In this document: piece after piece, positions 1-64,000 of the stretch | Layout of the letters: each line of letters begins with the position of its first letter | Numbering within the stretch: the stretch's first letter is position 1 | Assembly (NCBI GenBank): GCA_050250895.1 | Contig: JBFWNU010000001.1 | Location: forward strand, 2,406,210-2,470,209 | DNA: 64,000 nucleotides | From: Vulcanimicrobiota bacterium | GTDB lineage: Bacteria; Vulcanimicrobiota; Xenobia; Xenobiales; JADMJV01 | Reading direction: 5' to 3' | Made by a program: the position numbers and the translations under genes | The notes under the pieces: generated by a model | What the model was told of the DNA's origin: nothing | The model's input: the letters and a program-made list of their open reading frames with translations, nothing else | The model's database searches: none

Positions 1-402
1 CTGCCAGCATCGGGGTGCCGGGATTGTCTCTCCAGCTGATGGCGGGGTCCATCATCCCCGCCGCCAACATCCCGAGAATCCCGCCAGCAAATACACCGAT
101 GACAAGACCGCCCAGGGCCGGCTGAGCGCTGCGAAGAGCGATCCCCACGCCGACGGCAGCGCCGGCGCCCGCTCCGATGCCGGCACAGGTCTTCATGCAA
201 GCTTCGCTGCCGAACCACTCGTAGCGTTCCGACTTGTGCTGAGCGTAGCGATACATGTCGTAGACGGTTTCGCCTCGGGTCTTTCCAAGGGTAACCAGAT
301 CCTGGCTGATGGTGCCGGCCAGTTGCTCGTCACCCTTGCTGAGGGCGGCCTGCTGTCGTCTGCGCAGTGCGTCCATGGCCTGTTGGCGGGGCATTGATCC
401 AA
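1..402 (-). CDS. hypothetical glycine-zipper membrane protein (3' end beyond window); paralog of 465..1262
   Basis: Reverse translation from ATG at 402 (SD 'aggag' upstream) gives MKVGSMPRQQAMDALRRRQQAALSKGDEQLAGTIS..., followed by a Gly/Ala-rich TM segment. About 60% identical to the neighbouring gene's N-terminus. Confidence 0.55.
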
Positions 403-464
403 CTTTCATGATGTTTCTCCTAGGTAGTGTGTGCGTGATCCGAAGTTGGACGGGGTTTACCAGG

Positions 465-1262
465 CTATTTGGTGACGGGCAGGGATTGGTCGCCGACGCG
501 CACTTCGTCTTGCATCCAATCCAGGTCGACCTGGCTGGTGCTGGCCTGCAGATATTGTTTGAGTTCTTCGGCGCTCAAGCGCCGGCTCAGCAGGCTGTGT
601 AGCGAACCGATGGTGGCACCGTTGCGGTTCTCGACCGCCCAGGTGTGCAACTGGCTCAAGCCCATTTCTGAGTGAGCCGAGAAATATTTGGCCCCCCGAT
701 CGAGCTGGAAGGCCCTGGGCAGATCGCCCAGGTCAGAGTACCTCTGATGGTCCTGGGTGAGTTGCTCGAGAATCTCGCCCCGGGAAACCACGGGTAATGG
801 CGGGGTAGGGTTCTGACCTTCGCGGGCCAGCAAGACGCTGCTGCGCTCGAGGGCGGCGAGGATGGGGGCGCCAGGATCCGACATGTTCATGGTGAACATC
901 GCCACCATGGTAGCGGCCATCACTCCCCCAAGCCCTCCGAAGACGGCGCCGGCTACGAGGCCTCCCAGCACTGGCTGGGCGTTGGCCAGACTGACTCCGA
1001 CTCCTACGACGGTCCCCAGCACTGCCCCGGCCTTGGCCCCACGGCCCAACATCTCCGGCTCACTCCAATATCGAAAAACCTCCGACTTGCGCTGAGCGCC
1101 GTTGTACATGTCGTAGACGGTGTCGCCGCGGACGCCCTGTAGAGTGGCCAGGTCGGTGCTGATAGTGCCGGCCAGAGTTTCGTCGCCCTCGCTGAGGGCT
1201 TTTTGCTGCTGTCTGCGCAGCGCTTCCATCGCCTGGGAGCGAGGCATCGATCCAACTTTCAT
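465..1262 (-). CDS. hypothetical glycine-zipper membrane protein
   Basis: Internal Met of the 349-aa ORF (MKVGSMPRSQAMEALRR...), preceded by 'acaggagaacacag' SD. GxxxG-rich TM segment (GAVLGTVVGVGV...GGLVAGAVFGGLGG). The upstream ORF extension merely translates the tandem DNA repeat. Confidence 0.6.
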   Translation of the reverse strand: MKVGSMPRSQAMEALRRQQQKALSEGDETLAGTISTDLATLQGVRGDTVYDMYNGAQRKSEVFRYWSEPEMLGRGAKAGAVLGTVVGVGVSLANAQPVLGGLVAGAVFGGLGGVMAATMVAMFTMNMSDPGAPILAALERSSVLLAREGQNPTPPLPVVSRGEILEQLTQDHQRYSDLGDLPRAFQLDRGAKYFSAHSEMGLSQLHTWAVENRNGATIGSLHSLLSRRLSAEELKQYLQASTSQVDLDWMQDEVRVGDQSLPVTK

Positions 1263-1354
1263 CTGTGTTCTCCTGTGTGTGTCAGTAGTGAGAAAGCTGG
1301 ACCATGTCAGTGTAGCGGCTGAGGCCGGACTCCGGGTTGCCGGATTGTAAAAAA

Positions 1355-1790
1355 AAGGAGCGCTCGCTGCGCTCGAGGGAACAGGAGCGGCCTGCGGCCG
1401 GGCAAAGGAGCGAACTGAGCTGCGCTCAATTCGGGAGAAGGAGCTCATCGCTGCGCTCGAGGGAACAGGAGCGGCCTTCGGCCGGGCAAAGGAGCGAATT
1501 GAGCTGTCGCTCAATTCGGGAGAAGGAGCTCATCGCTGCGCTCGAGGGAACAGGAGCGGCCTGCGGCCGGGCAAAGGAGCGAACTGAGCTGCGCTCAGTT
1601 CCAGAGCGGCTTCGCCGCTCTTTTCAGCCGCAGGCTGCTCCCTGTCGACGCGCAGCGTCGAAGTCTCCGCGCGAAGCGCACGGCTCCTTCTCCCGACGAC
1701 GCAGTCGGCGCTCCCTGTCGGCCGCAGGCCGACGTCTCCGCGCGAAGCGCCCGGCTCCTTCTCTCGGCGGCGAAGCCGCTGCTCCCCGCT
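1355..1790. repeat. complex intergenic repeat: ~84-bp unit x3 in direct tandem (1355-1606) followed by degenerate inverted copies (1610-1790)
   Basis: Unit 'aaggagc..cgctgcgctcgagggaacaggagcggcctgcggccgggcaaaggagcgaactgagctgcgctcaattcgggag' repeated three times with a few substitutions. 1620-1790 holds reverse-complement-like copies (cgctgcgcgtcgacagggagcagcctgcgg; ctccttctcccg). Confidence 0.8.
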
Positions 1791-2136
1791 AAGCGGCGTA
1801 TTCGGTCCACATGCAGTTGGCGATCCAGTCGGCCAGCTGGGCTTTGGCTTTGGTGTCGGCCTGGTGAAAGCGCACTCCCACCACTACGGTGTCGGCGCCG
1901 GCCTCGGTCTGCCACATCTGGCGGGCGGTGACTTTGACCACTTCGCCGTTGCTCAGTTCGAGCTGCAGCTGCAGGAAGGGGCCGGCTTCGGCTTCGCGGC
2001 GAGAGACCAACAGGCGGGCACCCGAATAGCTCAGGTTGATGAGGCGGCCAGTTTGGAATTGCATGCTGGCGGCGCGGTAACGCAGGCTCAGGTTCTGTTT
2101 GATGCGGGTGGACCAGCGGCGGTTCTCGAGTTTCAT
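1789..2136 (-). CDS. PilZ-domain protein (c-di-GMP binding)
   Basis: RRWSTR (RxxxR) and NLSYSGARL (D/NxSxxG) motifs at PilZ-typical spacing; 115 aa. Confidence 0.7.
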   Translation of the reverse strand: MKLENRRWSTRIKQNLSLRYRAASMQFQTGRLINLSYSGARLLVSRREAEAGPFLQLQLELSNGEVVKVTARQMWQTEAGADTVVVGVRFHQADTKAKAQLADWIANCMWTEYAA

Positions 2137-2265
2137 TTGGGACCTCCAGGAAGATTTCTTGCTCTTAGTCTACGGATTTGCCGCCCTCGGTTCAGTGCCG
2201 ATGGTCACCGCCCAACGGTAGCGACCGACACAGGGGAGCCGCCCGCAAGCACGAAGGCCGCCTGC

Positions 2266-2958
2266 ATGGCGACAACGATGGTGCTCGATTCACGCTTCAA
2301 CGGCCCGGCCGATTCGGCCAATGGTGGCTACACTTGCGGGCGGCTGGCCGCCTATTTGTCGGGGCCGGTCGAGGTGACTCTGCGGGTGCCCCCGCCGCTG
2401 GGCGTCGAGCTGCAGGTCGAGCAAGAGGGCGACTGCGTCAGGTTGCTCGAGGGCAACACCCTGGTGGCCGAAGCCCGGCCCGCCACGCTCGAGCTGGTCT
2501 GTCCGCCTTCACCCGGGCTGGCCCGGGCCCAGGAGGCGGCCAAGAAATACGTCGGTCACGATCACCATCCGTTTCCGACTTGTTTTGTTTGTGGGCCGGG
2601 GCGGCCCGAGCACGAAGGCCTGCGCATCTTTGCCGGGCCCATCGGCGGCGGCAAGGTGGCCGCTCCCTGGACGCCTGATCCTGGTCTGGGTCGAGACGGG
2701 TTCGTACGACCCGAATTTCTCTGGTGTGCCTTGGACTGTCCTGGCGCCTTTGCGGTGGAGCAGAGTGAAGAGTCTCCCCGCGTCCTGGGCCGGCTGGTAG
2801 CCTCGCTCGAGCAGCCCTTGCCGGTAGCTCAGCCGGCCGTGGTGGTTGGTTGGTCGTTGGGGGTCGAGCGCCGCAAGGCCTTCGCCGGCACGGCCATCTA
2901 CGATCAGGCCGGCAAGCTGTGCGCCCGGGCCCGCGCCACCTGGATCGCCCTGCAATAG
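2266..2958 (+). CDS. hotdog-fold thioesterase family protein (PaaI/DUF4442-like)
   Basis: Internal Met of the 364-aa ORF (the upstream part is antisense to the PilZ gene). TCFVCGPGRPEHEGLRIF motif typical of thioesterase-superfamily proteins. Confidence 0.55.
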   Translation: MATTMVLDSRFNGPADSANGGYTCGRLAAYLSGPVEVTLRVPPPLGVELQVEQEGDCVRLLEGNTLVAEARPATLELVCPPSPGLARAQEAAKKYVGHDHHPFPTCFVCGPGRPEHEGLRIFAGPIGGGKVAAPWTPDPGLGRDGFVRPEFLWCALDCPGAFAVEQSEESPRVLGRLVASLEQPLPVAQPAVVVGWSLGVERRKAFAGTAIYDQAGKLCARARATWIALQ

Positions 2959-4071
2959 ATGGAGCGCTCTCTCGAGAGCTTTCTTGACAGCGAGCGCCAA
3001 CTCGGCCAGCTCGACTCGAGCGGTACCTTTACGCTCGACGCCCACCGCAGCCGACTCAAGCTGGCCCAGTTCCAGCTGGCCAAACGCAGCTACTGGGTGC
3101 TCAAACTGGTGCAAGCCGCGGTTGGCTCGGGGGCCGACCAGGTCGAAGTGACGCTAGGGCGCGACGTCGACTGGGTTCGCTTCGAGCCGACCCTGACCTG
3201 TGAACTCGACCAGCTCATCGCCCACCTCCAGCAACCGGAAGGTCGTTCTGGTTGGCTGGGCGACTTCGCCACCGGCGTCAACGCCATTCTCAGTCAGAGG
3301 CCGAAGACCGTGCTGGTGGGCAGTCCCGACTGGAACTTGCGTCTGGCCGACGGTCATCTTCAGGTCTTTCCGGGCACCTCACCGATGCCGGGTTGGACCG
3401 TGGCGGTGCGCTCGCGCGGAGGCGTCATGGCCTGGGTGGCCGGCGATTCTCGCCACCGGGCCGAAATGGCCGAGGCGATCACCACCCGCTGTTGTTATTG
3501 TCCGGTTCCTATCCTGCTCGACCAGCGGGTGCTGATGCGGGGGGAGCTCAATCCCGACTGGGGGACCCACCCGCGGGGCCGCCGAGGTCAGGAGTTATCT
3601 CGTTTGTTTTATCTGGCTCAGGCCCATCTCGGCCAGGCCAACCGGTTGGCTCGGCTGCGCCCCACCGCGGCCATGCCCGACGGTGGTATCGGTGTTCGTC
3701 ATTGTGACAGCCTGTATTTTCGCGAGGCTACCTCGGACCTTTGTGCCTTTCTGGCCGTACCGCTCGGCTTGCGCGGCCCGGGGCGAGTCGACTTTGTGCA
3801 GTCGGGAGTGATCGTGGACCGGCACCACCTCGATCTGGGAGTCGAGGGCGCTCAGGTGGTGGTGGACGGTCCCGGGCTCTCGGTCGACCTTTCTCACTTT
3901 CAACTGATCGAGAACCCCGCTTACCAGGCTCTGGTGGCGCGCTTGCGCGAAGAGGTCAGGTTGCTGGTCGAAGTCGCCTCGGGCCATCTCGACTTGCTGG
4001 GCCAGGATAGCGCCAACCTCGAGAAGTATGTGCGCTTTCGCCTGGCTCTGCTGAAGGAGCCCGAGTTCTAA
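2959..4071 (+). CDS. hypothetical protein
   Basis: 370-aa ORF; ATG immediately follows the upstream stop (coupled). No recognisable motif. Confidence 0.55.
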   Translation: MERSLESFLDSERQLGQLDSSGTFTLDAHRSRLKLAQFQLAKRSYWVLKLVQAAVGSGADQVEVTLGRDVDWVRFEPTLTCELDQLIAHLQQPEGRSGWLGDFATGVNAILSQRPKTVLVGSPDWNLRLADGHLQVFPGTSPMPGWTVAVRSRGGVMAWVAGDSRHRAEMAEAITTRCCYCPVPILLDQRVLMRGELNPDWGTHPRGRRGQELSRLFYLAQAHLGQANRLARLRPTAAMPDGGIGVRHCDSLYFREATSDLCAFLAVPLGLRGPGRVDFVQSGVIVDRHHLDLGVEGAQVVVDGPGLSVDLSHFQLIENPAYQALVARLREEVRLLVEVASGHLDLLGQDSANLEKYVRFRLALLKEPEF

Positions 4072-4088
4072 GCTGGGAAATTCAGAGG

Positions 4089-4694
4089 ATGAGCACTTTG
4101 GCTACCGCGACCTTCGCCCTGGGATGATTCTGGGGTCCTGACTCCCAGTTCGGGAGTGTGGCGGGAGTGGTCTCGACCCGGGTCGGATACGCCGGCGGCA
4201 CCACCATCAACCCGCACTATTACAAGATCGGCGACCACGCCGAGTGTCTCGAGGTCGACTTCGACCCTGAGAGGATCAGCTTTGCGCGTTTGTTGCACCT
4301 GTTCTGGCAGTGGCACAATCCCTTTCGCGCCGCCTGGTCAAGACAGTACATGTCGGCCATTCTCTCTCATGATGCCGGTCAGCGCGAGGTGGCTCTCGAG
4401 TCGGCGGCAGCCCTCGAAGCGGCCCGGGGTCAAAAGGTCTGCACCGAAATCTTGCCCTATGAGGGCATGACTTTGGCCGAGGACTATCATCAGAAGTATT
4501 TCCTGCGCCGCAACCATCTGGTGACTCGGGAGTTCGAGCAGCAGTTTCCGCTGTTACGTGACTTCGTCGACAGTTCGGCGGTGACGCGGGCCAATGCCGT
4601 CTTTGGCGGACATCTCAAACTCGAACCGACCGAGGTCGACCACTTCGGGCTCTCGCCGCGAGCCGCTCAGGCCCTGCTTCGCGCACGTTGGTAG
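4089..4694 (+). CDS. msrA: peptide methionine sulfoxide reductase MsrA with in-frame TGA (4125-4127) at the catalytic Cys position; putative selenoprotein
   Basis: ATG at 4089 gives MSTLATATFALG-TGA-FWGPDSQFGSVAGVVSTRVGYAGGTTINPHYYKIGDHAECLEVDFDP... This matches the MsrA signature AxFAxG-C-FWGxE....GVxSTxVGYxGG, with TGA exactly where the catalytic Cys (GCFWG) sits. A hairpin (4141-4157) lies 13 nt downstream of the TGA. Confidence 0.7.
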
Positions 4695-4758
4695 ACTAAA
4701 CCCAGATGATGCGCGAGCGAACCTTGTCTTGCCGCGGCTCGGCTACGCATCACCTGGG

Positions 4759-5733
4759 TTAAAGGTCGGTGTCGAGCAATTCCTCGATGCTCATGTCCGA
4801 GAGCCCCAGTTGGCGTCCGACCCTAAGCACGAAATCCCGCTCGGAGGGGTGCTGGTGACCATCGGCTCGAGCCAGGGCGATGAGATCGATGATGGCTGCC
4901 AGCTTTTGGCCCGGTTGCTCTTCAAAGGCGGTGAAGTCGATGGGAGGGGACTCGCCGCTCTCGAGGTACCCGCGCAGCTCACGCCGGGCGGCAGCCGGCA
5001 GTTCGGGGCTCTCGACCAGGGGTAACAAGAAGCGGCGCTCGAGGGCGTGCAGCTCTTCATCGGCCTGGGCCAGGCTGATCATCAGCTTCAGACGTTCGAA
5101 TTCAAGCGGGCTGACCGGCCCTTCGACCGACGGGTCCGGCTCGACGATGCGAACCTCTTGACTGAGCAGCAGGGTGGCGTGCTGAGCGACCTTGCGACTA
5201 AGATGGTTGGCCCAGATGCCTAAGGCCGAGCCGGCGGCTTGAGGTACGAAGCGAACCAGGACCGACCTCAGGATGCGCTCGCTGATTTGCTCGGCCACTC
5301 TCTGGTTGAGTTCGGCCGCCAGCCCCGCCGAGCCGGTTTGCACGGTCAGGCCCTCTTTGCCCACGCTCAGCACGCCTTCGGCTCGACCGTCGACACCGAG
5401 CAGCACGATGCCCATCAGCAATTCACCGGGGACTTCGGTATGGCCGTGGATGGCGGCCAGATCATAGACCAATCGCAACTGGTCACCCACCACCTCGACC
5501 ACCACCGGCACGATGGCCAGCACCGCCCCGGGCCCCCCCGTCAATTGGCTCGACAGCACTCGCTGAGCGCAGCTCTGGGCGCATTGTTCGACCAGGCGCC
5601 CGACGGCTTCGAGCGGGGGAGCGGGATGACGTTGGTAAAATTCGGACCGCTCGGCCAGCACCGAGGCCACCACGCTGGGCAGCTTCGAAGTGATGGCCGC
5701 CTGGGTCTGGGCGGCGAGGCTAGAATAGGACAT
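4759..5733 (-). CDS. hypothetical protein with TerB-like C-terminal region
   Basis: Internal Met (MSYSSLAAQTQ...) of the 389-aa ORF. C-terminus (DGHQHPSERDFVLRVGRQLGLSDMSIEELL) resembles TerB/DjlA-N-like helical domains. Its start lies divergent from the kinase gene. Confidence 0.5.
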   Translation of the reverse strand: MSYSSLAAQTQAAITSKLPSVVASVLAERSEFYQRHPAPPLEAVGRLVEQCAQSCAQRVLSSQLTGGPGAVLAIVPVVVEVVGDQLRLVYDLAAIHGHTEVPGELLMGIVLLGVDGRAEGVLSVGKEGLTVQTGSAGLAAELNQRVAEQISERILRSVLVRFVPQAAGSALGIWANHLSRKVAQHATLLLSQEVRIVEPDPSVEGPVSPLEFERLKLMISLAQADEELHALERRFLLPLVESPELPAAARRELRGYLESGESPPIDFTAFEEQPGQKLAAIIDLIALARADGHQHPSERDFVLRVGRQLGLSDMSIEELLDTDL

Positions 5734-5851
5734 GGCCAGGGCTTCTCTTTGGCCAGGCCGCGTCCTTTTGAGAGGGCCAAAGGCTCCCTTTCGCGGTGCG
5801 TCGAACTCTAGTGGAGTGGGCGGTTTCTGGGTGTCTCGAATTGGCCTCGGG

Positions 5852-7138
5852 ATGGGGCTGCTGTGGCTGCTCGCCGGTGGCGTTCGGGCTGACGACTGGC
5901 ATTCCGTCGTTTTCGAGAGCAAACCCAACGGGGCCCAGATCGTGGACCTCTACGACAACGAGATTGGCCGCACGGGTGCCCCCTGCCGCTTGAATCTCGA
6001 TAATTTCAGCGAAGTGGTGGACCTCGAACTGCGTGCGCCCGGCTATCGGACTTTCGCCTTCTCGATGCGCAAGAGCAAGTTCTCGAAGGCCGAACGCTTG
6101 CCTGAAGAGGGCGCCTATGTGCTCGAGCCGGTCAGCCCCGGGGCCATGGTCGGGCTCTTCCTGCGGCGCTGGTGGTGGGTCTTGCTGGCCGGGGTGGCGG
6201 GGGCGACCCTGGCCGCGAGACGACATCTGACGGTGCGCGCCCGGGCGCGGCGGGAGCGGGCCCTCGAAACGCTCGAGGCCAGCGCCAACGGTTCTTTGGC
6301 CATGGCTCGGGTGGGAGGCTACGTCGTGGTCGACAAGTTGGGCGTAGGCGGCATGGCCAGCGTTTACCGGGCGGTGCCCGAGAAGGACCCCGAGCGAGGC
6401 CAGCCGGTGGCGATCAAGGTGCTTCACCGAGAGCTTTCCAGTGATCCAGACTATCGCGAACGGTTTTTGAGGGAAGTCAAGATCTGCGCGGGCCTCAACC
6501 ATCCCTCCATCGTGCGGCTGTATGACTGGGGCCAGTTTCAGCATGCGGGTCAGGAGCGGGATTACCTGGTCATGGAGATGGTCGAAGGTTGCTCTTTGCG
6601 CCAGAAGATGGCCTCCGAGGGCTTGCCGGCCAGTGAGGCGATGGCTTTCCTCGAGCCCATCTGCAAAGGGGTGCACTTCGCTAATTCGCGCGGAATTGTG
6701 CATCGCGACTTAAAACCCGAGAACATCATGGTCACCACGGCCGGGCGGGTCAAAGTGATGGACTTTGGTCTGGCCCGCAACCAGAACCTCGACCGCATCA
6801 CCAAGACCGGCGTCACCCTGGGCACCCCCGCCTATATGGCGCCCGAGCAGATTCGCGGTCAGGATCCCGAGGCCACCATCGACCAGTATGCGGTGGGTGT
6901 GCTCGCCTATGAACTGTTCACCGGTCGGCTACCCTTTCAGGACCAGGACCCTATCACGCTGATCTACCGTCATCTTGAAGAGGAGCCGCCGCCGCCTCGA
7001 CAGTTCAAACCAGACCTGGCCGAGAGCCTCAATCAGATCCTCTTGCAGATGCTCGAAAAAGATCCCGAGTTGCGTTTTCGCGACCTGGAGGAAGCCTTGC
7101 GAGCACTGCAGTCGGCAGTGGGGGTCGAAGTTGGTTGA
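5852..7138 (+). CDS. receptor-like Ser/Thr protein kinase (Hanks type): N-terminal signal peptide + PEGA-like extracytoplasmic domain, single TM, C-terminal kinase
   Basis: Signal peptide MGLLWLLAGGVRA; PEGA-like segment SKPNGAQIVDLYDNEIGRTGAPCRL; TM GLFLRRWWWVLLAGVAGATLAA. Kinase motifs: GVGGMASVY, AIK, HRDLKPEN, DFG, APE. Start chosen to leave room for divergent promoters; the 5732 ATG is the alternative. Confidence 0.75.
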   Translation: MGLLWLLAGGVRADDWHSVVFESKPNGAQIVDLYDNEIGRTGAPCRLNLDNFSEVVDLELRAPGYRTFAFSMRKSKFSKAERLPEEGAYVLEPVSPGAMVGLFLRRWWWVLLAGVAGATLAARRHLTVRARARRERALETLEASANGSLAMARVGGYVVVDKLGVGGMASVYRAVPEKDPERGQPVAIKVLHRELSSDPDYRERFLREVKICAGLNHPSIVRLYDWGQFQHAGQERDYLVMEMVEGCSLRQKMASEGLPASEAMAFLEPICKGVHFANSRGIVHRDLKPENIMVTTAGRVKVMDFGLARNQNLDRITKTGVTLGTPAYMAPEQIRGQDPEATIDQYAVGVLAYELFTGRLPFQDQDPITLIYRHLEEEPPPPRQFKPDLAESLNQILLQMLEKDPELRFRDLEEALRALQSAVGVEVG

Positions 7139-7139
7139 G

Positions 7140-8726
7140 ATGGCCGTCACCGACTCGGGCGCTCGTCGTCTTTTCGACAGCGCCTTGCGCTTTCTGGTCG
7201 AGGCCCTGAGAGCCGACCGAGCCCTGGTGCTCTATGGCGAGACCAACCTCGAAGTCAAGGCCGCCCATGGCTTCAATCCCCGCACCGCGCTGGTCGGCGG
7301 CCCCCTGAGCATGGCCTTGCTCGAGCGGGTCCGCAGCAGCGCCGCCCCGCTGATGTTGGCCGACGCCCGTCGAGATAAGACAGTGGGTGACCATTTGAGC
7401 GTTGAACTGTCGGGTCTGCGCTCGGTGGTGTGCGTGCCTTTGCTGGCGCCCCGGGGCGAGGTGGCGGGCCTGCTCTATGGCGACAGCGTCGAGCACAACA
7501 GCCTGTTCGGCAATGAGCAATTGAGCAAACTGGTCGATTTCGCCAGCCGGCTCGAACGGGCTCTCTTTTCGGGGCAGGCTCTCGAGTTGCCGGCCGCCCA
7601 AGCGCCAAAGCGCCGCAAGCGAGTCGAGGTGGCTCCTGCCTCGCCCGCCCAAGAGGTGGCGCGGCCCCTGGCGATGGGTGAGCCGTCCGGACTAGGGCTG
7701 CGCGACTCGAGCAACTTCTTCCGATCGTTGGGGCTGATGGTGCAGACCGGGCTACCGATTCATCGAGGCCTGGCTTTGTTGGCCGAACATCGCGACTTGC
7801 CGGCCCTGGCCGGCGTATCGGGCTTTCTACTCAACGACCTGCTCAAAGGCAAGAGCCTGTCGTCGAGCATGGAGCGACTGCCGGCTAGCTTTGCGCCCTT
7901 TGTGGTCCAGCTGGTTCGAGCGGGTGAGAATTCCGGCTCGCTGCCTCACGTGCTGGCCGCCCTGGCCGCCCACCAGGAGCGCTCGGAGCGGCTCACCCTG
8001 AAGCTTCGCAGCGCTCTCACCTATCCGGCCGCGGTGCTGGGGGTGACGCTAGTCCTGTTGGCGGTGGGCCCGCCTTATCTACTCAAGAGCCAGATTCAGC
8101 TGATTGAGGGTTCGGGGGTGGCCCTCGGTTGGCTGACCCAGGCTCTCATCCTGGCCTCGAAGATCGTGGTCTCGCCACTTTTCTGGGGGGTCGCCGTGGC
8201 CGGGCTGGTGGGGTTGGCGGTGGCCGCCCGGACCGGCTTGCGAAACCCCGACCAGCGGCGGCGTTTGGCCGTGATGGGGCTGAAGGTTCCCTTGCTCGGT
8301 TCAGTGTTGCGGTTGGCCGCCGTCAGCCGCTTCGCCAGCGCCCTATCGCTGCAACTCAAAGCGGGTGTGCTGTTGGCCGATGCCCTCGAACAGGCGGCCC
8401 AGGCGGCTGCTCACCCGCTCTTGCTCGAGCGGATGCCTGTGGTCTTGAGTCGCCTCAAGAACGGGGCCGGTCTGGCCGAATGTCTGGCGGAAGCCCAACT
8501 CTTTCCTCGCTCCTTCCTGGGTATCATCGAAGCGGCCGAGTCCACCGCCAGTGTGCCGGGCATGCTCGATTGGGTTCATCAGCACTACGAACTCGAAATC
8601 GATTCGGGACTATCAGCCCTAACGGCCGCCCTCGAGCCTCTGGTGTTGGGCCTGGTGGGCGGAGTGGTCGGCCTGACGGTGCTGGCCAGCATGGTGCCGG
8701 TGATCAAGATGCTGGAGGTGCTCTAG
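7140..8726 (+). CDS. GAF domain fused to a GspF/PilC-type (T2SS/T4P) inner-membrane platform protein
   Basis: Internal Met (MAVTDSGARR) 2 nt after the kinase stop. N-terminal GAF-like region (LVLYGETNLEVKAAHGF...VCVPLLAPRGEVAGLLYGDS). Two T2SSF repeats (FFRSLGLMVQTGLPIHRGLALL...GENSGSLPHVL; ...IIEAAESTASVPGMLDWV...) and the typical C-terminal TM (LVLGLVGGVVGLTVLASMVPVIKM). Confidence 0.75.
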   Translation: MAVTDSGARRLFDSALRFLVEALRADRALVLYGETNLEVKAAHGFNPRTALVGGPLSMALLERVRSSAAPLMLADARRDKTVGDHLSVELSGLRSVVCVPLLAPRGEVAGLLYGDSVEHNSLFGNEQLSKLVDFASRLERALFSGQALELPAAQAPKRRKRVEVAPASPAQEVARPLAMGEPSGLGLRDSSNFFRSLGLMVQTGLPIHRGLALLAEHRDLPALAGVSGFLLNDLLKGKSLSSSMERLPASFAPFVVQLVRAGENSGSLPHVLAALAAHQERSERLTLKLRSALTYPAAVLGVTLVLLAVGPPYLLKSQIQLIEGSGVALGWLTQALILASKIVVSPLFWGVAVAGLVGLAVAARTGLRNPDQRRRLAVMGLKVPLLGSVLRLAAVSRFASALSLQLKAGVLLADALEQAAQAAAHPLLLERMPVVLSRLKNGAGLAECLAEAQLFPRSFLGIIEAAESTASVPGMLDWVHQHYELEIDSGLSALTAALEPLVLGLVGGVVGLTVLASMVPVIKMLEVL

Positions 8727-10324
8727 TGAAACAGCGCGGCCTCAGTCTGGGCACGGTCATCCTGGTGGTGAGCTTGTTGGCGACCCTGGGGCTGACCCTG
8801 GCCGCCGCCAGCGTTTCTCACCTGCATCTGATGACCCGGGCCAGCAACGCCCGCCGGGCCGAGAGCGTGGCTCGTTCGACGGTGGCTCAGGCGGTCGAAC
8901 ACATCTTGAGTTCCGTCGATCAGCGCTACGGCACCGCCGGGGAGAGCCTCGAGGTAGAGTTTGCCAGTGGGGTCGGTTATCTCAGCTTCGATCCCGACGA
9001 AGCCCGCCGCCACGGACTGCCGCGGAGTTGGAACAACATCGAGTCAAGCACCTCTTTGACCACTCCCGAGTCGGTCGTAGTGCCGGGCGAGTCGATCTAT
9101 CTGGTGGCCAGCGGCACGGTGGGCGGGGTCACCCGGCGGGTCGAAGCCATCTATCACATGGGGTCGTTTCCCTATGCCCTGGCTGCGGCCGGACCCATCG
9201 TGGCCCGGGGCGGGCTGACCGTCTCGGGGCTGGGTGAGAACGACGGTGGCGGCGGCCTGCCACCGCGAATCGAGTTGGCTCCGGCCGATCTGCACTCGAA
9301 TGCGCCCGGAGCCAAAGCCATCGAATTGGGAGCCGACACCCATATCGGGGGAGACGTGCAGGCAGTGGGAGATGTCTTTCTCGATCCGGCCGCGCCGGCG
9401 GACTCGATCGAGATTCAGGGCGAACTGCGCCATCGCGCTTCGGTGGTGGCCCTGCCCGCCTTCGAGCCCGAGCACTACGACCCGTCGGTGCTGGGGCGTA
9501 GCTTCGAGCCTTTCGACGACTCGCCCTATAGCGGCGAACTAGAAGTAGAGGGAGTGGCTCGGGCCAATCACGGCCTCGAGGTCAACGGCGGTCTGAGCCT
9601 GGACTCTGCCCTGTTGTTTGTCGAGGGCGACCTGATCGTCAACGGTCCCCTCAAAGGCAAGGGCATCCTGGTGGTGACCGGCCGGACCGTCATTCGGGGA
9701 GGGGCCGATTTCCAGACCGGCAACAAGCTGGCCCTGATGAGCCAGGGGCCGGTGGAGATTTCGGGCAGCGGTCAGGCGGGCTCGTTCTTCCAGGGGATGA
9801 TTCACACCCACTCGAGCTTTCAAGCCGACCGCATTACCGTGGTCGGCTCGTTGATCGCGGCCGGCAACCAGGCCGATGTGGTCTCGCTGCGCGAAGTCCG
9901 CATCATCCGGCCCGAGGGCTCGGGGGCCGTCGAGGTGGCCCTGGGTGGCGGTACCAATCCCGCCGGTGATGTGGAAGTCAGTGCCAGTGTGGCCATGCCC
10001 GGGGGCTTCAGCCGCTTGCTCACCCTCAGAGGCAGGGTGAGCGGACAGGCCTTTCGCGGAATCTGGCTGGTGGACGGAACACCGGTGCTCGACGAGCCTC
10101 TGCGCATCGACAAACAGTTGGCCGAGACTCTGACCTACTTCATTTCACAGATACCAGAGCTACGCGGGGCCATTCGTCCCCGGGATGCGGCCGACCAGCT
10201 GGCCAATCAACTCATCAACGGAGGCCCCCAAAACACCGGTAATCCGGCCGTCGTGATGGCCGACCCCAGCCGGCTGCTCAGCCCGCTCGAGCGCATGCGG
10301 CTGCTGGTCTGGAGAACCCAATGA
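8726..10324 (+). CDS. PilX-like pseudopilin-related protein (large minor-pilin-like)
   Basis: GTG start overlapping the upstream stop by 1 nt. N-terminus VKQRGLSLGTVILVVSLLATLGLTLAAASV resembles the PilX N-terminal domain (no Glu+5). ~530 aa, Gly-rich beta-type repeats. Confidence 0.65.
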   Translation: MKQRGLSLGTVILVVSLLATLGLTLAAASVSHLHLMTRASNARRAESVARSTVAQAVEHILSSVDQRYGTAGESLEVEFASGVGYLSFDPDEARRHGLPRSWNNIESSTSLTTPESVVVPGESIYLVASGTVGGVTRRVEAIYHMGSFPYALAAAGPIVARGGLTVSGLGENDGGGGLPPRIELAPADLHSNAPGAKAIELGADTHIGGDVQAVGDVFLDPAAPADSIEIQGELRHRASVVALPAFEPEHYDPSVLGRSFEPFDDSPYSGELEVEGVARANHGLEVNGGLSLDSALLFVEGDLIVNGPLKGKGILVVTGRTVIRGGADFQTGNKLALMSQGPVEISGSGQAGSFFQGMIHTHSSFQADRITVVGSLIAAGNQADVVSLREVRIIRPEGSGAVEVALGGGTNPAGDVEVSASVAMPGGFSRLLTLRGRVSGQAFRGIWLVDGTPVLDEPLRIDKQLAETLTYFISQIPELRGAIRPRDAADQLANQLINGGPQNTGNPAVVMADPSRLLSPLERMRLLVWRTQ

Positions 10325-10707
10325 GGCGGCGCGGGCTGAGCTTGATCGAAACGGTGGTGGCGGCCGCCCTGGTCGGACTGGTCGTGCTGCTGGTCACCAA
10401 TCTGTTTCCCCTTTCCCTGACCGGCGTGCGCCAGCAAGAGCAGTATTTGCAGGCGGATCTACTGGCCGGCTCGGTGCTGGCCGATCAGCAGATGGTGCCC
10501 TTCGTGGAGTTGACACCGGGCGACCGCCAGGTGCTCGACCCGGTCGAAGTCGATGGGGTGGCCTATACCGCCACTGTCGAAATCGATAGGGTCTCGGGCA
10601 GCGACCCGGCCTATCTTAAAGCGGTGCGCGTGACCGTGAACTGGCAGTATCAAGCCCAGGCGCGACAGACGGTGGAGGAGGTCTGGGTCGATGCGGTCGG
10701 GCGTTAG
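10321..10707 (+). CDS. prepilin-type N-terminal cleavage/methylation domain pseudopilin (GspI/PilV-like)
   Basis: MRRRG|LSLIETVVAAALVGLVVLLV is a class III signal peptide with Glu at +5. ATGA overlap with the upstream gene. Confidence 0.75.
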   Translation: MRRRGLSLIETVVAAALVGLVVLLVTNLFPLSLTGVRQQEQYLQADLLAGSVLADQQMVPFVELTPGDRQVLDPVEVDGVAYTATVEIDRVSGSDPAYLKAVRVTVNWQYQAQARQTVEEVWVDAVGR

Positions 10708-11293
10708 GGCCTATACCCTGGTCGAGGTGCTGGTGGCAGCCTTTCTCATGAGCCTGTTGCTGACCGTGCTGTTTCAGGTGCTTTTTCCGCTGGTGCGAGC
10801 CTCTCACCGCAGCTACCGGCGCATCTCGATGCAAGAGGTGGGAGGTTTGGCTCTCGACCGCCTGGCCCGCCAGTTCGAGGCCACTCCGGCCGTGGGCGTC
10901 ACCCCGCCTCAGACAACGGCCCAGCAGGTAGTGCTGGCTCTTCATCCCATCGATTCGGTCTCGAGCAGCGGTCGCCAGTTCTATGCCGACCACCTCGAGG
11001 TGTTTCACTGGCGACGCGACAGCGGCCGCCTCATCCATGAAACCTGGACCGAGGCGGGCGTAGACCTCAGTCTCGAGCCACGCCGCCTGACCGCCATCGA
11101 ACTTCAGGCCGTTGTCGACAGCGACAACGGCAGCGAGCGGGTGCTGGCTCATGGAGTGACCAGCTTTGTGGTCGCCGCGGCTGGTAGCGGACCCGGCCTG
11201 GTATTGCCGCTCACGGTGACGCTCAAGCTCGAAGACCAGAGCGACAGGCTCGAACTGAGCCGGCGTCTTTACCTGATGAACTCTAGCCTCTAA
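10691..11293 (+). CDS. prepilin-type pseudopilin (GspJ/PilW-like)
   Basis: MRSGVRA|YTLVEVLVAAFLMSLLLTVLF with Glu at +5 and a hydrophobic helix. 17-nt overlap with the upstream gene. Confidence 0.65.
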   Translation: MRSGVRAYTLVEVLVAAFLMSLLLTVLFQVLFPLVRASHRSYRRISMQEVGGLALDRLARQFEATPAVGVTPPQTTAQQVVLALHPIDSVSSSGRQFYADHLEVFHWRRDSGRLIHETWTEAGVDLSLEPRRLTAIELQAVVDSDNGSERVLAHGVTSFVVAAAGSGPGLVLPLTVTLKLEDQSDRLELSRRLYLMNSSL

Positions 11294-11329
11294 CAAGACG
11301 TTCTTGTGACGGTCTTGTGGTGAGCTGTC

Positions 11330-14300
11330 ATGACTATGAATGTGCGTCGTCAACCTTTTAGCGTCAACACTGCGCCAGGAGTCACCCTCCAAGGCGAGAT
11401 GACGCTGCCTGCAGACCTCAAGCCGGGCGAGAAGCGTCCTGCCATCGTGCTGGTGGCCGGGTCGGGACCCAACGACCGGGACGAGACGATGCCTTCTGAC
11501 ATCACCGCCTCGGGCCGGCTCGAGAAGCCCTTCAAGACCATCGCCGACACTTTGAGCGACGCCGGCCTGATCGTGGTTCGCTACGACAAGCGCGGGGTCA
11601 ATGGGCCGCAAACCGGCGATACGGCCAATCTCGACCAGGCGCTCTGGCGCAAAACCACCGGCCAGGATTTCATCCAGGACGCTCAGGCGGTGCTCCACCA
11701 GGTGGGCCAGGACCCCAACGTGGCCAGCGTATCGGTGCTCGGCCACAGTGAAGGCACGCTGATAGCCGGGGCTCTGGCGGCCGCTGGCGCGCCCCTGGCC
11801 AGCCTGATCCTGATGGGGCTGGTGGCCCAGCCGTTCGGCCAGGTGGTGGTCCACCAGGTCGAGGGGCAGGAGAAAGCCTTTTTCGACGGTCTGCCGCGCC
11901 AGGCCGACGGCAGCGTGAAGGCCGAAGGCGACCTGGTCGCTCTCGACGCCGACCATAACGGCAAGCTCAGCTGGGACGAGATGCAGGGCACTTTCGCCAA
12001 ATCCATGCAAGAAAAGCTCGAGCAAGGGCCGGCCGACGAACTGTTGGGCAACAAGCCCATCGGCTGGTATCGCTCCTGGCTCGAGGCCCCCTCGAACCTC
12101 GAGCAGATGACCAAAGCCGCTCCCCACCTGGCCCAGGTTCCCATCCTGTTGATGGCCGGCGAGAACGATGTGCAAACCCCGCTGGCCTCAGAGGCGCTGC
12201 CAATGCAGGCCAAGCTGCATTCGCTGGGACTGGTCAGCCAGCTCAAGACCTATCCGGGCCTGGGTCATGTCTTTAGCCCCGACCGCGACGGCACGGCCAC
12301 CTTTGGACCGCTCGACCAGACCTTCGTCGACGATCTCAAGAATTGGGCCGTCAAAACGCTGCTACCCGACAAGCCCCAACCCATCGTGTTCGGGCCGCGC
12401 ACCTACACCTTTACACCGCCGGCCCTGGCCGAATCCGATCTGGCCCAGGCCCGTACTCAGCTAGGAACCACCAAGACCCTGCGTCGGGCCCTGCAGATGC
12501 AGCACAAATTTCTGGCTCGCACTCCCTTTCTCGAGATGCAAGACCAGCAGTTCGAGCCCACCTTGAAATGGCTGCAAGACAATCCATTCACCAAAGAGCT
12601 GCTGGCCCCCACGGCCCAGTTCGCTTTTTCGCTTTATCAGCGGGCCGACCGACTTCCCTATGATTCCAAAGACCAGACCCAAGAGGCCCCCGAGGTGGCT
12701 CGGGCCAGGGCTGACCGGGTTGGTCAACTGGTGGCGGACTGGCATCGCCAGGGTCTGTTTCAGGCCACCCTCGACGGGCAGGCGCTGACCACCGACCAAC
12801 TGGTCGAAACCCTCAAGACCGTCAATCCTGGGCTCGGCCCCGATGGCCTCGAGTTCGTGTCGAGCAAACCCGGAGGTGAGGCCCTCAAGCGCTTCTATCA
12901 CGGTGACACCAAGGCCCGGCGTCGCGAGGTCGACCAGCTCGAGAGTCAGGCCCGCCGCGACCCCAAGACCGGCCTGCGCTTCTTTCGCGAAGCCCGGGAC
13001 TCTTATCTTGCCAACCAGGACACGTCCATCTTTCGCGAGTTCGGCATCTTGCTCGAAGAAGCGTCGTCGCGTCCCGCGCTCTACGCCCAGTTCTCCCAGG
13101 CGGCTCCCGAGATTCTTGAGCTCTACACCGAGTGCGAGCGCTTCGGCCTGGCCGCCCCCGAGATGGCGGTCTCGATGCACGAGGTCAACCGAATTCTCTT
13201 CCCCGTGCCCCTGATGGCCCCAGAGGCTGTCACCGCCGACATGCTCTTGCCTTATTTCATCGGCCCCGACCGTTCCGACCGGGAACGAGCCGCCGATCTG
13301 ATCGAAGCCGTGTGGATGAAGCAGCCCGAGTCGGTAACTGCCAGCATGGACCAGATTATCGAGCATTCGCCGGCTACGCGTTGGGTCGACCATTCGCTGC
13401 TCGGGTCGCATCCCGAGGATGCCCTGCCCTGGGAGCTCGCCCGGGTGGCGGCCCAGCGCCACGGCTGGAAACCCCGCCCCGAACAGCAGGACTGGACGCA
13501 GGCCGTCCAGGCCCTCAAAGTCGAGCGCGATCCCAACCCCGAGCCGCTGGCCAGGGTGCAAGAGGCGATCGCCGCCCGCACCTCCCTTTCGCAGGGCCAG
13601 CTGCTCGAGCTGCATTCCACCCTCGAGCAACTGCGAGCCAACGACAAAGAGGCTGCCTGGCGGGGACACCTTTCGCGCCAGCTCGGCCAGGCCTGCCCCC
13701 TCGAGGATTCAGAAGTGAAGGCGGTCATGGATGGTCTGGCCTGGAGCAAGCTCAGCGACCCGGCCGCCCCGGTCGAACTCAAGGCTCAGTTCACTCTGGT
13801 CGACTCTCAGACCCGAGGCCGTCCGGCCTTGCGCCGTGAGTTTCTTGAGCACCTGGGCGATGGCAAGGTGGTGCTCGACGTCACTCAGCACGACTGGCGC
13901 TCGATGCGCGGCCTGACCGACGAGTGGTTCGAGCACAAGCTCGAGCCGGCCCTGAGGGCCGACAATCCGACCGAACTGGTGCGCCAGGCCGCCCAGTCGA
14001 TGGTGACCCTCAAAGAAGCTCATTCCCACCAGTTCACCATGGTCTACACTCAGATTCAGCGTTACTGGGACGGCAAGCTGGCCGAGCTCGGCATCGACCG
14101 GGGCCTGCTGCGCGCCCACGCCGTCAATGTCAAAGAAGAGATCGCGGTGCTGGCCACCGTGGTAGCCGGTGCTCCCCAGACGGTGACCACGCGTCTGGAG
14201 CAGTACAACCACATGCGCGAGAGTTTGCCCGATCTAAAAACCGAAGAGGCCGACCGGGTCTTCGCCGAGTTGCAGGCTCATCCCGACGGTTTCGACCAGG

Positions 14301-14707
14301 GCCTCAAAGCCACCATCACCGAGGCCGACGTGCGCAAGACGCGGATGATCAAGCTGAAGGCTCGCATCCCCGGCCTGAGCGAGCCGCAGGCCGAGAAGTT
14401 GCTGGAGCAAGCCGTCCATCACCCCGACGGCTGGGACAAAGGCCTCGACGCAGCCGCGGCCGCCGCCGACCAGCGTCGCCAGCACATGTCGCAGTTGCTC
14501 GACCTGATGCCGACCCTTAACCGGCAAAAGGCCGAAGAGATGCTAGACCAGGCCGAGAACCATCCTGACGGCTGGGAGGCCGGCCTGGCTCAGGTTCTGC
14601 GCGGTGAGGTCGTCGGCGCTCCGGCCCAGCCGCCGACCCCGGCCGAGCTGTTGCTGGGCGAAGACTTTCTCAAGATTGGCGACATCGAAATCGGCATCCA
14701 GGACTAG
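11330..14707 (+). CDS. 1125-aa alpha/beta-hydrolase-fold protein with canonical EF-hand loop and long helical C-terminal region carrying three HPDG(F/W)DxGL repeats
   Basis: GHSEG (GxSxG nucleophile elbow); later Asp (GENDVQTP) and His (GLGHVF) candidates. EF-hand loop DADHNGKLSWDE (11944-11979). Repeats AHPDGFDQGL / HHPDGWDKGL / NHPDGWEAGL spaced ~46 aa apart (14270-14600). No N-terminal signal peptide. Confidence 0.7.
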   Translation: MTMNVRRQPFSVNTAPGVTLQGEMTLPADLKPGEKRPAIVLVAGSGPNDRDETMPSDITASGRLEKPFKTIADTLSDAGLIVVRYDKRGVNGPQTGDTANLDQALWRKTTGQDFIQDAQAVLHQVGQDPNVASVSVLGHSEGTLIAGALAAAGAPLASLILMGLVAQPFGQVVVHQVEGQEKAFFDGLPRQADGSVKAEGDLVALDADHNGKLSWDEMQGTFAKSMQEKLEQGPADELLGNKPIGWYRSWLEAPSNLEQMTKAAPHLAQVPILLMAGENDVQTPLASEALPMQAKLHSLGLVSQLKTYPGLGHVFSPDRDGTATFGPLDQTFVDDLKNWAVKTLLPDKPQPIVFGPRTYTFTPPALAESDLAQARTQLGTTKTLRRALQMQHKFLARTPFLEMQDQQFEPTLKWLQDNPFTKELLAPTAQFAFSLYQRADRLPYDSKDQTQEAPEVARARADRVGQLVADWHRQGLFQATLDGQALTTDQLVETLKTVNPGLGPDGLEFVSSKPGGEALKRFYHGDTKARRREVDQLESQARRDPKTGLRFFREARDSYLANQDTSIFREFGILLEEASSRPALYAQFSQAAPEILELYTECERFGLAAPEMAVSMHEVNRILFPVPLMAPEAVTADMLLPYFIGPDRSDRERAADLIEAVWMKQPESVTASMDQIIEHSPATRWVDHSLLGSHPEDALPWELARVAAQRHGWKPRPEQQDWTQAVQALKVERDPNPEPLARVQEAIAARTSLSQGQLLELHSTLEQLRANDKEAAWRGHLSRQLGQACPLEDSEVKAVMDGLAWSKLSDPAAPVELKAQFTLVDSQTRGRPALRREFLEHLGDGKVVLDVTQHDWRSMRGLTDEWFEHKLEPALRADNPTELVRQAAQSMVTLKEAHSHQFTMVYTQIQRYWDGKLAELGIDRGLLRAHAVNVKEEIAVLATVVAGAPQTVTTRLEQYNHMRESLPDLKTEEADRVFAELQAHPDGFDQGLKATITEADVRKTRMIKLKARIPGLSEPQAEKLLEQAVHHPDGWDKGLDAAAAAADQRRQHMSQLLDLMPTLNRQKAEEMLDQAENHPDGWEAGLAQVLRGEVVGAPAQPPTPAELLLGEDFLKIGDIEIGIQD

Positions 14708-14906
14708 CGGTTTTTAGTCTAGTTTCAGGGTCGGTTGGTAGCTTCGCAAACAGAGACCGCTGCCGGTTGAACCACGCCTCTTTTGGTTGCGGTGCAGGGT
14801 GATAGTCCCCTGTGGAAGGCGTGACGATGAAGGTTCAACCGCTGACGAAACAGCAGGCCATCGGTCGCTTGCAGGCCGAAGAAGCCGCTTTTTGCAAGCC
14901 AATCAA

Positions 14907-15797
14907 ATGCCCGAGGCCACCGCCATCATCGAGGCCCGCGAGACGCTCGAGCGCGGCCGCGGCGACAATCTTTGGGAGATCTATAGCCAGGCCCGTCAGG
15001 ACGAGGCTCGGTGGCAGCGAGTCAAGGCCGTGGTCTTGCCGCGCGAGCAGACGGGCCGCGAACAGGCCAGGACCTTTCTCGCTCTAACCGGCGCCGGACT
15101 GGCTCTGGGGGGCATCGGCAACTTTGTGGCCATCGGCGATCCCCGTCATGCCCTGGTGTCCACGGCGCTCTGTGGAGTGATGGTGCTGGCTGACGGCATG
15201 GTCATGGCCCTCTCCGACGATTTCAAGACCGATTTCAGCCGCACCCTGGGAGCCTTCAACGCTACCACCGCCTGCGTCGGTCTAGCCACGAACCATTGGG
15301 TCTCGGGAATCGCCGCCGGGGGCGCGACCCTGGCGGTGGCGATCGCCGTTGCGAGCCTGGGCCACTTTCAGGCTGGTAAACATCGCCAGATTCAGGCTGT
15401 GGTCACCGACCATCGGCAGCTCTTCGCGGCGCCCCCCAGCGCCTCGGCCCAACTCGCTTCGGCCATCACCAAGAACGACATCCTCGAGACCGTCACCAAG
15501 CGCAGCCAGCGAGCGATCGAGGAGGGCGACTACGCCAGCGCCATGGACGCTCGCGAGGACCTCCAGCGATTGACCGACCTCAAGGGAGACACCTTTCACG
15601 AGATGTTCCTGGCCAGTCGCGGCCTCGAGCGGGACCGAGAGCTGCTGACCCGATATGCCGAGGCGATCCTCGAGGATGCGCGCAGTCGCGACGACATCAA
15701 GGCTATCGTTGCCGGCGAGCCGTCGGTGGCCCAGCTTTTGATTGGCGACGACGCTGTCGACGTCGGCGACCAGCACTTGCCGGTCGTGTCCAGTTAG
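14907..15797 (+). CDS. hypothetical membrane protein
   Basis: Internal Met (MPEATAIIE) of the 336-aa ORF. Two or three predicted TM segments (LALTGAGLALGGIGNFVAI; GGATLAVAIAVASLG). Start uncertain. Confidence 0.4.
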   Translation: MPEATAIIEARETLERGRGDNLWEIYSQARQDEARWQRVKAVVLPREQTGREQARTFLALTGAGLALGGIGNFVAIGDPRHALVSTALCGVMVLADGMVMALSDDFKTDFSRTLGAFNATTACVGLATNHWVSGIAAGGATLAVAIAVASLGHFQAGKHRQIQAVVTDHRQLFAAPPSASAQLASAITKNDILETVTKRSQRAIEEGDYASAMDAREDLQRLTDLKGDTFHEMFLASRGLERDRELLTRYAEAILEDARSRDDIKAIVAGEPSVAQLLIGDDAVDVGDQHLPVVSS

Positions 15798-15831
15798 ACC
15801 GTGGTTGGGCAGTTCGCCTGGCGACCGACCT

Positions 15832-16377
15832 TTAGTAAACCGGGTGGTAGAGCATGGCCACCGCTCCCGAGTCGAACTCGACCTGGTCGACCAGTTGCAG
15901 GTCGACCAGTTTCGAGAGCCCGGCCAAGAGGTAGGGACCGTGGCCGGCCAGTCTAGGTTGCACCACGAATTCGTACTCGTCGATCAAACCGAGTTCGGCC
16001 AGGGCCAGGGGAAGCTGGACACCTCCGGTCAAGAGTCCTCGACCGGGTTGTTGCTTGAGTCGGGTAACCGCCTTCGCCAGGTCGCCCTGGAGCAGTTCGG
16101 CGTTCCAGTCGACCTCGGTCAAAGTGCTAGAAACGACATATTTCTTGGCCGCCTCGATGGTGTGGGCGAAAGGCTCGGTCCAGGCGGGCATCGCTTGGGA
16201 CCGGGGCGAGCGAAAGGCCGTCTCCATCATTTCGTAGGTCACTCGGCCGTAGAGCAGGGCCTCGGCGCGTTCAATATTGGCGGTGTGGAAGCGATGCAAT
16301 TGCTCGTCGGGCACGCCGACCCGGTGATCGCAGCAGCCGTCTAAAGTGACATTGATGCAGTAGCGAAGAGGTTGCAT
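15832..16377 (-). CDS. dihydrofolate reductase-like protein (RibD C-terminal domain family)
   Basis: Internal Met (MQPLRYCINVTLDGCCDHRVG...) of the 202-aa ORF. Pattern ...LYGRVTYEMM...KKYVVSSTL...GGVQLPLALAELGLIDEYEFVVQPRLAG is typical of the RibD_C/DHFR-like family. Confidence 0.65.
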   Translation of the reverse strand: MQPLRYCINVTLDGCCDHRVGVPDEQLHRFHTANIERAEALLYGRVTYEMMETAFRSPRSQAMPAWTEPFAHTIEAAKKYVVSSTLTEVDWNAELLQGDLAKAVTRLKQQPGRGLLTGGVQLPLALAELGLIDEYEFVVQPRLAGHGPYLLAGLSKLVDLQLVDQVEFDSGAVAMLYHPVY

Positions 16378-16418
16378 GGCGCCGCGACTTCGCGACCTGC
16401 TATGGACGACCCCTGCCC

Positions 16419-16434
16419 GGTGATCGGTGTCACG
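16419..16434. promoter_or_regulatory. CRP/FNR-like palindromic site GGTGA-N6-TCACG, conserved upstream of cassette copies A and C
   Basis: ggtgatcggtgtcacg matches the TGTGA-N6-TCACA architecture at 4/5 + 4/5. An identical 16-mer occurs at 24228-24243. Confidence 0.4.
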
Positions 16435-16603
16435 CGGCAAAAGGAGTAGAGATAGCTACATGTCGCAGTCTAGATGTACCATTGGTTCGCAGAACGTGTA
16501 TTTTGTTGGTTGTATGGGTGTCCAAAGTTTGAAAAATAGTAAACAGAGGTTTTGTGTGGGGGGTAAAGAAGCACTGGGTTCGAGCATCCTTGGGGAGGTG
16601 GTC

Positions 16604-19600
16604 TTGGTTCGAGCGTCTCGTTTCTTTCTTCTTTTGCTGGGCTTGCTTTTGGTTGGCTGTGAATCCGGCCAACTGGTGGATGAGATCGAAAGAGGGCAAT
16701 CTCGGCCAATCTCCCATCGAAATCGTGTGTTGGCCGAATTGACTCTGCAAACCGAGAATGGCCCCTACAAGCTTGTGAAGGGGAGGGGGCTCATTCCGGC
16801 CGAAAATAGCCCGGTGCCCCAACCGCGTACGGGGGATGGCGTTCGCGCCAGAACCGGCGAGAGCATTCTGGCCGCGACTGAGCTGCCCCCGGAGTATTTT
16901 TTCGGAGCCCACTATCAGTTCGATGTGGACAAACGCAACTTCTTCATCGGCGAGGAGCCGGTAGGGACGGCCTGTGTTCGCTACAATAGCGAAGAATTCA
17001 ATAATCTTCCCCACAGCAGCGAAGCCTATCGCTTTGGCAACCTGGAGTTCGCTAGCCTGGGGGTGGCTGTCGGGCCTAACCAGTTTCCAGGCACCGCCTC
17101 GACCACCATGGTGGTGAGCACGCCCGCCGGGATTGAAGAGATCGAGATCCCTAAGATGGACGGCGACACAATCACCGTTTCACCACCAATCACCGTTCGG
17201 ATGGACTATGCCTACACCCCCATCCCCAATTCTAGCCTCTACTATGGGCGAACCGAGACGTTCGTCAACGGAAACTCGGTAGCGATCAGTTCTTCAAACT
17301 TCACCATTGGCGTGAGCGTCGAGCTGCCCTCGGTGCATGGGATCTATACTACCGAAAATCACGCCGAGCGACAGACCTATGCCAACGCGCCTTTCCAGCT
17401 TCAGGACAGCTTTGACGTGGGCAGTCAGGTCTTTGCTCGCAAGTTGGAGTTTGCAGATGACTTCACTCCGATGGAGTTCACGCCGGGCCAACCAGTGACG
17501 ATCACCAACAGCTTCCGCTGGGACTCCGGCCCAACTGATGTCGTCGATGCCCGGTGGGAGGTCATCGTCGAAGACACCCTGGAGAATCAGTTTACGAGAT
17601 TTCAAGAAGGCACCGGGACCGACATTTCGGCCACCTTCGACCTGTCTGATGTTTTGGCTCGCGGCCAGGTGCCCCGGCGTTACGTTCTCATCCCTGCCGG
17701 CAGCCCACTCGAGGCCAGTATCAAGCAGGAGCAGGCACGGTTGCGAGCTCGAGGCGAGGACATTCGCGCCCAGACGGACGTGATACCCCTGACCTATCGG
17801 GTCATCGCGAGCGCCGAGGCCTATCCTCGTAGCCGCGTCTTTCCGCTGGTCGGCTCGCAGTTTTATCAGGCACGCTACTACGCGGTGAATAGCCAGATCT
17901 CACCGGCCTTGCGCATCCGCGACATCAACATTGATCCCAACCCGTTCGAGCCCAGCCCCCCGGAGGTGGCCCCCGAAGACCGTCAGGTGGCCGTCATCTC
18001 GGCCTACGTCGACGCCAATGGCTTCGACGGTGGCTATGTGTTGGTCGAGCCTCGAATCTATGACCAGGCCGGCAACCTGGTGAAGACGTTCGAGGACCAG
18101 TATCCCATCGACTACGTCGAGTTGGAATGGGACGGCTATGACGATGAGGGAAACCCACTTGACCCGCAGGAGTTTCTGGTGGAGCTGCAAGCCCACGTCT
18201 GCGATTTCAGCGGACCGGCTCGCGAGATCTTGGCCGAGATTGCGCCCCAGACTCTGCAATTGGGTAGTTGTTCTCTGACGGGGGATGTCGCCCAGGCGCC
18301 CTTAGTGACCGGAGGGGCCCAGGGCGGTGAACTCAAGGTCTATGCAATCAACAAATTGATCGCCTGGGGTAAGAATCCGACCAGTGCTATCGTGACTAGA
18401 GCTCAGGAGGGCTTTCTGCGGGATGTCTATGCCGCTGGTCCTACGGCCCCGGGTGATCCCCAGCCCGCAAAGCTGAAATTGGAAGCCAGCAACCTCGGGC
18501 CGGTTGGAGGTGACGTTACTGTCGTCGCACGCGGGAATGTGAGCCAGGTGGACTCAGTAGCCGTCACACTAACAGACGACGACCACGACGGAACTTACAC
18601 GGGTGAGTTGTTGTTGACACCAGATTTCATTAAGGTCGGCGGGCCACTCACGGATGTGCAGGGTGAAGCGGGACGGATGACCTTCAGTGTCGGCGAGCGG
18701 CTCAACAATGAGGGTGGAGTTACCGCCGCGATCTTTGCCAACCTTCTCTCCGCCCTCGGTCCCGAATTCTACCCTTACCCCAAGCCCGCGATTTCTCTAG
18801 GCAAATTCGAAGAAGATTTGCTCGGGAGCCAGCTCACTCTCGCCAATGACGATGAGGCCACCGCCACGGCAAACAACCTGGCCAGTACTGGCTTTGAGGC
18901 GCTAACCCTAACGCTCAGGGTAGGAAGCGATGTGGTGGTTACAACCAAGGCCAAGGTTCGCCATCCCGCTGATGTTCTATTCTGGAATTTCCATGGTCTA
19001 CGCCACGGCTCACTCAGCCCCGAAAGCGAGATTGCCAAGAGAGAGAACCGGCTTCCTACGATACTCCTCACGCCCGAAGACTTTGTAGTGAAGCCGGTCG
19101 CAAGAACCGTAATGTTTGCCGCTTGCGATGTGCTGTGCCTGAACGACTACAACGGTGCGTGGCCCAACGAGTCGAACTTTGGCGGACGCCGCTGGTATGC
19201 CGCGATGGACACCCCGGGACACAACACAGTCTTGCTAGGATTCACGGCCCAGACAGGTGCAACTCTTACAACCTCTGAGGTCATCGAACTCTACGGAAAA
19301 AGGATTGATGACTATATCGCGGCGGGCGAAACGGACAGGAGAAAGATTCAGGCGCTGGCCTGGGTTAGGGCGAATCTCGAGGTTGGTCTCAACCTTCAAG
19401 CCGACGGCTCAACGGGTCCTGTGGATGCACTAAGAAGCCTGCAACTTCGTGCTTGCGCCTATGCAGCCGATAGCACGGGAGAGTACTTTTACTACATCCC
19501 TGTGCAGCATCGGCCCACTCAGGACCTTGCTCTGGTCTTGCAGAACGTCGAGACCACACCCGTGGTCAAAACTGCCGAGGGCATCTACAGAGTGCGCCGC

Positions 19601-19705
19601 GAGCATTGGGGTGAACCGGTCCTTTTCGACGTTAGGAGGCCAAAAGATGCACAACTTGTACTCGAAGTGGTGCGACACAACGATGGGACGGTGGAATTGC
19701 GATGA
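16604..19705 (+). CDS. large secreted lipoprotein (cassette A gene 1) with FlgD-Ig-like domain
   Basis: TTG start 5 nt after GGAGG. Lipoprotein signal MVRASRFFLLLLGLLLVGC (lipobox LVGC). FlgD-Ig-like block IRDINIDPNPFEPSP...YVLVEPRIYDQAGNLVKTFEDQYP...ELEWDGYDDEGNPLDPQEF. About 1033 aa; the start is inferred from conservation with copy C. Confidence 0.65.
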   Translation: MVRASRFFLLLLGLLLVGCESGQLVDEIERGQSRPISHRNRVLAELTLQTENGPYKLVKGRGLIPAENSPVPQPRTGDGVRARTGESILAATELPPEYFFGAHYQFDVDKRNFFIGEEPVGTACVRYNSEEFNNLPHSSEAYRFGNLEFASLGVAVGPNQFPGTASTTMVVSTPAGIEEIEIPKMDGDTITVSPPITVRMDYAYTPIPNSSLYYGRTETFVNGNSVAISSSNFTIGVSVELPSVHGIYTTENHAERQTYANAPFQLQDSFDVGSQVFARKLEFADDFTPMEFTPGQPVTITNSFRWDSGPTDVVDARWEVIVEDTLENQFTRFQEGTGTDISATFDLSDVLARGQVPRRYVLIPAGSPLEASIKQEQARLRARGEDIRAQTDVIPLTYRVIASAEAYPRSRVFPLVGSQFYQARYYAVNSQISPALRIRDINIDPNPFEPSPPEVAPEDRQVAVISAYVDANGFDGGYVLVEPRIYDQAGNLVKTFEDQYPIDYVELEWDGYDDEGNPLDPQEFLVELQAHVCDFSGPAREILAEIAPQTLQLGSCSLTGDVAQAPLVTGGAQGGELKVYAINKLIAWGKNPTSAIVTRAQEGFLRDVYAAGPTAPGDPQPAKLKLEASNLGPVGGDVTVVARGNVSQVDSVAVTLTDDDHDGTYTGELLLTPDFIKVGGPLTDVQGEAGRMTFSVGERLNNEGGVTAAIFANLLSALGPEFYPYPKPAISLGKFEEDLLGSQLTLANDDEATATANNLASTGFEALTLTLRVGSDVVVTTKAKVRHPADVLFWNFHGLRHGSLSPESEIAKRENRLPTILLTPEDFVVKPVARTVMFAACDVLCLNDYNGAWPNESNFGGRRWYAAMDTPGHNTVLLGFTAQTGATLTTSEVIELYGKRIDDYIAAGETDRRKIQALAWVRANLEVGLNLQADGSTGPVDALRSLQLRACAYAADSTGEYFYYIPVQHRPTQDLALVLQNVETTPVVKTAEGIYRVRREHWGEPVLFDVRRPKDAQLVLEVVRHNDGTVELR

Positions 19706-21555
19706 AAACGAAGATCGGGATGGTGACATTGACGCTTTGCCTTCTAAGCGGGGTCTGGGCTCAGGAGCCAGAGTTCCCGGCAGCGGACCCCGTGCGCCGC
19801 GCGATTCAGAGTTATGAACTACATGATTTGGATCGTGCCCTGGCCGAGTTCCTGGCCCTTGCAGAGAGTCATCGGGGAACTCCGGTGGGCTCAAATTGTC
19901 TCTTCTGGGCGTCAGATACTGCTCTACTCGCGGGGGACCAGGAGCAGGCACTGGCCATCCTTAACCGCATCACGCAAGAATACGCTGGCACTCACATGGA
20001 GCTTTCGGCAAGGCTGCGGCTCATTGAGCTTGTGCCTCCGAGCACTGGAGACGGAGCGACAGAAGCTTACGACGAACTCGCACAGCAGAATGGGGCACCT
20101 CCCCTTGCGGTGTTGATTGACCCGGCCCGGAAACTAGAGAACACGATCGCAATCCGGGCGTTGCCAGAAGAGTCGAGGAAGGGTCTCAGGTTGCTATACG
20201 TGACAGTCCTTGGCGAATTGAGTTTTCATCCCCCGCAGGAGGCCGCTGTCCTCGGGCAGGTTTTGCGGGGAGCGTTGGACCGTGATGGCGGCGCCGAGTT
20301 CTACGGCTCGTTGTATAACACCGCGAGGCGTTCACACGAGCGACGCCATCTCTGGTCGCCCACTCAGGAAGACTTTCAGAATCCCGTCGTGTCGCCTCTG
20401 AACCCTAGCGATGGTAGCACTGTCGCCCCAGGCGGAATGCTAGAGGCCCAGCTTTACATGGAAGACTTCTATGCTATGGGATTGGATCTGGCTACGCTGC
20501 GTGTTTCTCTGGACGGTCAGGATGTTACCGATTCTTCCACTTTCGAGTGTTCGGCCGGCCCGGAGTTCGTAGACGGGCAACCCTGGGAGGTGATTACCGT
20601 CCGCTCGCCCATGGCGAACCTATCGAACGGAACACACACGGCCACCGTTACCTGTCAGGTATACCTCTATCCGGGCCAGGGCCCGGGGCTGACGACGAAG
20701 ACCTGGTCGTTCACTATCGCCAATCAGGCCTCTGAGGCAGCGCTCTATCCATCGAAGGACTCGACCCTCCGACTCCGCGACCCCCATCTCAACGAGGGAG
20801 CCAACCCTAGACTCATCCTGGAGAAGATCCAGGGTAAGACCACTCACGCCCTGGTGGGCTTTGACCTGTCCCAACAGAACCTGACCGGCCTGACTTCGGC
20901 CAGCCTGGTCTTCACCATCGACCCCAGCGACTCTCCCACCGGCTGGGGCAATGGGCGCAACGTCCTCGCAGCCCCGATCTCGACCGGCTGGCTGGAGGGG
21001 AACGGCGTCGACTTCGGCGTGCCCAACGCGCAGAAGACCAGCGGGTCCGGCCCGGGCGTGACCTGGTTCAGTCCTGTCGATGAAGACATCAGCAACAACT
21101 ATGCCAACTCGGCCGTGAATTGGAACGGGGCCGGTGCGGCCAGCGGCCCTCCGACAGCCTTGGCGGTGCAAATCCATAACCATCAAACCGGAGAGGTCTC
21201 CTTCGATGTCACCCAGGATGTCCTCAACGGATCCTCGAGCTGGTTGGTGAGAAGAGAGGACGAGAACGTCGGCTCGCAAGTCCACTTCTACTCCAGGGAA
21301 GGTGGCGGAGCCTCAGCCGGCCCGCGCCTGGTCCTTCACTACGGTGCCTCGGCCAACAAACCCGCAGGAGACGCTCTGTTGGCCAGGGCCTGGGACACCC
21401 CGGTCGCGGTCCTTCGCAATCTCGCCGGGCTCGGGCTGTCGGGTGGCCCGATGACAAACTTGCTGATCCTGCAAGCCCGTTCGTCGGGCCTCGACATCCT
21501 GAGTGCGGGATTGCGCAGTCTGGTCGCCCGGCGCGAGATGGCCCTGCTCCTTTAG
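19702..21555 (+). CDS. secreted protein with TPR-like N-terminal region and DNRLRE-like C-terminal domain (cassette A gene 2)
   Basis: Signal peptide MKTKIGMVTLTLCLLSGVWAQ; ATGA overlap with gene 1. C-terminal pattern SKDSTLRLRDPHLNEGANPRLIL...ALVGFDLS...SASLVFTID...GWGNGRNV fits the DNRLRE/CBM96-like signature (D-x-T-L...N-x-G...L-x-L...F-D-L-S...A-S-L). Confidence 0.7.
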   Translation: MKTKIGMVTLTLCLLSGVWAQEPEFPAADPVRRAIQSYELHDLDRALAEFLALAESHRGTPVGSNCLFWASDTALLAGDQEQALAILNRITQEYAGTHMELSARLRLIELVPPSTGDGATEAYDELAQQNGAPPLAVLIDPARKLENTIAIRALPEESRKGLRLLYVTVLGELSFHPPQEAAVLGQVLRGALDRDGGAEFYGSLYNTARRSHERRHLWSPTQEDFQNPVVSPLNPSDGSTVAPGGMLEAQLYMEDFYAMGLDLATLRVSLDGQDVTDSSTFECSAGPEFVDGQPWEVITVRSPMANLSNGTHTATVTCQVYLYPGQGPGLTTKTWSFTIANQASEAALYPSKDSTLRLRDPHLNEGANPRLILEKIQGKTTHALVGFDLSQQNLTGLTSASLVFTIDPSDSPTGWGNGRNVLAAPISTGWLEGNGVDFGVPNAQKTSGSGPGVTWFSPVDEDISNNYANSAVNWNGAGAASGPPTALAVQIHNHQTGEVSFDVTQDVLNGSSSWLVRREDENVGSQVHFYSREGGGASAGPRLVLHYGASANKPAGDALLARAWDTPVAVLRNLAGLGLSGGPMTNLLILQARSSGLDILSAGLRSLVARREMALLL

Positions 21556-21597
21556 AAGCCCGAGCAACCCTGACAGGGCTCGAACAAGCCCTCGCAG

Positions 21598-21739
21598 AAC
21601 CGGTTCAAATGGCACTCAAAGCCGTTCCGCCTCGCATGGATGCCCAGGGGCGCCCTTACCTGGTCTGAGGACCTCTCCGACGAGATGTTCCGCTCCATCC
21701 TGCGCGGCGACTGCGGCCCCGAGCTTCAGGCCCTCTACA
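21598..21739 (+). pseudogene. remnant of the small AbiEii-partner gene (homolog of 29266..29574), frameshifted and truncated by the duplication junction
   Basis: atggcactcaaagccgttccgcctcgcatggatgcccaggggcgcccttac... is identical to 29266 onward except for a 5-nt deletion (ccttacctggtctga vs ccttacttcctctggtctga). Homology ends at ...ctctaca (21739). Confidence 0.5.
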
Positions 21740-22330
21740 GTTTGCCGCTTGCGATGTGCTGTGCCTGAACGACTACAACGGTGCGTGGCCCAACGAGTCG
21801 AACTTTGGCGGACGCCGCTGGTATGCCGCGATGGACACCCCGGGACACAACACAGTCTTGCTAGGATTCACGGCCCAGACAGGTGCAACTCTTACAACTT
21901 CTGAGGTCATCGAACGCTACGGGAAATGGATTGACGACTATATTGCGGCGGGCGAAACGGCAGGAGAAAGATTCAGGCGCTGGCCTGGGTTAGGGCGAAC
22001 CTCGAGGTTGGTCTCAACCTTCAACCCGACGGCTCAACGGGCCCTGTGGATGCACTAAGAAGCCTGCAACTTCGCGCTTGCGCTTATGCAGCCGACAGCA
22101 CGGGAGAGTATTTCTACTACATCCCTGTGAAACACGAGCCTACCAAAGACCTGGACCTGATTCTCCAGAATGTGGAGACTACTCCGAGAGTCAAGACCGC
22201 CGAGGGCATCTATAGAGTGAGCCGCGAACATTGGGGTGACCCGGTCCTTTTCGACCTTAGGAGGCCCAAAGATGCGCAACTTGTACTCGAGGTGGTGCGA
22301 TACGACGATGGGACGGTGGAATTGCGATGA
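21740..22330 (+). pseudogene. 3' fragment of a cassette gene-1 copy (duplicate of 19114-19705), frameshifted
   Basis: First ~180 nt identical to 19114 onward, then ~90% identity. A 1-nt deletion (aacggcaggag vs aacggacaggag) splits it into two ORFs (21756..22058, 22046..22330). No 5' part or signal peptide. Confidence 0.7.
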
Positions 22331-24078
22331 AAACAAAGATCGGGATGGTGACATTGACGCTTTGCCTTCTAAGCGTGGCCTGGGCCCAGGAGCCAGAGTT
22401 TCCAGAAACAGACCCTGTGCGCCACGCTATTCAGAGTTACGAGTTGCATCAGTGGGATCGTGCCCTGGCCGAGTTCCTGGCCCTCGCAGAGAGTCATCGG
22501 GGAACGCCGGAGGGCTCAAACTGTCTCTTTTGGGCGTCAGATGTCGCTTTGCTCGCGGGGGACGAGGCGCAATCGTTGGCTATCCTCAACCGCATCGCGC
22601 AAGAATACGCCAGCACCAACATGGGACTCTTGGCGAGGCTCCGTCTCATTGAGCGGACATCCCCGAACTCCAGAGAAGAAAGGGTCGCTGCCTACGACCA
22701 ACTCGCCCAAGCGAAAGGCGCGCCTTCTCTCGCCATCTTGATCGACCCGGCCCGGAAAGTGGAAAACATGATGAAAATCCGGTCATTGCCAAGGGAATCC
22801 AGAAACGGTCTCAGGATGCTCTACGCGAGAGTCGTTGACGAATTGGGTTTTCACCCCCCGCAGGAGGCCGCTGTCCTCGGGCAGGTCTTGCGGGGAGCGT
22901 TGGACCGTGATGGCGGCGCCGAGTTCTATGTCTCGTTGTATGACGCGGCGAGGAACTCACACGAGTTGAGGGGTCTCTGGTCGCCCACTCAGGAAGACTT
23001 TCAGAATCCCGTCGTGGCGCCACTAAACCCTAGCGATGGTAGCACTGTCGCCCCAGGCGGAATGCTAGAGGCACAGCTTTACATGGAAGACTTCTATGCT
23101 ATGGGATTGGATCTGGCTACGCTGCGTGTTTCTCTGGACGGTCAGGATGTCACCAATTCTTCGACTTTCGAGTGTTCGGCCGGCCCGGAGTTCGTAGACG
23201 GGCAACCCTGGGAGGTGGTTACCGTTCGCTCGCCCATGGCGAACCTGTCGAACGGAACACACACGGCCACCGTTACCTGTCAGGTATACCTCTATCCAGG
23301 CCAGGGCCCCGGCATCACAACGAAGACATGGTCGTTCACTATCGCCAATCAGGCCTCTGAGGCAGCGCTCTATCCATCGAAGGACTCGACCCTCCGCCTA
23401 CGCGACCCCCATCTCAACGAAGGCGCGAACCCTCGGCTCATCCTGGAGAAGATCCAGGGCAAGACCACTCGTGCTCTGGTGGGCTTTGACATGTCCCAAC
23501 AGAATTTGACCGGCCTGACTTCGGCCAGCCTGGTCCTCACCGTCGACCCCAGCGACTCTCCCACCGGCTGGGGCAACGGGCGTAACGTCCTCGCGGCTCC
23601 GATTTCCACCGGCTGGCTGGAGGGGAACGGCGTCGACTTCGGCGTGCCCAACGCGCAGAAGACCAGCGGGTCCGGCCCGGGCGTGACCTGGTTCAGTCCT
23701 GTCGATGAAGACATCAGCAACAACTATGCCAACTCGGCCGTGAATTGGAACGGGGCCGGTGCGGCCAGCGGCCCTCCGACAGCCTTGGCGGTGCAAATCC
23801 ATAACCATCAAACCGGAGAGGTCTCCTTCGATGTCACCCAGGATGTCCTCAACGGATCCTCGAGCTGGTTGGTGAGAAGAGAGGACGAGAACGTCGGCTC
23901 GCAAGTCCACTTCTACTCCAGGGAAGGTGGCGGAGCCTCAGCCGGCCCGCGCCTGGTCCTTCACTACGGCGCCTCGGCCAACAAACCCGCAAAAGACGCT
24001 CTGTTGGCCAGGGCCTGGGACACCCCGGCCGCGGTCCTTCGCAATCTTGCCGGGCTCGGGGGACTGGTGGCCCGATGA
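22327..24078 (+). CDS. cassette B gene 2: secreted TPR-like/DNRLRE-like protein, C-terminally truncated by a frameshift
   Basis: N-terminus ~85% identical to 19702..21555; C-terminal domain nearly identical. A 1-nt deletion near 24058 (ctcgggggactgg vs ctcgggctgtcgggtgg) gives an early stop; the homologous stop is at 24176-24178. Confidence 0.65.
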   Translation: MKTKIGMVTLTLCLLSVAWAQEPEFPETDPVRHAIQSYELHQWDRALAEFLALAESHRGTPEGSNCLFWASDVALLAGDEAQSLAILNRIAQEYASTNMGLLARLRLIERTSPNSREERVAAYDQLAQAKGAPSLAILIDPARKVENMMKIRSLPRESRNGLRMLYARVVDELGFHPPQEAAVLGQVLRGALDRDGGAEFYVSLYDAARNSHELRGLWSPTQEDFQNPVVAPLNPSDGSTVAPGGMLEAQLYMEDFYAMGLDLATLRVSLDGQDVTNSSTFECSAGPEFVDGQPWEVVTVRSPMANLSNGTHTATVTCQVYLYPGQGPGITTKTWSFTIANQASEAALYPSKDSTLRLRDPHLNEGANPRLILEKIQGKTTRALVGFDMSQQNLTGLTSASLVLTVDPSDSPTGWGNGRNVLAAPISTGWLEGNGVDFGVPNAQKTSGSGPGVTWFSPVDEDISNNYANSAVNWNGAGAASGPPTALAVQIHNHQTGEVSFDVTQDVLNGSSSWLVRREDENVGSQVHFYSREGGGASAGPRLVLHYGASANKPAKDALLARAWDTPAAVLRNLAGLGGLVAR

Positions 24079-24227
24079 CAACCTTGCTGATCCTGCAAGC
24101 CCGTTCTTCGGGCCTCGACATCCTGAGTGCGGGATTGCGCAGTCTGGTCGCCCGGCGCGAGATGGCCCTGCTCCTTTAGGATTCTCGGATTTGACAATCC
24201 GGCCGAACGCCGGGCTGCACGATGCCC

Positions 24228-24243
24228 GGTGATCGGTGTCACG
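24228..24243. promoter_or_regulatory. second copy of CRP/FNR-like site ggtgatcggtgtcacg
   Basis: Identical 16-mer to 16419-16434, within a ~30-nt conserved block (cccggtgatcggtgtcacgcggcaaaa). Confidence 0.4.
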
Positions 24244-24412
24244 CGGCAAAATGAGTAGCGCCAGCTACATGTCGTAGCCTGATTGTTCTTTCGGTTTGCA
24301 AGTCGCATCTTCTGGTAGTTTGAGGGGTGGCAAAAGTTTGAAAAATAGTAAATAGAGGTTTGGTGGGGGGGGTAAAGAAGCACTGGGTTCGAGCAATCCT
24401 TGGGGAGGTGGT

Positions 24413-27341
24413 CTTGGTTCGAGCGTCTTGGAGTCGATCCGCCGTGTTAGGTTTCTTGGCTGGCTGGTTTGCCATAGGCCTTGTCGCTTGCGAGAGTTCG
24501 AGGGTGCTCGACCAAGTGGAAACACCCGCACCAGGTCGAACACCTCGAACAGGGGCCGAGTCCTGGCCGAGTTGGCCCTCAGGACCGACGAGGGAGAGTT
24601 CAAAGTCGTGAAAGGCGCCGGCAAGGTTGCCCTGGAGAAGCAGCCGCGCGAGGAGAAAGTCGCGACCAGGGGCGTGTTGGACAACCCGGGCTATTCTTTC
24701 TTCGGGCACCGGCAATACGGCGACTTCGAGTTTTTTCGCCTCGACGAGGACAACCCGGTAGGCTATCTTCCTTACTCCAGCAGCGATGCGGTTTCGAGCC
24801 GGCTGCCAGGGATTTCCGGCGGCGGCTACCGATATCGCATGATGGGATTCGTTAGCCTGGGCGTGAGCGGCGATCCTCATGTACCCGGCCAATCTTCGGT
24901 CGAACTGGTCGTCTCGACACCCGACGGCATCGATGAGGTCGAGGTGCCGACCCTCGATGGCGACACGGTCACGGTGGCTCCGCCCATTACCCTGCGCCGG
25001 GTTCAAACCGTGACCAGCACCGGTGGAGTGGTGTCTCAGCGGGTCGAGACCTTCGTCAACGGAGTCTCGCTCGGGGTCGACTCGTCGAGTTATCTGGAAA
25101 TTGGGTTGAAAATTCCGTCGGTGTCCGGCGACTACCAGGTGAGCACTCACGGCCAGCGCTCGATCAACTATGACGAGCCGGTCAACGATAGCTACGATCT
25201 GGCCTGGACCATCCCGGTTCGCAAACTGCAGTTGGCCGAGAGCCTGGGGCCGGTCGAGGCGACCCCGGGACAGCCCATCATCATCAGCAATCGCATCACC
25301 TGGGACAGTCCGGGCGAGGTTGTGGATGCCAAATGGACTGTGACCCTCAGTGATGTCTTCGACGAGAACTATGAATTCTACGAGGGCACAGGAGAGATGT
25401 CTCGGCCACCTTTGACACCTCGAGTTTTCAGGCCAGAGGGACGACGCCGCGACGTTACCTGCTGATTCCCGCCGGTAGCTCGCTGGTGGACATGCTCAAG
25501 GCCAAGCAGGCCGAACTTCTTGCTCGGGGCGAAGACATCCGGGCCCAGACCGACCTGGTTCCTTTGGTCTACGAAATCTTCGCCAGCGCCGAAGCCTTCC
25601 CGCAGCAGGAAGTCTTCCCGAACTCTGGGGTGCAATTCTATCAGGCTCGCTACTTTCTGCTCAGCGAGTCGCAGGCCGAGCCGGCCATCCGCATTCGCGA
25701 TCTGAGCGTCGACCCCAATCCCTTCGAGCCCAGCCCGGTGGCCCCCGAGGACCGTCAGGTGGCGACGATCTCGGCCTATGTCGACGCGGTGGGCTTCGAC
25801 GGCGGCTATGTGGTGGTCGAGCCTCGCATTTACGACCAATCGGGAAACCTGGTGCGAAGGTTCGAAGACCAGTATCCCATCGACTACTTTGAGCTGGAGT
25901 GGGACGGTTATGACGATGAGGGCAATCGGGTCGAGCCTCAGGAGATCACGATTCAACTGAGTGCCCACGTCTGTGACTTCGCGGGCCTGGCTCGTGAGAT
26001 CGCGGCAAAGTTATCGCCTGAGATCTTAGCACAGGGTTGTTCCCTCCCGTCAGACGCCTTTCTGGTGGCTCAAGTTGGAACGCCACTAAATGGTGTGATT
26101 CAGGTACGTTCTGGAACTAACCTGGTTGCTCAAAGCTTTCATGGTACTCCGAGTTCGGCCGATCTGGCCAGGTTGAGAACAGTCTTTCCCGACGGGCGCA
26201 ACGGCGTCAACAACACGTTAGAGATATCCGCTTCCGGGTTCACCGGGAATCCGCCATCGAGCATTGAGATTGTTCTCGAAGGGTCTGCGAGCAGCACTTC
26301 ATCGGCCCCTATGATTCTAAATCAGGCCAACAACTATACCACAAGTTTTACGCTGACACCTGGCCTGATCAGAACCGGCCAGCTTGGCCCTAGCATCACG
26401 TTTTCGGACTCGGTGTTGAGCGTGACGGGCGGAGCGCAGCTGTTGTTCGAAGGGTCGCTCATGGGAAGCGGCGTTCCGTATCCGGGCCCAGACCCGACCT
26501 CTTTGGGAACCTACAAGGATGGGTCCTCGGCCTCAGAGGCAGAAAATACCGCGAGCAACGTTTCCAGCCTGGGGTATGAAACCGTAGAGATTAGAGGGAC
26601 GGCGGTTCATTTTCAAGCATTGCAAGGCTTAAGGTGAGACACCCGTCCGAGGTCTTTTACTTCGTGCAACATGGATCCGGAACCGGAGAGATCGATTTGG
26701 GGGGTAACCAATCCTTGAACCCGGGTCAGAATATTACCCGTTCGGATTGCACCTCTTTGAAAACTCTGATATTCACAGCCTGTCGGGGCTTGGTGCTCAA
26801 TGATTATAACAATCTATATGAAAACCATCGCCCATTCGCGGATATGGCGACCCGAAGGCAATTGGACTTCGGGGGTCCCAAATGGTACAACATCACAGGT
26901 GCATCCGACGCGTTTGCCCCGTTTTCCCCAACCGAACGGAGGACAGTGCTTCTGGGATTCAACCACGTTGCACCCGCTAAGCTGGCCGCGGATATTCTCG
27001 ATGTCTATCGACTTGCCTTGGGAGATTTGCGAGGAAAGATTAACCAGGGCGACCTAACTGTCAAGAATCTTGAACCGCTGGCCTGGATGAAGGCCAACCT
27101 AGCGGTTCTCCAGGGCGCGAGTGGCTCAGAACTGGCGAGAGGCTTGTGCCTGAACGCGTGCGCTTACGATACTGAGTATTACTATTATATACCGTTTGAT
27201 CGATTCGACCCGACCGAAGACCCGTTTCGTTCAACGCGCGAGGTTCATCGTGTTCCGCGTGGAGACTGGAACACAGATCTCACTCGAGTTGAGTGGATTA
27301 CGACGCCGAAGCGGGTCGGCAGGATGGTTACCATACCGTAG
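24413..27341 (+). pseudogene. cassette C gene 1: large lipoprotein homolog of 16604..19705, disrupted by at least three frameshifts
   Basis: Signal peptide/lipobox frame (VLGFLAGWFAIGLVAC) differs from the body frame (24428..25465). A 1-nt deletion near 25395 (gagatgtctcggccacc vs gaccgacatttcggccacc). A -1 shift at 26634/26637. The three ORFs together are ~55-70% identical to copy A. Confidence 0.6.
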
Positions 27342-27349
27342 GAGGATAC

Positions 27350-29212
27350 GTGCAAGGATTGAGATTGATTTTGATAATTCTCTTACTCTCCATCTCAGCT
27401 ATTGCTCAGCATGTAGGTGACTACCAGGAATTTGTGGCCACGCCGGAGTTTCTGGAGGCTGACCGCCTGGCGGGATTAGGTCAATTGGATGAAGCGCTCA
27501 CGATTTTTGAGAATATCGCGACACAGAACCCCCGTACGACTTTAGGCGCTCGAAGTCTTCTCGCGGCGATAGCTTTGAGAACGAGCCGCGCCAATAATGA
27601 CCGTTTGATCAACCGACTAATTACGGAGTTCAGTGGCTCCCGCTACGAGATCATCGGCAAACTCGTCCAGACGGCCGCTGGATTTACCGATGATGATGAA
27701 GCGCGCATAGCCGCACAAGATGCATTGGCTCAGAGTTTTGGAGGGCCCGGACTCTCCTCGATTCTCAACTCCGAAGACCGGAACACTCTTGTAGCAGAAT
27801 TGCGCGCGCTACCGTTTGAGACTCGCATGGGGTTAGCGCCTGTCTATTACTCTAACTTTGGAGGTCTTCGCGGCCTCGGTAGAGTCGATGACGCCATCAG
27901 TCTCGCGAGGTTCAATCAGGATGCTTATGCTGATGTAGAGGAAACCCTCGAGCACTCATTTAGAGGAGATCTACGTTATGCTCTCATGGTCAAGCAATAT
28001 GGGGGAGGCGTCTCAATAGAAGCACAACCGTCGTCAGACCCGGTGGTCGTGCCGACTTCGCCCAGCCCAAACCAAGTGCTGACAAGCCTTTCGACGCTTG
28101 ATTTCTCGATAAACGGGGGGGATTTTCGTCAACCGGGTGTGGACTTAAACAGCCTCGTCGTGACTCTGGATGGTGAGCCGCTTACAAGTTTGTCATTCCG
28201 CTTTGAGAGTGGGATTCTCGCTGAGAATGAAGTTTACGAGCGCCTTCTCGTCTCGCTGACTGTCCCGGACCTGTCACCTGGCCAGCATCAGGTGACGGTC
28301 AAAGCCAGCGTCAGGGGATACCCTGGGACAGGAGCCGGAACCACCACAGCCTCTTGGAGCTTCGAAATAGCCAGCGCCCAATCCACCCAGACTCTACCAG
28401 TCACGAAAGACTCCACCCTCCGCCTACGCGACCAACATCTCAACGAGGGAGCCAACCCGCGGCTCATCCTGGAGAAGATCCAGGGCAAGACCACTCACGC
28501 CCTGGTGGGCTTTGACCTGTCCCAACAGAATTTGACCGGCCTGACTTCGGCCAGCCTGGTCCTCACCGTCGACCCCAGCGACTCTCCCACCGGCTGGGGC
28601 AACGGGCGTAACGTCCTCGCGGCTCCGATTTCCACCGGCTGGCTGGAGGGGAACGGCGTCGACTTCGGCGTGCCCAACGCGCAGAAGACCAGCGGGTCCG
28701 GCCCGGGCGTGACCTGGTTCAGTCCTGTCGATGAAGACATCAGCAACAACTATGCCAACTCGGCCGTGAATTGGAACGGGGCCGGTGCGGCCAGTGGGCC
28801 ACAGACCGCCTTGCCGGTGCAGCTCCACAACCATCAGGCCGGAGAGGTCTCGTTTGATGTCACCCAGGATATCCTCAGCGGGTCCTCCAGCTGGTTGGTG
28901 AGACGAGAGGACGAGAATGTCGGCTCGCAGGTCCACTTCTACTCCAAGGAAGGCGGCGGAGCCTCAGCCGGCCCGCGCCTGGTCCTTCACTACGGCGCCT
29001 CGGCCAACAAACCCGCAAAAGACGCTCTGTTGGCCAGGGCCTGGGACACCCCGGTCGCGGTCCTTCGCAATCTCGCCGGGCTCGGGCTGTCGGGTGGCCC
29101 GATGACAAATTTGCTGATGAGCACCCTGCAAGCCCGATCGTCGGGCCTCGACGTCCTGAGTGCGGGGTTGCGCAGTCTGGTCGCCCGCCGCGAGATGGCC
29201 CTGCTCCTCTAG
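27350..29212 (+). CDS. cassette C gene 2: secreted protein with distinct helical N-terminal region and DNRLRE-like C-terminal domain
   Basis: GTG start after AGGAGG. Signal peptide VQGLRLILIILLLSISAIAQ. C-terminal ~280 aa nearly identical at nucleotide level to copies A and B (STLRLRDQHLNEGANPRLIL...LVGFDLS...). Confidence 0.65.
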   Translation: MQGLRLILIILLLSISAIAQHVGDYQEFVATPEFLEADRLAGLGQLDEALTIFENIATQNPRTTLGARSLLAAIALRTSRANNDRLINRLITEFSGSRYEIIGKLVQTAAGFTDDDEARIAAQDALAQSFGGPGLSSILNSEDRNTLVAELRALPFETRMGLAPVYYSNFGGLRGLGRVDDAISLARFNQDAYADVEETLEHSFRGDLRYALMVKQYGGGVSIEAQPSSDPVVVPTSPSPNQVLTSLSTLDFSINGGDFRQPGVDLNSLVVTLDGEPLTSLSFRFESGILAENEVYERLLVSLTVPDLSPGQHQVTVKASVRGYPGTGAGTTTASWSFEIASAQSTQTLPVTKDSTLRLRDQHLNEGANPRLILEKIQGKTTHALVGFDLSQQNLTGLTSASLVLTVDPSDSPTGWGNGRNVLAAPISTGWLEGNGVDFGVPNAQKTSGSGPGVTWFSPVDEDISNNYANSAVNWNGAGAASGPQTALPVQLHNHQAGEVSFDVTQDILSGSSSWLVRREDENVGSQVHFYSKEGGGASAGPRLVLHYGASANKPAKDALLARAWDTPVAVLRNLAGLGLSGGPMTNLLMSTLQARSSGLDVLSAGLRSLVARREMALLL

Positions 29213-29265
29213 AAGCCCGAGCAACCCTGACAGGGCTCGAACAAGCCCTCGCAGAACCGTTTCAA

Positions 29266-29574
29266 ATGGCACTCAAAGCCGTTCCGCCTCGCATGGATGC
29301 CCAGGGGCGCCCTTACTTCCTCTGGTCTGAGGACCTCTCCGACGAGATGTTCCGCTCCATCCTGCGCGGCGACCGCGGCCCCGAGCTTCAGGCCCTCTAC
29401 ACTGGAAGGCTGCTGCGGGAAGCCAGAATGGCCGAAGTCTGGTGGTACCTCAAACCTCAGGATATAGCCGACCGCTGGCCTGAGGTGGCGCGTCATCTCG
29501 GCCGGGCTCGCCAGTTCTGGCATGAGCTACTGGAGGCCTGGCGTGAAGCCGGACGCGTTTCCTGGCAACCTTAG
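29266..29574 (+). CDS. small protein, putative partner/antitoxin of the downstream AbiEii-family nucleotidyltransferase
   Basis: 102-aa ORF overlapping the downstream NTase gene by ~50 nt. A disrupted copy sits behind cassette A. Function inferred only from gene context. Confidence 0.45.
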   Translation: MALKAVPPRMDAQGRPYFLWSEDLSDEMFRSILRGDRGPELQALYTGRLLREARMAEVWWYLKPQDIADRWPEVARHLGRARQFWHELLEAWREAGRVSWQP

Positions 29575-30187
29575 CCCGCTCCAGGCCGAACTTCTGAAGG
29601 CCTTTCAGGGTGAGGGGTTCTTTCTGACGGGGGGAAGCGCCCTGGTTGGGTTCTACGGACATGACCGGGTGACCCGAGACCTGGACCTCTTCACTCGCAG
29701 CCACGAGGCCTTCGAAGAAGGTCCGGGTTGGCTGGGCGCAGCTGTCGAGGCCCTCGGAGCCAGCCTGGATCCGATCAGGACCTATCCGGCCTTCCGCCGC
29801 TATCAGGTATGCCGCGGCGAGGAGCAGACTCTGGTGGACCTGGTCTTCGAGCCGGTTCCGCCTGTCTATCCGCCGCGACCCATTCCAGGCTCCCGCCTGG
29901 CCCTTGACCTGCCCGACGAGATTGCGGTCAACAAACTGTGCGCTCTGGTTGGTCGGGGAGAACCTCGCGATCTGGCCGACCTGCTATTCTTGGATCGGTT
30001 CGGCGTGGATCTCGGGCGGGCTCTAGAGTTGGCCTCACACAAGGACGCAGGAGTCGGCCCTGATACCCTGTTGCTGGTGCTGCCCGCCGTTCCGCTTTCG
30101 GGCGACCCGGAGAAATTGGCGGCCCTGCGTGATTTTCGAGACGACTGGATCGGTCGCCTCAGGCTAGAAGTTCTACCGCCGCAGTGA
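29522..30187 (+). CDS. nucleotidyltransferase, AbiEii/AbiGii (DUF1814) toxin family
   Basis: FFLTGGSALVGFYGHDRVTRDLDLF matches the AbiEii N-terminal motif (GG[ST]AL...YG..R.[ST].DLD[FL]); 221 aa. Confidence 0.65.
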   Translation: MSYWRPGVKPDAFPGNLSPLQAELLKAFQGEGFFLTGGSALVGFYGHDRVTRDLDLFTRSHEAFEEGPGWLGAAVEALGASLDPIRTYPAFRRYQVCRGEEQTLVDLVFEPVPPVYPPRPIPGSRLALDLPDEIAVNKLCALVGRGEPRDLADLLFLDRFGVDLGRALELASHKDAGVGPDTLLLVLPAVPLSGDPEKLAALRDFRDDWIGRLRLEVLPPQ

Positions 30188-30298
30188 GGCATTCGAGCGA
30201 GTCTGTAACAACATGTTCATAACTCGGCGCCGTTGAGGAAAGGGGCTGAAACCGGCAAGCCCTACTCTGAGAGAAGCTCTATCAGAGAGAGGCGTCCT

Positions 30299-31732
30299 AT
30301 GGCAGTCACCCCCGTCGCAGTCGAGATACCCCAACAGCTGGTCTTGAACCGCCCACCCGAAGCGGTGGCCGCTCAGCCAGTGGGGCCGAATACGGCTCAG
30401 GCGCTCAACCAGCAAAACGCGTTGGCGAACCAGGGCCGCAACACCCTGCAGGGTAACCAGCAGTTGGGCCAGGAGTGGCAGCAACTGGCCGGCAACCAGC
30501 CCGGGCGCCAGGACGGCATTCCCGGGGGAACGCTGATCAGCGCTCTCAAGCCCGAAGAGCTCGAGAGCGTCTTTGGTGGGGCTTCGCAGACCATCACGGG
30601 TCTGGCCGAGAAGCGACCCGAGATGACCCTCAACCAGGCCCTGCCGCTGGCCAGCAACCCCGAAGCCCTCGACACGGTGTCTCAACTACTCGACTCTCGC
30701 CCCGACCTGCAGCTCAGCGACGTGATCAGCCAGGGCCAGGGCGGGCGGCCTCAGCTGAGCCCGATGCTCAAGGATCCTCAGGCCATGGAGCTGCTCAAGA
30801 ACCGCAGCGACATTCAACCCGGAGCCCTCGACGCGCTGGCCAAAGGCCTCAACAAGATGATGGGCAACCCGGCCATGGGCAAGGCCGCCTTCGCCCAGGC
30901 CATGGAGATGATGGCCAACGACGGCAACGCCACTCCCGAAAGCATCGGCGAGCTAATGGGCGAGATCGTCAAAGGCGTGGGTGGCAAAGGCGACGCCGCC
31001 AACGCCCTGGGCATCTTCAAGCAGGCCGGCGAGTTGATGAAGGGCGGCCAACTCAAGTCAGAAGACATGCTGGGCCTGGTGAAGGCCGCCAGCAATATCG
31101 GCGGCGGCAAAGGTGGCGGCAGCATGATGGCCGAGGCCTTCGACGCCGCCGCCAACCTCAAGCTGAGCCGGCCCGATATGAACACCAACGAGATCGTGGG
31201 CTTGTCGAGCGTGATGGCCGAGCGCTTTCCTGGCCAGAACAACGCCGACCGCATGAGCGCCTTCCGCGAGGGGGCCAACCTGATGAACACGCGTCCCAAC
31301 CTGGGAGCCCAGGGCGTCGACACGATGCTGAGCCAGGCCACCCGCCAGGGCATCAAGGGCGACAAGTTGCTCAACGCTTTCCAGACCCAGGTGGGCGCGC
31401 TCAACGAAGGCAGCGCCAGCCTGCAGACCTTGACCGACCCGCTGTCCAAGCCTGACGCCAAAGGCGGCGTGCAGTTCAACCGGTTCGGCCAGCGACAGGC
31501 CGGTACTCGGCCTGAAGAGGTGGCCCAGCGCGAGCAGCAGCAGGCCAACCGCAACGGCCAGCCGGGTCAGCAGCAGCCCGGCCAGACCCGGCCCGGACAG
31601 CCTCAAGCGGGTCAGGCGGCCCAGGGCGAGCAAGAGACCGAGCCGCCGGCCGCCGGCCGTTCGCGGGGGCGGGCCAGTCTGGCCAGCGTGGGCGTGACGG
31701 CTGCTCCGGCGGCCGCTCCAGGCGTTGCCTGA
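30299..31732 (+). CDS. hypothetical Gln/Gly/Asn-rich low-complexity protein
   Basis: 499-aa ORF; internal Met MAVTPVAV chosen. Low-complexity N- and C-termini (QQNALANQGRNTLQGNQQLGQ; PGQQQPGQTRPGQPQAGQ). Confidence 0.45.
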   Translation: MAVTPVAVEIPQQLVLNRPPEAVAAQPVGPNTAQALNQQNALANQGRNTLQGNQQLGQEWQQLAGNQPGRQDGIPGGTLISALKPEELESVFGGASQTITGLAEKRPEMTLNQALPLASNPEALDTVSQLLDSRPDLQLSDVISQGQGGRPQLSPMLKDPQAMELLKNRSDIQPGALDALAKGLNKMMGNPAMGKAAFAQAMEMMANDGNATPESIGELMGEIVKGVGGKGDAANALGIFKQAGELMKGGQLKSEDMLGLVKAASNIGGGKGGGSMMAEAFDAAANLKLSRPDMNTNEIVGLSSVMAERFPGQNNADRMSAFREGANLMNTRPNLGAQGVDTMLSQATRQGIKGDKLLNAFQTQVGALNEGSASLQTLTDPLSKPDAKGGVQFNRFGQRQAGTRPEEVAQREQQQANRNGQPGQQQPGQTRPGQPQAGQAAQGEQETEPPAAGRSRGRASLASVGVTAAPAAAPGVA

Positions 31733-31762
31733 GGGCGATAAAAGAGTTACAATAGGGGCCTC

Positions 31763-32707
31763 ATGATCGGTCCGTCACTGCCGCCGTCTCGGCCTCATCA
31801 GGCCTCCAGGGCCCAAGCCGCTCCGCCCGACGTGATGGTCTATTCTGACATCGACGACAGCCTGGTGGCGGGCAACGACGACGGTCTGGCCGCCAGTCGC
31901 GACGTGTTGGTGACCCAGTCGGGGCGCACGGTGCCGGGCTACTCCACCGGCCGCGGAATCACCCTGGCCATGGCGCTCTCCACCCAACTGGCCGGCTTTC
32001 CGATGGCCTTCTTCGCTGTCAACAACGGCCTGAATCTATTTGTCAACGACCAGAACTTGCCCGCCGACGAGTTCATCAAGAGCCTTCCCGGCCGCAGCGA
32101 AGACCCGGCCTGGGCGGCCGAGGTCTCTGAGCGTTCGGGCGGCTTCACCATCGACCGCGTGCGCGACGGGCTCAAGTCGCAACTCGACCGTGACGGCTTT
32201 GTCGAAAGCCCCACGGCGCGGCCCGGCTTTGCTACCTATCGACGCGGCGACATCCAGGTGACCGTTCCGCCCGACCAGCCGGCTTTCTTCGTCGAATCGG
32301 GAACGGGCAAGTTGGGCGAGAGTCAGAAGCAGTTCGCTCACGAGCTGAGCCAGCGTCTGTTGGACGGGCTCGGTCACGAAGGGGTCTCGGCCACTCCCGG
32401 GCATTTCTACAAGGGCGAGAAGGCCGTTCACTATCTGCAGCCGGCCGGCATCACCAAGGCCAGTTTGCTCGAGCATCTGCTGGGGCGCTTTCCCAGTGTG
32501 CATCACACCATCACGGTGGGCGATAACGTCAACGACGACATGCTGATTCCCGAGCAGTTTTCGGGGGTGACCAACTATCCGGTGTTGGCCGGCCATCACC
32601 ATCCCGACGAAGAGAAGCTTCGCCAGCATCCTCGCCTGGAATGGGTAGAATCCGGCGCCGCCGCCCCGGGCCTGCTAGCCCAGTTCGATCACATCGATCA
32701 CGCCTAG
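31763..32707 (+). CDS. HAD-superfamily hydrolase (subfamily IIB-like, sugar-phosphate phosphatase type)
   Basis: Motif I VYSDIDDSLV (DxD) and motif IV TVGDNVNDDML (GDxxNDxxM). Confidence 0.6.
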   Translation: MIGPSLPPSRPHQASRAQAAPPDVMVYSDIDDSLVAGNDDGLAASRDVLVTQSGRTVPGYSTGRGITLAMALSTQLAGFPMAFFAVNNGLNLFVNDQNLPADEFIKSLPGRSEDPAWAAEVSERSGGFTIDRVRDGLKSQLDRDGFVESPTARPGFATYRRGDIQVTVPPDQPAFFVESGTGKLGESQKQFAHELSQRLLDGLGHEGVSATPGHFYKGEKAVHYLQPAGITKASLLEHLLGRFPSVHHTITVGDNVNDDMLIPEQFSGVTNYPVLAGHHHPDEEKLRQHPRLEWVESGAAAPGLLAQFDHIDHA

Positions 32708-33318
32708 AAGATTTTCTCGCCGGCCCAGACCAGGCCGACGCCGACGGCGACGCCGACGGCGCCGCCGAGGGCAGCTCCGGGCAGGCCGCGCAGGGCTCCG
32801 CCAATGAGGGCTCCGGCCGCGGCTCCCAACACTTTCTTGGTGTTGATGTTGACCAGGGCCCGGTCGGTCATGAGTTTGCCGTCGAGGTGGTCGATTTCGT
32901 GCTGGAAGGCGCAAGCTTTGAAGCCTTTGCATTCGACCGTGGTGGGCCGGCCGTGGTCGTCGATGGCGTCGACTTTGACGCGGCTCGAGCGCATGACCAC
33001 GCTCATGGTGCCGCCCAGGCTCAGGCAGCCTTCCAGGCTGAGCTGGTGGCCGCTCCGCTCGGTGATGGTGGGGTTGGCCAGTTTGTGGGGGCCGTCGCCG
33101 GTGTTGATCACCATCAACCGATAGGGAATTCCGATCTGGGGAGCGGCCAGGCCCACGCCTCCTTCGCGCCGCATGCAGTCGTTCATCTGGTCGAGCACCT
33201 GGCTCAACGACGGGTCGAGACTGTCCACTGGCTGAGCCGGCTGGTGCAGCACCGGCTCTTTGCGCCCGACGAGCTTGAACTCGCCCTGTGAATACTGTCG
33301 AAGATTAGAAACTTGCAC
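32704..33318 (-). CDS. def: peptide deformylase with C-terminal Gly-rich hydrophobic extension
   Basis: The three PDF motifs: GVGLAAPQIG, EGCLS, HEIDHLDG. C-terminal GAAAGALIGGALRGLPGAALGGAVGVAVGVGLVWAG. Confidence 0.85.
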   Translation of the reverse strand: MQVSNLRQYSQGEFKLVGRKEPVLHQPAQPVDSLDPSLSQVLDQMNDCMRREGGVGLAAPQIGIPYRLMVINTGDGPHKLANPTITERSGHQLSLEGCLSLGGTMSVVMRSSRVKVDAIDDHGRPTTVECKGFKACAFQHEIDHLDGKLMTDRALVNINTKKVLGAAAGALIGGALRGLPGAALGGAVGVAVGVGLVWAGEKIF

Positions 33319-33427
33319 CTCGATAGCCTATGCCACGGGCCTAAAAGGTTGCTGAAATCTGTCATTTCCTTTGGGCATAGAGCGCGGTTGCGACTCGCGA
33401 CGAAGTTTCCTTTATGTTAACAGGATT

Positions 33428-33447
33428 GTTCGAACGTCTGTTCGAAC
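33428..33447. promoter_or_regulatory. two tandem 8-bp palindromes GTTCGAAC-gtct-GTTCGAAC in the def / histone-like divergent intergenic region
   Basis: gttcgaacgtctgttcgaac lies 42 nt upstream of the 33489 ATG. Each 8-mer is self-complementary. Confidence 0.4.
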
Positions 33448-33488
33448 ATGACTTGAGTGTGCATCATGCTTGAAAAGAGGACGTGTTA

Positions 33489-33812
33489 ATGAGCGCTACC
33501 AAAGGCAAGAAGGCGACAAACTCCAAGGCGAGCAAACCTGCCGCCAAGGGTAAGGCCAAAAGCACAAAGGCTGTCGCCAAAGGCGCCGGCAAGGCGAAAA
33601 AGGCGGCCAAACCCGCTGCCAAAAAGCCTGCGGCCAAGGGCGCGGCAAAAGCCAAGAAAACCTCGGCCGCCAAGGCACCTGCGAAGAAGGTAGCCGCCAA
33701 GAAACCCGCTGCGAAGAGCACTGCCAAGAAGGCTCCGGCTAAAAAGGCCGCTCCCGCCAAGAAGACGGCGGCCGCCAAGAAGCCGGCCAAGAAACCCGCT
33801 AAGAAGAAGTAG
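33489..33812 (+). CDS. histone H1-like Lys/Ala-rich DNA-binding protein (Hc1/AlgP-like)
   Basis: ATG with SD 'aagagga' 8 nt upstream. Product is almost entirely K/A/P repeats (KPAAKKPAAKGAAKAKK...). Confidence 0.65.
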   Translation: MSATKGKKATNSKASKPAAKGKAKSTKAVAKGAGKAKKAAKPAAKKPAAKGAAKAKKTSAAKAPAKKVAAKKPAAKSTAKKAPAKKAAPAKKTAAAKKPAKKPAKKK

Positions 33813-33902
33813 GGTCGGCTTGAGAAACGCCCGGTGCCCAACCGGGCGTTCTCGTTTCTCTGTCTGAAAGGCGAGGGGCGGTCTGGTATTGAATTCTATT
33901 CA

Positions 33903-35003
33903 ATGCCCAGCCCCGGCCCTCTGGAACTGCAAGCCGACGAGGCTCTCTGTCGAGCGGCTTGCAAAGTGCGGATTCTGGACGCTCTGCGGCCTGTGAACGA
34001 GGCCGAAGAGAAAGAGCGGTTTCTGGCGGGCAAGTCCCGTCTGCCTCGTTTCGTGTATCGCAGGGGCGAGGTGGCCCCGACCACCGGGGTCGAGCGACTG
34101 GCCATTCCGGATTCATCTTTGGGTCGGTTGCTCGAGCAGCGGCGGCGGCTGATTCTGGCTGCCCACCAAGCCTTAGTGAGTGGCGAGCCGGCTGACCTGT
34201 TGCGGGTTACAGCCCGCATCTATGGCAAGCCTGAACGGGGCCTGGTGGCGGTGGCTCGACGGTTGCTGCGCGACCTGCCGGCCGAGCCTCATCCCGGCTA
34301 CGAGAGTACCGAGGAAGTGGCGGCCACGCTGCGTCGCGAGTTGGCTCACTACGGCTTTGACGACTGGGAGTTGTCGCTGTCGGATGGTGACTACACCGTG
34401 GTTCGACCCCTGGAACGGCGCGTGTTGCTGACTCCGGTCGGACCGGTGGTGGCAGGCACCGGGCGGCGTCTGGCCGTGCACGAGATCGGCGTGCACGTGT
34501 TGCGTTCGGTCAATGGCCGGCGCCAGCCTCTGCGCCTGTTCGCCTACGGCCTGCCGGGCTATGAGGCCACCGAAGAAGGTTTGGCCGGTTATGGCGAGTT
34601 GGTGACCAATACCGCTCGGGCGCGAACCTTGCGCAAATACGCCGCCCGCGTATTGGCCGTCGATAGTCTTTTCGGGCAGGCTGATTTCGCCGAAACCTAC
34701 GAGCTTCTGCTGAGCCTTGGTCAGGTGCCCGAGCAGGCCTGGGAGTCGGCTTTGCGAGCCCATCGCGGCGGTGGCTGCTGCAAAGACCACATCTACTTAG
34801 AGGGTCTTTTCGAGGTACTGGGTCACGTCGACGCCGGCGGTACCCTCGAGTCGCTTTTCGTGGGCAAGGTCGGCCTGCGGCATCTCCCGTTGATCGAGCG
34901 ACTATTGGCCGAGGGCAGCCTCGAGCCGGCCGGCCTGCTTCCGCCGTTTCTAAGCGCTCCGGCCGACAACCCGCTGTTGCAACGATTGGGCCAACTCGTC
35001 TAA
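33903..35003 (+). CDS. DUF1704 'flavohemoglobin expression-modulating QEGLA-motif' family protein (putative metallopeptidase-like)
   Basis: AVHEIGVH (HExxH-like) and TEEGLAGYGE (QEGLA-motif equivalent) at family-typical spacing. Confidence 0.6.
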   Translation: MPSPGPLELQADEALCRAACKVRILDALRPVNEAEEKERFLAGKSRLPRFVYRRGEVAPTTGVERLAIPDSSLGRLLEQRRRLILAAHQALVSGEPADLLRVTARIYGKPERGLVAVARRLLRDLPAEPHPGYESTEEVAATLRRELAHYGFDDWELSLSDGDYTVVRPLERRVLLTPVGPVVAGTGRRLAVHEIGVHVLRSVNGRRQPLRLFAYGLPGYEATEEGLAGYGELVTNTARARTLRKYAARVLAVDSLFGQADFAETYELLLSLGQVPEQAWESALRAHRGGGCCKDHIYLEGLFEVLGHVDAGGTLESLFVGKVGLRHLPLIERLLAEGSLEPAGLLPPFLSAPADNPLLQRLGQLV

Positions 35004-35093
35004 CCTCGCCGGGCTTGCAGCCGATAACCAGAGCGTGGACAACATCCAAGCCCTTCTCGGTGGCCGAACTGGTCAAGACGGTCGGCGATTTGC

Positions 35094-35582
35094 TCAGCGC
35101 TTGAGCGTCTCCTTGAGAAAGGTGCGCAAATCCCAGGCGGCCATGCCAGCCTCGGCCGGATAGGCGAAGTTGGCAATTCTCCAGGCTCCCTCCGACTGAC
35201 GCAGCACCACCCGCAGGCGCAACCGGGCCGGTCCCGGGTCGCGGGGGAACTTGATCGAGACGGGCACATAGGCCAGTCCGTCTTTGACGATCGTCTCGCC
35301 CAGGCTGTAGGATTCGACCCCCATCTGCGAGTTGCTGAAAGGGTCGAAGTCAAGCCAGGGACCGCCCGAGTTGGGGTCGCCGTTGGCGAGCTCGACCAGC
35401 ATCTCGCTCAGGTCGCTTTCGATGTGGGCCGCTTCTTTGGCCATGGTGGTCTGCACCCACGACCTGGGGGTCGATTCGACCGACTGGGTATAGGTGCGAT
35501 AGAACGAGTCGACAACCTGGCCCGGAGTAGCATCAGCCCAGGCCAGACCGCTCAGGAGCAAAACGAGTAGAATCTTTTTCAT
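35094..35582 (-). CDS. secreted hypothetical protein
   Basis: Signal peptide MKKILLVLLLSGLAWA; 162 aa. Confidence 0.5.
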   Translation of the reverse strand: MKKILLVLLLSGLAWADATPGQVVDSFYRTYTQSVESTPRSWVQTTMAKEAAHIESDLSEMLVELANGDPNSGGPWLDFDPFSNSQMGVESYSLGETIVKDGLAYVPVSIKFPRDPGPARLRLRVVLRQSEGAWRIANFAYPAEAGMAAWDLRTFLKETLKR

Positions 35583-35600
35583 GGCCAGCCAGGTTCGGGA

Positions 35601-36848
35601 CTACTTCGCAATCCCCTCGGTCAGATTCTCGGGTTCTGCGGCCGTGATGAGCAGGTTATCTTCAATACGAACCCCGCCGACCTCGAGCCAGCGATCCACC
35701 TCTTCCCAGTTCATCTCTTGAGCGAAGGTCTGCCGATGGTCGCTGCTTTGCAGGAGCGGTTTGATAAAGTAGAGGCCGGGCTCGATGGTGACCACGTAGC
35801 CGACCTCGAGAGGCAGGTTCAGGCGCAGCTGCGTGCCCCCGGGAGTAGCAAAGGCCTTTCGGCCGGGCAACCAGCCGCCAGCGTCGCGCACCCCCATTCC
35901 CACCATGTGCCCCAACCCGTGAGGAAAGAACAGGTCGATCCCTCCCATTTCGACCATCTGCTGAGCCGAGCCTCGCCACAGGTCTAGCTCGACCAGACCG
36001 GCGGCTAGACGGTGGGCCGTCTGCAAGTGCAGGTCCGAGAACTCGCGTCCGGGGCGGCACTCGGCCAGGGCTGCTTTCTGGGCCTCGAGCACCAGTTGAT
36101 AGAGGGCCTGGCGCCGGCCTTCAGACGGGCCGAGCAGGTGGGTGCGGGTGACATCGCTGGCGTAGCCCTCGACTTCGGCCCCGGCGTCGACCAGCACGAA
36201 CTCTCCGGGTTTCACCGGGGTGGCGCCGGGATGGCCGTGCAAGATGGCCGAGCGGGCTCCGGCCAGCACGATGGTGTGATAGGCCACGTCGTCGCCACCG
36301 GCCCGAAAGAACTCGGCCTCCAACTCGATCTGCAGGGCTCGCTCGCTGACGCCCGGGGCCAGACATTCGACCAGGCGAGCGTGGCCGGCGGCGGTGGCCC
36401 GGGCGGCCCGCCGCATCCGCTCCAACTGGGTTGGGTCTTTGGGGCGCCGGGCGTGCAAAAGAGCCAGTTCGAGGCGTTGACTGAGCTCGCGGTCGCACTC
36501 GCCCGAGGCCACTCCCAGGCGGGCCAGCGGACGGTGGCTGCGCTGCTTTAACCACTGGGCCAGGTCGTCGAGGTCAGGATAGGAGTGGGGCACCTGGCCC
36601 GTCCAGTATTGCTCGGCCACGGTCACCCGCGGCAGAAAGTGCTTCCAACCCTCGTTGGGGTCAAAGGCCAGCACGCCGCCCGGCCGGCGGTCCTCGGTGA
36701 GAAAGTAGTAGTCGGGGTGGGGCCGATAGCGGTAGACCTGATCCATCCCTCCGGGGATGCCGATGGGTCTGCCGGCTTCGACCAGCACGAGCTCGTCGTC
36801 TAGAGCCCAGGCCCGGGCCACACGCTCTCGGCGTCGACGGATTTCCAT
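35601..36848 (-). CDS. Xaa-Pro aminopeptidase / M24B family peptidase
   Basis: M24 motifs HGLGHMVGMGVRD, VVTIEPGLYF, GGVRIEDNLLIT. Start taken at MEIRRRRERV; upstream in-frame Met codons exist. Confidence 0.75.
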   Translation of the reverse strand: MEIRRRRERVARAWALDDELVLVEAGRPIGIPGGMDQVYRYRPHPDYYFLTEDRRPGGVLAFDPNEGWKHFLPRVTVAEQYWTGQVPHSYPDLDDLAQWLKQRSHRPLARLGVASGECDRELSQRLELALLHARRPKDPTQLERMRRAARATAAGHARLVECLAPGVSERALQIELEAEFFRAGGDDVAYHTIVLAGARSAILHGHPGATPVKPGEFVLVDAGAEVEGYASDVTRTHLLGPSEGRRQALYQLVLEAQKAALAECRPGREFSDLHLQTAHRLAAGLVELDLWRGSAQQMVEMGGIDLFFPHGLGHMVGMGVRDAGGWLPGRKAFATPGGTQLRLNLPLEVGYVVTIEPGLYFIKPLLQSSDHRQTFAQEMNWEEVDRWLEVGGVRIEDNLLITAAEPENLTEGIAK

Positions 36849-37231
36849 AGCCGGAGCTTCGACCCCGTACAAAAAAATACTGGGGCCCGCGAAAGCGGAC
36901 CCCAGGTGGTCACCGTTGGAGCTGACCCAAATCCACGCCAGCAGGTCTGGGTCAGACAGAACCGCCATATCTGGTTTGCAGGAGGCAGATGTTTGGCGGT
37001 CCCTGAAGCCATGCATAGAATAACCCTCGGCGATTACCTGAAGCGGTCGTCGCCGAGGGCCGTTTATTACCGATATGTTGCGCCGGTGTGAATGATTTGT
37101 GGCCCGGCGGAGCCGGTCCGGGTTGGGTCGGACCGTGCCTTTATTTTTGATGAGCAACCTCAGTATAGACGCCAAACTCTGGCCCACGGTTGGCCGGCCG
37201 GCTCAACTATGAACTTTTGGTTGCAGCCAGG

Positions 37232-37606
37232 TTAAGGATAGACGGCCATGACCACGGCGGTGGTCACCAACAGCTCGGCCAGCAACGCGCCAAAGGCCAC
37301 CCCCGCCGCCTTCCACAGCGATTCGAGTTCGCCATCGGCGGCTTTGTGTTGCTCGAGGGTCTGGCCCTGGGCTTTGCGGGCGAAGGCCCGGGCCACCAAT
37401 ACGGTGACCAGCAGAAAGGCGTAACCCGAGGCCTGGGGAGGCAACTGAGTCGACAGCGCGATGATGGCGATGGTGCCCACCAGCCCCACCATCAGGCATT
37501 GCTTGGCCTGGGCCGGCCGACCCAGACGGCGGGCGTTGGTGGCCAACAGCAGACCGGTCGCCAACAGGCTGCCGATGATGCTGACCGCACCGGCTTGATG
37601 CACTGA
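37232..37606 (-). CDS. small hypothetical membrane protein
   Basis: GTG start. Three predicted TM helices (AGAVSIIGSLLATGLLLA; MVGLVGTIAIIALS; AFGALLAELLVTTAVVMAV). Confidence 0.3.
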   Translation of the reverse strand, partial: SVHQAGAVSIIGSLLATGLLLATNARRLGRPAQAKQCLMVGLVGTIAIIALSTQLPPQASGYAFLLVTVLVARAFARKAQGQTLEQHKAADGELESLWKAAGVAFGALLAELLVTTAVVMAVYP

Positions 37607-37655
37607 ATAGAGCTTATAAGTGGGCTTGTCCACGCCGGGCCTTTCTGCAAGCAGT

Positions 37656-38330
37656 CTAGTCGAGCCTGCGAGCGGGAATACCAACCCAGGTCTCGCCAGG
37701 GCCGATGCGGGTGCCTTTGAGCACCACGGCGCTGGCGCCAACGACCGCCCCGTCGCCGATTTCGACGTCGGGCATGATAATGGCCCGCTGGCCGATGAGG
37801 CACTTCTTGCCAATCTTGATGGGGGCCAGCAGCACCTGGCCTTTCTCGGCCACGTGGCAAGAGATGGCCGCCTCGCCCCCAATGACGGCGCCGTCGCCGA
37901 CCTCGAGCAGCGACAGGTCGTGAATGTACTTGGAGTTGATCATCACTCCCTCGCCCAGCTTGCCGCCCAGCAGGCGGAAATAGGTGATCAGGGCGGGACT
38001 CAACATGAGGAAGTCCATGAAGGTCACCTTGACCAGCAAATGCAGCGACGAGGCCAGCACCCAGCGCAGGCACTCGCGCGAGAAGAAATCGTGGCGCCCG
38101 GGTACCAGATCGAGCCCCAGCCCTCGGTGCAGTGCGGCCGTCACCACCAGCAGGCTGAATCCGTAGAGAAAGTAGCCGACTCCCAGGGCCAGGGCGGCGG
38201 CTAGCAGCGAGTGTCGATAGGCTAGCTGGGCCAACCACAAGCCCGGAGCCAGGCACACCCCGACGATGGCCCCGCCCAGGAGATAGAGCACCACTGCGAA
38301 GGTTAGTTGGATAAGTTGATCGCGTCGCAT
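37656..38330 (-). CDS. membrane-anchored hexapeptide-repeat (LbH) acyl/acetyltransferase
   Basis: N-terminal TM helices. C-terminal hexapeptide repeats (VGDGAVIGGEAAISCHV...IGQRAIIMPDVEIGDGAVVGASAVV). Confidence 0.65.
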   Translation of the reverse strand: MRRDQLIQLTFAVVLYLLGGAIVGVCLAPGLWLAQLAYRHSLLAAALALGVGYFLYGFSLLVVTAALHRGLGLDLVPGRHDFFSRECLRWVLASSLHLLVKVTFMDFLMLSPALITYFRLLGGKLGEGVMINSKYIHDLSLLEVGDGAVIGGEAAISCHVAEKGQVLLAPIKIGKKCLIGQRAIIMPDVEIGDGAVVGASAVVLKGTRIGPGETWVGIPARRLD

Positions 38331-38477
38331 CCGCGCTGATTATGCGAGGGCCGGCCAACCCCTGCGAAAAAAAATAGCCACCCCGAACTCCACGCCAATG
38401 GCTCGGGCTGGCTGTGAGTGCCTAACAAAGGCTGCAGGAGGAGGCACTCGACTCTTCTGTGATCCGATGAGTTCAGT

Positions 38478-38822
38478 CTATCTCAGCCAACCAACCTGAC
38501 TCTGACTTGGAGCGCTCAGATGTAAACAGGTTGTGACCGAAACCTTAAAATTCCAGGGCCGCGCACACCTCGAGCCAACGCTCGCCGAGCCCGCCAGGAT
38601 GAACTTCTCCATTTCGTCTTCTGGCAGAACGGTAAGAACATCCAGGTCGCGGGTCGACCGGCTTCGGCCCGCCAGGGCGACGGCCACTCCGCCGCAAATC
38701 GCGTAGCTCACGCCCGCGCGGTCAAGGGCTGCAGTGGCCTTCTCGGCCAACTCGCCTAGCAGGTCACCGAGCACGGGCGTAAATGGTGGCGGCCCGACGG
38801 TGAGCCTCCAAGCGCTCGGCAT
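38478..38822 (-). CDS. truncated AbiEii-like nucleotidyltransferase fragment (possible remnant)
   Basis: YAICGGVAVALAGRSRSTRDLDVL matches the NTase N-terminal motif, but the ORF is only 114 aa. The overlapping 68-aa ORF 38764..38970 could be a partner. Confidence 0.3.
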   Translation of the reverse strand: MPSAWRLTVGPPPFTPVLGDLLGELAEKATAALDRAGVSYAICGGVAVALAGRSRSTRDLDVLTVLPEDEMEKFILAGSASVGSRCARPWNFKVSVTTCLHLSAPSQSQVGWLR

Positions 38823-39048
38823 CTTCGCGCTTCCAGATTTCGCCCAGGCGAGCGAGTGCCTCTTCTCGAGAGACCCCGAGCGACTCCTGGACCTCGAGAT
38901 AGCCGTTAAATAGTGCGTTGTTCCAGGCTATCCAGGCCTCCCAGCGCGCTTGTATCGTGGCCTCGTCCATAGTGGAGACTTCGACCCGGTCGAGGGTTGA
39001 GCCTTCGACAAAGGATTCACCCCGACCGGAACGAAATTTCGGCCCACG

Positions 39049-39957
39049 ATGGGCGGAATTTTGGGCTGGGCCCTGCCTCTGGCGTGCACGGTGTTGTCCT
39101 ACGGCCTGGCGGGGGGGTTCTGGAAGTTAGCGGACCTTTCCACCGGGCAGTTTTGTCTGCTCTTCGTGCTGGCCAAAGTCGTCCTCAACACCGGCTACTG
39201 GATCGGCCTGGGTCGCCCCAGAGTCGAGTGGAACGCCTTTCTGCGCTACACCTTGTTGGGCCAGGTCATCAACGGCTTCGCCTGGGCCGGCTACTTCAGC
39301 GCCCTGGCCACCGGTCCGGCTGCCATCGTGCAGACCGTGACCGCTGCCTATACGGCGCTGGCGGCCGTGTTGGCCGTCATCTTTCTCAAGGAGCGACTGG
39401 TGGCCATTCAGGTGGTAGGAGTGGCCATGGTGGTGGGCGCCGGGATGTTGCTGGGCTATGGCGGGGGGAGCGATGGGGCGGCCGGACAGGCCGGTTGGTT
39501 CGCCTATTCGCTGGTCACCCTGCTGTGCTGGGGCATGGCGGTGGTGGTGTTCAAGCACGCCTACAATCAAGAGGGGGCCAACGACGCCGTCTTTTCCCTG
39601 GGCAACCTGATGGGAATGGCCGTAACCCTCTTGCCCTTCGGCTTTTTCACCACCTCGGGCACAGAGCGCTGGGCGGCCGGCCTGGTGCCCCTGGCCTGGC
39701 TGGTGGTGATCCTTTACGCGGTGGGCGACCTGACCCTATTCGCGGCCATCAACCGGGGGCCGGCCACCATCGTCAGTCCGCTGTCGGGGCTCTATCCCAT
39801 TCCCACCATCGCCTATTCGGCCCTGGTGCTGCACGAAGCCGTGCTCGGTTCGCAATGGGTGGCCATCGCCATGGTGCTGGTGGCCATCGTGCTGGTGGTT
39901 CCGGCCGAAGATAATCCCGTTATGAAGCTGGTGCGACCAGCCAGATCACAAGAGTAG
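39049..39957 (+). CDS. EamA/DMT-family transporter
   Basis: About ten TM helices in two EamA-like halves; 302 aa. Confidence 0.7.
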   Translation: MGGILGWALPLACTVLSYGLAGGFWKLADLSTGQFCLLFVLAKVVLNTGYWIGLGRPRVEWNAFLRYTLLGQVINGFAWAGYFSALATGPAAIVQTVTAAYTALAAVLAVIFLKERLVAIQVVGVAMVVGAGMLLGYGGGSDGAAGQAGWFAYSLVTLLCWGMAVVVFKHAYNQEGANDAVFSLGNLMGMAVTLLPFGFFTTSGTERWAAGLVPLAWLVVILYAVGDLTLFAAINRGPATIVSPLSGLYPIPTIAYSALVLHEAVLGSQWVAIAMVLVAIVLVVPAEDNPVMKLVRPARSQE

Positions 39958-39971
39958 GAAGGCAAGCAAAG

Positions 39972-41114
39972 TTGAAGATCTTAGTGTTGGGTGGCTGCGG
40001 CGCCATGGGCACCGAGGCCACGCGGGACCTGGCCAGAACCAGTGATTTCGAAGAGGTGGCCGTGGCCGATGTCGACCTGGCCAAGGCCGGCAATTTATGC
40101 GAGGAACTCGGCGGCCGGACCCGGCCGCTCAAAGTCGACGTGACCGACAAGGCCGCCCTGGTCGAACTGTTCGGTGGCTATCAGGTGGTGCTCAACTGCA
40201 CCAGTTATGCCTTCGGCCTGACCATCACCGAGGCGGCCATCGAAGCCCGTCGTTCGCTGCTCGACCTGGGCGGGCTCTACAACACTCCGAAGCAACTGGC
40301 CATGACCGACCAGGCCAAAGAGGCCGGGGTGACCGTCGTGCTCGGCATGGGCGCAACGCCCGGAGTCACCAACCTGATGGCGAAAGCGGGCTCGACCCAC
40401 ATGGACCAGGTTGACGAGGTGCATGTGCATTTTGCCACCTATCGCCCCATCGCGCCCTCGCCGGGTCTATTGATGACCGTGCTCGACGAGTTCAGCCCCG
40501 AAACCACGCGCTTTTACTACGAGCAGGGCGAGTTCGTCAAAGTCCCGCCCTTCGCCGGCGAGAAAGAGGTTCAGTTCGAAGAGCCGGTGGGCCGGGTCAA
40601 GACCTGGTTCGTGCCGCATTCAGAGACCCATACCATGCCGCGCTTTTTCCCCGGTCTGCGCCGGGTCGACGTGCGCGGTACCTGGTGTCCCGAGATTATG
40701 CACGCTCTGCGCCACTATGGCGAGGTGGGATTGCTCTCGACCACGCCCGGCCCCTCGGGCATCTCGCCGCGCGAGAGTCTGCGTGATGTGTTCTTGAACC
40801 GTGGCGACTGGCCCGAGCTACCCGAATGGGCCTTTCTGGTCAATGTCGAGGTGGAAGGTCGGCGCGGAGAGTACCGGGTCAAGGCTACTTATAACCTGTC
40901 GCACGCGCCGGTGGCCGACTGGGGCTATTCGGCGACCGGCCGGGTGACCGGCATTCCCGCCTCGATCGGCGCCCAGCGGCTAGCTCGCGGTGAGGTCTCG
41001 GGTCACGGCGTGCTCGGCCCCGAGGCGGCCTTCGAGCCCTGGCCGTTCTTCGCCGATCTGGCCGAGCGCCAGATGTGGGTCAAGGAAGAAGTGCACCTCA
41101 CCCGCCGCGTCTAG
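39972..41114 (+). CDS. saccharopine dehydrogenase NADP-binding domain family oxidoreductase
   Basis: N-terminal Rossmann MKILVLGGCGAMG; 380 aa. Overall layout typical of Sacchrp_dh_NADP proteins. Confidence 0.7.
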   Translation: MKILVLGGCGAMGTEATRDLARTSDFEEVAVADVDLAKAGNLCEELGGRTRPLKVDVTDKAALVELFGGYQVVLNCTSYAFGLTITEAAIEARRSLLDLGGLYNTPKQLAMTDQAKEAGVTVVLGMGATPGVTNLMAKAGSTHMDQVDEVHVHFATYRPIAPSPGLLMTVLDEFSPETTRFYYEQGEFVKVPPFAGEKEVQFEEPVGRVKTWFVPHSETHTMPRFFPGLRRVDVRGTWCPEIMHALRHYGEVGLLSTTPGPSGISPRESLRDVFLNRGDWPELPEWAFLVNVEVEGRRGEYRVKATYNLSHAPVADWGYSATGRVTGIPASIGAQRLARGEVSGHGVLGPEAAFEPWPFFADLAERQMWVKEEVHLTRRV

Positions 41115-41126
41115 GCCAGAAATGGC

Positions 41127-41155
41127 GAAAGCCCTTCTTTTGGAAGGGCTTTCTT

Positions 41156-41157
<2 letters not shown>
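41127..41157. terminator. bidirectional rho-independent terminator hairpin between the saccharopine-DH gene (+) and tRNA-fMet (-)
   Basis: gaaagcccttc-tttt-ggaagggctttc is a perfect 11-bp stem, T-rich on both flanks. Confidence 0.6.
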
Positions 41158-41232
<75 letters not shown>

Positions 41233-41246
41233 TCGATTCGGCCTTC

Positions 41247-41275
41247 ATAATAGCAAGCACCTGTTAGGCTGTCAA
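41247..41275 (-). promoter_or_regulatory. sigma70-type promoter for tRNA-fMet: -35 TTGACA, 17-bp spacer, -10 TATTAT, A/T tract upstream
   Basis: Minus strand reads atttttt-ggggg-TTGACA-gcctaacaggtgcttgc-TATTAT-gaaggccgaatcgacg-[tRNA 5' end]. Confidence 0.6.
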
Positions 41276-41599
41276 CCCCCCAAAAAATGGCGGGCTGCGG
41301 CCGGGCCCCTCCCGGCCCACTTCCGCACGGAAAACCGGCGGGTCGCTTGCTCGCTTTCCCCGGCGGCTGTGCGCCGCACAGCGCGGTTTTCCTGGTGTGC
41401 GGCGCACAACACGCCGCCCTCGCGCGCCAGGCAGGCCGCCGCGAGCGAGTGGTGCGCCCACCAGTCGGAGTCCAGGGGGTGGGTCGTTCGGTTGGTGTTG
41501 CTGAAACGATTGACCCTTGTGGTTCGGCTCCGACTGGCGGCCACCGCCCCAGCATAGGCCGAAAGTGTATCGTTTCTTAGGGCAAAATGTGTAGGAAAT

Positions 41600-42442
41600 T
41601 TATCCAGAGTCGCGCTTGTCGCCGCGAAGGTTGGCGCTGTGGGCGTCGAGGGTGGCCTTCTCCTCCGGCGAGAGGGCGGCCAGACCCTGTTTTGCGATCT
41701 TGTCGAGGATGGCGTCGATGCGACTCTCGCTGGTGCTGGTCTCGGCCGAGCGGGCGGCGAAGGTCGGGGGATCTTTCTTGCCCCCTTCGATGGCTCGCAG
41801 ACGGCGCTTGCGACGGGCCCGGTCGAGCCGTTGGAGAGTGCCCGGGCCCTGGCTGCGGCCGCGGCCCTGAGGCTGGGTGACGTAGTACCAACCGGCCAGC
41901 GGACAGATGATGGCGAACAGGCCCAGCGCCGGACCGTAATAGGCCCAGGTGCCGATCAAGCCCAGATAGCCGAGAAAACGGGCTTCCAGGGGAATCACGA
42001 AGAACAGCAGCACGGTTGCCCTGGGGTTCATCATGGCCCACATGGTGAACATGCCGGTGAGAACGAGGGGGATGCCCACCAGCGCAGCCCCGGTGTGCTC
42101 GAGCAGATACGAGCCGAGCGTAAGGCAGAGCCCCTGGCCCACCGTCATGCTGAGCAGAGCCGCGCCGAGCTTGCCGCTGCCCCAGGTTCTTTCCAGCGAA
42201 CTCAGCACCCAGCCCAGTACGAAACAGGTCAGCAAGAGACCAACGATCGGGCCCCCGTTGACCAGCGGATAGGTGAAGAGCGCCCATGGCTCTTTCAGGG
42301 CGTCGCTGGTGATCATCCATCCCACCAACTGTGGCTGGCCAAAGAAGAGAGCCAGGAATGTGACGATCTGAGCCACGATCAGCCCGGTCGTGACCGGAGC
42401 CTGAGCCGCGAATCGACGGATTTGGACGCCGAGATCATCCAT
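41600..42442 (-). CDS. polytopic membrane protein, rhomboid-like fold without an evident catalytic GxSG
   Basis: Six predicted TM helices. EPWALFTYPL...LERTWGSGKL resembles rhomboid L1/TM2 signatures, but the Ser motif region reads GIPLVLTG. Confidence 0.4.
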   Translation of the reverse strand: MDDLGVQIRRFAAQAPVTTGLIVAQIVTFLALFFGQPQLVGWMITSDALKEPWALFTYPLVNGGPIVGLLLTCFVLGWVLSSLERTWGSGKLGAALLSMTVGQGLCLTLGSYLLEHTGAALVGIPLVLTGMFTMWAMMNPRATVLLFFVIPLEARFLGYLGLIGTWAYYGPALGLFAIICPLAGWYYVTQPQGRGRSQGPGTLQRLDRARRKRRLRAIEGGKKDPPTFAARSAETSTSESRIDAILDKIAKQGLAALSPEEKATLDAHSANLRGDKRDSG

Positions 42443-42669
42443 ATATGCTTTGTTCTCACTTGAGCCGCCGGTCTCCTAGCTGAGATCTTTGACCGGATCA
42501 GGTTTGGCCGCTCAGGGCGCTGGGTAGTATCTGTGGCGAACGCGCTGGAAACGGGTCGCTCCCGCTCTTGCTGTCGGCTCCTCCAACGGGACCGACCGTC
42601 GAGCGAAAGCCCCTAGCTACGAGGGAACCAAGACACTCGTCGGCGGACCCCAGCGCGTTCTCGATTTTT

Positions 42670-43116
42670 ATGCGAGTTCTCTGGTTGTGCTTGTGTCTGA
42701 CCGCCCTGGGCTGGCCCGCTCCGATGGAGGGGCAGGCTTTGCGGTTGTCGCCCGGTCAGGATCTCAAGGCCGAGCTGGTAGGCTACATCCAGCAGCATCA
42801 CCTCCAGGCCGGCGCCATCGTGACCTGCGTGGGTTCGCTCGAGCGGGTGGTGTTGAGGCTGGCGGACCAGGCCGAAGGCACTACTTTCGAGGGCAAGTTC
42901 GAAATCGTCTCGCTGGTGGGCACCCTTTCCCCCGATGGGGTCCACCTCCACCTGGCCGTCAGCGATTCGCAAGGACACACCATCGGGGGTCACTTGATGG
43001 AAGGCTGCCACGTCTACACTACCGCCGAGATCGTGCTGGTCGAACTCAAAGACACCCAGTTTCGTCGAACTCTCGACCCCAGCACCGGTTATCCTGAGCT
43101 CGAGGTGGGCCCTTAG
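42670..43116 (+). CDS. secreted PPC-domain (DUF296) protein
   Basis: Signal peptide MRVLWLCLCLTALGWPAP. PPC/DUF296 pattern LRLSPGQDL...AGAIVTCVGSL...G.FEIVSLVGTL......HLHLAVSD.QG...GGHL..GC.V.TTAEIVLVEL. Confidence 0.55.
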   Translation: MRVLWLCLCLTALGWPAPMEGQALRLSPGQDLKAELVGYIQQHHLQAGAIVTCVGSLERVVLRLADQAEGTTFEGKFEIVSLVGTLSPDGVHLHLAVSDSQGHTIGGHLMEGCHVYTTAEIVLVELKDTQFRRTLDPSTGYPELEVGP

Positions 43117-43763
43117 TCCTCTGGCCTGGTTCCCGGCGGGTAGATGTGGATGGCCATGACCTCGTCGAGGGCCGTGTCTACCAGAAAACTGATCCCGCGC
43201 TGGCTGTAGTCTAGAAAGAAGCGTTCGGGCGGAACATGCGGCTCGTAAGCTTTGTCGACCTCGCGCACATCCTCCCGCTCGTTCCAGGGGACCGCTCGGC
43301 GAACCGAGCCTTCGCCCCAGGCCTGGATGACGCCCGAGGCCTTCGAGCCCACCTTGAAACCCTCGGGGGTGACCAGGCTATCGTCTTCCACCCCGACCCG
43401 CACGATGCGACCGCTCTCGACCAGCATCCAGAGACGGTGCTCGGGATACTCCCACCAGCGAAAGTCGGCTCCCTGGCGGGCCGGGCGCTGGCGGGCCGCA
43501 CCCCAGAAAGAGGTCACGGTCGAGGCTGGCGCTCCCAGGGCGGCCGGACCCATGCGGGCGCCGGGCAACAGCAGGGGGTCATCGGCTCCCTCGACGGTTT
43601 GTTTCACGGGCGGCCGTGGCGAGGGGGTGATTGGCGCAGCCGGGGTCTCGACCACCACCGGCGATTGCAGTGGTAGGGGCACGGGTTCGATTTCGACCAC
43701 CGGACCGTCGGGCTGGGTGCAGCCCAGCATCGCCAGCAACAAAAGGGGAGCTAACTTTGACAT
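43113..43763 (-). CDS. hypothetical lipoprotein
   Basis: Internal Met MSKLAPLLLLAMLGCTQP (lipobox LAMLGC); Pro-rich linker then a globular domain. The long upstream extension of the ORF is GC artefact. Confidence 0.5.
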   Translation of the reverse strand: MSKLAPLLLLAMLGCTQPDGPVVEIEPVPLPLQSPVVVETPAAPITPSPRPPVKQTVEGADDPLLLPGARMGPAALGAPASTVTSFWGAARQRPARQGADFRWWEYPEHRLWMLVESGRIVRVGVEDDSLVTPEGFKVGSKASGVIQAWGEGSVRRAVPWNEREDVREVDKAYEPHVPPERFFLDYSQRGISFLVDTALDEVMAIHIYPPGTRPED

Positions 43764-44626
43764 TGGGGGCACCAGGTGGTGGTGCGCTGAGCCACTACCG
43801 CCCGCTGCAGCGGTTGGCCGCAGCCGGGGCAGGCCTGGCCGTAGCGGCCGTAGACCAGCAGGCTTTCCTGGTTGTAGCCGGCTTCGCCCGACCCGTCCAC
43901 GAAGTCGCGCAGGGTGGTGCCACCGTTTTCGATCCCCGCCTCGAGCACGGCCCGCACCGCCTCGTGCAGACTGTCGGCGGCCCGGCCCGACAACCGGTAG
44001 GCGCCGCGACGGGGCCGAATGCCGGCCCGAAAGAGCGCTTCGTCGGCGTAGATGTTGCCCACTCCGGCCACCAGGCCCTGATCGAGCAACGCGGCTTTGA
44101 TGGGGCGCCGGGTGGCCTTGAGGCGAGCCCGGAAATAGTCGGGAGTAAAGGCCTCGGTCAACGGGTCCGGACCCAACCGCTTCACCTCGGGGCTCTTGCC
44201 CACCAGATGACGCGGGTAGAGGCGCCATTTGCCGAATTTGCGGATGTCACGGTAGTGCAGGGCCGTGCCGTCGCCAAACTCGATGCTGACATGGGTGTGT
44301 TTGTCGACCGGGTGCTGCAGGGCGCGCTGCAAGCCCGTGTGGTTCTGGCGCACGAACGGCGTGTCTCGACGCTCGGGATCGCGAAAGGTCAACTGTCCGG
44401 TCATGCCCAGGTGGACCAGCAAAGTGTCGCGCTCGAGATGCAGAATCAACAGTTTGCCGATGCGCTCGAGGCGAGTAAACTGCTGGCCCTTGAGGCGCGA
44501 ATAGCCAGCGGGCTCGGGATACTTGATGACCAGAGAGTCGCGGATCACGACCTCTTCGATAGGTCGACCGGGAAGATGGGGCTCGAGGCTGCGTCGAACC
44601 GTCTCGACTTCAGGCAATTCAGGCAT
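43751..44626 (-). CDS. mutM: formamidopyrimidine-DNA glycosylase (Fpg/MutM)
   Basis: N-terminal MPELPEVE (catalytic Pro2, Glu3). H2TH region. C-terminal zinc finger CPGCGQPLQRAVVAQRTTTWCPQCQ. Confidence 0.85.
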   Translation of the reverse strand: MPELPEVETVRRSLEPHLPGRPIEEVVIRDSLVIKYPEPAGYSRLKGQQFTRLERIGKLLILHLERDTLLVHLGMTGQLTFRDPERRDTPFVRQNHTGLQRALQHPVDKHTHVSIEFGDGTALHYRDIRKFGKWRLYPRHLVGKSPEVKRLGPDPLTEAFTPDYFRARLKATRRPIKAALLDQGLVAGVGNIYADEALFRAGIRPRRGAYRLSGRAADSLHEAVRAVLEAGIENGGTTLRDFVDGSGEAGYNQESLLVYGRYGQACPGCGQPLQRAVVAQRTTTWCPQCQS

Positions 44627-44666
44627 GCCGGCTCTTTCCCGTCAGGGCTGCCAGCAACCTTTAGAG

Positions 44667-45986
44667 CTACAGTCCGACGGCTGGATGCTGGCGGCGCATG
44701 GCGCCGTCGCGGGCCAGCGTCAGGATCTCGCTAAAGGTCGAGGTCTCGAAGAGCGTCTGATCATACGAACTCTCGAGCGTGACCACGCCGGTGCTCTCGT
44801 CGTAAGAAAGATTCTGGCGCAGGCCGTCGGTCTTGAGTTCGAAGCTGCCGTCTTTGAGTTGATGCCACTGGTCACCCAGGGTCCCTGCCTCGAGCCCCTG
44901 GCTGGCCAGGGTTTGAATACGGGCGTCCTTGAGCGAGACGATGGCCTGCTCGCCGAACGCGTCTTTGAGGCGGGTGGCGTAGTTGTCTCCCACGGCCGGA
45001 TCGGTGGTGGGCTCGCCCATCAGCCAGGGCTCGAAGCCGATGCCGAGGTCATCCTTCTTGACCTCGAGTCCGGGCACCAGCGAGACCTTGCCACCCTGGC
45101 GGGTTTCGGTGCTGCCGTCGCTGCGGATGGTAATGTCGGTCACCCGCGAGCCTTGAAAATCGGAGGTCTCGTTGTGGTAGGTGAAGACGGGATTGGGATA
45201 GATGCCCAGCGAGATCTCGGGCTTTTCGAACTCTTCCTGGATGAGGATGTCGCCAGCAAAGCCGTGCTCGACCCGGGTGCGAGTCAGGCGGGTGGGGTTC
45301 TCTCCGCTAGCCTGCAATTGGCCGTTCCACTGCTCGACCACGAAGTCACCCGAGCGATGCAAAAGGCTATCTTTGGTGTAGAGGGTGCTGACGCTCTGAG
45401 GGGTGGTGACGGTGACGCTCGTGTCGGTTTCGACCAGGGTCTTCTGGTGCCCCTGGGCATCGCGAACGAGGATGCGCGTGGTCTGGCCCTGGTGACTGAC
45501 TTCGACGAACGAGCCGTCGGGATGAAGATCGAAGCTCGATTTGGGGGTCTCGAGGGCTTCGAGCTCGGCTCTGGTCGCTTCGAACTGGGTGGCTGCCTGC
45601 CTGGTTTGCTCGACCAGTTTGCCATAGTCCGAGCGCACCTGCCTGGCCTGAGCGTTCTCGTGCTCGGCCGGTTTGGCTTGCTGCTCCATCTGGTCGAAGC
45701 GTAAGGTCACGTCCTGGGCCACGGTGGGTTGCTCGAGGCAAACCGACGCCATGATCTGGCCGGCCATGGGAACGGCCACGGCGGCCACTCCCAATCCGAT
45801 CAAAAGAGCGGTGGCGATGCCCCTTTTACTTTCGGGGGCCTGGGCCGAAGGGGTCGGAACCGGCGCTGCGCTCGGCGCAAAGGTATCGGTGGGCATGGCC
45901 GCGGGCTTAGCCGACGGCGGGGCCGCTCCCCGGAGCGAGTTGGCTTGAGCGAGGTTGGCGCGGTTATAAGGATTGATGGTCAACAT
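44667..45986 (-). CDS. hypothetical membrane-anchored protein
   Basis: 439 aa; one N-terminal TM (IATALLIGLGVAAVAVPMAG) then a hydrophilic domain. Confidence 0.5.
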   Translation of the reverse strand: MLTINPYNRANLAQANSLRGAAPPSAKPAAMPTDTFAPSAAPVPTPSAQAPESKRGIATALLIGLGVAAVAVPMAGQIMASVCLEQPTVAQDVTLRFDQMEQQAKPAEHENAQARQVRSDYGKLVEQTRQAATQFEATRAELEALETPKSSFDLHPDGSFVEVSHQGQTTRILVRDAQGHQKTLVETDTSVTVTTPQSVSTLYTKDSLLHRSGDFVVEQWNGQLQASGENPTRLTRTRVEHGFAGDILIQEEFEKPEISLGIYPNPVFTYHNETSDFQGSRVTDITIRSDGSTETRQGGKVSLVPGLEVKKDDLGIGFEPWLMGEPTTDPAVGDNYATRLKDAFGEQAIVSLKDARIQTLASQGLEAGTLGDQWHQLKDGSFELKTDGLRQNLSYDESTGVVTLESSYDQTLFETSTFSEILTLARDGAMRRQHPAVGL

Positions 45987-46105
45987 AGATGACTCCCCTC
46001 TGCAGGGCTCAGGTTAGCCTCCTCAGGTGAACATCATTTGACCAAAAAGTGAACGGCTCGCCGTTAATGCGCGAGGGCGGCCCGAAGGCCGCCCTCGCGA
46101 CTAGA

Positions 46106-46363
46106 CTAGAAGCCGCTATCCAGGTCGAAATCGGGGATGAGAAAGTGCCGGCTTCTCCTCTTCCTCTCGACCTTTTTGGTCTCTTGAGCCTCTTTAGCTT
46201 CTTGCTGCTCAGGCCGTTGGAGTTGTTCTTGGGGAACCTCTACGTCCGCCGTTTCGACCGTTTGGCGGGGTGGTTCCTGGGGCGTCTGCTGTTGGGGTTC
46301 GGCCCAGGCGGGGGTCGAGGCCAGCACGGCCAGAGCGAGCAGGGAGATCAGTTGTTTTTTCAT
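46106..46363 (-). CDS. small secreted Gln/Glu-rich protein
   Basis: Signal peptide MKKQLISLLALAVLASTPAWA; 85 aa. Its promoter region carries one arm of the inverted-repeat pair that flanks tetR. Confidence 0.4.
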   Translation of the reverse strand: MKKQLISLLALAVLASTPAWAEPQQQTPQEPPRQTVETADVEVPQEQLQRPEQQEAKEAQETKKVERKRRSRHFLIPDFDLDSGF

Positions 46364-46381
46364 GATAGTATCCTTTCTTTC

Positions 46382-46400
46382 TAGACCAGTCTGTATAATT
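46382..46400. promoter_or_regulatory. 19-bp element tagaccagtctgtataatt (candidate TetR operator 1, contains TGTATAAT)
   Basis: Inverted-repeat partner of 46987-47005 (18/19 match). Lies between the tetR stop and the small secreted gene's start. Confidence 0.45.
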
Positions 46401-46414
46401 TCGAGGCAAAAAAA

Positions 46415-46981
46415 TTACTCGCCTTTCAATAGCAAGGGTAGAGTGGAGCGCAGGCGCTGCAGGGGCTGGGTGTCGCGGTGGGCACGGCTCAGCAACATGG
46501 CGCCCTCGAAGGCCGTGAACATCAGGTTGGCCAGATTGGCGGCCTCGTCTTCACTGTAGCCTGCCTTGACCAGGTTGCTCGACAAGATCTTCTGAGCCCC
46601 TTCGAAGGCGCGACTACAGGCCGTTTGGACCGCCTCGGAAGTGGCCGCCACCTCGAGGGCCACCGTGGCCACGGGGCAACCACACTGGAAGTCCGAGGCT
46701 TCGAGCTCTTGAGCGGCCACCTCGAGGATCTTGTCGAGGGCCTGGCGGGGGCTCGAGGTCAGGTCGAAGGCCGACTGCAACCGCTTGCCGATGCCTTGCG
46801 AGGCCAGGGTGATAGCCTCGGCGGCCAGTTGTTCTTTGCCACCGGGGAAGTGGTAGTAGAGCGATCCCTTGGGAGCGTTGCTCTCGGCAATGATCTGATT
46901 GAGACCGGTGCCGTTGAACCCCTGCCTGCGGAGCAGGCGGGTGGTGGTCTCGAGCATTCTATCGCGGCTGTCGGTGGCCAT
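46415..46981 (-). CDS. TetR/AcrR-family transcriptional regulator
   Basis: N-terminal HTH RMLETTTRLLRRQGFNGTGLNQIIAESNAPKGSLYYHFPGGKEQL matches the TetR_N signature. Confidence 0.8.
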   Translation of the reverse strand: MATDSRDRMLETTTRLLRRQGFNGTGLNQIIAESNAPKGSLYYHFPGGKEQLAAEAITLASQGIGKRLQSAFDLTSSPRQALDKILEVAAQELEASDFQCGCPVATVALEVAATSEAVQTACSRAFEGAQKILSSNLVKAGYSEDEAANLANLMFTAFEGAMLLSRAHRDTQPLQRLRSTLPLLLKGE

Positions 46982-46986
46982 GACTG

Positions 46987-47005
46987 AATTATATAGACTG
47001 GTCTA
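46987..47005. promoter_or_regulatory. 19-bp element aattatatagactggtcta (candidate TetR operator 2), overlapping a -10-like TATATAAT 8 nt from the tetR ATG
   Basis: Reverse complement tagaccagtctatataatt matches 46382-46400. The -10-like hexamer ends 8 nt before the start codon, which suggests a leaderless transcript. Confidence 0.45.
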
Positions 47006-47019
47006 TTTTTTGTCAACCG

Positions 47020-47862
47020 TCATTTCGGGAACAATTGCTCGAGGTCGCCCTGCGGGTCGGGCCGCCACAGCCCGATGACCTGGCGGAGCAATTCGGGGTC
47101 CACCTGGGGCCGCATCGGCTTCCAGTCAGGATGGAGCACCAGCGTCTCGAGGGCGTGAAAGGCCAGACGCAGGCCGGGATGGTTGTCGGGATGGGCGGCG
47201 TTCTTCTTGCTGAAGGCCTTCAGGTCGCCGGTGTCGAGTTGGCTCAAGCCGGCCTCGAGCAAGGCGATCAGTCGAGGCATCTGGTCGGCGGGACAGTGCT
47301 GGCCCATCCCTGGGGGAAGCCCCCACAAGCAACCTGCGGCGGGGGGAAGTTGATGCAGACTGAGCGCCTCCCAACAAGCCCTGGCCAGCCCAACCTTGTC
47401 GAGTAGCAGGGGCAGAAAGACCCGCGCCCAGGCCATCACCAGGTTGTGCGAGCAGTCGTAGCGGTCGACCACTGGATCCTGGTCAAGCCAGCCTCGCACC
47501 AGTTCTTCGAGCAGGTCACCCTGAAGGGCGAACCAGCGTCGCACCGTGGCGTGACGGGACTCGGCCAGACAGTTCTCGAGCCCGTCGAGGAAGCGGATGT
47601 TGCGCGCGCATGGAGCTACTGAGGTGAACAGCCGGCGCATCCCGGATAGGCCACGCTCCGGGACGTTCAGGGTGAGGCAAAACCAGGAGGCGACCCAACC
47701 GAAGTGGGCTTCGGGGGCACGCTCGGCGAAATAGTCGAGAATGGCGCCCCAGAGTGCCTCGTCCGCGAGATGGCTATCCCGCCCCAGGCGAATCGCCGCC
47801 AGGCACTCTTCGGGGGAACCTTTTTCTAAAGCCAGGAGGGCCGATTCGGTGTCCACGGCAAA
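47020..47862 (-). CDS. hypothetical protein
   Basis: The 306-aa ORF is trimmed to an in-frame GTG downstream of the 47905-47930 terminator hairpin. Start uncertain. Confidence 0.45.
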   Translation of the reverse strand, partial: FAVDTESALLALEKGSPEECLAAIRLGRDSHLADEALWGAILDYFAERAPEAHFGWVASWFCLTLNVPERGLSGMRRLFTSVAPCARNIRFLDGLENCLAESRHATVRRWFALQGDLLEELVRGWLDQDPVVDRYDCSHNLVMAWARVFLPLLLDKVGLARACWEALSLHQLPPAAGCLWGLPPGMGQHCPADQMPRLIALLEAGLSQLDTGDLKAFSKKNAAHPDNHPGLRLAFHALETLVLHPDWKPMRPQVDPELLRQVIGLWRPDPQGDLEQLFPK

Positions 47863-47904
47863 GCGCTTCGACCCGCTCTTCCCGGGCGCTTGCCGGCAAA
47901 TAAA

Positions 47905-47936
47905 AAAAGCCCCCGGACTGGCCGGGGGCTCTTTTG
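47905..47936 (-). terminator. rho-independent terminator of the POT transporter gene
   Basis: Minus strand gcccccggccagtccgggggc followed by ttttttt. Confidence 0.65.
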
Positions 47937-47946
47937 GCAAGGTCGT

Positions 47947-49467
47947 CTACTCTTCGTCGGTGTTGAGGGTCAGGATCCACTTGCCGTAGAGGAAGATTCC
48001 CACGGCCGAGAGGATGCCGATGACACCCATGATATACCAGACCACGCCCACATTGTGGGTGTTGTAGAGCAGTTCGGTGAGCGCCTGGGGCGTCATGCCG
48101 GTGAACTCCACCAGTTTCTGGAAAGCCTCGCCCTGGGGGATGTTGGCGATGGCATCGAGGCTCATTCCCTTGTCGGCCAGCATCTCGCGAGCGAATTGCT
48201 CTTTCGAGGCGTATTGCTGATAGAGCCAGGGGCCGATCTTGCCTTCGAGCGTCCAGCCGATGGCCAGGGGAATCTGCGAGAAGCCGAGATACATCGCCTT
48301 TTTGTCATCGGGAGCGAAGTTGCCGATGAACTCGCTGAACTTGGGCGACGAGAGCATCTCGCCCACCGAGAAGATGGCGATGGCCATCAGGCTGAGCCAG
48401 CCCATCGCCGTGCAACCGGTGACGAACATCGCCAGCGAAGCCATCAGAGTGCCGATCACCATGCTGGTGGTAGCGCGCATCTTCGAGCTGAAGTAGGCGA
48501 ACAGGAAGCAGGTGATCATGATCAGGCCGGCATTCAGGTTGAGCATTCCCTCGGGGAGAATCTCGGTGCCGTCCTTGTTCATCACGATGAAGAACTGGGT
48601 GATGGGGTTCGAGGTGCCGCCGTGGCCGAAGAGCGTATTGACGATGTCGCGGGTGTTCACCCAGTCGTCGATATGCACAGGCAAGACGTCGAACAGAGCG
48701 TTGAACATGAACCAAAATCCCGAGAAGATGGCCAGATAGGTCCACACGTGGGGTTTCTTGAGTTCGGTCAACGACTCGGCAATCAGACTGCGCTCCTGGG
48801 GCTCGCCGGCTTTTTTCTCGGCGCCCGAAGCGGGCTCGGTATAAGTCAGCAGCAGCAGGAAGTTCAGGCAGATGATCACCGCGCAGGCATAGAAGACGTT
48901 GGCCCAGGCCAGTTTGCGCATCAGACCGGCGGTCAGGGGGCCGAGGAATCCGCCGATATTGACGGTCTGGTAGAAGATGCCCCAGGCCATCGAGCTATTC
49001 TGGCGGTTAGTGGCTTTGACCAGGGTGCCCTGGATGCCGGGCTTGAAGATGGCGGTGCCGGTGGCCAGCAGGATGGCGCCGGCGAAGAAGCCCCAGTAGG
49101 TGGGGAACCAGGCCATGGTCAAGTAGCCCATGATTTTGACGCAGGTGGAAGCGAAGATGGTTCGCTTGTAACCGTAGCGGTCAGCCAAGCCGCCGGTAGC
49201 CACCGGCACGATCGACTGGGTCAGGGCCCAAACCATCAAGATGGTTCCGAAGTCAGACATGGTGATGCCCAATCCGCCGGCCGAGGCCGGGGCTTTGGCA
49301 TAGAGAGCGGCGACAGCTTTGACGCCATAATAGGCCAGACGTTCCACCATTTCCATGGCGCCGCAGACCCAGAATACATAGCCAAGGCTCGCAATCGAGG
49401 CGAACAGGCCTAATTGCTCAACGTCAGCGAGGCTGTTGCTCCGCTGTTTCTCTTTGACTTGTGACAC
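47947..49467 (-). CDS. POT/PTR2-family proton-dependent oligopeptide transporter (MFS)
   Basis: MEMVERLAYYG matches the PTR2 signature ExxERFxYYG. 12 or more TM helices; 506 aa. Confidence 0.8.
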   Translation of the reverse strand: MSQVKEKQRSNSLADVEQLGLFASIASLGYVFWVCGAMEMVERLAYYGVKAVAALYAKAPASAGGLGITMSDFGTILMVWALTQSIVPVATGGLADRYGYKRTIFASTCVKIMGYLTMAWFPTYWGFFAGAILLATGTAIFKPGIQGTLVKATNRQNSSMAWGIFYQTVNIGGFLGPLTAGLMRKLAWANVFYACAVIICLNFLLLLTYTEPASGAEKKAGEPQERSLIAESLTELKKPHVWTYLAIFSGFWFMFNALFDVLPVHIDDWVNTRDIVNTLFGHGGTSNPITQFFIVMNKDGTEILPEGMLNLNAGLIMITCFLFAYFSSKMRATTSMVIGTLMASLAMFVTGCTAMGWLSLMAIAIFSVGEMLSSPKFSEFIGNFAPDDKKAMYLGFSQIPLAIGWTLEGKIGPWLYQQYASKEQFAREMLADKGMSLDAIANIPQGEAFQKLVEFTGMTPQALTELLYNTHNVGVVWYIMGVIGILSAVGIFLYGKWILTLNTDEE

Positions 49468-49806
49468 TCGTCAACTCCCATTCTTGCCCGCAGGGGCTGA
49501 TGTTGGCGTAGTTATAAAAAGGTGCAGTCGACCCCGCCTGGAGTTGGAAGCAAACGGCGGGGTCGACCAGGATCGGGAAACGCCGTGCACGTCTGCACGA
49601 CGATTCCGTCACCAGGGCGCGCCGAACCAGAGGCAAGAGTCAAAGGAGTTTGGAAGCAAGCAAGCCTCCCGCCCCCGCGGCGCTGTAGCAGCAGAATTAG
49701 TAACCGTTGCGGCTGCATCGTATCCTTTCAAATGGTCATGGATGTTGCCGGCTTGTTACATGGATTGCACGCAGGGCCTGCCCGTGCCCGCGCGAAGGAA
49801 ATCGGC

Positions 49807-50199
49807 GTGGCTACTCTATTTACACGGATTATCAACGGCGAGATACCGGGCCGTTTTGTGCATCGCGACGAGCATTGCGTCGCTTTTCTCTCGATTCATC
49901 CCCTGAGCCCCGGGCATACCCTGGTGGTGCCCATCGAAGAGGTCGACCACTGGCTCGACCTGTCGGCCGAGCTGACTGCTCACTTGATGGAGGTGGCCCG
50001 CCGCATCGGCCGGGCCCAGCAGAAGGCCTTCAACCCTGTGAAGGTGGGCCTGATGGTGGCCGGGCTCGAGGTTCCCCACGTTCACATTCATGTGGTGCCC
50101 ATTCGCAGCGAGGGCGATCTCGATTTCAAGAATGCCGACACGGGGGCCAGCGGCCACGACCTCGAGGTCGCCGCCGGCAAACTGAGAGACGCGCTTTAG
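49807..50199 (+). CDS. HIT-family (histidine triad) protein
   Basis: GTG start 7 nt after AAGGA. HVHIHVVP (HxHxHxx) triad; LFTRIINGEIP N-terminal motif. Confidence 0.7.
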   Translation: MATLFTRIINGEIPGRFVHRDEHCVAFLSIHPLSPGHTLVVPIEEVDHWLDLSAELTAHLMEVARRIGRAQQKAFNPVKVGLMVAGLEVPHVHIHVVPIRSEGDLDFKNADTGASGHDLEVAAGKLRDAL

Positions 50200-50939
50200 T
50201 AAGAATCGCGGGCTGGAGCGAACGGGGCCGTAAAGAAGTTGAGAAAGTCCGGGATGCGGCGCGACCAGGTGCTCTCGTGGTGCGAGCCCTTGTGCAGGCG
50301 CAGGCGCATTTCGGTTCCTCGGGCCTTGAGTTGGCGGGCGAATTCGGCCGTTTGGGGGCGAAACTCGCGATCCAGGCCCTGGTCGCCGCAGGAAAGATAG
50401 TGGCGGAAGGGCGGCTTTTCGGGAAATCGCTCCAGCAACTCGTCATAATAGTGGCGACCGGCCGAGAAGCTGCCGATCGTGGAGAATACTTTGGGACGGG
50501 ACCAACCGGTATAGAGCGCGGCCACGCCTCCGGCGCTGGCCCCGGCCAGCGCGCGGCGCTTGCCGGTGCGATAGACATCCTGAATGTAAGGAACGACCGT
50601 GTCGACCAGATAGTCGGCGTGGCGTTCGGCCACCGGATCGGTGTGGCCGTCTTCCTGGCTCCAGCCAATGTATTCGGGATAACGGCGCGAGCTATTCGAG
50701 ACCCCCACCAGCAGACACTTGACCGGGCAACGATCGGCCGCCCGCTCGGCTCGCCAACCCCGCTCGCCAAAAGCGTTCTGGCCATCGAGAAACAACACCA
50801 CCGGGCCGCCCCGGCGAAAACCGGCCGGGCGATAGACCCAGAGGCGGCGGCGTAAGACTCCGGTGGGACCATCTTCGAACCCGAAATGGGTCTCGAGCGT
50901 GCCTTCTCCCGGGCAGTCGAGGGTCTTTACTGAGAGCAT
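50196..50939 (-). CDS. esterase / alpha/beta-hydrolase (putative esterase family PF00756-like)
   Basis: Internal Met MLSVKTLD. GASAGG nucleophile elbow. The stop codon overlaps the HIT stop on the opposite strand (tttag). Confidence 0.65.
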   Translation of the reverse strand: MLSVKTLDCPGEGTLETHFGFEDGPTGVLRRRLWVYRPAGFRRGGPVVLFLDGQNAFGERGWRAERAADRCPVKCLLVGVSNSSRRYPEYIGWSQEDGHTDPVAERHADYLVDTVVPYIQDVYRTGKRRALAGASAGGVAALYTGWSRPKVFSTIGSFSAGRHYYDELLERFPEKPPFRHYLSCGDQGLDREFRPQTAEFARQLKARGTEMRLRLHKGSHHESTWSRRIPDFLNFFTAPFAPARDSY

Positions 50940-50969
50940 CTTTTTCCTTGTTCGCGCCCTTCCAGGGGA

Positions 50970-51875
50970 ATGCCCGCCCGGGGTGAAGTGCCCCGGGTGG
51001 TCGGCGAATTGCGAAAGTTTCTCGAGACGCGCCTGGAAAAACCTTTTCACTTGCGTTATTTGGACCGGGGAGTGTATAACCTGGCCTTTCGCCTGGCCGG
51101 TCGTGGAATCATTCGCTGGCGCCAGTCGGCCCCAGCTGGCCAAACTTGTCTAGAGGTCTATGGCCGCGAGGTCGAACTCCATCGTTTTCTGGCCGGTACC
51201 GGCATCACGGCTGAACTGCTCGATTGCTGGCCGGAAGGGCCGGCCTTGTTGCTCGAGCCATTGCGCGGGCGTACCCTCAGCTATACGCCAGCCCGCCTGG
51301 GCGCGGCCGCCCGCCTCTACCGACGACTGCACGACCTCGAGGGGCCTTTCCCGGCGAGCCTTCCCCGGCAACCCAACCCGGTCCAGGCTTTTCTAGCCGA
51401 AAGCCGCGGCTATCTCTCGCACTATCGTGCTTGGGCCGGAGCCAACCCGCGGGTGGTCGACCTCTTGCAGGCCAGCACCCGGCGACTCGAGAGCCACGGG
51501 TTCACAGTGGCCCGACCGTGCCTGACCCACGGTGACGCCAGTCCCCGCAACTGGCGTTTTCAGCAGGGTCGGGCCTGCTTGCTCGACTGGGATTGGTGTC
51601 TGGTGACCACGGCCGCCGCCGACATGGCTCACCTCTTCTGTCCCCTAACCGTGCGCCGGCAGCGCTCCCAGCCGCTCAAGGCCGAGCAAGAGGCGGTCTT
51701 TTGGCAGACCTATCAGCCCGAGGCCCGGCTGCTCGAGGAATACCGCCGCTTTCTGCCGGTCACGACCCTGCGAACGGCCTGCTGGGTGGCGGCCCGGGTG
51801 GCCGAACTCGACGGGGGCGGCTCGGCCTGTCTGCACGCCCAGCTCGAGCCTGACTTTCTCGAGGCCGTGCTGTGA
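50970..51875 (+). CDS. phosphotransferase-enzyme-family kinase (APH/choline-kinase-like)
   Basis: LTHGDASPRNW (Brenner HGDxxxxN) and LLDWDW (xIDWE-like). Confidence 0.6.
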   Translation: MPARGEVPRVVGELRKFLETRLEKPFHLRYLDRGVYNLAFRLAGRGIIRWRQSAPAGQTCLEVYGREVELHRFLAGTGITAELLDCWPEGPALLLEPLRGRTLSYTPARLGAAARLYRRLHDLEGPFPASLPRQPNPVQAFLAESRGYLSHYRAWAGANPRVVDLLQASTRRLESHGFTVARPCLTHGDASPRNWRFQQGRACLLDWDWCLVTTAAADMAHLFCPLTVRRQRSQPLKAEQEAVFWQTYQPEARLLEEYRRFLPVTTLRTACWVAARVAELDGGGSACLHAQLEPDFLEAVL

Positions 51876-52738
51876 AGCTGCCCTATCCCCCTCGGCGCCA
51901 GGATCCGATTTATCCTTACTTTCCCCCTCGCCCGTCGTCGGGACGGTTCGCCGGCATGGCTCCCGATGGGCGTCTGCCCGAGCTTCATCTTTACGACGGC
52001 TCGCGCTGCAACCGCAGCTGCGGCTTCTGCGTGGTGGCCGGCAGCCCCCGAGGCTGGCATCGGCCCTACTGCCGCGAGACCCTCGATTTCGCCCTGGAGC
52101 TGGTCACCCCCGGCGGCTTGCTCAAGTTCTACGGAGGCGAGCCCACCCTGCACCCCGACAATCTGCTCGAGGCCGTCGTCTATCTGCGTCAGGGAGGATT
52201 CGAGGGCTCTTTTCGCATCTATACCAATGGGGTGCGCGCCCGCCACTTGATCGCGATTTTGGAGGCCGTGCCCGAGATGGATGCCGTGCTCAACTACTCC
52301 ATCCTGCATGGTCGAGGCGTGCCTCCTATACCCGAGCCGGCCATGCAGCGGCTCTATGAGTATCCGGCCGGACGCATCTTCTCGGGCCATGCCGATCTGG
52401 TCGAGGTGGGCAACCCCGAGGCGCTACCGGGCGGGGTGGGCGACTTTGGCGGCGGGTGCGCCCAGTGCCATCCGGTCCTGCGGACTGACCAGCGCTTGCA
52501 CGGCTGCCCTTTTGCCGTCGAGATCGAGGCTCCGGTCTTCGAACTAGGCCGTCCGGGGGATGCCACTACCATGGTGATCGAGCGCTATCGGCGGCTGCTG
52601 CGCTGGCAGGTCGAAGTGCTCGAGCCTGAGGCAAAGCGGCGGGGCTTGCATCCTTGCCAGGTCTGCGATCGCCATCTCGACCAACTGCCTGGGAGGCAGG
52701 GGGGGCCACCGGCGACCACAAAAGGCCTCCCTCGATGA
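51872..52738 (+). CDS. radical SAM domain protein with additional C-terminal Cys cluster
   Basis: CNRSCGFC (CxxxCxxC), KFYGGEPTLHP (GGEP SAM motif). C-terminal GGGCAQCHP...HGCPF. GTGA overlap upstream and ATGA overlap downstream. Confidence 0.6.
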   Translation: MKLPYPPRRQDPIYPYFPPRPSSGRFAGMAPDGRLPELHLYDGSRCNRSCGFCVVAGSPRGWHRPYCRETLDFALELVTPGGLLKFYGGEPTLHPDNLLEAVVYLRQGGFEGSFRIYTNGVRARHLIAILEAVPEMDAVLNYSILHGRGVPPIPEPAMQRLYEYPAGRIFSGHADLVEVGNPEALPGGVGDFGGGCAQCHPVLRTDQRLHGCPFAVEIEAPVFELGRPGDATTMVIERYRRLLRWQVEVLEPEAKRRGLHPCQVCDRHLDQLPGRQGGPPATTKGLPR

Positions 52739-54111
52739 CCACCTCCCCGCGCACCCTCATCGACGAGGCAGAACGCCGTGAAGGGCTGGTCGAGGAGCTG
52801 CTCGAGTTGGCCGAAGAGCAGCAACTCGAGCAGGTGGTTACCCGTTTGCGCACGCTGCACCCGGCCGATCAGGCCGAGATCCTCGAAGAGTTCTCGAGCG
52901 AGGTCAGCTACCGGCTGCTCAAAGACTATCCCGACGAAGAGATCGCCGAGATCCTCGAGTTTCTTTCTGAGAACGCTCGGACCGGCTTTGTCAGCCACCT
53001 CGACCCGGCCGTGACGGCCCGCATCCTGGTTTTTGTCGACGACGATCTGGCCGCCGACCTGGTCGAAGAGTTGCCCGACGAGCAGGTCGAGGCCCTCCTG
53101 AACATGCTCGATGACCCCACCGGCATCAAAGAACTGCTGGAACTGCCCGAAGAATCGGCCGGTCGCTGGATGTCGCCGGATGTCATCGCTCTGCAAGAAG
53201 ACTGGACGGTGCAGCAGGCCTTCGAGCATCTGCGCAAGGAGTCGCCCGACGCCGACCAGCCCTTCTATCTCTACACCGTCGACCGCGAGGGTCGCCTGAT
53301 GGGGGTGGTCGACCTGCGCCGGTTGATCACCGCTCCGCCCGATGCTCCTTTGATGAGCATCACCATCAAGGAGGTGCTCAGCGTGCCCGTCGAGATGGAC
53401 CAGGAAGCTGCGGCTGAACGGCTTCGCTATTATGACTTGCTGGCCTTGCCGGTGGTCAATAACGAAGGCCACCTGATGGGTGTGTTGACGGCCGACGACG
53501 TGCTCGACGTGCAGGTCGAAGAGGCCACCGAGGATATCTATCTGCAGGTGGGTCTCGACGCCGAATCCTCGGCTTTGAGCACGGTGGGCCGAACCCTACG
53601 AAGGCGGGCCCCCTGGCTTTTGATCAACCTGCTGATCGGCTTCTTCTCGGCCCTCATCGTCAGTTCGTTCGAAGGCACCATCTCGAAAGTGGCCGCCCTG
53701 GCGGCCTTCATGCCGATTATCGCCGGCCACGGGGGCAATACCGGCTGCCAGACCACCACCCTGGTGGTGCGCGGTCTGGCCCTGGGCGAAATCTACAAGC
53801 GTGACGTGAGTCGCCTGGTGGCCAAAGAGCTGGGCTTTGGCATCATTTATGGCCTGCTGGCCGGGGTGCTGACGGGCGGGCTGGCCTTTATCCTCACGCA
53901 CAATCATTGGCTGGCGGGAGTGGTATTTTTTGCCATGGTGGGCAATATCGTGGTGGCGGGATTGGCGGGCTCGCTCATTCCGCTGGGCCTGCGCGCCCTC
54001 AAGATCGACCCGGCCCTGGCCTCGACGGTCTGGCTGACGACCTTTACCGACTGGGTGGGATTCTTTCTGTTGCTGGGCCTGGGCACGTATTTGATAGGCC
54101 ATTTGACCTGA
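52735..54111 (+). CDS. mgtE: magnesium transporter MgtE
   Basis: MgtE_N acidic helical domain, CBS pair, and C-terminal TM domain with GHGGNTGCQTTTLVVRG. Confidence 0.85.
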   Translation: MTTSPRTLIDEAERREGLVEELLELAEEQQLEQVVTRLRTLHPADQAEILEEFSSEVSYRLLKDYPDEEIAEILEFLSENARTGFVSHLDPAVTARILVFVDDDLAADLVEELPDEQVEALLNMLDDPTGIKELLELPEESAGRWMSPDVIALQEDWTVQQAFEHLRKESPDADQPFYLYTVDREGRLMGVVDLRRLITAPPDAPLMSITIKEVLSVPVEMDQEAAAERLRYYDLLALPVVNNEGHLMGVLTADDVLDVQVEEATEDIYLQVGLDAESSALSTVGRTLRRRAPWLLINLLIGFFSALIVSSFEGTISKVAALAAFMPIIAGHGGNTGCQTTTLVVRGLALGEIYKRDVSRLVAKELGFGIIYGLLAGVLTGGLAFILTHNHWLAGVVFFAMVGNIVVAGLAGSLIPLGLRALKIDPALASTVWLTTFTDWVGFFLLLGLGTYLIGHLT

Positions 54112-54282
54112 TGGAGCCATCTGTCGCACAATTTTAACATCATGGTTTCTTCCCCCCGGTTAGCAGGGAAGAACGTTCAATGAGGTCGTTGGTTGGTGGG
54201 TTGTTTGCAAACCCAAACAACCGAAAAGAAGGGAAGTCGCAAGACAACTCTAACATGACGACGCTTCTAAGGAGGATTGGGA

Positions 54283-54462
54283 GTGGGTTTTGAACTTGTG
54301 ATTGGGTTGGCCGCGAAGCTGATGTGCCTGGCGCTGGTTTTCGGTTGCCTGTCGCTTTGCACCGAGCGTCTCTTTGGCGCCGTGGCCACTCGCTCCAGCG
54401 ATCGTGAACCTGAGCGCGCCGAGCAGCCGGTTCGGCGGCAGCCCCAGCGGCGGTCTGCGTAG
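54283..54462 (+). CDS. small hydrophobic Cys-containing peptide (59 aa), hypothetical
   Basis: GTG 7 nt after AAGGAGG. Product VGFELVIGLAAKLMCLALVFGCLSLCTERLFG..., then a charged tail. Confidence 0.3.
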   Translation: MGFELVIGLAAKLMCLALVFGCLSLCTERLFGAVATRSSDREPERAEQPVRRQPQRRSA

Positions 54463-54492
54463 AGAAGCCTGAAATTCATCCGGGGGTCCGCC

Positions 54493-54849
54493 ATGGCGAC
54501 GTCTAAACAAACCAACAAGAGCACGGCCAAGACTGCTCGTAAGAACGCTAAGCCGTCGTCCAAGACCAAGACGACCAAAAAAGCGCCCGCGGCCGACAAC
54601 GAACTCGAACGCGTCCGAGCCGAGGCCCATCAGCTAGAGTCGTTGCTCGAAGAAGAGATTCTGCGGGACGCCGTGATGACCGCCCGGGTCGCCCTCGAAC
54701 AACTCAAGGCCGACACTCATGGGCCGCCGTTCGAGCGTCGCCGCGGCATTCGACTGCGCGATAAGGCCCTCAAAGTCGAACGGGCTTTCAACCGGTTGCG
54801 TGCTCTGCGCCGGGGCGAAATGCTGCCGGAGCGGCATCCCGAAGACTAG
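54493..54849 (+). CDS. small basic protein, hypothetical
   Basis: 118 aa; Lys/Thr-rich N-terminus (KSTAKTARKNAKPSSKTKTTKKAP) then a helical region. Confidence 0.45.
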   Translation: MATSKQTNKSTAKTARKNAKPSSKTKTTKKAPAADNELERVRAEAHQLESLLEEEILRDAVMTARVALEQLKADTHGPPFERRRGIRLRDKALKVERAFNRLRALRRGEMLPERHPED

Positions 54850-54851
54850 GC

Positions 54852-55697
54852 GTGGACGAACCGCGCATCGAGCGACCGCCCGGTCCTGGCTATCTCGAGC
54901 AGAATCGCCGTCTGGTCGAGCAGCGGCGCCTGCTAGACGAGGTCTGGGAAGAAGAGACCGAAGAGTTCCTCGAACGCCTCGAGATCTCCCCTGGTGAGCG
55001 TGTGCTCGAATTGCGCTGTGGGCCGGGGTTGAGCCTTGGGCGGCTGGCCCGGCGAGTGGGCGCCCGGGGCGAGGTGGTGGGCTTTGAGCCCGACGCTTTG
55101 CTGGCTGCCGAGGGTGGACGCCGAGTGCAGGAAGAGGGCCACAAGACGGTTCGACTGGTGAGCGGCGACTTTCTCAGCCTGGCTTTGATTCCGGGCTCTT
55201 TCGACGTCGTCTATTGCTGCTGGGGCCTGGCCAGTTGGGGCGAGCGCGTGCAGGTGCTCAAGCAGGTGCGCCGCCTGCTCTCCCCGAGCGGCCGCCTGGG
55301 CATCTTCGACTTTCATCGCGAAGGCACCAGGATGTTTCCCTACACCCCGGCCATCGAGGCCGTGCTGCAGGCTAGCGTAGCCTATCATCAGCAGCAGGGG
55401 ACCGAGGTGGTGCTGACCGGCCTTTTGCCCGAGTTGTTCCTGTCGTCCGGCTTTTTGCTCGACGGCGCCTGGCCGCGCCAGAAGGCCGAACCTCCGGGGG
55501 CGCTGTCCTATCGCTGGGTCGAGTCGATGCTGCTCGAGCTGGGCCCCCGTCTGCTAGAATCGCGCCTGCTGGACCCCGATCAGTGGGGAGCCTTCTTGCT
55601 CGAGTGGGAGGCCCGTCGCGTCGATCCCAAGACCTTGTTGTTCTCGCCCCCGGCGGTCGGGGTGTTGGCCCGCCCGCTAAGCAACGTTTCACTCTAA
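54852..55697 (+). CDS. class I SAM-dependent methyltransferase
   Basis: Motif I VLELRCGPGLSLGRLA; post-I acidic residue at VGFEPD. Confidence 0.7.
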   Translation: MDEPRIERPPGPGYLEQNRRLVEQRRLLDEVWEEETEEFLERLEISPGERVLELRCGPGLSLGRLARRVGARGEVVGFEPDALLAAEGGRRVQEEGHKTVRLVSGDFLSLALIPGSFDVVYCCWGLASWGERVQVLKQVRRLLSPSGRLGIFDFHREGTRMFPYTPAIEAVLQASVAYHQQQGTEVVLTGLLPELFLSSGFLLDGAWPRQKAEPPGALSYRWVESMLLELGPRLLESRLLDPDQWGAFLLEWEARRVDPKTLLFSPPAVGVLARPLSNVSL

Positions 55698-55752
55698 TTT
55701 CAGGCTGCCGTCTTAGATTAGGACCGTGGTCATCAAGGCGGGTTATACACCC

Positions 55753-57672
55753 ATGCGGTTCGCCCCCGCTCACGCCGCTCCGTCCACCACGGTGCAACAG
55801 TTGAGCCATGGCCAGAGCGTGCCCGAACACCCGCGGCTGCTGCAGGGGCTCAAGCGGATGGCCAGCGTGCTGGGCGACGCCAACCAGGCGTGTGGCTACC
55901 TCGACCAGATTCTAGAAAGTTCGACCCAGCCCGAGCAAACGGTGGACCGCTACGTCGACCTGCTCAAGGTCAGCGACGCCCGCGACCCCAGGACCCTGGC
56001 CACCGTGTTGTTGGCCCTCGAGCATCGGGCTAATCCAGATGGGGTCAAAGCCTTTCGAACCTTGCTCAAGGGCAGCGAACTGCCCGTGGCCGACGCCTAC
56101 ACCCACCACTGCTGGCTGGAAGAGACCTATGACCAGCAGGCCCGCGACCGGGCCCTGAAGCTGAGCGTCAAAGTGGCCGACATGGCCCCCACCAGCAGTC
56201 TCAAGCCGGCCGTCGAATGGCTGATGGCCCAGCCAGAGCCCGAGCGGGCTATCGCCGAGTTGGTGCGGCTGGGCAAGCTGGGCCTGACCTTCGACCAGGC
56301 CCTGGGCGACCTGCAAGCCGTGGGTGAGCCGACCAGGAAGGATTATGCGGTGCTCGAGCAGATTCGCCGGGAAGTGCCCACGGAGGACAGCTCGGTTCGC
56401 CAGGCCGTGAGCCTGCTGCGAGACAACCAGGCTTTGACCCCCACCTACTTGCGGCTGCTCGACTATCAAGATTCGGCCCTCGAGGCCAATACCGTACTGA
56501 CCACGCTATGCCACTATCCCGAGGCCGACCCCGGCCCGCTGCTCGAACTGCTGGCCGACGCCAGTCCCCGCCAGCGGCGCGAAGTCTATGAAGCGTTCGT
56601 CTCGGTGGCCCAGTTGCCGCAGCCCGCCTCGAAGGGGTGGTTGCTCGACAAGTTGGGCTTCGGCATCAGCAATGAAGAGGCTTTTCGCGACCTGACCCGG
56701 ATGCACCAGTCGCCCCAGATGGCTCTCGAGGACCTCAAGGTGCTGACCTCGGATCCGGCTCAAAGCTTGGGCGACGGACTGGGGCTTCTCAAAGACCTCT
56801 ACATGGTCGACCAGCCCGACTCGGCCTCTTGCGCTCGCGAGGCCTTTGCCTATCTGCGCCAGGCTGACAACCGTAAGCATCTGGGTCTGGTCAAGAAGAT
56901 GGCTAGCGACCTGAGCAGCCTCAGACTGGCGGCCCGGGCGGTAGAGGGGCTCACCGCCGACAAGCCCGCCCGCTCGGCCCTACGCGACCGCCTCGATGCC
57001 TTTTATGCTCGCCTGCAGAGCAGTTCTTCGCCGGGCGCAGCCGTCAACTGGACCCTGGCCGAGGGGCGCTGCCTGGCGGCCGGGTTCACCTCCGAACAGT
57101 TCGAGCGACTGGCCCGCAAGGGCAGCGGCGACTTCCTCATGGTGCTGGCCGAGGGGGCGGCCAACCTGGGCAAACTGCTGGGCGACCAGCGCGAAGGCCT
57201 GGCCGAAGTGCTGGGTCTGTGCACCAACCCATCCCAATTGAACTCGGTCACCAGCTATCTCGAGGCCGGGGCCGGGCCGTTGCGGCTCAAGATCGTCGAC
57301 CGCCTCAGCCGAGCCTTCGGCAGCCTGGACAAGGCCCTCGAAGATTGTAGCAGTCTGGCCACGCGGTTTGACGGTAAGAATGAAGTGGCCGATGCCTATT
57401 CCCAGCTGGCCACCGTCCTGCCGGCGGGGTCGCGCGATAAGCTGCGCGAGCATCTGGAGTGGGCCGTCTCGCAAAACGAGAAACCTCGTTACAAGCGCAT
57501 CCCTCCCGAACGATTCCTGATGGAGCTTGGGAAGGCACTGTTGCTCGACCCCGATACCGAAAAGGCCCGCCAGATCGTGATGAGCGCACTCGAGCCTGAA
57601 CTTGGCCTGATCGACGAAGAAGACTATCTGGTGGTGGGAGATTTCATGGTGGAGAAACACAATGAGCGTTAG
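55753..57672 (+). CDS. large hypothetical helical protein
   Basis: About 640 aa, Leu/Ala/Glu-rich, no recognisable motif. Coupled to the three downstream small membrane paralogs. Confidence 0.5.
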   Translation: MRFAPAHAAPSTTVQQLSHGQSVPEHPRLLQGLKRMASVLGDANQACGYLDQILESSTQPEQTVDRYVDLLKVSDARDPRTLATVLLALEHRANPDGVKAFRTLLKGSELPVADAYTHHCWLEETYDQQARDRALKLSVKVADMAPTSSLKPAVEWLMAQPEPERAIAELVRLGKLGLTFDQALGDLQAVGEPTRKDYAVLEQIRREVPTEDSSVRQAVSLLRDNQALTPTYLRLLDYQDSALEANTVLTTLCHYPEADPGPLLELLADASPRQRREVYEAFVSVAQLPQPASKGWLLDKLGFGISNEEAFRDLTRMHQSPQMALEDLKVLTSDPAQSLGDGLGLLKDLYMVDQPDSASCAREAFAYLRQADNRKHLGLVKKMASDLSSLRLAARAVEGLTADKPARSALRDRLDAFYARLQSSSSPGAAVNWTLAEGRCLAAGFTSEQFERLARKGSGDFLMVLAEGAANLGKLLGDQREGLAEVLGLCTNPSQLNSVTSYLEAGAGPLRLKIVDRLSRAFGSLDKALEDCSSLATRFDGKNEVADAYSQLATVLPAGSRDKLREHLEWAVSQNEKPRYKRIPPERFLMELGKALLLDPDTEKARQIVMSALEPELGLIDEEDYLVVGDFMVEKHNER

Positions 57673-58078
57673 AACGGACCACCTGCTGCCGTTTCAGAAG
57701 CAGGCTCTGACCCGCCGCCTGGGAGCGGGGTCCGAACTGGGGTTGGCTTCGGTGACCACCTATGCCGCCCACGGGCCGGCCATCGGCTCGGCTCTGGGTC
57801 TGGACACCTTCAGCCCCACTCCGTTTCAGGTGGGCTCGGGCCTGATGGCCTGCGTCTATGGAGTGCGAGGGGTGGCCTCGCTGGTCAATGCACCTCGCTA
57901 CGAGACCAAATCGCAAACCAACTTTCGTCGTCTGCTGGCTGGAGCCGACCTGGTCACCTGCTTCGGTCTAGCCGCCCAAGCTTTCGGAGGAGGAACCTGG
58001 GCTACGGCCGTGTCGGCCGGCGGCCTGGTGACCACCTCTGCCCTGCATCTCTGGCATACCTATCGGGAGGAACTATGA
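57662..58078 (+). CDS. small membrane protein, paralog 1 of 3
   Basis: 138 aa; shares GVRG...GLAAQAFGGGTWATAVSAGGLVTTSALHLW architecture with the next two ORFs. Confidence 0.45.
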   Translation: MSVRTDHLLPFQKQALTRRLGAGSELGLASVTTYAAHGPAIGSALGLDTFSPTPFQVGSGLMACVYGVRGVASLVNAPRYETKSQTNFRRLLAGADLVTCFGLAAQAFGGGTWATAVSAGGLVTTSALHLWHTYREEL

Positions 58079-58458
58079 ATATCAACGGATCTTACAGTCA
58101 GCGGAGGCGAGAGGGCGTCGTGCGCTCTTTGCCCACCGTGGCCATGGCGGCCGCCGACAGCTATGTCGGTGCGGCCATGGCCTTCGATTCGTTTGGCTAT
58201 GGCGCGTCCGGCGCCCCGGGCGTGATGCAGTTCGCCAGCGGCGGACTGGCCGCCGTGCACGGAGTGCGAGCCGCTCGCAAGCTCTATGTTGCCTACAACG
58301 AGAGCGACAAACTCGAGCAACGCCGGGCCCAGACCCAGGCCATCGGGCATCTGGCCATCACCGCCGGCTTCATCTGCCTGGCCTCGGGAATGGGGGCCAC
58401 CGCCCTCCCGCTGCTGGCTCTGGGTGAAGCCACCAACCTCTACGCCACCTTTTCTTAG
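58075..58458 (+). CDS. small membrane protein, paralog 2 of 3
   Basis: ATGA overlap; AAVHGVRAARKLYVAY...HLAITAGFICLASGMGATALPLLALGEATNLY. Confidence 0.45.
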   Translation: MNINGSYSQRRREGVVRSLPTVAMAAADSYVGAAMAFDSFGYGASGAPGVMQFASGGLAAVHGVRAARKLYVAYNESDKLEQRRAQTQAIGHLAITAGFICLASGMGATALPLLALGEATNLYATFS

Positions 58459-58470
58459 GAGTTCGCGACC

Positions 58471-58884
58471 ATGAAGATCAGTAATCCTTTCAAAAGCCAC
58501 GCCCGCCCCGGTTCTTTCTCGGAAGCGGTCAAATCCCAGCAGATGAAGGTGGCCGGAAATCTGGCCGTGGCCGGGGCCGATGCCTACGTCGGGGCCCTGG
58601 GCATTCTCAAGCCCGAGGCGGGTTATGCTCCCGTCATGGCCGGCTGGATGGCGGCCGGACACGCCGCCTACGGCATCTATCGAGCCTGGCCTTTCGGCAC
58701 CGACCGCTCGGGCGACCCGATTCTGGTCGACAAAGCCCCCAAAGATTTGGCCGTCGGGGTGGGTCACCTCATCACCGCGGCGGGCCTGGCCGGTATGGCC
58801 GCGGGGGCCGGTCCGGTTGCCGTTCCGGTCATTGCCCTGGGCCAGTTGACGGCCCTGGGCGGAGAATACCTCACCAAAGATTGA
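58471..58884 (+). CDS. small membrane protein, paralog 3 of 3
   Basis: AAGHAAYGIYRAW...HLITAAGLAGMAAGAGPVAVPVIALGQLTALGGEYL. Confidence 0.45.
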   Translation: MKISNPFKSHARPGSFSEAVKSQQMKVAGNLAVAGADAYVGALGILKPEAGYAPVMAGWMAAGHAAYGIYRAWPFGTDRSGDPILVDKAPKDLAVGVGHLITAAGLAGMAAGAGPVAVPVIALGQLTALGGEYLTKD

Positions 58885-59795
58885 ATTTCGTCCCCGGTGG
58901 GAATCAGGGTCAGGTGAGACATCTGGCCCTTTTTCTTCTCCTGTGCAGCGGTCTGGCCTGGGCCGAGCCCGGCAACCGCACTCTGCTCACCACGGCGTGG
59001 GGAGAGGTCTTCTGCGACGGTAGCCTCGAGGTGACCTCGAAGACGCCCGGCCGCTTCACGGTGGTGACCCCTTCGGGACCGATCAACGTGGTGGCCGATG
59101 GCTCGGAAGTGCTCATCCAGTATCCCGACCAGGCTTTGCGGGTTCGTCAGAGCGAGACCAACGAAGGTCACCAGGTGCTGGTGCAGTTTCAGAACAAGAA
59201 TTATCGCATCATCCACCAGAACCGCCAGGTCAAATGGGCCTTCCCGGATGATGAAGCGTTCTTTCGCCTGCGGGCCGGCAAGGTCTATGACGTTTTGGGC
59301 AGTCAGGGCTTTCTGCGCATTCGCCGTCAGGGCGCTCCGGGCAACTACCGGGTCAGCAGCGACATCGGCGAGTCTCACTTCGAGGTGGCCCCAACCGGGG
59401 TCACCACCCACGAAGGCGAGCCGCCCGAGGCTCATCCCTATCTCACCCGCGGAGTCATCTTCAAGGAGGGTCCGGTGGGGCTGGCCGTCTATCTACCCCA
59501 GGGCAACCTGACCGGCGCCCTCAGTTGGACCGGGGCCCGTCGCTACGAGGTTCCCTTGCCCGAGCCCAAACAGCCTGCGGCCAAGCCCGAAGAGCCGGTG
59601 GACCCGCTCAAGGCCAACGACCCCGAGTGGGACAGTCCGGTGCTCAAGTCCACCCCGGTCAATGCCAGCGAAGATCCGATGAAGCTCAAGACCCAGCCCG
59701 TGCCCTATCCCACCCGCGAGGACCTACTCAAGGCCAAGACCAGCACCGAGCCCGACCTGCTCGAGGTCAAGGTCACCACCGACGAAGACGAATAG
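58881..59795 (+). CDS. secreted hypothetical protein
   Basis: Signal peptide ...VRHLALFLLLCSGLAWA|EP. TTG at 58881 or GTG at 58914 as start. Pro/Glu-rich C-terminus. Confidence 0.5.
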   Translation: MNFVPGGNQGQVRHLALFLLLCSGLAWAEPGNRTLLTTAWGEVFCDGSLEVTSKTPGRFTVVTPSGPINVVADGSEVLIQYPDQALRVRQSETNEGHQVLVQFQNKNYRIIHQNRQVKWAFPDDEAFFRLRAGKVYDVLGSQGFLRIRRQGAPGNYRVSSDIGESHFEVAPTGVTTHEGEPPEAHPYLTRGVIFKEGPVGLAVYLPQGNLTGALSWTGARRYEVPLPEPKQPAAKPEEPVDPLKANDPEWDSPVLKSTPVNASEDPMKLKTQPVPYPTREDLLKAKTSTEPDLLEVKVTTDEDE

Positions 59796-59816
59796 GGGAG
59801 GGTTTGGCGGCCGCCT

Positions 59817-62204
59817 TTGGAAGTGTTGGCGATGCCCAGCAGCCGTCGGTCCGGTGACTTTCGTTTCGGCACCAAGGCCGCGACCCTCGAGCGCCTGCGT
59901 CCTCTGGTCGACTTCATGCGGATTGCCCCGCTGGTGGCCTTCAGCCTGCAAGAGTGGAGGTCGGATTCGCAAGCCTGTCTGGGGCGGGTCGCCGGGTTGG
60001 GACCGGTCTCGCTGGTGGTGCGCAGTTCGGCCATCGGCGAAGATAGCCACGAGCAATCCATGGCGGGTGCCTATCTGTCGCTGCTCGATATCGACGGCGC
60101 CAGTCCGGATCGGGTAAGGGAGGCCATCGAGCAAGTCTTTGCGTCCTACCGAGGCAACCCCCTCGACCAGGTGCTGGTGCAGCCGATGGTCAGCCCGGTC
60201 TTGGTCAGCGGCGTGATCACCACCTTTTCGGTCGACGACGGAGCCCCCTATCTGGTCATCAACTACGATGACGATAGCGGGCGCACCGACCGCATCACCG
60301 GAGGCAAAGGGGCCCACAAGAGCGTGTGGGTCTATCGCAAAGCGGGTCGTAAAGCCTTCGAGTCCGAGCGGGTCGCTCGCTGGGTGCGCCTGTCGCTTCG
60401 CCTCGAGCGCCTCTGCGGCGACAAGCCGCTAGACATCGAGTTTGGCGAGACCCCCGACGGAGAATTCCATCTGTTTCAAGTGCGGCCGCTGGCCACCGCG
60501 GGCCGCTGGTCCAGCCCGGTGACCCTGGCCGCTTCTCGCTGCCAGCCCGAACTGGTGCAAGCGGTGCGGCGCCTCTCGCAGCGGCTGCCGGGCGTGCTGG
60601 GTCGGACCACCATCTGGGGCGCCATGGCCGACTGGAACCCGGCCGAGATGATCGGACCCTTGCCCCGGCCACTGGCCGCCTCGCTTTATCGCCACCTGAT
60701 TACCGACTCGACCTGGAGACTGGCCCGCGCCCGCATGGGGTATCGCCACCCCGGCGGTCAGCCGCTGATGGTGTTGCTGGCCGGTCGGCCCTTCATCGAC
60801 ATCCGAGCCAGCTTCAATTCGTTTCTGCCCGCAACGCTCGGGGCCGGACCGGGTTTTCGCCTGGTCGAGGCCTGGCTGGACAGGCTGGCCCATCATCCCG
60901 AGTTCCACGACAAAGTCGAGTTTGAAGTGGCCCTCACGTGCCGCGATTTCAAGTTCGCCCAGACCGTCGAAGAGCGCTATCCCGGGGTTTTGTCGCCCCA
61001 AGAACTGGGGCTTTGGGAACACGGCTTGACCGACCTCACTCGCCAGGCACTGGCGGCCGGGGGCACCCTGGAGCAAGCCCTGCGGCTGGTGCGGGCTCGG
61101 CGGCCGGCACTTCGACCGTCGTTAGGTCCCCTCCAGGCCGCCTGGTGTCTGTTCGAGCGCTGTCGGCGTAGCGGCACGTTGCCCTTCGCCATCGTGGCCC
61201 GCCACGCATTCATCGCCGAGGCCCTGTTGCGCTCGGCCGTGCAACGGGGCGCTCTCGAGCCCGAGCGCCTGTCGTTGTTCCGCCAGTCGGTCCCCACCGT
61301 GGCTCGCCAGTTCACCACTCAGCTGCGCGAGGTCAGCCTGGGCCAGAGGCCGGCGGAGGCTTTCTTCGCCGAATTTGGCCATCTGCGCCCCGGCACCTAC
61401 GAGATCATGTCGCGCCGCTACGACCAGAGCGAAGACCTTTTCCAGGGAGGCCTGGACACTCTGGCCCCGGCCCCTCATCAGGTTTTCGAGCTGCAACCCA
61501 CCGAAGAGAAGAGCCTGGCCCTCTTGCTGGCCGAGGCCAGGCTCGACACCACTCCGGCCCGACTGCTGGACTACGCGGCCCAGGCCATCGCCGGTCGCGA
61601 AGAAGCCAAGTTTCTTTTCACCCGCGACCTGTCCGATGGGCTCGAGCAACTGGCCCGCTGGGGTCAAACCCGCCAGCTTACGCGCGAGCAGGTTTCTTAT
61701 CTCGAGGTGGCGGATATCCTGGATGAGCGCTTTGCTCCCCACCTGCAAGACCCGTCTGGCTATTGGAGCGAGCGCAGCCAGCTCGGCCTGGAGAAGATGC
61801 GGCTGCACCGCTGTGTGCACCTGTCTTATCTCCTGCGCAGCTGGCGCGATGTGCTGGTGGCTCCGGCCCATCGGGCCGTGCCCAACTTCATCACCGACCA
61901 GCGGGTCGAAGCCGAGGGGGTGGCGCTGGATGCGGCTACCTCGGGTACGGCCATCCCCGACCTGTTCGGACGACTGGCCCTGATCGAACAGGCCGATCCC
62001 GGCTTTGACTGGGTCTTCACTCGCGGCATCGCCGGGCTCGTCACCCAGTATGGCGGACCCAACTCGCACATGGCCGTTCGCTGCGCCGAGTTGAGCCTGC
62101 CGGCCGCCATCGGCTGTGGCGAGAATCTCTTCGGCCGCCTGCGCCGGGCCCGCAGGATCGAGTTGAATTGCCTCGAGCGGGTGGTTCGACCCGTGCTCGA
62201 ATAG
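59817..62204 (+). CDS. PEP-utilising-enzyme family protein with rifampin-phosphotransferase-like architecture (N-terminal ATP-grasp/PPDK_N, C-terminal His swivel domain)
   Basis: N-terminus GTKAATLERL...VVRSSAIGED (PPDK_N/ATP-grasp). C-terminal mobile-domain motif VTQYGGPNSHMAVRCAELSLPAAIGC (phospho-His). No PEP/pyruvate TIM-barrel domain between them. Confidence 0.7.
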   Translation: MEVLAMPSSRRSGDFRFGTKAATLERLRPLVDFMRIAPLVAFSLQEWRSDSQACLGRVAGLGPVSLVVRSSAIGEDSHEQSMAGAYLSLLDIDGASPDRVREAIEQVFASYRGNPLDQVLVQPMVSPVLVSGVITTFSVDDGAPYLVINYDDDSGRTDRITGGKGAHKSVWVYRKAGRKAFESERVARWVRLSLRLERLCGDKPLDIEFGETPDGEFHLFQVRPLATAGRWSSPVTLAASRCQPELVQAVRRLSQRLPGVLGRTTIWGAMADWNPAEMIGPLPRPLAASLYRHLITDSTWRLARARMGYRHPGGQPLMVLLAGRPFIDIRASFNSFLPATLGAGPGFRLVEAWLDRLAHHPEFHDKVEFEVALTCRDFKFAQTVEERYPGVLSPQELGLWEHGLTDLTRQALAAGGTLEQALRLVRARRPALRPSLGPLQAAWCLFERCRRSGTLPFAIVARHAFIAEALLRSAVQRGALEPERLSLFRQSVPTVARQFTTQLREVSLGQRPAEAFFAEFGHLRPGTYEIMSRRYDQSEDLFQGGLDTLAPAPHQVFELQPTEEKSLALLLAEARLDTTPARLLDYAAQAIAGREEAKFLFTRDLSDGLEQLARWGQTRQLTREQVSYLEVADILDERFAPHLQDPSGYWSERSQLGLEKMRLHRCVHLSYLLRSWRDVLVAPAHRAVPNFITDQRVEAEGVALDAATSGTAIPDLFGRLALIEQADPGFDWVFTRGIAGLVTQYGGPNSHMAVRCAELSLPAAIGCGENLFGRLRRARRIELNCLERVVRPVLE

Positions 62205-62250
62205 CCAGGCCAGGAGAGATCGCCCTGACCTCGAACCCCACGAACTGCAC

Positions 62251-62943
62251 ATGGTCGACGTCTCCGTCTGCATGGCGGCATACAACGAAGAGGACAACAT
62301 CCTGGAGGCCGTCGAGGAGATGGTGGCTACCATGGACTCGTTCTCGGGCAGCTACGAGATCGTCATCATCGACGACGGTAGCACCGACAACACTCCCGCC
62401 CTGGCCGACCAGCTGGCCCACCGTTTCGCCCACGTGCGCGTCATCCACCACCCCACCAACCTGGGTCTGGGCGGCTATTACCGCACCGCTTTTGCCGAGT
62501 CGCGAGGGTGGGCCACGACCTTCTTTCCCACCGACGGGCAATTCCCCACCGACATCGTGCCCACGTTCTTCCAGCGGCTCCACGAGCTGGACTTGCTCTG
62601 CAGCTATATCACCAAGGTCAACGAAGGCCCGATGCGCCAACTGGTGACCGTCTGTGAGCGGCTCATCTATCGATTGTTGTTTGGACCCCTGCCCCGCATG
62701 CAGGGCATCATGATGGTGCGCACCGAGGCCCTGCGGCAATTGACCTTTCGCTCCCAGGGGCGGGATTGGACCATTCTCTTCGAGTTGCTGGTGCTGGGCA
62801 CGCGAGCCGGCTGGAGGATCGACTCGGTCCCCATCGACTATTATCCGCGCCGTTCGGGCCACTCCAAGGTGATGAACTTTCGCACCGCCCTGCTGAATTT
62901 GCTGGGCATCCTGCGACTCTGGTGGATCCTCTTGCGACCATGA
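62251..62943 (+). CDS. family 2 glycosyltransferase (DPM1-like)
   Basis: VSVCMAAYNEEDNI, IVIIDDGSTDNT (DxD); 230 aa. Confidence 0.8.
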   Translation: MVDVSVCMAAYNEEDNILEAVEEMVATMDSFSGSYEIVIIDDGSTDNTPALADQLAHRFAHVRVIHHPTNLGLGGYYRTAFAESRGWATTFFPTDGQFPTDIVPTFFQRLHELDLLCSYITKVNEGPMRQLVTVCERLIYRLLFGPLPRMQGIMMVRTEALRQLTFRSQGRDWTILFELLVLGTRAGWRIDSVPIDYYPRRSGHSKVMNFRTALLNLLGILRLWWILLRP

Positions 62944-62958
62944 CGAGGATCCGCTGAC

Positions 62959-63468
62959 ATGGTCTTCTGGATCACCGGCCTGTCGGGCGCCGGCAAATCG
63001 ACCCTGGCCCGAGCCTGGTGCGCCTTCCTGCGAGAGCATCACGACTGTCTGCCGGTCTTGCTCGACGGTGACGAGATCCGGGCGGTGGTGGCCGACCCGG
63101 CCGCCGGCCACGACCGCCCTGGCCGGCTGCGCAACGCTTTTCGCCTGGCCCGCCTGGCCCATCTGTTAGAGAGCCAGGGCCACACGGTGGTGGTGGCCAC
63201 CATGTCGCTTTTTCACGAGATCCACGACTGGAATCGCCGCGAACTCAAGGGCTATCTCGAAGTGCTCCTCCAGGTAAGCCCCGAAGTGCTGGCCCGCCGC
63301 CACCAGCAAAACCTCTATGACGGCAGCCACTCGAACGTGGTCGGGGTGGACCTTCCCGCCGAAGAGCCCAAAGAGCCGCACCTGGTTCTCGACAATAACC
63401 CCGAGCGCGAAGACCTGGCCCCTTTGCTCGCTCAAATTCAAGCGGCCTGGCAGGTGATGACCCCATGA
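62959..63468 (+). CDS. cysC: adenylyl-sulfate (APS) kinase
   Basis: P-loop VFWITGLSGAGKSTLA and LDGDEIR motifs characteristic of CysC. Confidence 0.8.
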   Translation: MVFWITGLSGAGKSTLARAWCAFLREHHDCLPVLLDGDEIRAVVADPAAGHDRPGRLRNAFRLARLAHLLESQGHTVVVATMSLFHEIHDWNRRELKGYLEVLLQVSPEVLARRHQQNLYDGSHSNVVGVDLPAEEPKEPHLVLDNNPEREDLAPLLAQIQAAWQVMTP

Positions 63469-64000
63469 AGCCCATCTTTCTCAACGCCATGTCGCGCAAC
63501 GGGCACTCGCTGCTCTACCAGTTGCTGGCCGACCACCCCCAGCTGTCCTTTCTGCCCGGGCGCATCCACTTTGCCTGCCGAGAGCCCCGGGGCTTTCCAC
63601 TGACTGGGCCGGTGACCGATCTGGTCGAGCAGCTGCTGGCCCGTCACACGGTCGACATCGGCGAGCAGTACCAAGACTACCAGTCGATTCCTATTACCGA
63701 CTTCGCTCGCTTTCCCCAGGCTGAATTCCGCCGACGGGCTCGAGCCTCGGGCGACCTCAAAGAGCAGTTCCACGCCTATCTGCGGGCTCTCTTCGAGGTC
63801 TTTGAGCAGACCCCGCGAGAGTATACCCTGATCCAGGATGACCACATGTACGCCCTGGGCCTCGAGATGGTGTTGCCTGTTTTTCCTGAAGCGCGCTTTC
63901 TGCAGCCCATTCGCTCGGGCTTTGACGTGGTGGCCTCGAAAAAGAACCTGATGCTGTTTCATCTGGGCCACCGGGGCGACTCCCGGTCGATGGAACTCAC
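63465..64000 (+). CDS. putative PAPS-dependent sulfotransferase (3' end beyond window)
   Basis: ATGA overlap with cysC. N-terminal FLNAMSRNGHSLL occupies the position of the 5'-PSB loop of sulfotransferases. Call rests mainly on gene context. Confidence 0.45.
   Translation, partial: MKPIFLNAMSRNGHSLLYQLLADHPQLSFLPGRIHFACREPRGFPLTGPVTDLVEQLLARHTVDIGEQYQDYQSIPITDFARFPQAEFRRRARASGDLKEQFHAYLRALFEVFEQTPREYTLIQDDHMYALGLEMVLPVFPEARFLQPIRSGFDVVASKKNLMLFHLGHRGDSRSMEL

Follow-up and report, generated by a model that had tools for sequence, protein, structure and literature searches.

An array of inverted mini-hairpin repeats between a PilZ-domain gene and a glycine-zipper gene in a Vulcanimicrobiota lineage

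Introduction

Bacterial intergenic regions contain several classes of repeats built from short hairpins. The BIME/REP elements of Enterobacteria and the BOX elements of Streptococcus pneumoniae lie between genes and are non-coding; they are mosaics of linkers and short palindromic hairpins, occur in tandem, include inverted parts and vary in copy number among strains. They are transcribed in operons or 3' UTRs, where they act as mRNA stabilisers or terminator-like barriers. The array described here lies between a PilZ-domain gene and a gene for a glycine-zipper membrane protein (hereafter GZ1) in the MAG 'Vulcanimicrobiota bacterium' (NCBI tags AB7S38_30310/30315). It shares the mosaic construction, the tandem and inverted arrangement and the strain variability of these elements, and may share their transcription and effects on mRNA. 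By contrast, BIME/REP and BOX elements are dispersed in 100–600 near-identical copies per genome, whereas the array is known from one locus and its stems differ between modules. REP elements also have a cognate RAYT transposase, while no RAYT was seen within the 64-kb stretch of DNA analysed (hereafter the window). The MIRU VNTRs of Mycobacterium resemble the array in having tandem units of 40–100 bp, located in spacers of co-oriented genes and variable in number between strains. They differ in that they occupy about 40 loci, contain short ORFs that are coupled to their neighbouring genes, and have neither mini-hairpins nor two inverted arrays.

Two classes of RNA are also comparable. Like the array, the CsrB and RsmX/Y/Z RNAs are repetitive and modular in build, with numerous A(N)GGA motifs on short hairpins or in between. 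However, the array has no Rfam match and no promoter, carries half of its motifs on each strand and belongs to a lineage outside the Gammaproteobacteria. Type III toxin–antitoxin systems (ToxIN, CptIN and TenpIN) have the same order on one strand, i.e. tandem RNA repeats, an intrinsic terminator and a downstream gene. Their repeats are direct only and 34–47 nt long, and the downstream gene encodes a ToxN/AbiQ endoribonuclease, whereas here inverted arrays with units of 71–85 nt are followed by an orphan glycine-zipper gene.

At the level of single hairpins, the closest motif is d(GCGNAGC), which is known mainly from physical chemistry and from phage origins. To our knowledge, no array of GCGNAGC mini-hairpins has been described as a bacterial intergenic repeat. 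Mini-hairpins whose d(GNA) loop is closed by a C-G pair are extraordinarily stable (PMC3201870, PMC13037366), and the middle base N of the loop may be any base (PMC13037366). Ten exact heptamers of this type, all closed by C-G, form the tips of the array modules described below.

Organization of the array and its flanking genes

The repeat feature fills the 526-bp spacer between PilZ and GZ1 (1263–1788), and all three flanking genes (PilZ, GZ1 and its paralogue GZ2) are on the minus strand (Table 1). An initial annotation had correctly placed the repeats between the PilZ stop (1789) and the start of the next gene (1262). Its description of the site as the 5' region of the glycine-zipper gene is true, but by the direction of transcription the site is equally the 3' region of PilZ. 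The PilZ stop codon forms the loop of a small hairpin (1786–1796, CCGC-TTA-GCGG on the minus strand).

Table 1. Position and strand of the array components and flanking features in the window.
Feature	Position	Strand	Description	Basis
Array A	1355..1602	+ (GGAG-rich sense)	units ~1346-1432, 1433-1517 and 1518-1602; period 84-85 bp	
Array B	1624..1788	- (GGAG-rich sense)	partial B0 1788-1766, B1 1765-1695 and B2 1694-1624; period 71 bp	
Central hairpin	1603..1621 (with tail to 1626)	+	8 bp AGAGCGGC-TTC-GCCGCTCT, then TTTTC	
Intrinsic terminator (predicted)	1349..1374	-	stem GAGCGC/GCGCTC (1374-1369, 1363-1358), loop AGCGA, then C + U8 (1356-1349)	terminator scan
Spacer 5' of GZ1	1263..1348	-	86 nt: hairpin 1331-1344, CA-rich leader, Shine-Dalgarno AGGAG	sequence
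PilZ-domain gene	1789..2136	-	115 aa; Pfam PF07238, E 8e-11	ORF list
GZ1, glycine-zipper membrane protein	465..1262	-	265 aa; orphan family	
GZ2, GZ1 paralogue	409 to before position 1 (window edge)	-		ORF list

The repetition is real and far beyond chance. Tandem Repeats Finder reported array A at 1355–1601 (period 85, 2.9 copies, 94% matches, score 450), in agreement with the three tandem copies of ~84 bp noted initially, and array B at 1634–1786 (period 71, 2.1 copies, 81% matches, score 215). The inverted degenerate copies of the annotation were likewise recovered: 18 inverted pairs join 1384–1583 to 1611–1780 with 74–100% complementarity, and blastn of 1346–1606 against 1607–1790 gave matches in inverted orientation only (best E 3.7e-5). 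The symmetry is that of whole inverted arrays and not of short termini. Copies within array A are 76–98% identical in the repeat search (94–98% for the units), a near-identity that points to recent expansion, while arrays A and B are ~75% alike, array B being a diverged inverted relative of array A. Both ends of the array are independently backed by short-read contigs of the same sample, one of which (L001) confirms 1703–1788 and the other (L127) the terminator sequence; the interior is read from the window alone.

Same-sense alignment reveals that the 85-bp units of array A and the 71-bp units of array B are homologous and follow one shared grammar: perfect GC-rich hairpins of 4–9 bp with a three-base loop, three per unit, are separated by GGAG-rich purine linkers (i.e. 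GGGAGAAGGAGC, GGGAACAGGAGC, GGGCAAAGGAGC, ACAGGGAGC or GAGAC). A unit of array A consists of GGGAGAAGGAGC, a weak hairpin, GGGAACAGGAGC, GGCC-TGC-GGCC, GGGCAAAGGAGC and the 9-bp hairpin GAAYTGAGC-TGC-GCTCARTTC, and a unit of array B of GGGAGAAGGAGC, GCGC-TTC-GCGC, GAGAC, a 7-bp hairpin with a TGC loop, ACAGGGAGC and a 4–5 bp hairpin with a TGC loop. The ~42-bp internal sub-repeat of the initial annotation holds in part: the motif AAGGAGC-N5-7-GCTGCGCTC appears two times in each unit, with offsets of 51 and 34 bp instead of ~42, and the GGCC-TGC-GGCC hairpin sits, by eye, between the two occurrences. The sub-repeat thus corresponds to two of the three hairpin-plus-linker modules of each unit.

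Loops read C-TGC-G or C-TTC-G on the GGAG sense and C-GCA-G or C-GAA-G on the CUCC sense. The GGAG sense is the plus strand for 1349–1621 and the minus strand for 1624–1788, so that the CUCC-rich sense of array A, with its GCA/GAA loops, is the minus strand. Both the GGAG/CTCC counts and the strand partition of the GCGNAGC motif place the switch of the purine-rich strand at the central hairpin. Among the ten exact GCGAAGC/GCGCAGC heptamers, six are on the minus strand left of 1615 and four on the plus strand right of 1650, and the motif is enriched ~20-fold in the array. Only the middle N of the loops varies (TGC/TTC in the GGAG sense), between units as well as between strains, which agrees with the described mini-hairpin motif (PMC13037366). 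Perfect three-base-loop hairpins of the form C(TKC)G / C(GMA)G number 13 within the 460 bp of the array; the same scan found five in the remaining 63.5 kb of the window and, in 864 kb of DNA from unrelated bacteria, never more than two per 460 bp. The central hairpin with its TTTTC tail forms a weak terminator-like site for plus-strand transcription.

Linkers and stems behave differently between the two arrays. The linker GGGAGAAGGAGC is identical at 12 of 12 positions in A and B, while nearly every base pair of the hairpin stems has changed without loss of perfect pairing. This turnover of stems against a fixed linker suggests, from the alignment, constraint on linkers and loops, and a simple structured spacer gives no account of it.

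A further short match concerns array A and GZ1. The 14-nt sequence GCTGCGCTCGAGGG occurs once per array A unit (1366–1379, 1450–1463 and 1535–1548) and as an identical stretch inside the GZ1 coding sequence (840–853; blastn E 0.089), where a plus-strand array RNA would be antisense to the GZ1 mRNA. The match is probably due to chance, as the relative L002 has one mismatch there.

Folding and predicted transcription and termination

The long imperfect hairpin proposed initially is possible on either strand. The 537-nt region folds at -282 kcal/mol on the minus strand and -298 on the plus strand, compared with shuffle means of -232 and -253 (z -6.6 and -6.0, respectively). In the full minus-strand minimum free energy fold, 112 pairs are long-range and 62 are local. 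When the array halves are folded alone, a clear gain in stability over shuffles is confined to the CUCC sense (z -2.9 and -2.9), the values for the GGAG sense being -1.5 and -0.95.

The predicted terminator, with six pairs (five of them GC) and a 5-nt loop, is the only strong intrinsic-terminator motif of the region, and its stem is kept in the full-length minus-strand fold with a pair probability of 0.54. It is a remodelled version of the outermost array A unit, in which GATGAGCTCCTTCTCCC of the inner units is replaced by GAGCGCTCCTTTTTTTT. Read on the minus strand, the change is from GAGCGCAGCGATGAGCTCCTTCTCCC to GAGCGCAGCGAGCGCTCCTTTTTTTT; this is the one place where the terminal unit differs from the inner units, and it falls exactly where the stem improves and the U-tract arises. 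A scan for sigma-70-like promoters over 1–3000 on both strands gave no sites. Given the terminator motif, the empty promoter scan and the orientation of the genes, the simplest reading of the sequence is that the minus strand is transcribed from PilZ onwards and that this transcription stops at ~1349.

Rather than a new regulatory system, the array is most likely a structured spacer or minisatellite peculiar to this lineage. It is probably ordinary in kind, i.e. an intergenic hairpin repeat or VNTR like those of other bacteria, confined to a single lineage and with an unusually clean mini-hairpin grammar. Our preferred explanation, held tentatively with a probability of roughly 0.45, is more specific: the array would be a slippage-prone hairpin minisatellite that is transcribed as the PilZ 3' UTR and intercistronic spacer, where it acts as a structured terminator and insulator. 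RNA polymerase leaving PilZ would cross array B, then the central hairpin and then array A, and the RNA would fold locally into numerous GC hairpins and/or back on itself in one long imperfect structure before transcription ends at the hairpin–U8 terminator in the remodelled last unit (1349–1374). The outcome would be a PilZ transcript with a heavily structured, exonuclease-resistant 3' end, and the array might also insulate or attenuate the downstream glycine-zipper operon, as REP/BIME, BOX or MIRU elements do elsewhere. In the DNA itself, replication slippage and unequal recombination could be driven by mini-hairpins of the GCGNAGC type and by the near-identity of the units, and these processes would account for the recent 85-bp expansions, the single older inverted duplication and the reshuffling of modules between strains.

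Several observations count against this explanation. The 440-nt array far exceeds what a terminator needs, a plus-strand RNA could end at the central hairpin followed by UUUUC, the apparent constraint on linkers and loops speaks against both this explanation and its neutral version, and one PilZ homologue, described below, has no array. Should the array be nothing more than a structured spacer or minisatellite, its worth would be practical: it would serve as a strain-typing marker for this Vulcanimicrobiota lineage, account for the breaks of short-read assemblies here and offer a natural case of GCGNAGC mini-hairpin arrays driving repeat instability.

Variation among strains and possible neutral expansion

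Sampling of the lineage is very thin: a search of 5.8 billion proteins gave two relatives of PilZ, and cluster members added two contigs. Three strain-level starts of the array are known (i.e. the window, L123 and L128/L129), each directly after the same PilZ stop codon, and the PilZ genes of L123 and L128/L129 are 94.8% and 92.5% identical to that of the window, respectively. In L123 the array begins TAG CAGGGAGC GCCGAC-TTC-GTCGTC GGGAAAA, where the contig ends. In L128/L129 it begins TAG CAGGGAGC CGC-TGC-GCGTCGAC AGGGGGC GCCGAC-TGC-GTCGTC GAGAT TTCGACGC-TGC-GCGTCGAC AGGGAGAGCGGCTG, again up to the contig end. Hairpin modules of 15 and 19 nt are identical across these strains and the window and differ in order and number, which bears out the earlier suggestion that the region is prone to expansion. 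Tandem units of 10–100 bp that vary between strains, as found here, are those of a VNTR or minisatellite. Sharing among three strains implies that the array is old enough to be common to them and that its modules are reshuffled much faster than its flanks. In all three strains the onset of the array coincides with the last PilZ codons.

The 58%-identical PilZ homologue (66% nucleotide identity; contig L124) has no array, and an unrelated gene follows 40 nt on. The array is therefore dispensable to PilZ function as such. In this contig (401–1631) two CBS-domain genes adjoin the PilZ homologue, and the unrelated gene after it encodes 246 aa (partial); synteny with the window is not conserved, so that the contig cannot date the origin of the array.

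The array could instead be a neutral or selfishly expanding minisatellite, produced when the PilZ terminator region was duplicated both in tandem and in inverted orientation; it would have no function beyond one terminator and persist only because hairpin-prone repeats keep regenerating. Such an origin differs from our preferred explanation only in that it grants no effect beyond the terminator, and we consider it unlikely, though a serious competitor. It would fit the confinement to one narrow lineage, including the absence from one of only two PilZ relatives, as well as the module order that differs between close strains, the near-identity of the array A units and the loss of the GGA motif from some L128 linkers (AGGGGGC and GAGAT). 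Where the two arms fail to pair, transversions (25) and many gaps outnumber G-U (12) and A-C (6) mismatches, which may mean that long-range pairing is not preserved. By contrast, perfect stems and conserved loops and linkers persist over the ~25% divergence between A and B, and the array is kept at the same site in three strains. Even so, template-switch correction of quasi-palindromes could yield perfect stems without selection.

Searches for further copies

Alternatively, the array could represent a single copy from a dispersed family of mosaic repeats (REP/BIME-, BOX-, NIME- or MITE-like), or be an iteron- or centromere-like array bound by a protein. The modular build of hairpins and linkers, the inverted arrangement and the intergenic site are compatible with this. 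So are the breaks in short-read assemblies, as contigs end inside the array in every sample (L001, L123, L127 at its start and L128/L129). L001 stops at the position equivalent to 1703 of the window, at a loop base that varies between G and T among strains and where no 31-mer is repeated in the locus. This break suggests either co-existing array variants in one sample or more copies elsewhere.

Searches argue against dispersal. Neither the unit, nor the linkers, nor the hairpin grammar has a second copy in the other 63.5 kb of the window (the source contig is at least 3.9 Mb long), and no near-identical copies of the REP/BIME kind were found there. In genome contigs, the loose pattern GAGAAGGAGC-N52-80-GAGAAGGAGC gave at least 119 chance matches, mostly coding EKE repeats, and none of the matches listed is array-like by blastn. 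The pattern GRGAGAAGGAGCYNNKCGCTKCGC had only two matches in JGI metagenome contigs, both coding and due to chance, and none in viral contigs, and blastn in distant mode found no match in plasmid and phage collections. The REP-like nature considered in the initial annotation thus finds no counterpart in the window or in the public collections searched. In addition, stems vary between modules, unlike in REPs, whose copies are nearly the same throughout a genome, and the neighbourhood of the array has no gene for a transposase, RAYT or Par protein. The flanks (ending in GGATTGTA immediately before A8 on one side and GCCGCTTAG on the other) carry no common direct repeat in a test for target-site duplication. 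A dispersed or protein-binding element is quite improbable. Contigs of other samples that carry glycine-zipper paralogues (L002, L003 and L130) start within genes or hold inter-paralogue spacers only.

Several further identities were rejected. The array is non-coding, as annotated, since periods of 84/85 and 71 bp would throw a reading frame out of register and a pseudo-protein translated from the array in six frames has no match among 5.8 billion proteins; a 349-aa upstream extension of GZ1 would cross the U8 terminator, and all homologues start with MKVGSMPR. A CRISPR was rightly dismissed at the outset, with units of 85 and 71 bp that abut head to tail without spacers and no cas-like genes among the neighbours examined. 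The target-site test and the inverted symmetry of whole arrays speak against a MITE, the defining proteins of a retron were not found nearby, and GZ1 and GZ2 have no match to the ToxN/AbiQ family of type III toxin–antitoxin systems in Pfam, NCBIfam or PADLOC.

Purine-rich linkers and possible regulatory RNAs

Density of GGAG reaches 10 per 200 nt in the array, the maximum of the window (mean 0.83, sd 0.99). As in sponge RNAs with multiple GGA motifs, the GGA motifs sit in linkers between perfect hairpins, where they are predicted to be exposed. The GGAG-sense RNA (plus strand 1349–1626 and/or minus strand 1788–1624) could accordingly act as a sponge that titrates 30S subunits or a CsrA-like protein. 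Its ~15–20 A(N)GGA or Shine–Dalgarno-like motifs between hairpins recall the CsrB and RsmZ RNAs of Gammaproteobacteria, the linkers are the best conserved parts between A and B, and array A on the plus strand is bounded by an A8 tract and by a hairpin with U4. The linkers ACAGGGAGC and AACAGGAGC also resemble ACARGGA, the CsrA SELEX core. Against this, Rfam 15 searched over 1100–2000 at E<=10 gave only weak miRNA-like noise and no CsrB or RsmX/Y/Z (the gathering-threshold scan of the window found one tRNA only), and the promoter scan offers no site for a plus-strand RNA. Genes for csrA, fliW and hfq were not found in the window, by a tblastn test that is itself weak. Moreover, halves read in the GGAG sense show no more structure than their shuffles, the predicted fold of a minus-strand transcript would hide the GGAG half under the CUCC half, and some L128 linkers lack the motif. 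We regard a sponge as a distant prospect.

The complementary sense allows a multi-seed anti-Shine–Dalgarno sRNA derived from the PilZ 3' UTR, i.e. the minus-strand RNA of array A from 1606 down to 1349, which would pair with ribosome-binding sites of mRNAs in the manner of the UCCC-motif RNAs RsaE/RoxS and LhrC of Firmicutes and for which array B would be a built-in antisense mask. Nine GCUCCUU/UCCC tracts, predicted to be single-stranded, lie between stable hairpins on this strand, which also has the U8 terminator and a local array A structure better than shuffles; the host phylum belongs to the Bacillati by taxonomy, and, by eye, GCUCCUUUG matches seven of eight bases of CCUCCUUU, the 3' tail of the 16S rRNA. 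This purely sequence-based idea is very unlikely: any CUCC tract complements any Shine–Dalgarno sequence, array B would sequester the seeds in the predicted fold, and array A is known from the window strain only.

Both proposals can be framed together as a modular decoy RNA in an uncultured Terrabacterial phylum, either a sponge that mimics GGA/Shine–Dalgarno sites or a nine-seed anti-Shine–Dalgarno sRNA with its own antisense mask, in which reshuffled modules would tune the number of exposed motifs. We consider this broader proposal improbable. If the GGAG/CUCC linkers do have a function, the array would be the phylum's first candidate for a sponge-type or multi-seed regulatory RNA; it lies beside a gene of the c-di-GMP-receptor type (PilZ).

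Genomic neighbourhood

GZ1 has only four homologues among 5.8 billion proteins, each 265 or 266 aa long. Neither GZ1 nor GZ2 matches a family in Pfam, NCBIfam or PADLOC, apart from a weak similarity to the glycine-zipper model NF053611 (E 0.098). The family always occurs as two or three tandem paralogues of 263–266 aa that start with MKVGSMPR (window 465–1262 and 2–409; L002, L003, L127 and L130), and a CA-rich leader conserved among them (CACACACA...AGGAGAA-N5-7-ATG) lies upstream of each gene.

On the other side of PilZ, two back-to-back ORFs are divergent from it (2266–2958, plus strand, 230 aa; 2959–4071, plus strand, 370 aa). They match no family in the libraries tried, and both are kept beside PilZ in strain L123. 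Five large plus-strand ORFs further on (8129–10324, 14787–15797, 16427–19705, 19702–21555 and 22327–24078; 336–1092 aa) have no Pfam match at E<=1e-5. At 5732–7138 and 6975–8726 (plus strand), a Ser/Thr protein kinase adjoins a T2SSF (PilC-like) platform protein of type IV pili or type II secretion systems with an N-terminal GAF domain; their longest ORFs overlap by ~160 bp, and the starts are provisional. With the kinase and T2SSF genes less than 6 kb from PilZ, this may be a neighbourhood of pilus regulation linked to c-di-GMP or cyclic nucleotides.

Follow-up and report, generated by a model that had tools for sequence, protein, structure and literature searches.

A candidate selenocysteine-containing methionine sulfoxide reductase A with a SECIS-type hairpin in a Vulcanimicrobiota genome

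Positions 4089-4694 on the forward strand of the DNA analysed here (a stretch of 64,000 nucleotides from a Vulcanimicrobiota MAG, hereafter the window) very probably encode a two-domain methionine sulfoxide reductase A (MsrA) of the Clostridium oremlandii type, in which the catalytic selenocysteine (Sec) is encoded by the in-frame UGA at 4125-4127. This reading brings together the reading frame, the homology to MsrA, the active site, the conserved TGA, the selected hairpin behind it and the fold common with the C. oremlandii enzyme (CoMsrA), all of which were observed. The Sec-containing MsrA of C. oremlandii is known from earlier purification and crystallisation, and the window gene is an ordinary further member of this known family.

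The frame described in the initial annotation, opened by ATG and running through the TGA, holds at its coordinates. The start codon (4089-4091) lies 17 nt past the TAA (4069-4071) of an upstream open reading frame (2959-4071, 370 aa, no family match), and MSTLATATFALG is encoded from there up to the TGA at 4125-4127, which is codon 13. FWGPDSQFGS comes next in frame, and the part beyond the TGA (FWGPDSQFGSVAGVVSTRVGYAGG...) comprises 188 further codons ending at the TAG (4692-4694), so that the msrA coding sequence has 201 codons including the Sec codon. Only the post-TGA part, from GTG 4158 to 4694 (178 aa), appears in the program-made list of open reading frames. When Cys was put at the TGA, residues 6-141 of the translation matched PMSR (PF01625) with 126.7 bits (E = 1.2e-36; the gathering cut-off is 23.7 bits), and the post-TGA part of the protein also matched the TIGR00401 msrA profile. 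The protein collection contained no exact entry for either the 178-aa model or the 201-aa model with X at the TGA.

Searched with phmmer against solved structures, the window protein matched CoMsrA best (E = 5e-54; seven entries, 4LWJ, 4LWK, 4LWL, 4LWM, 4U66, 4W8C and 7C13), and residues 4-179 aligned without gaps to residues 7-182 of the chain. The identity is 48% over these 176 residues, with 57% in the catalytic part and about 16% in the C-terminal part. Sec13 of the window protein is aligned to U16 of CoMsrA, which is replaced in the PDB entries (U16C or U16S); in both genes a UGA stands at the catalytic position of GCFWG. All of the active-site residues are present: G12, U13, F14, W15, G16, Y44, E52, Q86, Y87, H134 and Y137 correspond one-to-one to 15-GCFWG-19, Tyr47, Glu55, Gln89, Tyr90, His137 and Tyr140 of CoMsrA (PMC4333827). 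Of 104 Sec-form orthologues, all have U13, Y44, E52, Q86, Y87 and H134, and 92 have Y137.

Together with the Pfam match, these residues delimit a catalytic MsrA domain (residues 1-141, 4089-4511). It is followed by a C-terminal helical domain (residues approximately 142-201, 4512-4691), for which the AlphaFold2 model of residues 14-201 (mean pLDDT 95.5, pTM 0.89) predicts five helices. With this model, Foldseek returned full-length CoMsrA first (4LWK and 4LWJ, E of about 5e-21, TMq 0.89, 186 columns), whereas other MsrAs were aligned over the catalytic domain alone (135-145 columns, TMq of about 0.6-0.65). The modelled two-domain build of the window protein therefore resembles that of CoMsrA, whose C-terminal five-helix domain is absent from other MsrA structures and is essential to hold the active site (PMC4333827). 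The same source describes CoMsrA as a native selenoprotein (Sec16) that has 209 residues and no Cys. More generally, MsrA (motif GUFWG/H) is one of the prokaryotic selenoprotein families with experimental verification (PMC13188914). The canonical Cys-type MsrAs (PF01625; those of E. coli, bovine and M. tuberculosis) have the catalytic fold and the active-site residues in common with the window protein; however, their catalytic residue is Cys and they have no helical domain, whereas the window protein has a predicted Sec together with such a domain. The canonical enzymes carry C-terminal resolving Cys residues and are recycled by thioredoxin. CoMsrA itself, from Clostridium (Alkaliphilus) oremlandii OhILAs, was reportedly described by Kim et al. 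in 2009 (Proteins 74:1008) and by Lee et al. in 2014 and 2015. Its host is a Firmicute, unlike that of the window gene, and a related Alkaliphilus genome (L091) has the TGA form with the hairpin at the same place.

A protein search with the window MsrA returned 4,681 homologues. Full-length Cys homologues, which read TATFALGCFW(G/A)PD(S/A)xFGS, have their Cys in exactly the column of the window's TGA, in agreement with the proposal that the TGA replaces the catalytic Cys of GCFWG, and the orthologues with U in this column have a TGA there as well. The nearest relatives (P0001, 99% identical, and P0004, P0027, P0047 and P0105) are short gene calls that start past the TGA. Translation of the in-frame sequence upstream of five such calls (L001-L005) gave in every case an ATG with 9-12 codons ending A-T-F/L-A-L-G, then the TGA and FWGPD. 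L001, which comes from an independent assembly (Logan SRR27751815), keeps the TGA and gives a translated product 100% identical to that of the window; L002-L005 show 57-62% identity to the window protein. Furthermore, when the TGA-form DNA pattern GCNYTNGGNTGATTYTGGGGNCCNGA was scanned across one genome per species, at least 119 matching stretches were found among species-representative genomes of many phyla. All of the matches listed (at least 119) are homologues of the window MsrA with a TGA in the same column and 41-68% identity over the aligned part. Among these matches, the hosts belong to Planctomycetota, to Desulfobacterales, Syntrophales and Myxococcota (former Deltaproteobacteria), to Chloroflexota (Dehalococcoidia and Anaerolineae), Synergistota and Clostridia including an Alkaliphilus, and to Nitrospirota, Acidobacteriota, Spirochaetes, Actinomycetota and others, as well as a Candidatus Xenobia bacterium (L052). 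Some genomes have two distinct copies of TGA-form msrA (L047 and L106, both on contig CAVZNY010000007.1; L039 and L069, both from the MAG SRR3933245_bin.12). The initial annotation had called Sec-MsrA rare in bacteria; this agrees with the surface ocean, where the GOS data contain 9 Sec and 4,678 Cys MsrA sequences (PMC2398784), but not with the occurrence of the TGA form in at least 119 species-representative genomes.

A Sec codon classically shows itself as a conserved TGA with conserved coding sequence before and after it. Because the coding sequence is conserved on either side of the conserved TGA, a pseudogene and a sequencing error are ruled out as its origin; in particular, although a single base change would be enough to turn a real TGC or TGT into this TGA, the chance of such a sequencing or assembly error is negligible, since the independent Logan assembly has the same TGA and at least 119 other genomes have it together with hairpin-specific codon choices. 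A reassigned genetic code was also considered and rejected: TGA is the ordinary stop codon of many normal genes of the window, such as MgtE (52654-54111, TGA at 54109-54111), and reassignment is thus not the explanation.

A hairpin lies downstream of the UGA, in frame, at 4141-4157, and it has the position, the arms and the G and U in the loop that the initial annotation gave. Its arms ACTCCC (4141-4146) and GGGAGT (4152-4157) enclose AGTTC (4147-4151), forming a 6-bp stem and a 5-nt loop encoded by the codons of D18 S19 Q20 F21 G22 S23. The first base of the hairpin is 13 nt past the TGA, and the spacing from the TGA to the loop is 19 nt (4128-4146). RNA folding, which had been suggested as a check, gave a divided answer: the fold of 4120-4180 was not significantly more stable than its dinucleotide shuffles (z = -1.26; 25 of 200 shuffles were as stable), whereas the hairpin was more stable than 99.3% of synonymous recodings. 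As the DNA is GC-rich and the fold of 4120-4180 is unremarkable alone, synonymous recoding and comparative tests were used instead. For the former, the peptide FWGPDSQFGSVAGVV was kept fixed and 5000 synonymous versions were drawn from the window's own codon usage; only 0.7% of them were as stable as the real hairpin (-11.9 kcal/mol against a mean of -5.8 kcal/mol), which uses the minority codons GGG (Gly) and AGT and TCC (Ser).

For covariation, 121 distinct TGA-form sequences were aligned without gaps. The family-typical element is GACUCCCG-GUU-CGGGAGUC, an 8-bp stem with a GUU triloop, while the window has the 6-bp stem and the AGUUC loop; the central GUU of the loop is present in 116 of the 121 orthologues. 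Unguided RNAalifold on this alignment did not recover the hairpin and gave a weak structure of invariant columns (-2.24 kcal/mol) with no covariation, and therefore the explicit hairpin was tested by pair counts with controls. Paired cells amounted to 80.4%, compared with 47-60% when the 3' partners were slid by 1-2 columns. Cells with double changes numbered 64, against 24 ± 3.4 after shuffling, and none of 500 shuffles attained 64. The pair types of three stem pairs serve as examples: CG 73, UA 12, UG 11 and AU 3 in one; UA 56, GC 18, UG 12 and GU 7 in another; GC 73 and AU 23 in the third.

Sec and Cys forms were then compared among sequences with the common peptide context FW(G/A)P(D/E)(S/A)xFG. 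The Cys control set (n = 15) consisted of 11 context-matched sequences from a metagenome TGY scan and four close Cys homologues; most of the 120 metagenome TGY stretches belong to another, low-GC marine subfamily (CFWGPEIKFSK) and were rejected as a poor control. At the Gly codon of the 3' arm, 113 of 119 Sec forms have GGG, compared with only 2 of 15 Cys forms (Fisher p = 6.6e-12), and the 23-nt segment has a mean energy of -10.7 kcal/mol in the Sec forms and -5.6 kcal/mol in the Cys forms (Mann-Whitney p = 5e-7). As judged from these sequences, the hairpin is under selection in the TGA forms only. One Cys form, in a Dehalococcoidia MAG (L248 501-1145, GCA_046497565.1), reads CFWAPDSQFGS with TGC and keeps a perfect hairpin, GGACUCCC-AGUUC-GGGAGUC (-13.9 kcal/mol), which the other 14 context-matched Cys forms do not have; it may be the relic SECIS of a recent replacement of Sec by Cys.

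The bacterial SECIS (bSECIS) model of Zhang and Gladyshev, as given in PMC13188914, allows 3-9 nt in the apical loop and 4-16 bp in the upper stem. One of the first two bases of the loop is a G, in most cases with a G or U after it; the distance from the UGA to the loop is 16-37 nt, and the minimum free energy (MFE) is -7.5 kcal/mol or lower. The window hairpin falls within all of these limits, with its 5-nt loop A-G-U-U-C, 6-bp stem, 19-nt spacing and MFE of -11.9 kcal/mol for a 27-nt segment; like the model, it is a stem-loop within the open reading frame, directly 3' of the UGA, and positions 2 and 3 of its loop are G and U. Covariation, the slide controls, the recoding and the GGG and energy contrast all show that it is conserved among the orthologues beyond the demands of the protein sequence. 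The proposal that the hairpin is a bacterial SECIS is thus strengthened, and we regard it as a putative one. No sequence similarity to the archetypal element of E. coli fdhF was seen, and Rfam at gathering thresholds matched tRNA-Met only in the window, with no SECIS family. Because most of its sequence follows from the conserved peptide D-S-(Q/R)-F-G-S, the hairpin is a candidate family-specific SECIS.

One possible alternative is that the UGA is read through with another residue, either by a near-cognate tRNA (Trp or Cys) or by Cys carried on tRNA(Sec) when selenium is scarce. The inserted residue is not readable from the sequence, and a Cys enzyme would still work: according to PMC4333827, the Sec form of CoMsrA is 20-fold more active than its Sec-to-Cys version, which thus retains about 1/20 of the activity. 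However, Trp at the catalytic position would be inactive, and decoding that depends on SelB is suggested by the conserved hairpin of SECIS type, which lies at the canonical distance, so that we consider readthrough of this kind improbable.

Another explanation is that the TGA is a true stop, the gene being a pseudogene or starting downstream (at GTG 4158 or at the start of P0001) to give a product of 175-178 aa without GCFWG. The public gene calls of TGA-form msrA are in line with this, as is the open reading frame list, since all of the called products (163-183 aa) begin past the UGA (L001 2465-2992; L002 7415-7966; L003 6894-7436; L004 6425-6916; L005 1991-2482; window 4158-4694). Furthermore, no Sec machinery was seen in the 64-kb window: its only tRNA is the tRNA-Met, with no tRNA-Sec, and the 54 open reading frames scanned contain no domain of SelA, SelB or SelD. 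Nevertheless, orthologues of 41-62% identity from many phyla conserve, in frame, both the TGA and the 12 codons leading up to it, which is not expected of untranslated DNA; the shortened product would have neither the catalytic residue nor the complete first helix; selection on the hairpin is seen in the TGA forms only; and the C. oremlandii ortholog is a proven selenoprotein (PMC4333827). A true stop is therefore very improbable. Since the calls begin past the UGA, the called products are without the catalytic motif, and these starts are a systematic annotation artefact of the Sec-MsrA family. The identification of the gene as a Sec-MsrA, made in the initial annotation, is accordingly well supported by the conserved TGA of the orthologues, by the hairpin and by the closest solved structure, that of a selenoprotein.

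Sec insertion at the UGA, binding of SelB and the identity of the reductant are proposed here by analogy. As in the established bacterial pathway, the hairpin at 4141-4157, with its loop starting A-G-U, would act as a SECIS that recruits SelB-GTP-Sec-tRNA(Sec) to the ribosome, and the UGA at 4125-4127 would thereby be read as Sec and not as a stop. The selenolate of Sec13 would then attack the sulfoxide of Met-S-O, aided by Y44, E52, Y87 and other active-site residues, so that methionine is released and a selenenic acid remains on Sec13. A thiol reductant would recycle the selenenic acid; it is possibly glutaredoxin, as for CoMsrA, which is recycled by glutaredoxin and not by thioredoxin (PMC4333827). 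As proposed from CoMsrA, the C-terminal helical domain would keep the active site in shape.

The window protein differs from CoMsrA, a 1-Cys type with no Cys at all, in having two Cys residues, Cys53 (4245-4247), directly past the catalytic Glu52, and Cys118; it thus falls outside the strict 1-Cys definition. Cys118 is unique to the window among the aligned Sec-form orthologues. Cys53 occurs only in the window and L002-L005, while the other 99 aligned orthologues have T, A, S, V or F there; 43 of the 104 have no Cys, and about 30% have Cys near the C-terminus. The five members with Cys53 also lack an N-terminal extension (...IPPID...) that most of the other members have. A doubtful but conceivable idea is that in this leaderless Sec-MsrA sub-clade Cys53 resolves the selenenic acid as a selenenylsulfide, perhaps recycled by thioredoxin. 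If true, the sub-clade would represent a Sec/Cys "two-residue" MsrA with a recycling route other than that of the 1-Cys, glutaredoxin-dependent CoMsrA.

Downstream of msrA are a convergent gene with a TerB domain (4759-5928), a Ser/Thr kinase gene and the gene of an unusual fusion protein (6975-8726) that joins a GAF domain with a type II secretion/type IV pilus platform protein (T2SSF); a pilin-like open reading frame with an N-terminal methylation motif lies nearby (10691-11293). L002-L005 have other neighbours, and the gene is therefore not part of a conserved operon. A search of 3900-4900 showed neither a sigma-70-type promoter nor an intrinsic terminator consensus, and there is no thioredoxin, glutaredoxin, msrB or sel gene near the window msrA. 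In two Cys-form relatives, msrB (SelR, PF01641) is directly upstream of msrA (L248 1-392 and L249 1-501); it is not adjacent to the Sec-form msrA of the window or of L001-L005. Elsewhere in the window, a block at approximately 16400-29200 has a G+C content of 0.53-0.62, compared with 0.63-0.66 in its flanks, and contains large same-strand open reading frames, mostly without a Pfam match; three of about 600 aa (19702-21555, 22327-24078 and 27293-29212) have a C-terminal DNRLRE domain, and an AbiEii toxin-like gene (29522-30187) follows them. This block may be an acquired island. An open reading frame at 33834-35003 matches MATCAP (PF08014, the microtubule-associated tyrosine carboxypeptidase family; E = 1.5e-50), here in bacterial DNA. 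Many open reading frames of the window have no Pfam match, which fits a phylum that has been little studied.

The phylum Vulcanimicrobiota, previously named Eremiobacterota, includes the class Candidatus Xenobia. No second credible selenoprotein candidate with an in-frame TGA was found in the 64-kb window. The host MAG is probably a selenocysteine user, and the window MsrA may be the first selenoprotein noted in this phylum; a non-exhaustive search of the literature on selenocysteine in Eremiobacterota or Vulcanimicrobiota returned nothing specific. The window gene and the family data leave the existing knowledge of Sec-MsrA unchanged. They do provide a clean case of a SECIS-type hairpin built of the codons of a conserved peptide (D-S-R/Q-F-G-S), in which selection is visible as a preference for GGG that is gone in the Cys forms. 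Furthermore, recognition of the TGA form would allow such genes to be annotated correctly, here as a predicted selenoprotein of 201 aa instead of an "MsrA" of 163-183 aa without its catalytic residue.

Follow-up and report, generated by a model that had tools for sequence, protein, structure and literature searches.

The product of a gene at positions 7140..8726 on the + strand of the window (the whole 64,000-nucleotide stretch of DNA analysed here) is a 528-residue inner-membrane platform protein of the PilC/GspF type, in which a GAF domain takes the place of the small peripheral N-domain. Such GAF-T2SSF fusions are a populated family, and the five-gene cassette to which they belong is conserved and undescribed; no description of a GAF-PilC/GspF fusion was found in the literature searched. 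The cassette, a self-contained accessory module of the type IV filament class, consists of a receptor-type Ser/Thr kinase, the GAF-PilC protein and three pilin-like proteins. This architecture suggests that a signal enters directly at the platform of a pilus machine.

The GAF domain and the platform core

The core of the protein has the order Cyto1-TM1-TM2-Cyto2-TM3 and can be aligned end to end with characterised PilC. The Pfam family T2SSF (PF00482) matches it in two stretches with 139.8 bits, against a cut-off of 25.2. Residues 74-412 of M. xanthus PilC correspond to residues 184-524, and the sequence of the EpsF Cyto1 crystal corresponds to residues 184-292. The Cyto1 helical bundle, which contains the first T2SSF repeat and runs on into TM1, occupies residues ~187-308 (7698..8063, + strand) and superposes on the crystal structures of EpsF, OutF and PilC. 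Cyto2, with the second repeat and the terminal TM3, lies approximately between residues ~398 and 520 (8331..8699, + strand), a boundary estimated by analogy and not given by any tool; the AF2 model has helices at residues 386-469 and 472-527 in this region. Three hydrophobic segments, read from the sequence by eye, are the putative transmembrane segments. The earlier description of two T2SSF repeats and a terminal transmembrane segment is borne out by the two Pfam stretches and by the PilC alignment. The NCBIfam models for GspF, PilC and HofC align from model position ~58-69 to their ends, and that for ComGB from position 3, all with scores below the equivalog cut-offs (GspF, TIGR02120, 191 against 424; PilC, NF052606/7, 177 against 700; HofC, 158 against 401; ComGB, 89 against 240).

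Residues 1-186 are made up of the GAF domain and a linker. The AF2 prediction for this part is not that of a divergent GspF N-domain, which would have told against the fusion. In the precomputed Pfam annotation the canonical N-domain T2SSF_N (PF28597), whose fold is beta-beta-alpha-beta, is absent from the platform protein and is carried by two GAF-less relatives (P0004, P0005). The earlier note had the GAF domain replacing the N-terminal cytoplasmic domain. This holds for the small N-domain (PulF residues 1-54; PF28597) and not for the first large cytoplasmic domain, which has been kept: it is confirmed that the GAF domain takes the place of T2SSF_N only and that Cyto1 is intact. PilC/GspF/PulF proteins (M. 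xanthus PilC, V. cholerae EpsF, K. oxytoca PulF) thus have both T2SSF repeats in common with the window protein, whereas their ~55-residue, flexibly tethered T2SSF_N has been exchanged for a 140-residue GAF domain on a low-confidence linker of ~40 residues. This linker (residues ~145-186; 7572..7697, + strand) is rich in Pro, Ala and Arg and apparently disordered. From residue 145 to 186 the AF2 model has no secondary structure, the block-mean pLDDT over residues 151-180 is 52-60, and in the family alignment the linker varies in length, its columns being gap-rich and variable.

The GAF domain itself (residues ~5-144; 7152..7571, + strand) scores above the Pfam gathering thresholds for GAF (32.8 against 22.4 bits) and GAF_3 (30 against 27 bits). 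The predicted structure, for which a run with 69 sequences was used because an alignment of four sequences had given a pLDDT of only 24-55 in the GAF region, has the GAF fold: an antiparallel sheet, one face of which is covered by the N- and C-terminal helices and the opposite face by a helical pocket layer. The Pfam and AF2 results therefore agree with the earlier proposal that a GspF/PilC protein, canonical in other respects, begins with a GAF fold. A search of the PDB with the single GAF-region sequence gave no match. A profile search did, the nearest solved GAF domains being those of PDE5A (E = 1.4e-8) and PDE2A (4.4e-6), followed by PDE10A. The matches span residues 139-195 of the PDE5A chain and 35-157 of the PDE2A chain, both of which we take to be GAF-A, and cover the generic core only. 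An S-x-L-C-x-P strand and the G-x-hairpin that follows it are shared with the PDE5A and PDE2A domains; unlike in these, the NKFDE motif is not conserved, and the overall identity in structure alignments is ~15-20%. Strand beta4, and not a helix, holds the conserved C98, which is also its place in PDE5 GAF domains.

Five polar residues of the GAF domain (R27, S57, S87, Y113 and D115) are invariant in the family, D75 is kept at 80%, and the five are also kept in stand-alone GAF homologues of 151 residues. This pattern is consistent with a conserved, putative binding site. The invariant serines are likewise invariant in the stand-alone homologues, one of which (P0008) has no kinase gene nearby, and this argues for a role in the pocket or the structure and against one as phosphorylation sites. 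The GAF domain might be primarily a small-molecule receptor, for cAMP/cGMP or for a haem or tetrapyrrole cofactor, through which the platform is gated directly, the kinase being a separate or secondary input. In favour of this are the true GAF fold, the profile proximity of PDE5A, with S-[IV]-L-C-[MV]-P and vvGv in common, and the sharing of the above residues, D75 included, with stand-alone GAF domains, as would be expected of a pocket. We regard it as possible, if rather doubtful. The ligand classes that the earlier note had named (cNMP, haem or tetrapyrrole) find no support. In place of NKFDE, the family alignment, read by eye, has the consensus Y113-A-D115...F123-x3-[D/H/E]-L, a change that may still allow cNMP binding. 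For a bilin or haem pocket the segment between strands beta3 and beta4, only ~20 residues long in the AF2 model, is probably short.

The fusion is not a singular event. A GAF domain precedes T2SSF in at least 78 clusters at 50% identity (78 of the 150 best representatives), which answers the earlier call for a database search. Among the 69 aligned members, Pfam finds T2SSF in all 69, GAF in 56 and GAF_2 in 35. The hosts are Eremiobacterota/Vulcanimicrobiota and Armatimonadota MAGs, and the relatives carry no annotation other than "T2SS F family protein". A search for related loci among GTDB representatives, with four query sequences, gave one full-length relative (L003). The label of its contig is Burkholderiales, perhaps through a binning error.

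The five-gene cassette

The Ser/Thr kinase gene accompanies the GAF-T2SSF gene in 11 of 11 independent loci. Homologues of all five proteins, with identities of 26-47%, are present in six of them (L001, L003, L014, L015, L016, L017), and tblastn missed one pilin each in L018 and L020 and two in L019. The flanking genes differ in every cassette locus that was compared. The 3.9-Mb contig that includes the window carries a second cassette as well. The genes for the kinase and the platform protein are 1 nt apart in the window and overlap by 4 nt in L001, L003, L017, L020 and L021. In L014 a response regulator gene stands between the two, and in L018 and L019 the kinase gene is found downstream of the pilins, so that tight translational coupling is not universal. 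The earlier note had taken translational coupling to the upstream kinase as a sign of phosphorylation input. The link with the kinase is genuine, given its constancy and the frequent 4-nt overlap; that the kinase phosphorylates the GAF-platform protein is inferred from synteny only. A phosphatase gene (LMWPc) was seen solely near L014. A 1125-residue alpha/beta-hydrolase protein encoded at 11330-14707 was considered as a further member and rejected, as it shows no resemblance to what is encoded after the cassette in L015 and L016.

The kinase is of the receptor-type Hanks family and is encoded at 5852..7138 (+ strand), with a likely ATG start at 5852 (428 residues). The longest reading frame begins at 5732 (468 residues), but the start that a gene caller assigns to an identical kinase gene corresponds to 5852. 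The protein consists of a signal peptide or transmembrane segment, a PEGA-like ectodomain of ~80 residues, a transmembrane segment and a cytoplasmic kinase domain, the last matching Pfam Pkinase with 171.9 bits over residues 197-450 of the 468-residue frame. Seven cassette kinases keep the HRDLKPEN, DFG and APE motifs and have in common two hydrophobic segments, one at the N-terminus and the other after a T-x-PPGA-type domain. Pfam PEGA was not detected on the ectodomain of the window kinase. A paralogue in the same genome, which aligns with it end to end at 39% identity and is colinear through the ectodomain, does carry a Pfam PEGA match there (25.7 bits, threshold 20.8).

The kinase domain matches the PADLOC models PD-T4-6 and mad6 strongly and NCBIfam MAD6/PglW weakly. 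These matches would fit a cassette that has nothing to do with filaments, being either an anti-phage system with a PD-T4-6-type kinase or a decaying platform paralogue that is adjacent by chance. They are, however, confined to residues ~190-465, the generic Hanks kinase domain, and the other four cassette proteins have no PADLOC match. All five genes are intact, their order is kept across phyla amid differing flanks, and the platform core in the AF2 model is confident and canonical. Both defence and decay are disfavoured and appear highly improbable.

The three genes downstream of the platform gene encode pilin-like proteins, all on the + strand. The first (8726..10324) has 532 residues and a class-III-like signal, KQRG|LSLGT, lacking Glu+5, and is GspK-like by size and signal type. 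It has no Pfam or NCBIfam match; its orthologues in 10 loci (32-43% identity) have G|x-x-L-G-T in common and also lack E5. The second (10321..10707; 128 residues; RRG|LSLIE) is a small GspI-like prepilin-type protein scoring 19.4 bits for N_methyl, just under the cut-off, and below the cut-offs for GspI (17.0 against 44.35) and XpsI (18.7 against 150). The third (10691..11293; 200 residues; RA|YTLVE) is GspJ-like by size and scores 22.1 bits for N_methyl, against a cut-off of 21.2. Both prepilins are conserved across cassettes, and the pattern of signals, with Glu5 in two members and none in the large one, recurs in 8-9 loci. Judged by size, order and signal type, the trio may be described as resembling a GspK/I/J priming complex. 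The GspI-GspJ-GspK tip complex and priming pilins of the PilV/W/X type are comparable to the cassette's Glu5 prepilins of ~125 and ~200 residues with their large Glu5-less partner, although the latter, at 530-620 residues and apparently beta-solenoid-like, exceeds GspK greatly in size and matches no family. In L003 the large protein has a weak match to FapA. Assignment to a Verru_Chthon cassette (TIGR02598 and others) was rejected, the 128-residue pilin scoring 21.3 bits, below the cut-off of 51.4.

Unlike the genes for PilC, GspF and PulF, that in the window has no adjacent ATPase gene, and a Ser/Thr kinase is always in the locus. The T2SSE Walker-A motif G[PS]TGSGK[ST] and the prepilin peptidase motif GGGD[VIAL]K were not found in the window or in L001-L020 (+/-10 kb). 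There was no T2SSE Pfam match among the scanned reading frames or the gene tables of the loci, and these tables also lack the prepilin peptidase, secretin and major-pilin Pfam families. The absence of an ATPase motif and of a gene resembling a major pilin from the cassette loci suggests that motor and bulk pilin are borrowed from elsewhere.

Proposed signal input at the platform

The platform protein is regarded as a passive coupling element. The N-domain of PulF is peripheral, sits on a flexible loop and is dispensable, yet is needed for full activity; a PilG mutant in this domain is suppressed by loss of PilT, and Cyto1 and Cyto2 dock on the N2D of the ATPase (PMC10790770). The N-domain's position thus plausibly modulates the coupling between motor and platform. 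We tentatively favour, as a reading with somewhat less than an even chance of being right, a signal-gated accessory platform and priming module that borrows an outside motor, with the GAF domain as regulator and the kinase as input. A core pilus locus elsewhere would lend the motor and the bulk pilin, while the cassette would contribute an alternative platform and its own priming complex. The GAF domain would hang in the cytoplasm beside the Cyto1 and Cyto2 surfaces where the hexameric ATPase docks, and its state would decide whether the GAF-platform can engage the motor. A cue from outside the cytoplasm would be sensed by the PEGA-like ectodomain of the kinase, which would then set this state; phosphorylation of the GAF-linker region would be the simplest way. 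A second input could come from a small cytoplasmic ligand bound in the conserved polar pocket of the GAF domain.

There are many GAF domains for which no ligand is known and which serve in dimerisation. The GAF domain might likewise be a passive substitute for the N-domain, serving in oligomerisation or in membrane or partner docking and never switching, while the kinase acts on pilins, the ATPase or a transcription factor. Besides the commonness of ligand-less GAF domains, a T2SSF_N-ankyrin protein encoded near the second cassette is in line with this, as it shows that the N-domain can be a portable docking module. The family alignment has no conserved phospho-acceptor Thr in the linker, which also tells against the phosphorylation proposed above, and the apparent conservation of prolines there is probably an artefact of aligning a Pro-rich segment. 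The canonical N-domain, too, can be dispensed with and has no known function (PMC10790770). Such a role is nevertheless improbable, since GAF domain, kinase and pilin trio have stayed together across 11 loci at only ~30-40% identity and the polar residues outside the GAF core are strongly conserved.

The signal-gated module has partial counterparts in known systems. Pilus and secretion ATPases are controlled by c-di-GMP through the N-terminal MshEN/GSPII domain, and also by regulators of the PilZ/FimX type. In these systems a sensory domain, fused or bound to a core cytoplasmic part of the type IV filament machinery, gates assembly, as is proposed here, but the MshEN/GSPII sensor is on the ATPase, whereas the putative sensor described here is on the platform and of the GAF class. 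In the H1-T6SS of P. aeruginosa, the PpkA-PppA-Fha1 threonine phosphorylation pathway activates a nanomachine post-translationally. The cassette kinase is, like PpkA, a Hanks-type kinase that spans the membrane, has an extracytoplasmic domain and is encoded together with a membrane nanomachine; the machine is of a different class, and the cassette has no FHA-domain protein. The M. xanthus kinase MasK is likewise reported to interact with type IV pilus proteins (PMC3546991).

The exchange of the N-domain for a GAF domain in a deeply conserved family, always alongside a receptor kinase and a private set of pilins for priming, suggests that the N-domain position is a regulatory port on the platform. 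The GAF-platform family would be a natural system for studying how engagement of platform and motor is controlled. The cassette is also a candidate surface- or signal-responsive pilus module for two poorly studied phyla, Eremiobacterota and Armatimonadota; the sole Eremiobacterota isolate is phototactic and makes type IV pili (PMC9758169). The cassette may further serve as a signal-gated plug-in through which a shared type IV pilus motor is reprogrammed, the kinase cue, a GAF ligand or both licensing docking of the ATPase on the platform and a distinct filament being nucleated with the GspK/I/J-like pilins. This is a speculative extension that we consider unlikely though well worth keeping in mind. 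If true, it would be the first sensory input wired directly into a PilC/GspF platform and the first case of platform switching as a regulatory principle, and several cassettes in one genome would let different cues call different filaments. One Armatimonadota MAG apparently contains two cassettes.

Fold of the GAF-PilC protein

The GAF-PilC gene (7140-8726, + strand) encodes a platform protein of 528 residues, and the ORF translation contains both of the sequence motifs from which the earlier note had proposed an N-terminal GAF fold. An alternative upstream start, TTG 6975, is possible. ATG 7140 is taken as the real start because the first column of the family alignment is Met in 60 of 69 sequences and the upstream kinase gene ends at TGA 7136-7138. 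NCBI holds an identical protein, on a 3.95-Mb contig.

Residues 10-142 match Pfam GAF at 32.8 bits (cut-off 22.4), and GAF_3 is matched at 30.0 bits (cut-off 27). The two T2SSF repeats reported previously are recovered as two Pfam T2SSF stretches (139.8 bits), the first of which spans residues 193-308. The AF2 model, the structure prediction that the earlier note had named as a check, was calculated from an alignment of 69 family members and has a mean pLDDT of 91.9 and a pTM of 0.72. Residues 5-144 are predicted to form a helix, two strands, a helix, a strand, a helix, two strands and a long helix, a layout that is read as GAF-type. Residues 145-186 lack secondary structure and have low confidence, with block-mean pLDDT of 52-60 across residues 151-180. 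From residue 187 onward the model is all-helical. Upon comparison with the PDB using Foldseek, the N-terminal domain was found to match the GAF structures 3eea, DosS GAF-A, TePixJ, Lcd1 and PDE2A (target TM 0.55-0.71), and the core matched the Cyto1 domains of EpsF, OutF and PilC (TM 0.86-0.94). The GAF assignment is secure.

GAF-PilC belongs to the T2SSF platform superfamily and works like its members, with scores below the NCBIfam equivalog thresholds of GspF, PilC, HofC and ComGB. It lacks the N-domain of canonical platforms. In sequence alignment residues 184-524 correspond to residues 74-412 of M. xanthus PilC, the crystallised Cyto1 domain of EpsF aligns to residues 184-292, and the NCBIfam GspF, PilC and HofC models align from about model position 58-69 through the model end. 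The first of the large cytoplasmic domains has thus been kept whole. In canonical platforms Cyto1 is preceded by a small N-domain, which is peripheral; oligomerisation is possible without it, but full activity requires it (PMC10790770). The Pfam family of this domain, T2SSF_N (PF28597), is listed in precomputed annotation for P0004 and P0005, relatives that lack the GAF domain, and not for GAF-PilC. The N-domain position is exactly filled by the GAF domain and linker; the platform core is intact, and the GAF domain sits on a low-confidence, flexible-looking tether. The proposed replacement of the "N-terminal cytoplasmic domain" is thus correct for the small N-domain and incorrect for the first large cytoplasmic domain.

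Family and conserved GAF residues

When 1.84 billion cluster representatives were searched exhaustively with an HMM profile of the GAF domain, linker and first T2SSF repeat, 263 proteins were found at E <= 1e-30. Other GAF-T2SSF fusions, a search for which had been recommended, are plentiful: a GAF-only profile placed the domain N-terminal to the T2SSF repeats in 78 among the best 150 of the 263. Most of the 78 are 480-680 residues long, and the few shorter ones are probably partial; one has two GAF domains and a few carry extra N-terminal sequence. Among the 69 aligned members Pfam detected T2SSF in all, GAF in 56 and GAF_2 in 35. Members share 27-41% pairwise identity with the window protein, showing that the family is old. 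The named hosts are Eremiobacterota/Vulcanimicrobiota and Armatimonadota MAGs; one contig (locus L003) is binned as Burkholderiales, a label treated with caution. Source names, where given, read only "T2SS F family protein", "PilC" or "PulF". Full-text searching of the literature gave no account of such a GAF-PilC/GspF fusion. The sequences are publicly available under generic annotations, and the cassette appears to be undescribed in the literature searched.

Residues R27, G44, S57, S87, C98, P100, G110, Y113 and D115 of the GAF domain are invariant or nearly so in the family, and D75, S95 and F123 are 80-85% conserved. When stand-alone GAF homologues of 151 residues were added, S57, S87, P100 and D115 remained invariant. 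Because conserved polar residues are thus shared with unfused homologues, they suggest a putative binding pocket rather than phospho-acceptor sites. A GAF domain gated by a ligand, to which the kinase would add an input of its own, is a possible alternative, albeit a rather doubtful one; the cNMP, haem and tetrapyrrole ligands named by the earlier note gained no positive support.

Stand-alone GAF proteins of 140-184 residues (P0007-P0012 and L002 8001-8456) are 33-39% identical to the fused domain and share S57, S87, P100 and D115. The fused domain may have come from their lineage. The gene of one, P0008, lies in a locus without pilus or kinase genes. The one long contig, L002, has no such genes nearby and encodes a large Tubulin_2 protein.

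The five-gene cassette and its possible role

In the window GAF-PilC is preceded by a kinase gene (5732/5852-7138) and followed by genes for a 532-residue pilin-like protein (8726-10324) and prepilins of 128 (10321-10707) and 200 residues (10691-11293), all on the + strand and with neighbouring starts and stops abutting or overlapping. Ten further independent loci were compared (L001, L003, L014-L020 and L021/L022), and in all ten a Pkinase gene and pilin-like genes adjoin the GAF-T2SSF gene. By tblastn all five window proteins are matched at 26-47% identity in L001, L003 and L014-L017; one pilin is missed in L018, one in L020 and two in L019. The genes flanking the cassette differ at each locus. 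In genomic terms a receptor Ser/Thr kinase and a private pilin-like trio are the obligate partners of GAF-PilC.

The genome of the window has two cassettes, as the paralogue P0024 (35% identity) is on a contig that agrees with that of the database protein P0001 in both length (3,947,236 bp) and samples of origin. The second cassette (L021 8727-14188, also L022) lies outside the window on the same 3.95-Mb contig and comprises a PEGA-kinase of 425 residues, P0024 (523 residues) and pilins of 205, 122 and 551 residues, the trio being inverted onto the opposite strand. Two cassettes (L014, L017) are likewise present in the Armatimonadota assembly GCA_016199555.1. The cassette, present in multiple copies per genome, carries no motor motif: a motif scan found no GspE/PilB-type Walker A motif in loci L001-L020 or in the 64-kb window, and the gene tables of the loci list no major-pilin-like gene.

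The cassette kinases share an N-terminal hydrophobic signal, a domain of ~80 residues with a T-x-PPGA-x-I motif, a second hydrophobic segment, basic residues and a Hanks kinase with intact HRDLKPEN, DFG and APE motifs. This layout predicts a receptor-kinase topology with a cytoplasmic kinase domain. The longest ORF of the window kinase (ATG 5732) has 468 residues, of which the extra 40 are absent from orthologues. ATG 5852 is favoured because the public gene call starts at the equivalent Met (428 residues) and orthologues have 425-450; the N-terminus is then the signal peptide MGLLWLLAGGVRA|DD. Pfam PEGA does not match the window kinase, whereas the in-genome paralogue, colinear from the signal peptide onward at 39% identity, scores 25.7 bits against a threshold of 20.8. 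A non-filament or defence role for the cassette, suggested by strong PADLOC PD-T4-6 matches on the kinase, is highly improbable, since these are limited to the generic kinase domain.

Each protein of the trio has a class-III-type signal at its N-terminus. Glu5 is kept in the 128-residue (RRG|LSLIE) and 200-residue (RA|YTLVE) proteins and absent from the large one (KQRG|LSLGT) in every orthologue. The GspK/I/J (or PilX/V/W) priming complex has the same pattern of one large Glu5-less and two small Glu5-bearing pilins. Sequence matches to those families are weak and below cut-off, so this is a resemblance and not membership.

The kinase is upstream of GAF-PilC in the window, L001, L003, L014-L017, L020 and L021, usually directly adjacent, and the two genes often overlap by 4 nt. 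The earlier suggestion of coupling to an upstream kinase agrees with this arrangement and with the window (stop 7138, start 7140), but not with L018 and L019, where the kinase is downstream of the pilins. A passive, structural GAF domain, with the kinase acting elsewhere, is considered unlikely.

The account tentatively favoured, from synteny and fold, is that the cassette would provide an alternative platform and priming complex, with the ATPase and bulk pilin coming from elsewhere in the genome. The GAF domain would control whether this platform engages the motor. In canonical systems the N-domain that it replaces affects assembly efficiency and the balance of extension and retraction, and adjoins the ATPase-docking domains; N2D of the ATPase hexamer is the docking site for Cyto1 and Cyto2 (PMC10790770). 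Extracytoplasmic input would come from the kinase, most simply via phosphorylation of the GAF-linker region. As an architecture GAF-PilC is new and well supported, and through it the function of the N-domain position in platforms can be put to the test. MshEN is a c-di-GMP sensor domain on filament ATPases, and PpkA-Fha1 is the kinase pathway of the H1-T6SS. With MasK of M. xanthus (PMC3546991) these are the nearest regulatory analogies, and none of them involves a platform that itself carries a sensor domain.

Genes near the cassettes

Two kinases each occur in L014, L018 and L020. In L014 (Armatimonadota; 5298-9472 and 13739-15064) the Ser/Thr kinase is flanked by insertions of a PAS histidine kinase and a GerE-type response regulator, and after the pilins comes a second kinase of the cassette type, with an LMW phosphatase gene close by. 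The locus resembles a version of the cassette with more elaborate signalling.

A gene ~3.5 kb upstream of the second cassette encodes a 304-residue protein (L021 5553-6467, equal to L022 1001-1915, + strand) in which T2SSF_N, assigned only by precomputed annotation, is fused to ankyrin repeats, which Pfam confirmed. It is a putative free-standing platform N-domain near a platform that lacks one. An ankyrin protein also occurs near the L014 cassette (18473-19348), with T2SSF_N not on record for it. A 115-residue PilZ-domain protein (1789-2136, - strand, 42.6 bits) is encoded ~3.7 kb upstream of the window cassette, and PilZ-domain genes also lie near those of L014 (244 residues) and L015 (295 residues); these may reflect a c-di-GMP link, or chance. 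Directly downstream of the window cassette is an alpha/beta-hydrolase protein of 1125 residues (11330-14707, + strand) with an N-terminal Hydrolase_4/Peptidase_S9 domain. No counterpart follows the cassettes of L015 and L016, so the protein is probably unrelated to the module.

Elsewhere in the window, 19114-21555 and 21740-24179 form a near-tandem duplication of ~2.45 kb (91% identity) that includes the 3' end of ORF 16427-19705 together with two ORFs containing TPRs, 19702-21555 and 22327-24078; a third copy, partial and ~1 kb long, is at 28404-29401 (93.6% identity). A short tandem repeat at 1355-1601 has three units of ~83 bp (94-96% identity) between or overlapping small ORFs. A protein of 389 residues (33834-35003, + strand) matches Pfam MATCAP at 172.6 bits, making it a bacterial member of the microtubule-associated tyrosine carboxypeptidase family, which is named for a eukaryotic enzyme.

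Follow-up and report, generated by a model that had tools for sequence, protein, structure and literature searches.

What does a 1125-residue protein do that joins a hydrolase-like domain to a long extension ending in repeats, and where does it do it? The protein is encoded by an uncultured Eremiobacterota (Vulcanimicrobiota) bacterium, within the 64,000-nucleotide stretch of DNA analysed here (hereafter, the window), and the database protein closest to it is annotated as belonging to a Vulcanimicrobiota MAG. We find that it is modular: a Pro-rich linker joins a hydrolase head to a helical carrier, which ends in three HPDGW units of 47 aa, predicted to be helical hairpins, and a 21-aa tail predicted to form a beta-hairpin (Table 1).

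The gene and its start site

The open reading frame (ORF) exists as claimed in an earlier note on this DNA, and all of the motifs named there were found in it. Because its homologs begin with MNV or MKI in the alignment, the true start is probably Met3 (nt 11336), and the 37-nt gap to the upstream gene holds GGTGAG, a Shine-Dalgarno-like site. The NCBI call for an identical protein starts even later, giving 1102 aa, and would remove two conserved beta-strands. The absence of a signal peptide, also noted earlier, was borne out: residues 3-27 are modelled at pLDDT above 90 as a pair of core beta-strands, and the homolog alignment shows no conservation of the RR at positions 6-7. The protein has no transmembrane segment and a net charge of -41.

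Table 1 Features of the 1125-aa protein, its gene and other genes of the window
Feature	Residues	Nucleotides	Strand	Basis or remark
Whole ORF, 1125 aa		11330..14707, stop codon included	+	ORF read and homolog alignment
Alpha/beta-hydrolase domain, serine esterase/lipase type	3-345	11336..12364	+	Pfam, EstD-like, PDB, AF2, Foldseek
GSGPNDRDE loop after strand beta3, family signature	44-52	11459..11485	+	Nearly invariant in 68 relatives
Nucleophile elbow GHSEG, Ser140	138-142	11741..11755	+	G, S, E, G invariant in 68 sequences
Lid/cap insertion, helical	about 165-262	11822..12115	+	AF2 helices, lower pLDDT
EF-hand loop DADHNGKLSWDE	206-217	11945..11980	+	PROSITE PS00018 match
GENDVQTP, catalytic Asp280	277-284	12158..12181	+	D invariant in 68 sequences
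GLGHVF, catalytic His313	310-315	12257..12274	+	H invariant in 68 sequences
Pro-rich linker between head and carrier, LPDKPQPIVFGPRTYTFTPPAL	345-366	12362..12427	+	pLDDT below 50, no secondary structure
Conserved core of helical carrier family	about 398-727	12521..13510	+	Only part matched in P0007-P0011
Second helical stretch of carrier	728-961	13511..14212	+	Conserved among close homologs only
Repeat unit 1, HPDGFDQGL	962-1008	14213..14353	+	47 aa
Repeat unit 2, HPDGWDKGL	1009-1055	14354..14494	+	47 aa
Repeat unit 3, HPDGWEAGL	1056-1102	14495..14635	+	47 aa
C-terminal tail AELLLGEDFLKIGDIEIGIQD, predicted beta-hairpin	1105-1125	14642..14704	+	AF2 and shared motif
Downstream neighbour, small, Gly-rich hydrophobic segments, same tail ...LLIGDDAVDVGDQHLPVVSS		14787..15797	+	True start uncertain
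Protein with same tail ...DEVRVGDQSLPVTK		465..1514	-	Weakly similar (24% identity) to neighbour at 14787..15797
648-aa protein with tail-like end ...EEDYLVVGDFMVEKHNER, weaker example		55726..57672	+	Tail HMM 1.3 bits only
Upstream GAF-T2SSF platform gene, 731-aa ORF, two pseudopilins		6975..11293	+	Pfam T2SSF 8e-41, GAF, N_methyl; positional context
Pseudopilins		10321-10707 and 10691-11293	+	Part of 6975..11293

An esterase-type hydrolase head

The earlier assignment of the N-domain to the alpha/beta hydrolases was confirmed by HMM search and by Foldseek. Pfam models for Hydrolase_4 (40.2 bits against a cut-off of 27; 3e-10) and Peptidase_S9 (30.1 bits against 22.6; 4e-7) match the head, as does an EstD-like model at 1e-21, and its sequence matches in the PDB are cinnamoyl esterases. 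The AF2 model of the head (pLDDT 84.3, pTM 0.85) resembles solved alpha/beta hydrolases with a Foldseek E of 6e-17; the best matches are 7qjm, 8b4u, 7q4j, 8skm and 3pf9, and the nearest solved folds are feruloyl, cinnamoyl and chlorogenic esterases, lipases and polyesterases. An EstD ortholog was considered and rejected, with the EstD model scoring 77 bits against a cut-off of 600.

Ser140, Asp280 and His313, proposed earlier as catalytic candidates, proved correct and are invariant in an alignment of 68 relatives, and in the solved chains 6khk and 3pf8 it is the elbow GHS(W/Q)G that aligns with GHSEG. The GSGPNDRDE loop occupies what we take to be the usual oxyanion-hole position of alpha/beta hydrolases and presumably serves that role. 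With these three residues and this loop, the head has every sequence hallmark of an active serine carboxyl-esterase/lipase.

An EF-hand loop in the lid

An EF-hand-type loop is inserted in the hydrolase domain, as had been reported, and sits in the lid insertion; the coordinates first given for it, 11944-11979, were one base off. Its ligand positions 1, 3, 5, 9 and 12 are D, D, N, S and E. Six-frame ORFs of 100 aa or longer in the window (59,269 aa) contain no other PS00018 match, and the pattern appeared in 0.4% of 20,000 shuffles of the 1125-aa protein. In the AF2 model the lid forms helices at 167-184, 199-204, 213-230 and 243-265 (model numbering; pLDDT 50-76), and the loop itself is modelled as a helix-loop-helix, with the exit helix beginning at loop position 10 and a pLDDT of only 57-65. 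Pfam EF-hand models remained far below threshold on the protein (only 11.5-11.8 bits against a cut-off of about 25), and the partner loop beside the EF-hand loop is degenerate in this lineage.

The idea that the insertion is peculiar to this protein was rejected, as the nearest stand-alone hydrolases have EF-hand-like loops in the same place. The homologous loop is kept in P0002, P0003, P0013, P0015, P0016 and P0031, and D1 and E12 are invariant across seven lid sequences from four lineages. Sec or lipoprotein signal peptides were present in all four relatives examined (P0013, P0015, P0016 and P0031), which suggests that hydrolases with this lid normally work outside the cytoplasm. By these sequence comparisons, the lid with its EF-hand loop characterises a small subfamily of exported hydrolases. 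Ca2+-regulated activity of the head, as proposed in the earlier note, is a plausible prediction.

A rare helical carrier as the conserved part

The ~780 aa that follow the head are acidic and predicted to be all-helical, and they define a very rare family: a profile of aa 345-1125 matches only 7 proteins among 1.84e9 representatives. The carrier core, marked by the motifs ELLAPTAQ.A..LYRRA, WHRQG.F, RP.L.AQF, VWM..PE.V..TMD and RHGWKP.PEQ, had no sequence match in Pfam, NCBIfam, PHROG, PADLOC or the PDB, and the distant homologs P0007-P0011 match profile positions 54-383. In the family alignment the carrier shows no invariant His, Asp, Cys or Ser, which leaves it without an invariant residue of catalytic type. 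The structural description of the carrier comes from a low-confidence prediction, the full-length model being poor (pLDDT 55), and the family is too small for covariation or profile methods.

The head varies far more than its carrier across the family. Six homologs (P0007-P0012) are without any hydrolase domain, while P0004 and P0006 have lost both the GSGPNDRDE loop and the lid with its EF-hand loop (aa 170-258 in P0004, the matching segment in P0006) yet keep the remaining protein. P0006 retains a head in which the nucleophile Ser is replaced by Gly. Judged by sequence, the C-terminal 780 aa are the conserved part of the family, and the hydrolase head is optional and sometimes dead. We reject the view of this protein as a hydrolase with a C-terminal repeat, which, given such dead and headless members, inverts the evolutionary logic.

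Repeats and a shared C-terminal tail

The three HPDG(F/W)xxGL repeats described earlier are real, with a period of exactly 47 aa instead of ~46. HPDG, previously placed at the start of each unit, lies mid-unit (aa 984, 1031 and 1078) in the pattern L...LP.L...QAE.L...A..HPDGW..GL, and the repeat span, given as 14270-14600, is corrected to aa 962-1102 (nt 14213-14635), beyond which comes a distinct tail of 21 aa that is also conserved. Three HPDG occurrences arose in none of 20,000 shuffles of the protein. Because the repeats are conserved in homologs, where the copy number is 1-4, they are not lineage-specific noise. They had no match in Pfam or the PDB, and each unit is predicted to fold as a helix, an HPDGW turn and a long helix (AF2, full-length model).

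The tail, with the motif (E/D)D-x-h-x-(I/V)-G-(D/S/G)-h-x-h-(P)-h and low-confidence AF2 strands at 1113-1116 and 1119-1122, was found in all carrier family members, even at 17-24% identity. It is also carried by unrelated proteins: in the window by two small proteins with Gly-rich hydrophobic segments and possibly by the 648-aa protein, which had no family match, and at locus L003 by a pair of PQQ-type beta-propeller proteins and another small protein whose hydrophobic segments are Gly-rich. No signal peptide was evident in these unrelated tail-bearing proteins of the window and L003. Run on 174,619 aa of six-frame ORFs, a tail HMM gave 12 matches of at least 17.9 bits, all no more than 22 aa from a stop codon, and the match ranked after these scored 5.9 bits; a tail regular expression was 22-fold enriched in the last 25 aa of ORFs. 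These statistics are partly circular in that the HMM and the expression both derive from this set of tails. None of the library models matched the tails. Among the window's large ORFs there were no T1SS, secretin, encapsulin or T3SS genes, and a secretion or receptor system able to read the tail was not detected. Possibly the tail is a new tag used for sorting or docking.

Export of the window protein is inferred only from the signal peptides of its relatives and from the tail distribution. The occurrence of the tail on proteins with hydrophobic, possibly membrane-spanning segments fits docking or oligomerisation as well as export.

Where the hydrolase may act

Our preferred reading, put forward tentatively, is that of an esterase head on a carrier whose tail would be a shared export or docking tag and whose lid would respond to Ca2+. 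Selection would keep carrier and tail constant across the family, and the hydrolase would be a payload open to exchange. Several unrelated proteins without Sec signals would share the tail as a common C-terminal tag, and, as a docking or export signal, it would bring its bearers to a shared partner, probably outside the cytoplasm, where the esterase would act. Only at high free Ca2+ would binding of the ion to the EF-hand stabilise or open the lid, and the closest exported hydrolase relatives presumably use their EF-hand-like loops in the same way.

It is also conceivable, though somewhat less likely, that the protein is a cytoplasmic scaffolded esterase, with the tail as an oligomerisation or docking element (a foldon-like hairpin or strand complementation) that ties proteins, including the adjacent Gly-rich hydrophobic-segment protein, into a membrane-associated complex, and with a structural EF-hand. 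The missing signal peptide and the lack of secretion genes among the window's large ORFs are consistent with this, and a carrier without catalytic-type invariant residues is what would be expected of a scaffold. The tail lies on possibly membrane-spanning proteins, and the hydrolase adjoins one of them in two genomes; this adjacency is kept in L005 but lost in L002. Against a cytoplasmic site, every one of the nearest hydrolases sharing the EF-hand lid is exported, and at the low free Ca2+ expected in the bacterial cytoplasm an EF-hand loop can do little. The tail-bearing PQQ-type propellers, which are without signal peptides, also speak against it, since BamB-like propellers often have them.

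The gene's position suggests a pseudopilus-associated analogue of PilY1, its tail hairpin docking on the pseudopilin tip complex, which we consider unlikely. PilY1, whose gene follows those of the minor pilins, binds calcium and exceeds 1,000 aa; here a T2SSF platform gene and three pseudopilin-like genes precede the hydrolase gene, which comes last in the row, shares the strand of the final pseudopilin and lies 37 nt downstream of it, and no terminator was found. The earlier statement that it terminates a pseudopilin operon stands by position, but the order pseudopilin, pseudopilin, hydrolase is conserved only in an 81%-identical relative (L005) and is gone at 60% and 52% identity. The homologous pseudopilin operon of L003, whose large second gene is resembled by the C-terminal part of the 731-aa ORF, also ends in a large enzyme, albeit a different one, and the carrier family member P0012 lies about 4 kb away. 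On the other side, no PilY1/PilC or vWA domain was detected at Pfam E up to 1, the other tail-bearing genes are scattered and not beside pilin genes, and a partner of the pseudopilus would be expected to meet it beyond the inner membrane, yet the 1125-aa protein lacks a signal peptide.

Very little probability attaches to a type I secretion substrate, in which enzyme, repeats and an uncleaved C-terminal signal would be arranged as in RTX lipases and proteases. The domain order, ending in an extreme C-terminal conserved segment, agrees with this, as do the absent N-terminal signal, the acidic composition and the putative Ca2+ site, but GGxGxDxUx nonapeptides are absent, the repeats being predicted 47-aa helical hairpins, and ABC, MFP and TolC genes were not found in the window. 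Typical type I signals are not conserved sequence motifs, unlike the tail, which also occurs on possibly membrane-spanning proteins. Least credible of all is protein-compartment cargo loaded by the tail: family 1 encapsulin cargo bears C-terminal L-x-(I/V)-G-S-L peptides, which the tail core h-x-(I/V)-G-(S/D/G)-h (for example VRIGSV, VRVGSV) resembles, and the tail ends otherwise unrelated proteins, but there was no HK97-type shell gene among ~30 large window ORFs (Pfam) or in the precomputed Pfam annotations of L003, no library model matched the tails, the tail is also on possibly membrane-spanning proteins, and 1125 aa would be unusually large for cargo.

Comparison with known systems

The head shares its fold, Ser-Asp-His order, GxSxG elbow and a lid inserted after the central sheet with lid-bearing alpha/beta carboxylesterases (Pfam Hydrolase_4/S33, Peptidase_S9 clan), such as the Lactobacillus cinnamoyl/feruloyl/chlorogenic esterases (3pf8, 7xrh, 8skm), TTL lipase (7q4j), PET46 (8b4u), a Chloroflexus hydrolase (7qjm) and the Thermotoga EstD-like NF041096. 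It is only 16-21% identical to the solved structures, its lid has an EF-hand loop, and it is fused to a 780-aa extension found in none of the known examples. Closer are uncharacterised exported hydrolases, namely P0013 (37% identity), P0015, P0016 and P0031 (Deinococcus sp. D7000), which belong to the same subfamily and have the Ca2+-type loop at the same position with D1 and E12 conserved. These are stand-alone enzymes of 374-455 aa with signal peptides, whereas the window protein has the carrier and no signal peptide; P0013 and P0015 have two good loops and the window protein one.

With the canonical EF-hand (PROSITE PS00018; Pfam PF00036, PF13202) the lid loop has in common the 12-residue length, ligands at 1, 3, 5, 9 and 12, Gly at 6, a hydrophobic residue at 8 and predicted flanking helices, but it is a single good loop within an enzyme lid rather than part of a paired four-helix domain. 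PilY1/PilC and the 1125-aa protein are alike in large size, position after (pseudo)pilins and an EF-hand-like Ca2+ site; they differ in that the latter lacks a PilY1 propeller, a vWA domain, a signal peptide and conserved synteny, and carries its Ca2+ loop in a hydrolase lid. The tail, like encapsulin cargo-loading peptides, type I secretion signals and T9SS C-terminal domains, is short and conserved and lies at the very C-terminus of proteins that are otherwise unrelated and have no N-terminal signals, and it differs from these tag systems in its motif, in matching no library model and in having no cognate machinery nearby.

A serine hydrolase head with an EF-hand in its lid

The 1125-residue protein, whose ORF we confirmed in the window, consists of a hydrolase domain (residues 3–345, the head), a linker, a carrier region (residues ~346–1125) that includes three repeats, and a C-terminal tail (the last 21 residues, 1105–1125). 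An identical database protein, called 23 residues shorter, is entered as 'MAG: alpha/beta hydrolase family protein [Vulcanimicrobiota bacterium]'. Because homologs begin with MNV or MKI, Met3 (nt 11336) is likely the true start. All motifs named in the earlier note, which had described an alpha/beta hydrolase with an inserted EF-hand and C-terminal HPDG repeats, are present in the protein; the EF-hand loop is there as described, at coordinates one base away from those first reported (see table).

HMM searches assigned the N-domain to the hydrolases, with scores above the Pfam cut-offs for Hydrolase_4 (40.2 bits versus 27) and Peptidase_S9 (30.1 bits versus 22.6), and a PDB sequence search matched the lipase 6khk and Lactobacillus cinnamoyl esterases. 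Residues 3–345 retrieved 2016 relatives (E < 1e-5) among 8000 candidates scored. In a 68-sequence alignment of head relatives, S140, D280 and H313, in the order Ser-Asp-His, and the elbow glycines were invariant, and GSGP.DRDE (residues 44–52) was nearly so. An AlphaFold2 model of the head built from this alignment (pLDDT 84.3, pTM 0.85) was placed by Foldseek next to many solved alpha/beta hydrolases (probability 1.00, E = 6e-17 to 1e-12), and these neighbours carry lids: 7qjm, PET46 (8b4u), TTL (7q4j), chlorogenic, cinnamoyl and feruloyl esterases, polyesterases and monoglyceride lipases. The invariance of the triad, together with the model and its Foldseek placement, bears out the catalytic residues proposed earlier. 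Judged by its sequence, the head is a true serine-type alpha/beta hydrolase and should be competent for catalysis; its fold neighbours suggest only a range of possible substrates, that of feruloyl/chlorogenic esterases, lipases and polyesterases. The protein is a relative of EstD and not its ortholog: the equivalog model NF041096 (NCBIfam) scored 77.3 bits against a cut-off of 600, with only profile positions 146–287 matched.

The loop in the head, DADHNGKLSWDEM, matches PROSITE PS00018, with oxygen ligands at positions 1, 3, 5, 9 and 12, glycine at 6 and a hydrophobic residue at 8. This pattern occurred in 0.4% of 20,000 shuffles of the protein and had no second match in the window (59,269 residues of six-frame ORFs of at least 100 residues). 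Pfam EF-hand models stayed below threshold (EF-hand_5, 11.8 bits; EF-hand_1, 11.5 bits; cut-offs about 25). In the head model, helices 199–204 and 213–230 (model numbering; add 2 for ORF numbering) would flank the loop, and the exit helix begins at the tenth loop residue, the canonical EF-hand arrangement; pLDDT in this region is only 57–65.

Most of the hydrolase family has a plain helical lid, as in 465-residue proteins annotated from Bacteroidota MAGs. EF-hand-like loops occupy the homologous place in the nearest stand-alone relatives of the head: P0013 (IDKNKDSFVTEDEV and LDTNKDTKISQAEL) and P0015 (IDTNHDELLSIEEV and DTDEDGYLSIQEE) have two lid loops, and P0016 (DPNGDGALDIDKE) and P0031 from Deinococcus sp. 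D7000 (DTNGDGQIDLRGE) have one. Asp at loop position 1 and Glu at position 12 are invariant in all seven aligned lids. A 5-residue deletion in the window lineage has left the first of the two loops degenerate and without its ligands. Judged by sequence, then, the EF-hand is real, sits in the lid and is a trait of a hydrolase subfamily. Since all four stand-alone relatives carry Sec or lipoprotein signal peptides, this subfamily normally functions beyond the cytoplasm, a setting that suits a Ca2+ site. We found nothing relevant in the literature on EF-hand lids in esterases. The subfamily is small and uncharacterised, and offers a simple natural design for a putative Ca2+-switched lid; among its fold neighbours are polyesterases and feruloyl esterases that interest biotechnology.

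Features of the window and of the related locus L003, which carries the gene for the carrier-family protein P0012 (window unless stated; seg, N-terminal V-D/Q-x-V-x-L-S/G segment)
Feature	Position	Sequence or C-terminal tail	Remark
1125-residue protein	nt 11330-14707 (+)	AELLLGEDFLKIGDIEIGIQD	
Nucleophile elbow	aa 138-142	GHSEG	
Asp motif	aa 277-284	GENDVQTP	
His motif	aa 310-315	GLGHVF	
EF-hand loop	aa 206-217; nt 11945-11980	DADHNGKLSWDE	
Repeat motif	aa 984, 1031, 1078	HPDG	
Small protein, Gly-rich hydrophobic segments	nt 14787-15797 (+)	...VDVGDQHLPVVSS	directly downstream of the 1125-residue gene
MKVQPL... start	nt 14827-14910	MKVQPL...	out of frame with rest of gene; shift near T run ~14888-14892
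Small protein	nt 465-1514 (-)	...VRVGDQSLPVTK	weakly similar to product of 14787-15797
648-residue protein	nt 55726-57672 (+)	...LVVGDFMVEKHNER	weaker tail; seg
PQQ-type beta-propeller, L003		...FVQVGGIRLKSRG	
PQQ-type beta-propeller, L003		...VVVGGIRVKKR	followed by about 30 further residues
Another small protein, Gly-rich hydrophobic segments, L003		...VRVGGVFIRGR...	
Unrelated tail-bearing genes, L003	7522-8832 (-), 16171-17196 (-), 20381-21619 (-)		seg in 16171-17196
535-residue metalloprotease, L003	253-1857 (-)		seg
T2SSF platform protein with N-terminal GAF	nt 6975-8726 (+)		8e-41
Ser/Thr kinase ORF	nt 5732-7138		overlaps platform gene
Gene with homolog in locus L004	nt 2959-4071		27% identity
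Paralogous cassettes	nt 16427-21555, 22327-24078, 24428-29212		
Second cassette protein	nt 19702-21555, 22327-24078, 27293-29212		C-terminal half nearly identical
Split copy of large cassette protein	nt 24428-25465, 25486-26637, 26634-27341		
MATCAP family match	nt 33834-35003 (+)		PF08014, 1.5e-50
M24 metallopeptidase	nt 35601-37187 (-)		adjoins MATCAP gene

A rare carrier family with a dispensable head

We searched 1.84 billion representative proteins with a carrier profile (residues 345–1125, four close homologs) and matched only seven: the 1125-residue protein itself, P0006 (1069 residues), P0007 (827 residues) and, weakly, P0008–P0011 (841–1264 residues). A further profile search of proteins added only P0012 (770 residues). 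GTDB species representatives yielded one locus, L004, with a P0007-like gene, and neither IMG/VR nor two scans of JGI metagenome contigs yielded any carrier relative. The carrier had no credible match in Pfam, NCBIfam, PHROG, PADLOC or PDB sequences; the best PDB profile match, FtsQ (E = 0.023 over 75 residues), was treated as chance. A phage or defence origin finds no support, given the missing PHROG and PADLOC matches and IMG/VR relatives.

The family, which comprises the 1125-residue protein, P0002–P0004 and P0006–P0012, is defined by a carrier core (…W..G…, VW…P..V.PTMD, HGW.P..EQ) and the C-terminal hairpin tail. An acidic region (net charge −41) with an all-helical prediction, the carrier has no transmembrane segment and holds no invariant His, Asp, Cys or Ser in the family alignment. 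A full-length AlphaFold2 model from four sequences (pLDDT 55, pTM 0.32) is good for secondary structure only, not for fold searches.

Within this family the hydrolase head is dispensable. P0007–P0012 have no hydrolase domain. P0006 has Gly in place of the nucleophile Ser (LAHGEG versus LGHSEG at the nucleophile elbow), and two parts of its head are gone, the GSGPNDRDE loop and the EF-hand-bearing lid, while four HPDGW units and the tail remain; its head is catalytically dead. P0004 has the same two deletions. That loss or death of the head is tolerated implies that the selected function lies in the C-terminal part, and we infer that the carrier is the seat of the conserved function and the esterase an accessory head, in a family rare enough to have escaped all domain libraries.

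The repeats near the C-terminus are 47-residue units with the consensus L...LP.L...QAE.L...A..HPDGW..GL, predicted to form a helix, a turn and a long helix. They are defined by motif and exact spacing (47 and 47 in the 1125-residue protein) rather than by overall similarity, and self-BLAST of the protein did not detect them at E up to 1; three HPDG occurrences arose in none of 20,000 shuffles. The possibility that they are lineage-specific noise is answered by their conservation in homologs: three copies in P0002, P0003 and P0004 as in the 1125-residue protein, four in P0006 and one clear copy in P0007. In P0009, the segment DLPKEQAEKLVTDAWAQGGLAGL aligns at the repeat position and reads like a degenerate copy. 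A 13-unit repeat profile had no match in PDB or Pfam, and MT0933_antitox, which matched one unit only (E = 0.002), was treated as noise. The repeat is new to the libraries and may be a binding module that varies in copy number.

A C-terminal tail shared with unrelated proteins

The tail, predicted with low confidence to form a beta-hairpin, is conserved in every member of the carrier family, even at 17–24% overall identity (examples: ...LQIGDIEVVVQD, ...VRIGSVSLPIRP, ...VRVGSVRVPLRG, ...VTIGGIELPVQG and ...LRVGSVRVPIKK), and follows the motif (E/D)D-x-h-x-(I/V)-G-(D/S/G)-h-x-h-(P)-h. It also ends proteins unrelated to the carrier, both in the window and in L003 (see table), none of which has an evident signal peptide. 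An HMM of 13 tails found 12 matches of at least 17.9 bits in 174,619 residues of six-frame ORFs (next best, 5.9), all 12 at most 22 residues from a stop codon. A regular expression written for the tail showed 22-fold enrichment in the final 25 residues of ORFs. These figures are partly circular, because both models came from the tails being scored.

Many tail-bearing proteins begin with M-x-(I/V/F) and have a short V-D/Q-x-V-x-L-S/G segment at 20–35 residues from the start (AAVDSVELSG, GPVDRVELRR, LQKVELS and TTVQQLSHG are examples), which may resemble the N-terminal half of FlgM. Its bearers are P0008, P0009, P0010 and P0012 and the three genes so marked in the table. Neither tails nor N-termini matched Pfam at E up to 10, and no library model fits the tails; the likenesses that we presume for them are to AbrB/SpoVT hairpins, the CsrA beta2-beta3 hairpin, the FlgM N-terminus and encapsulin targeting peptides.

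A recent association with pseudopilin genes

Upstream of the 1125-residue gene lie the GAF-T2SSF platform gene, a 731-residue ORF and two pseudopilins, the last separated from it by 37 nt in which no terminator was detected. The gene thus ends a pseudopilin operon, as the earlier note had it, and the linkage itself is not conserved: the locus of the closest homolog (L005, 81% identity) retains the succession of pseudopilin, pseudopilin, hydrolase and small tail-bearing protein, and those of two others (L001, 60%; L002, 52%) have lost it. In L002 the upstream neighbour has GxSxG-type and DGG motifs that may resemble those of patatin-like lipases. The operon in L003 is homologous to that of the window (T2SSF 32%, large second protein 26%, pseudopilin 26% identical; the C-terminal part of the 731-residue ORF resembles the large second gene) and ends in a different enzyme, a 535-residue protein with an M48 (LoiP-like) metalloprotease domain, an N-terminal PVDRVEL segment and one hydrophobic segment. 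The final slot of this operon type is filled by different enzymes in different genomes. Since the order is kept only in L005 and the L003 operon ends otherwise, the link of the 1125-residue gene to pseudopilins is positional and recent.

The GAF-fused platform protein, whose gene comes straight after a Ser/Thr kinase ORF and overlaps it, looks unusual. L004, on a contig labelled 'uncultured Burkholderiales bacterium' (CAYRFU010000028.1), holds homologs of the window gene 2959-4071 and of the GAF segment of the platform protein in addition to the P0007-like carrier gene; the label may stem from wrong binning or classification, and gene transfer would be another explanation.

Several further features of the window were recorded. 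The L005 ortholog of the downstream small protein starts MKVQPLTKQQAIGRLQAEEARCLQANKMPEATA, and in the window the out-of-frame MKVQPL... start reflects either a frameshift, a sequencing error or a shorter start at MPEATA. The repeated paralogous cassettes pair a large protein (1092 residues) with a second one behind it that has a TPR-like segment at its N-terminus and a C-terminal half that scored 33.5 and 32.2 bits against the DNRLRE domain in the two copies scored (cut-off 34); the splitting of the large protein in its second copy may point to a pseudogene or to errors of assembly. Another window gene product strongly matches the MATCAP family (microtubule-associated tyrosine carboxypeptidase) and is encoded next to a metallopeptidase.

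Possible localisation and role of the tail

As noted earlier, the 1125-residue protein has no signal peptide: its first residues form core beta-strands (pLDDT above 90), and the only hydrophobic stretch is the buried core. A Tat reading was rejected, as the RR at positions 6–7 is not conserved in homologs. Export is the rule in the rest of the hydrolase subfamily, and several proteins without signal peptides bear the tail; from this we tentatively favour the view, to which we give somewhat less than an even chance, that the tail serves as a tag for docking or export. It would bring the protein to a docking or export route, and the esterase head would act beyond the cytoplasm, its lid stabilised or opened by Ca2+. 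The main rival, which we consider rather doubtful, keeps the protein in a cytoplasmic or membrane-associated complex, in which the missing signal peptide needs no explanation and the tail would be an oligomerisation or docking hairpin; the signal peptides of the stand-alone relatives fit it less readily.

Readings as a pseudopilus-tip (PilY1-like) protein, a T1SS-like substrate or encapsulin cargo rank lower, each failing at least one defining feature: no C-terminal propeller matched Pfam at E up to 1 and the C-region is predicted all-helical; the repeats are 47-residue helical units rather than GGxGxDxUx, with no ABC or HlyD gene in the window ORFs scanned; and no Linocin_M18/HK97-type match was found in ~30 large window ORFs or in the precomputed Pfam annotations of L003. 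The hallmarks of a type II secretion substrate or pseudopilus operon member are likewise lacking: the protein has no Sec/Tat signal, and its linkage to T2SS/pseudopilin genes is not conserved. No T1SS, secretin, T3SS or encapsulin genes were present among ~30 large window ORFs, and we found nothing relevant in the literature on Eremiobacterota secretion.

A wider form of the docking or export reading, which we think unlikely, would make the tail a previously undescribed, lineage-restricted sorting or secretion tag on a fairly large group of Sec-independent proteins encoded by Eremiobacterota-like genomes, accompanied in some proteins by the N-terminal M-x-(I/V)…V-x-x-L-S segment. On this view the tag would be borne by the products of at least three to four genes in the 64-kb window and of four in a 22-kb stretch of L003, among them enzymes, beta-propellers and small proteins whose hydrophobic segments may span the membrane. 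The 1125-residue protein would count among the cargoes, with its esterase head exchangeable and its carrier, HPDGW repeats included, dedicated to this role. If the tail is a tag for sorting, export or assembly, a simple genome scan could reveal the machinery and the whole substrate set in a poorly studied phylum, and its receptor, if found, would define a new protein-targeting pathway.

Taken alone, the esterase head is ordinary, a new member of a known fold; the novelty lies in the whole, which combines a lid bearing an EF-hand, an undescribed carrier to which the hydrolase is fused, a new 47-residue repeat and a shared tail.
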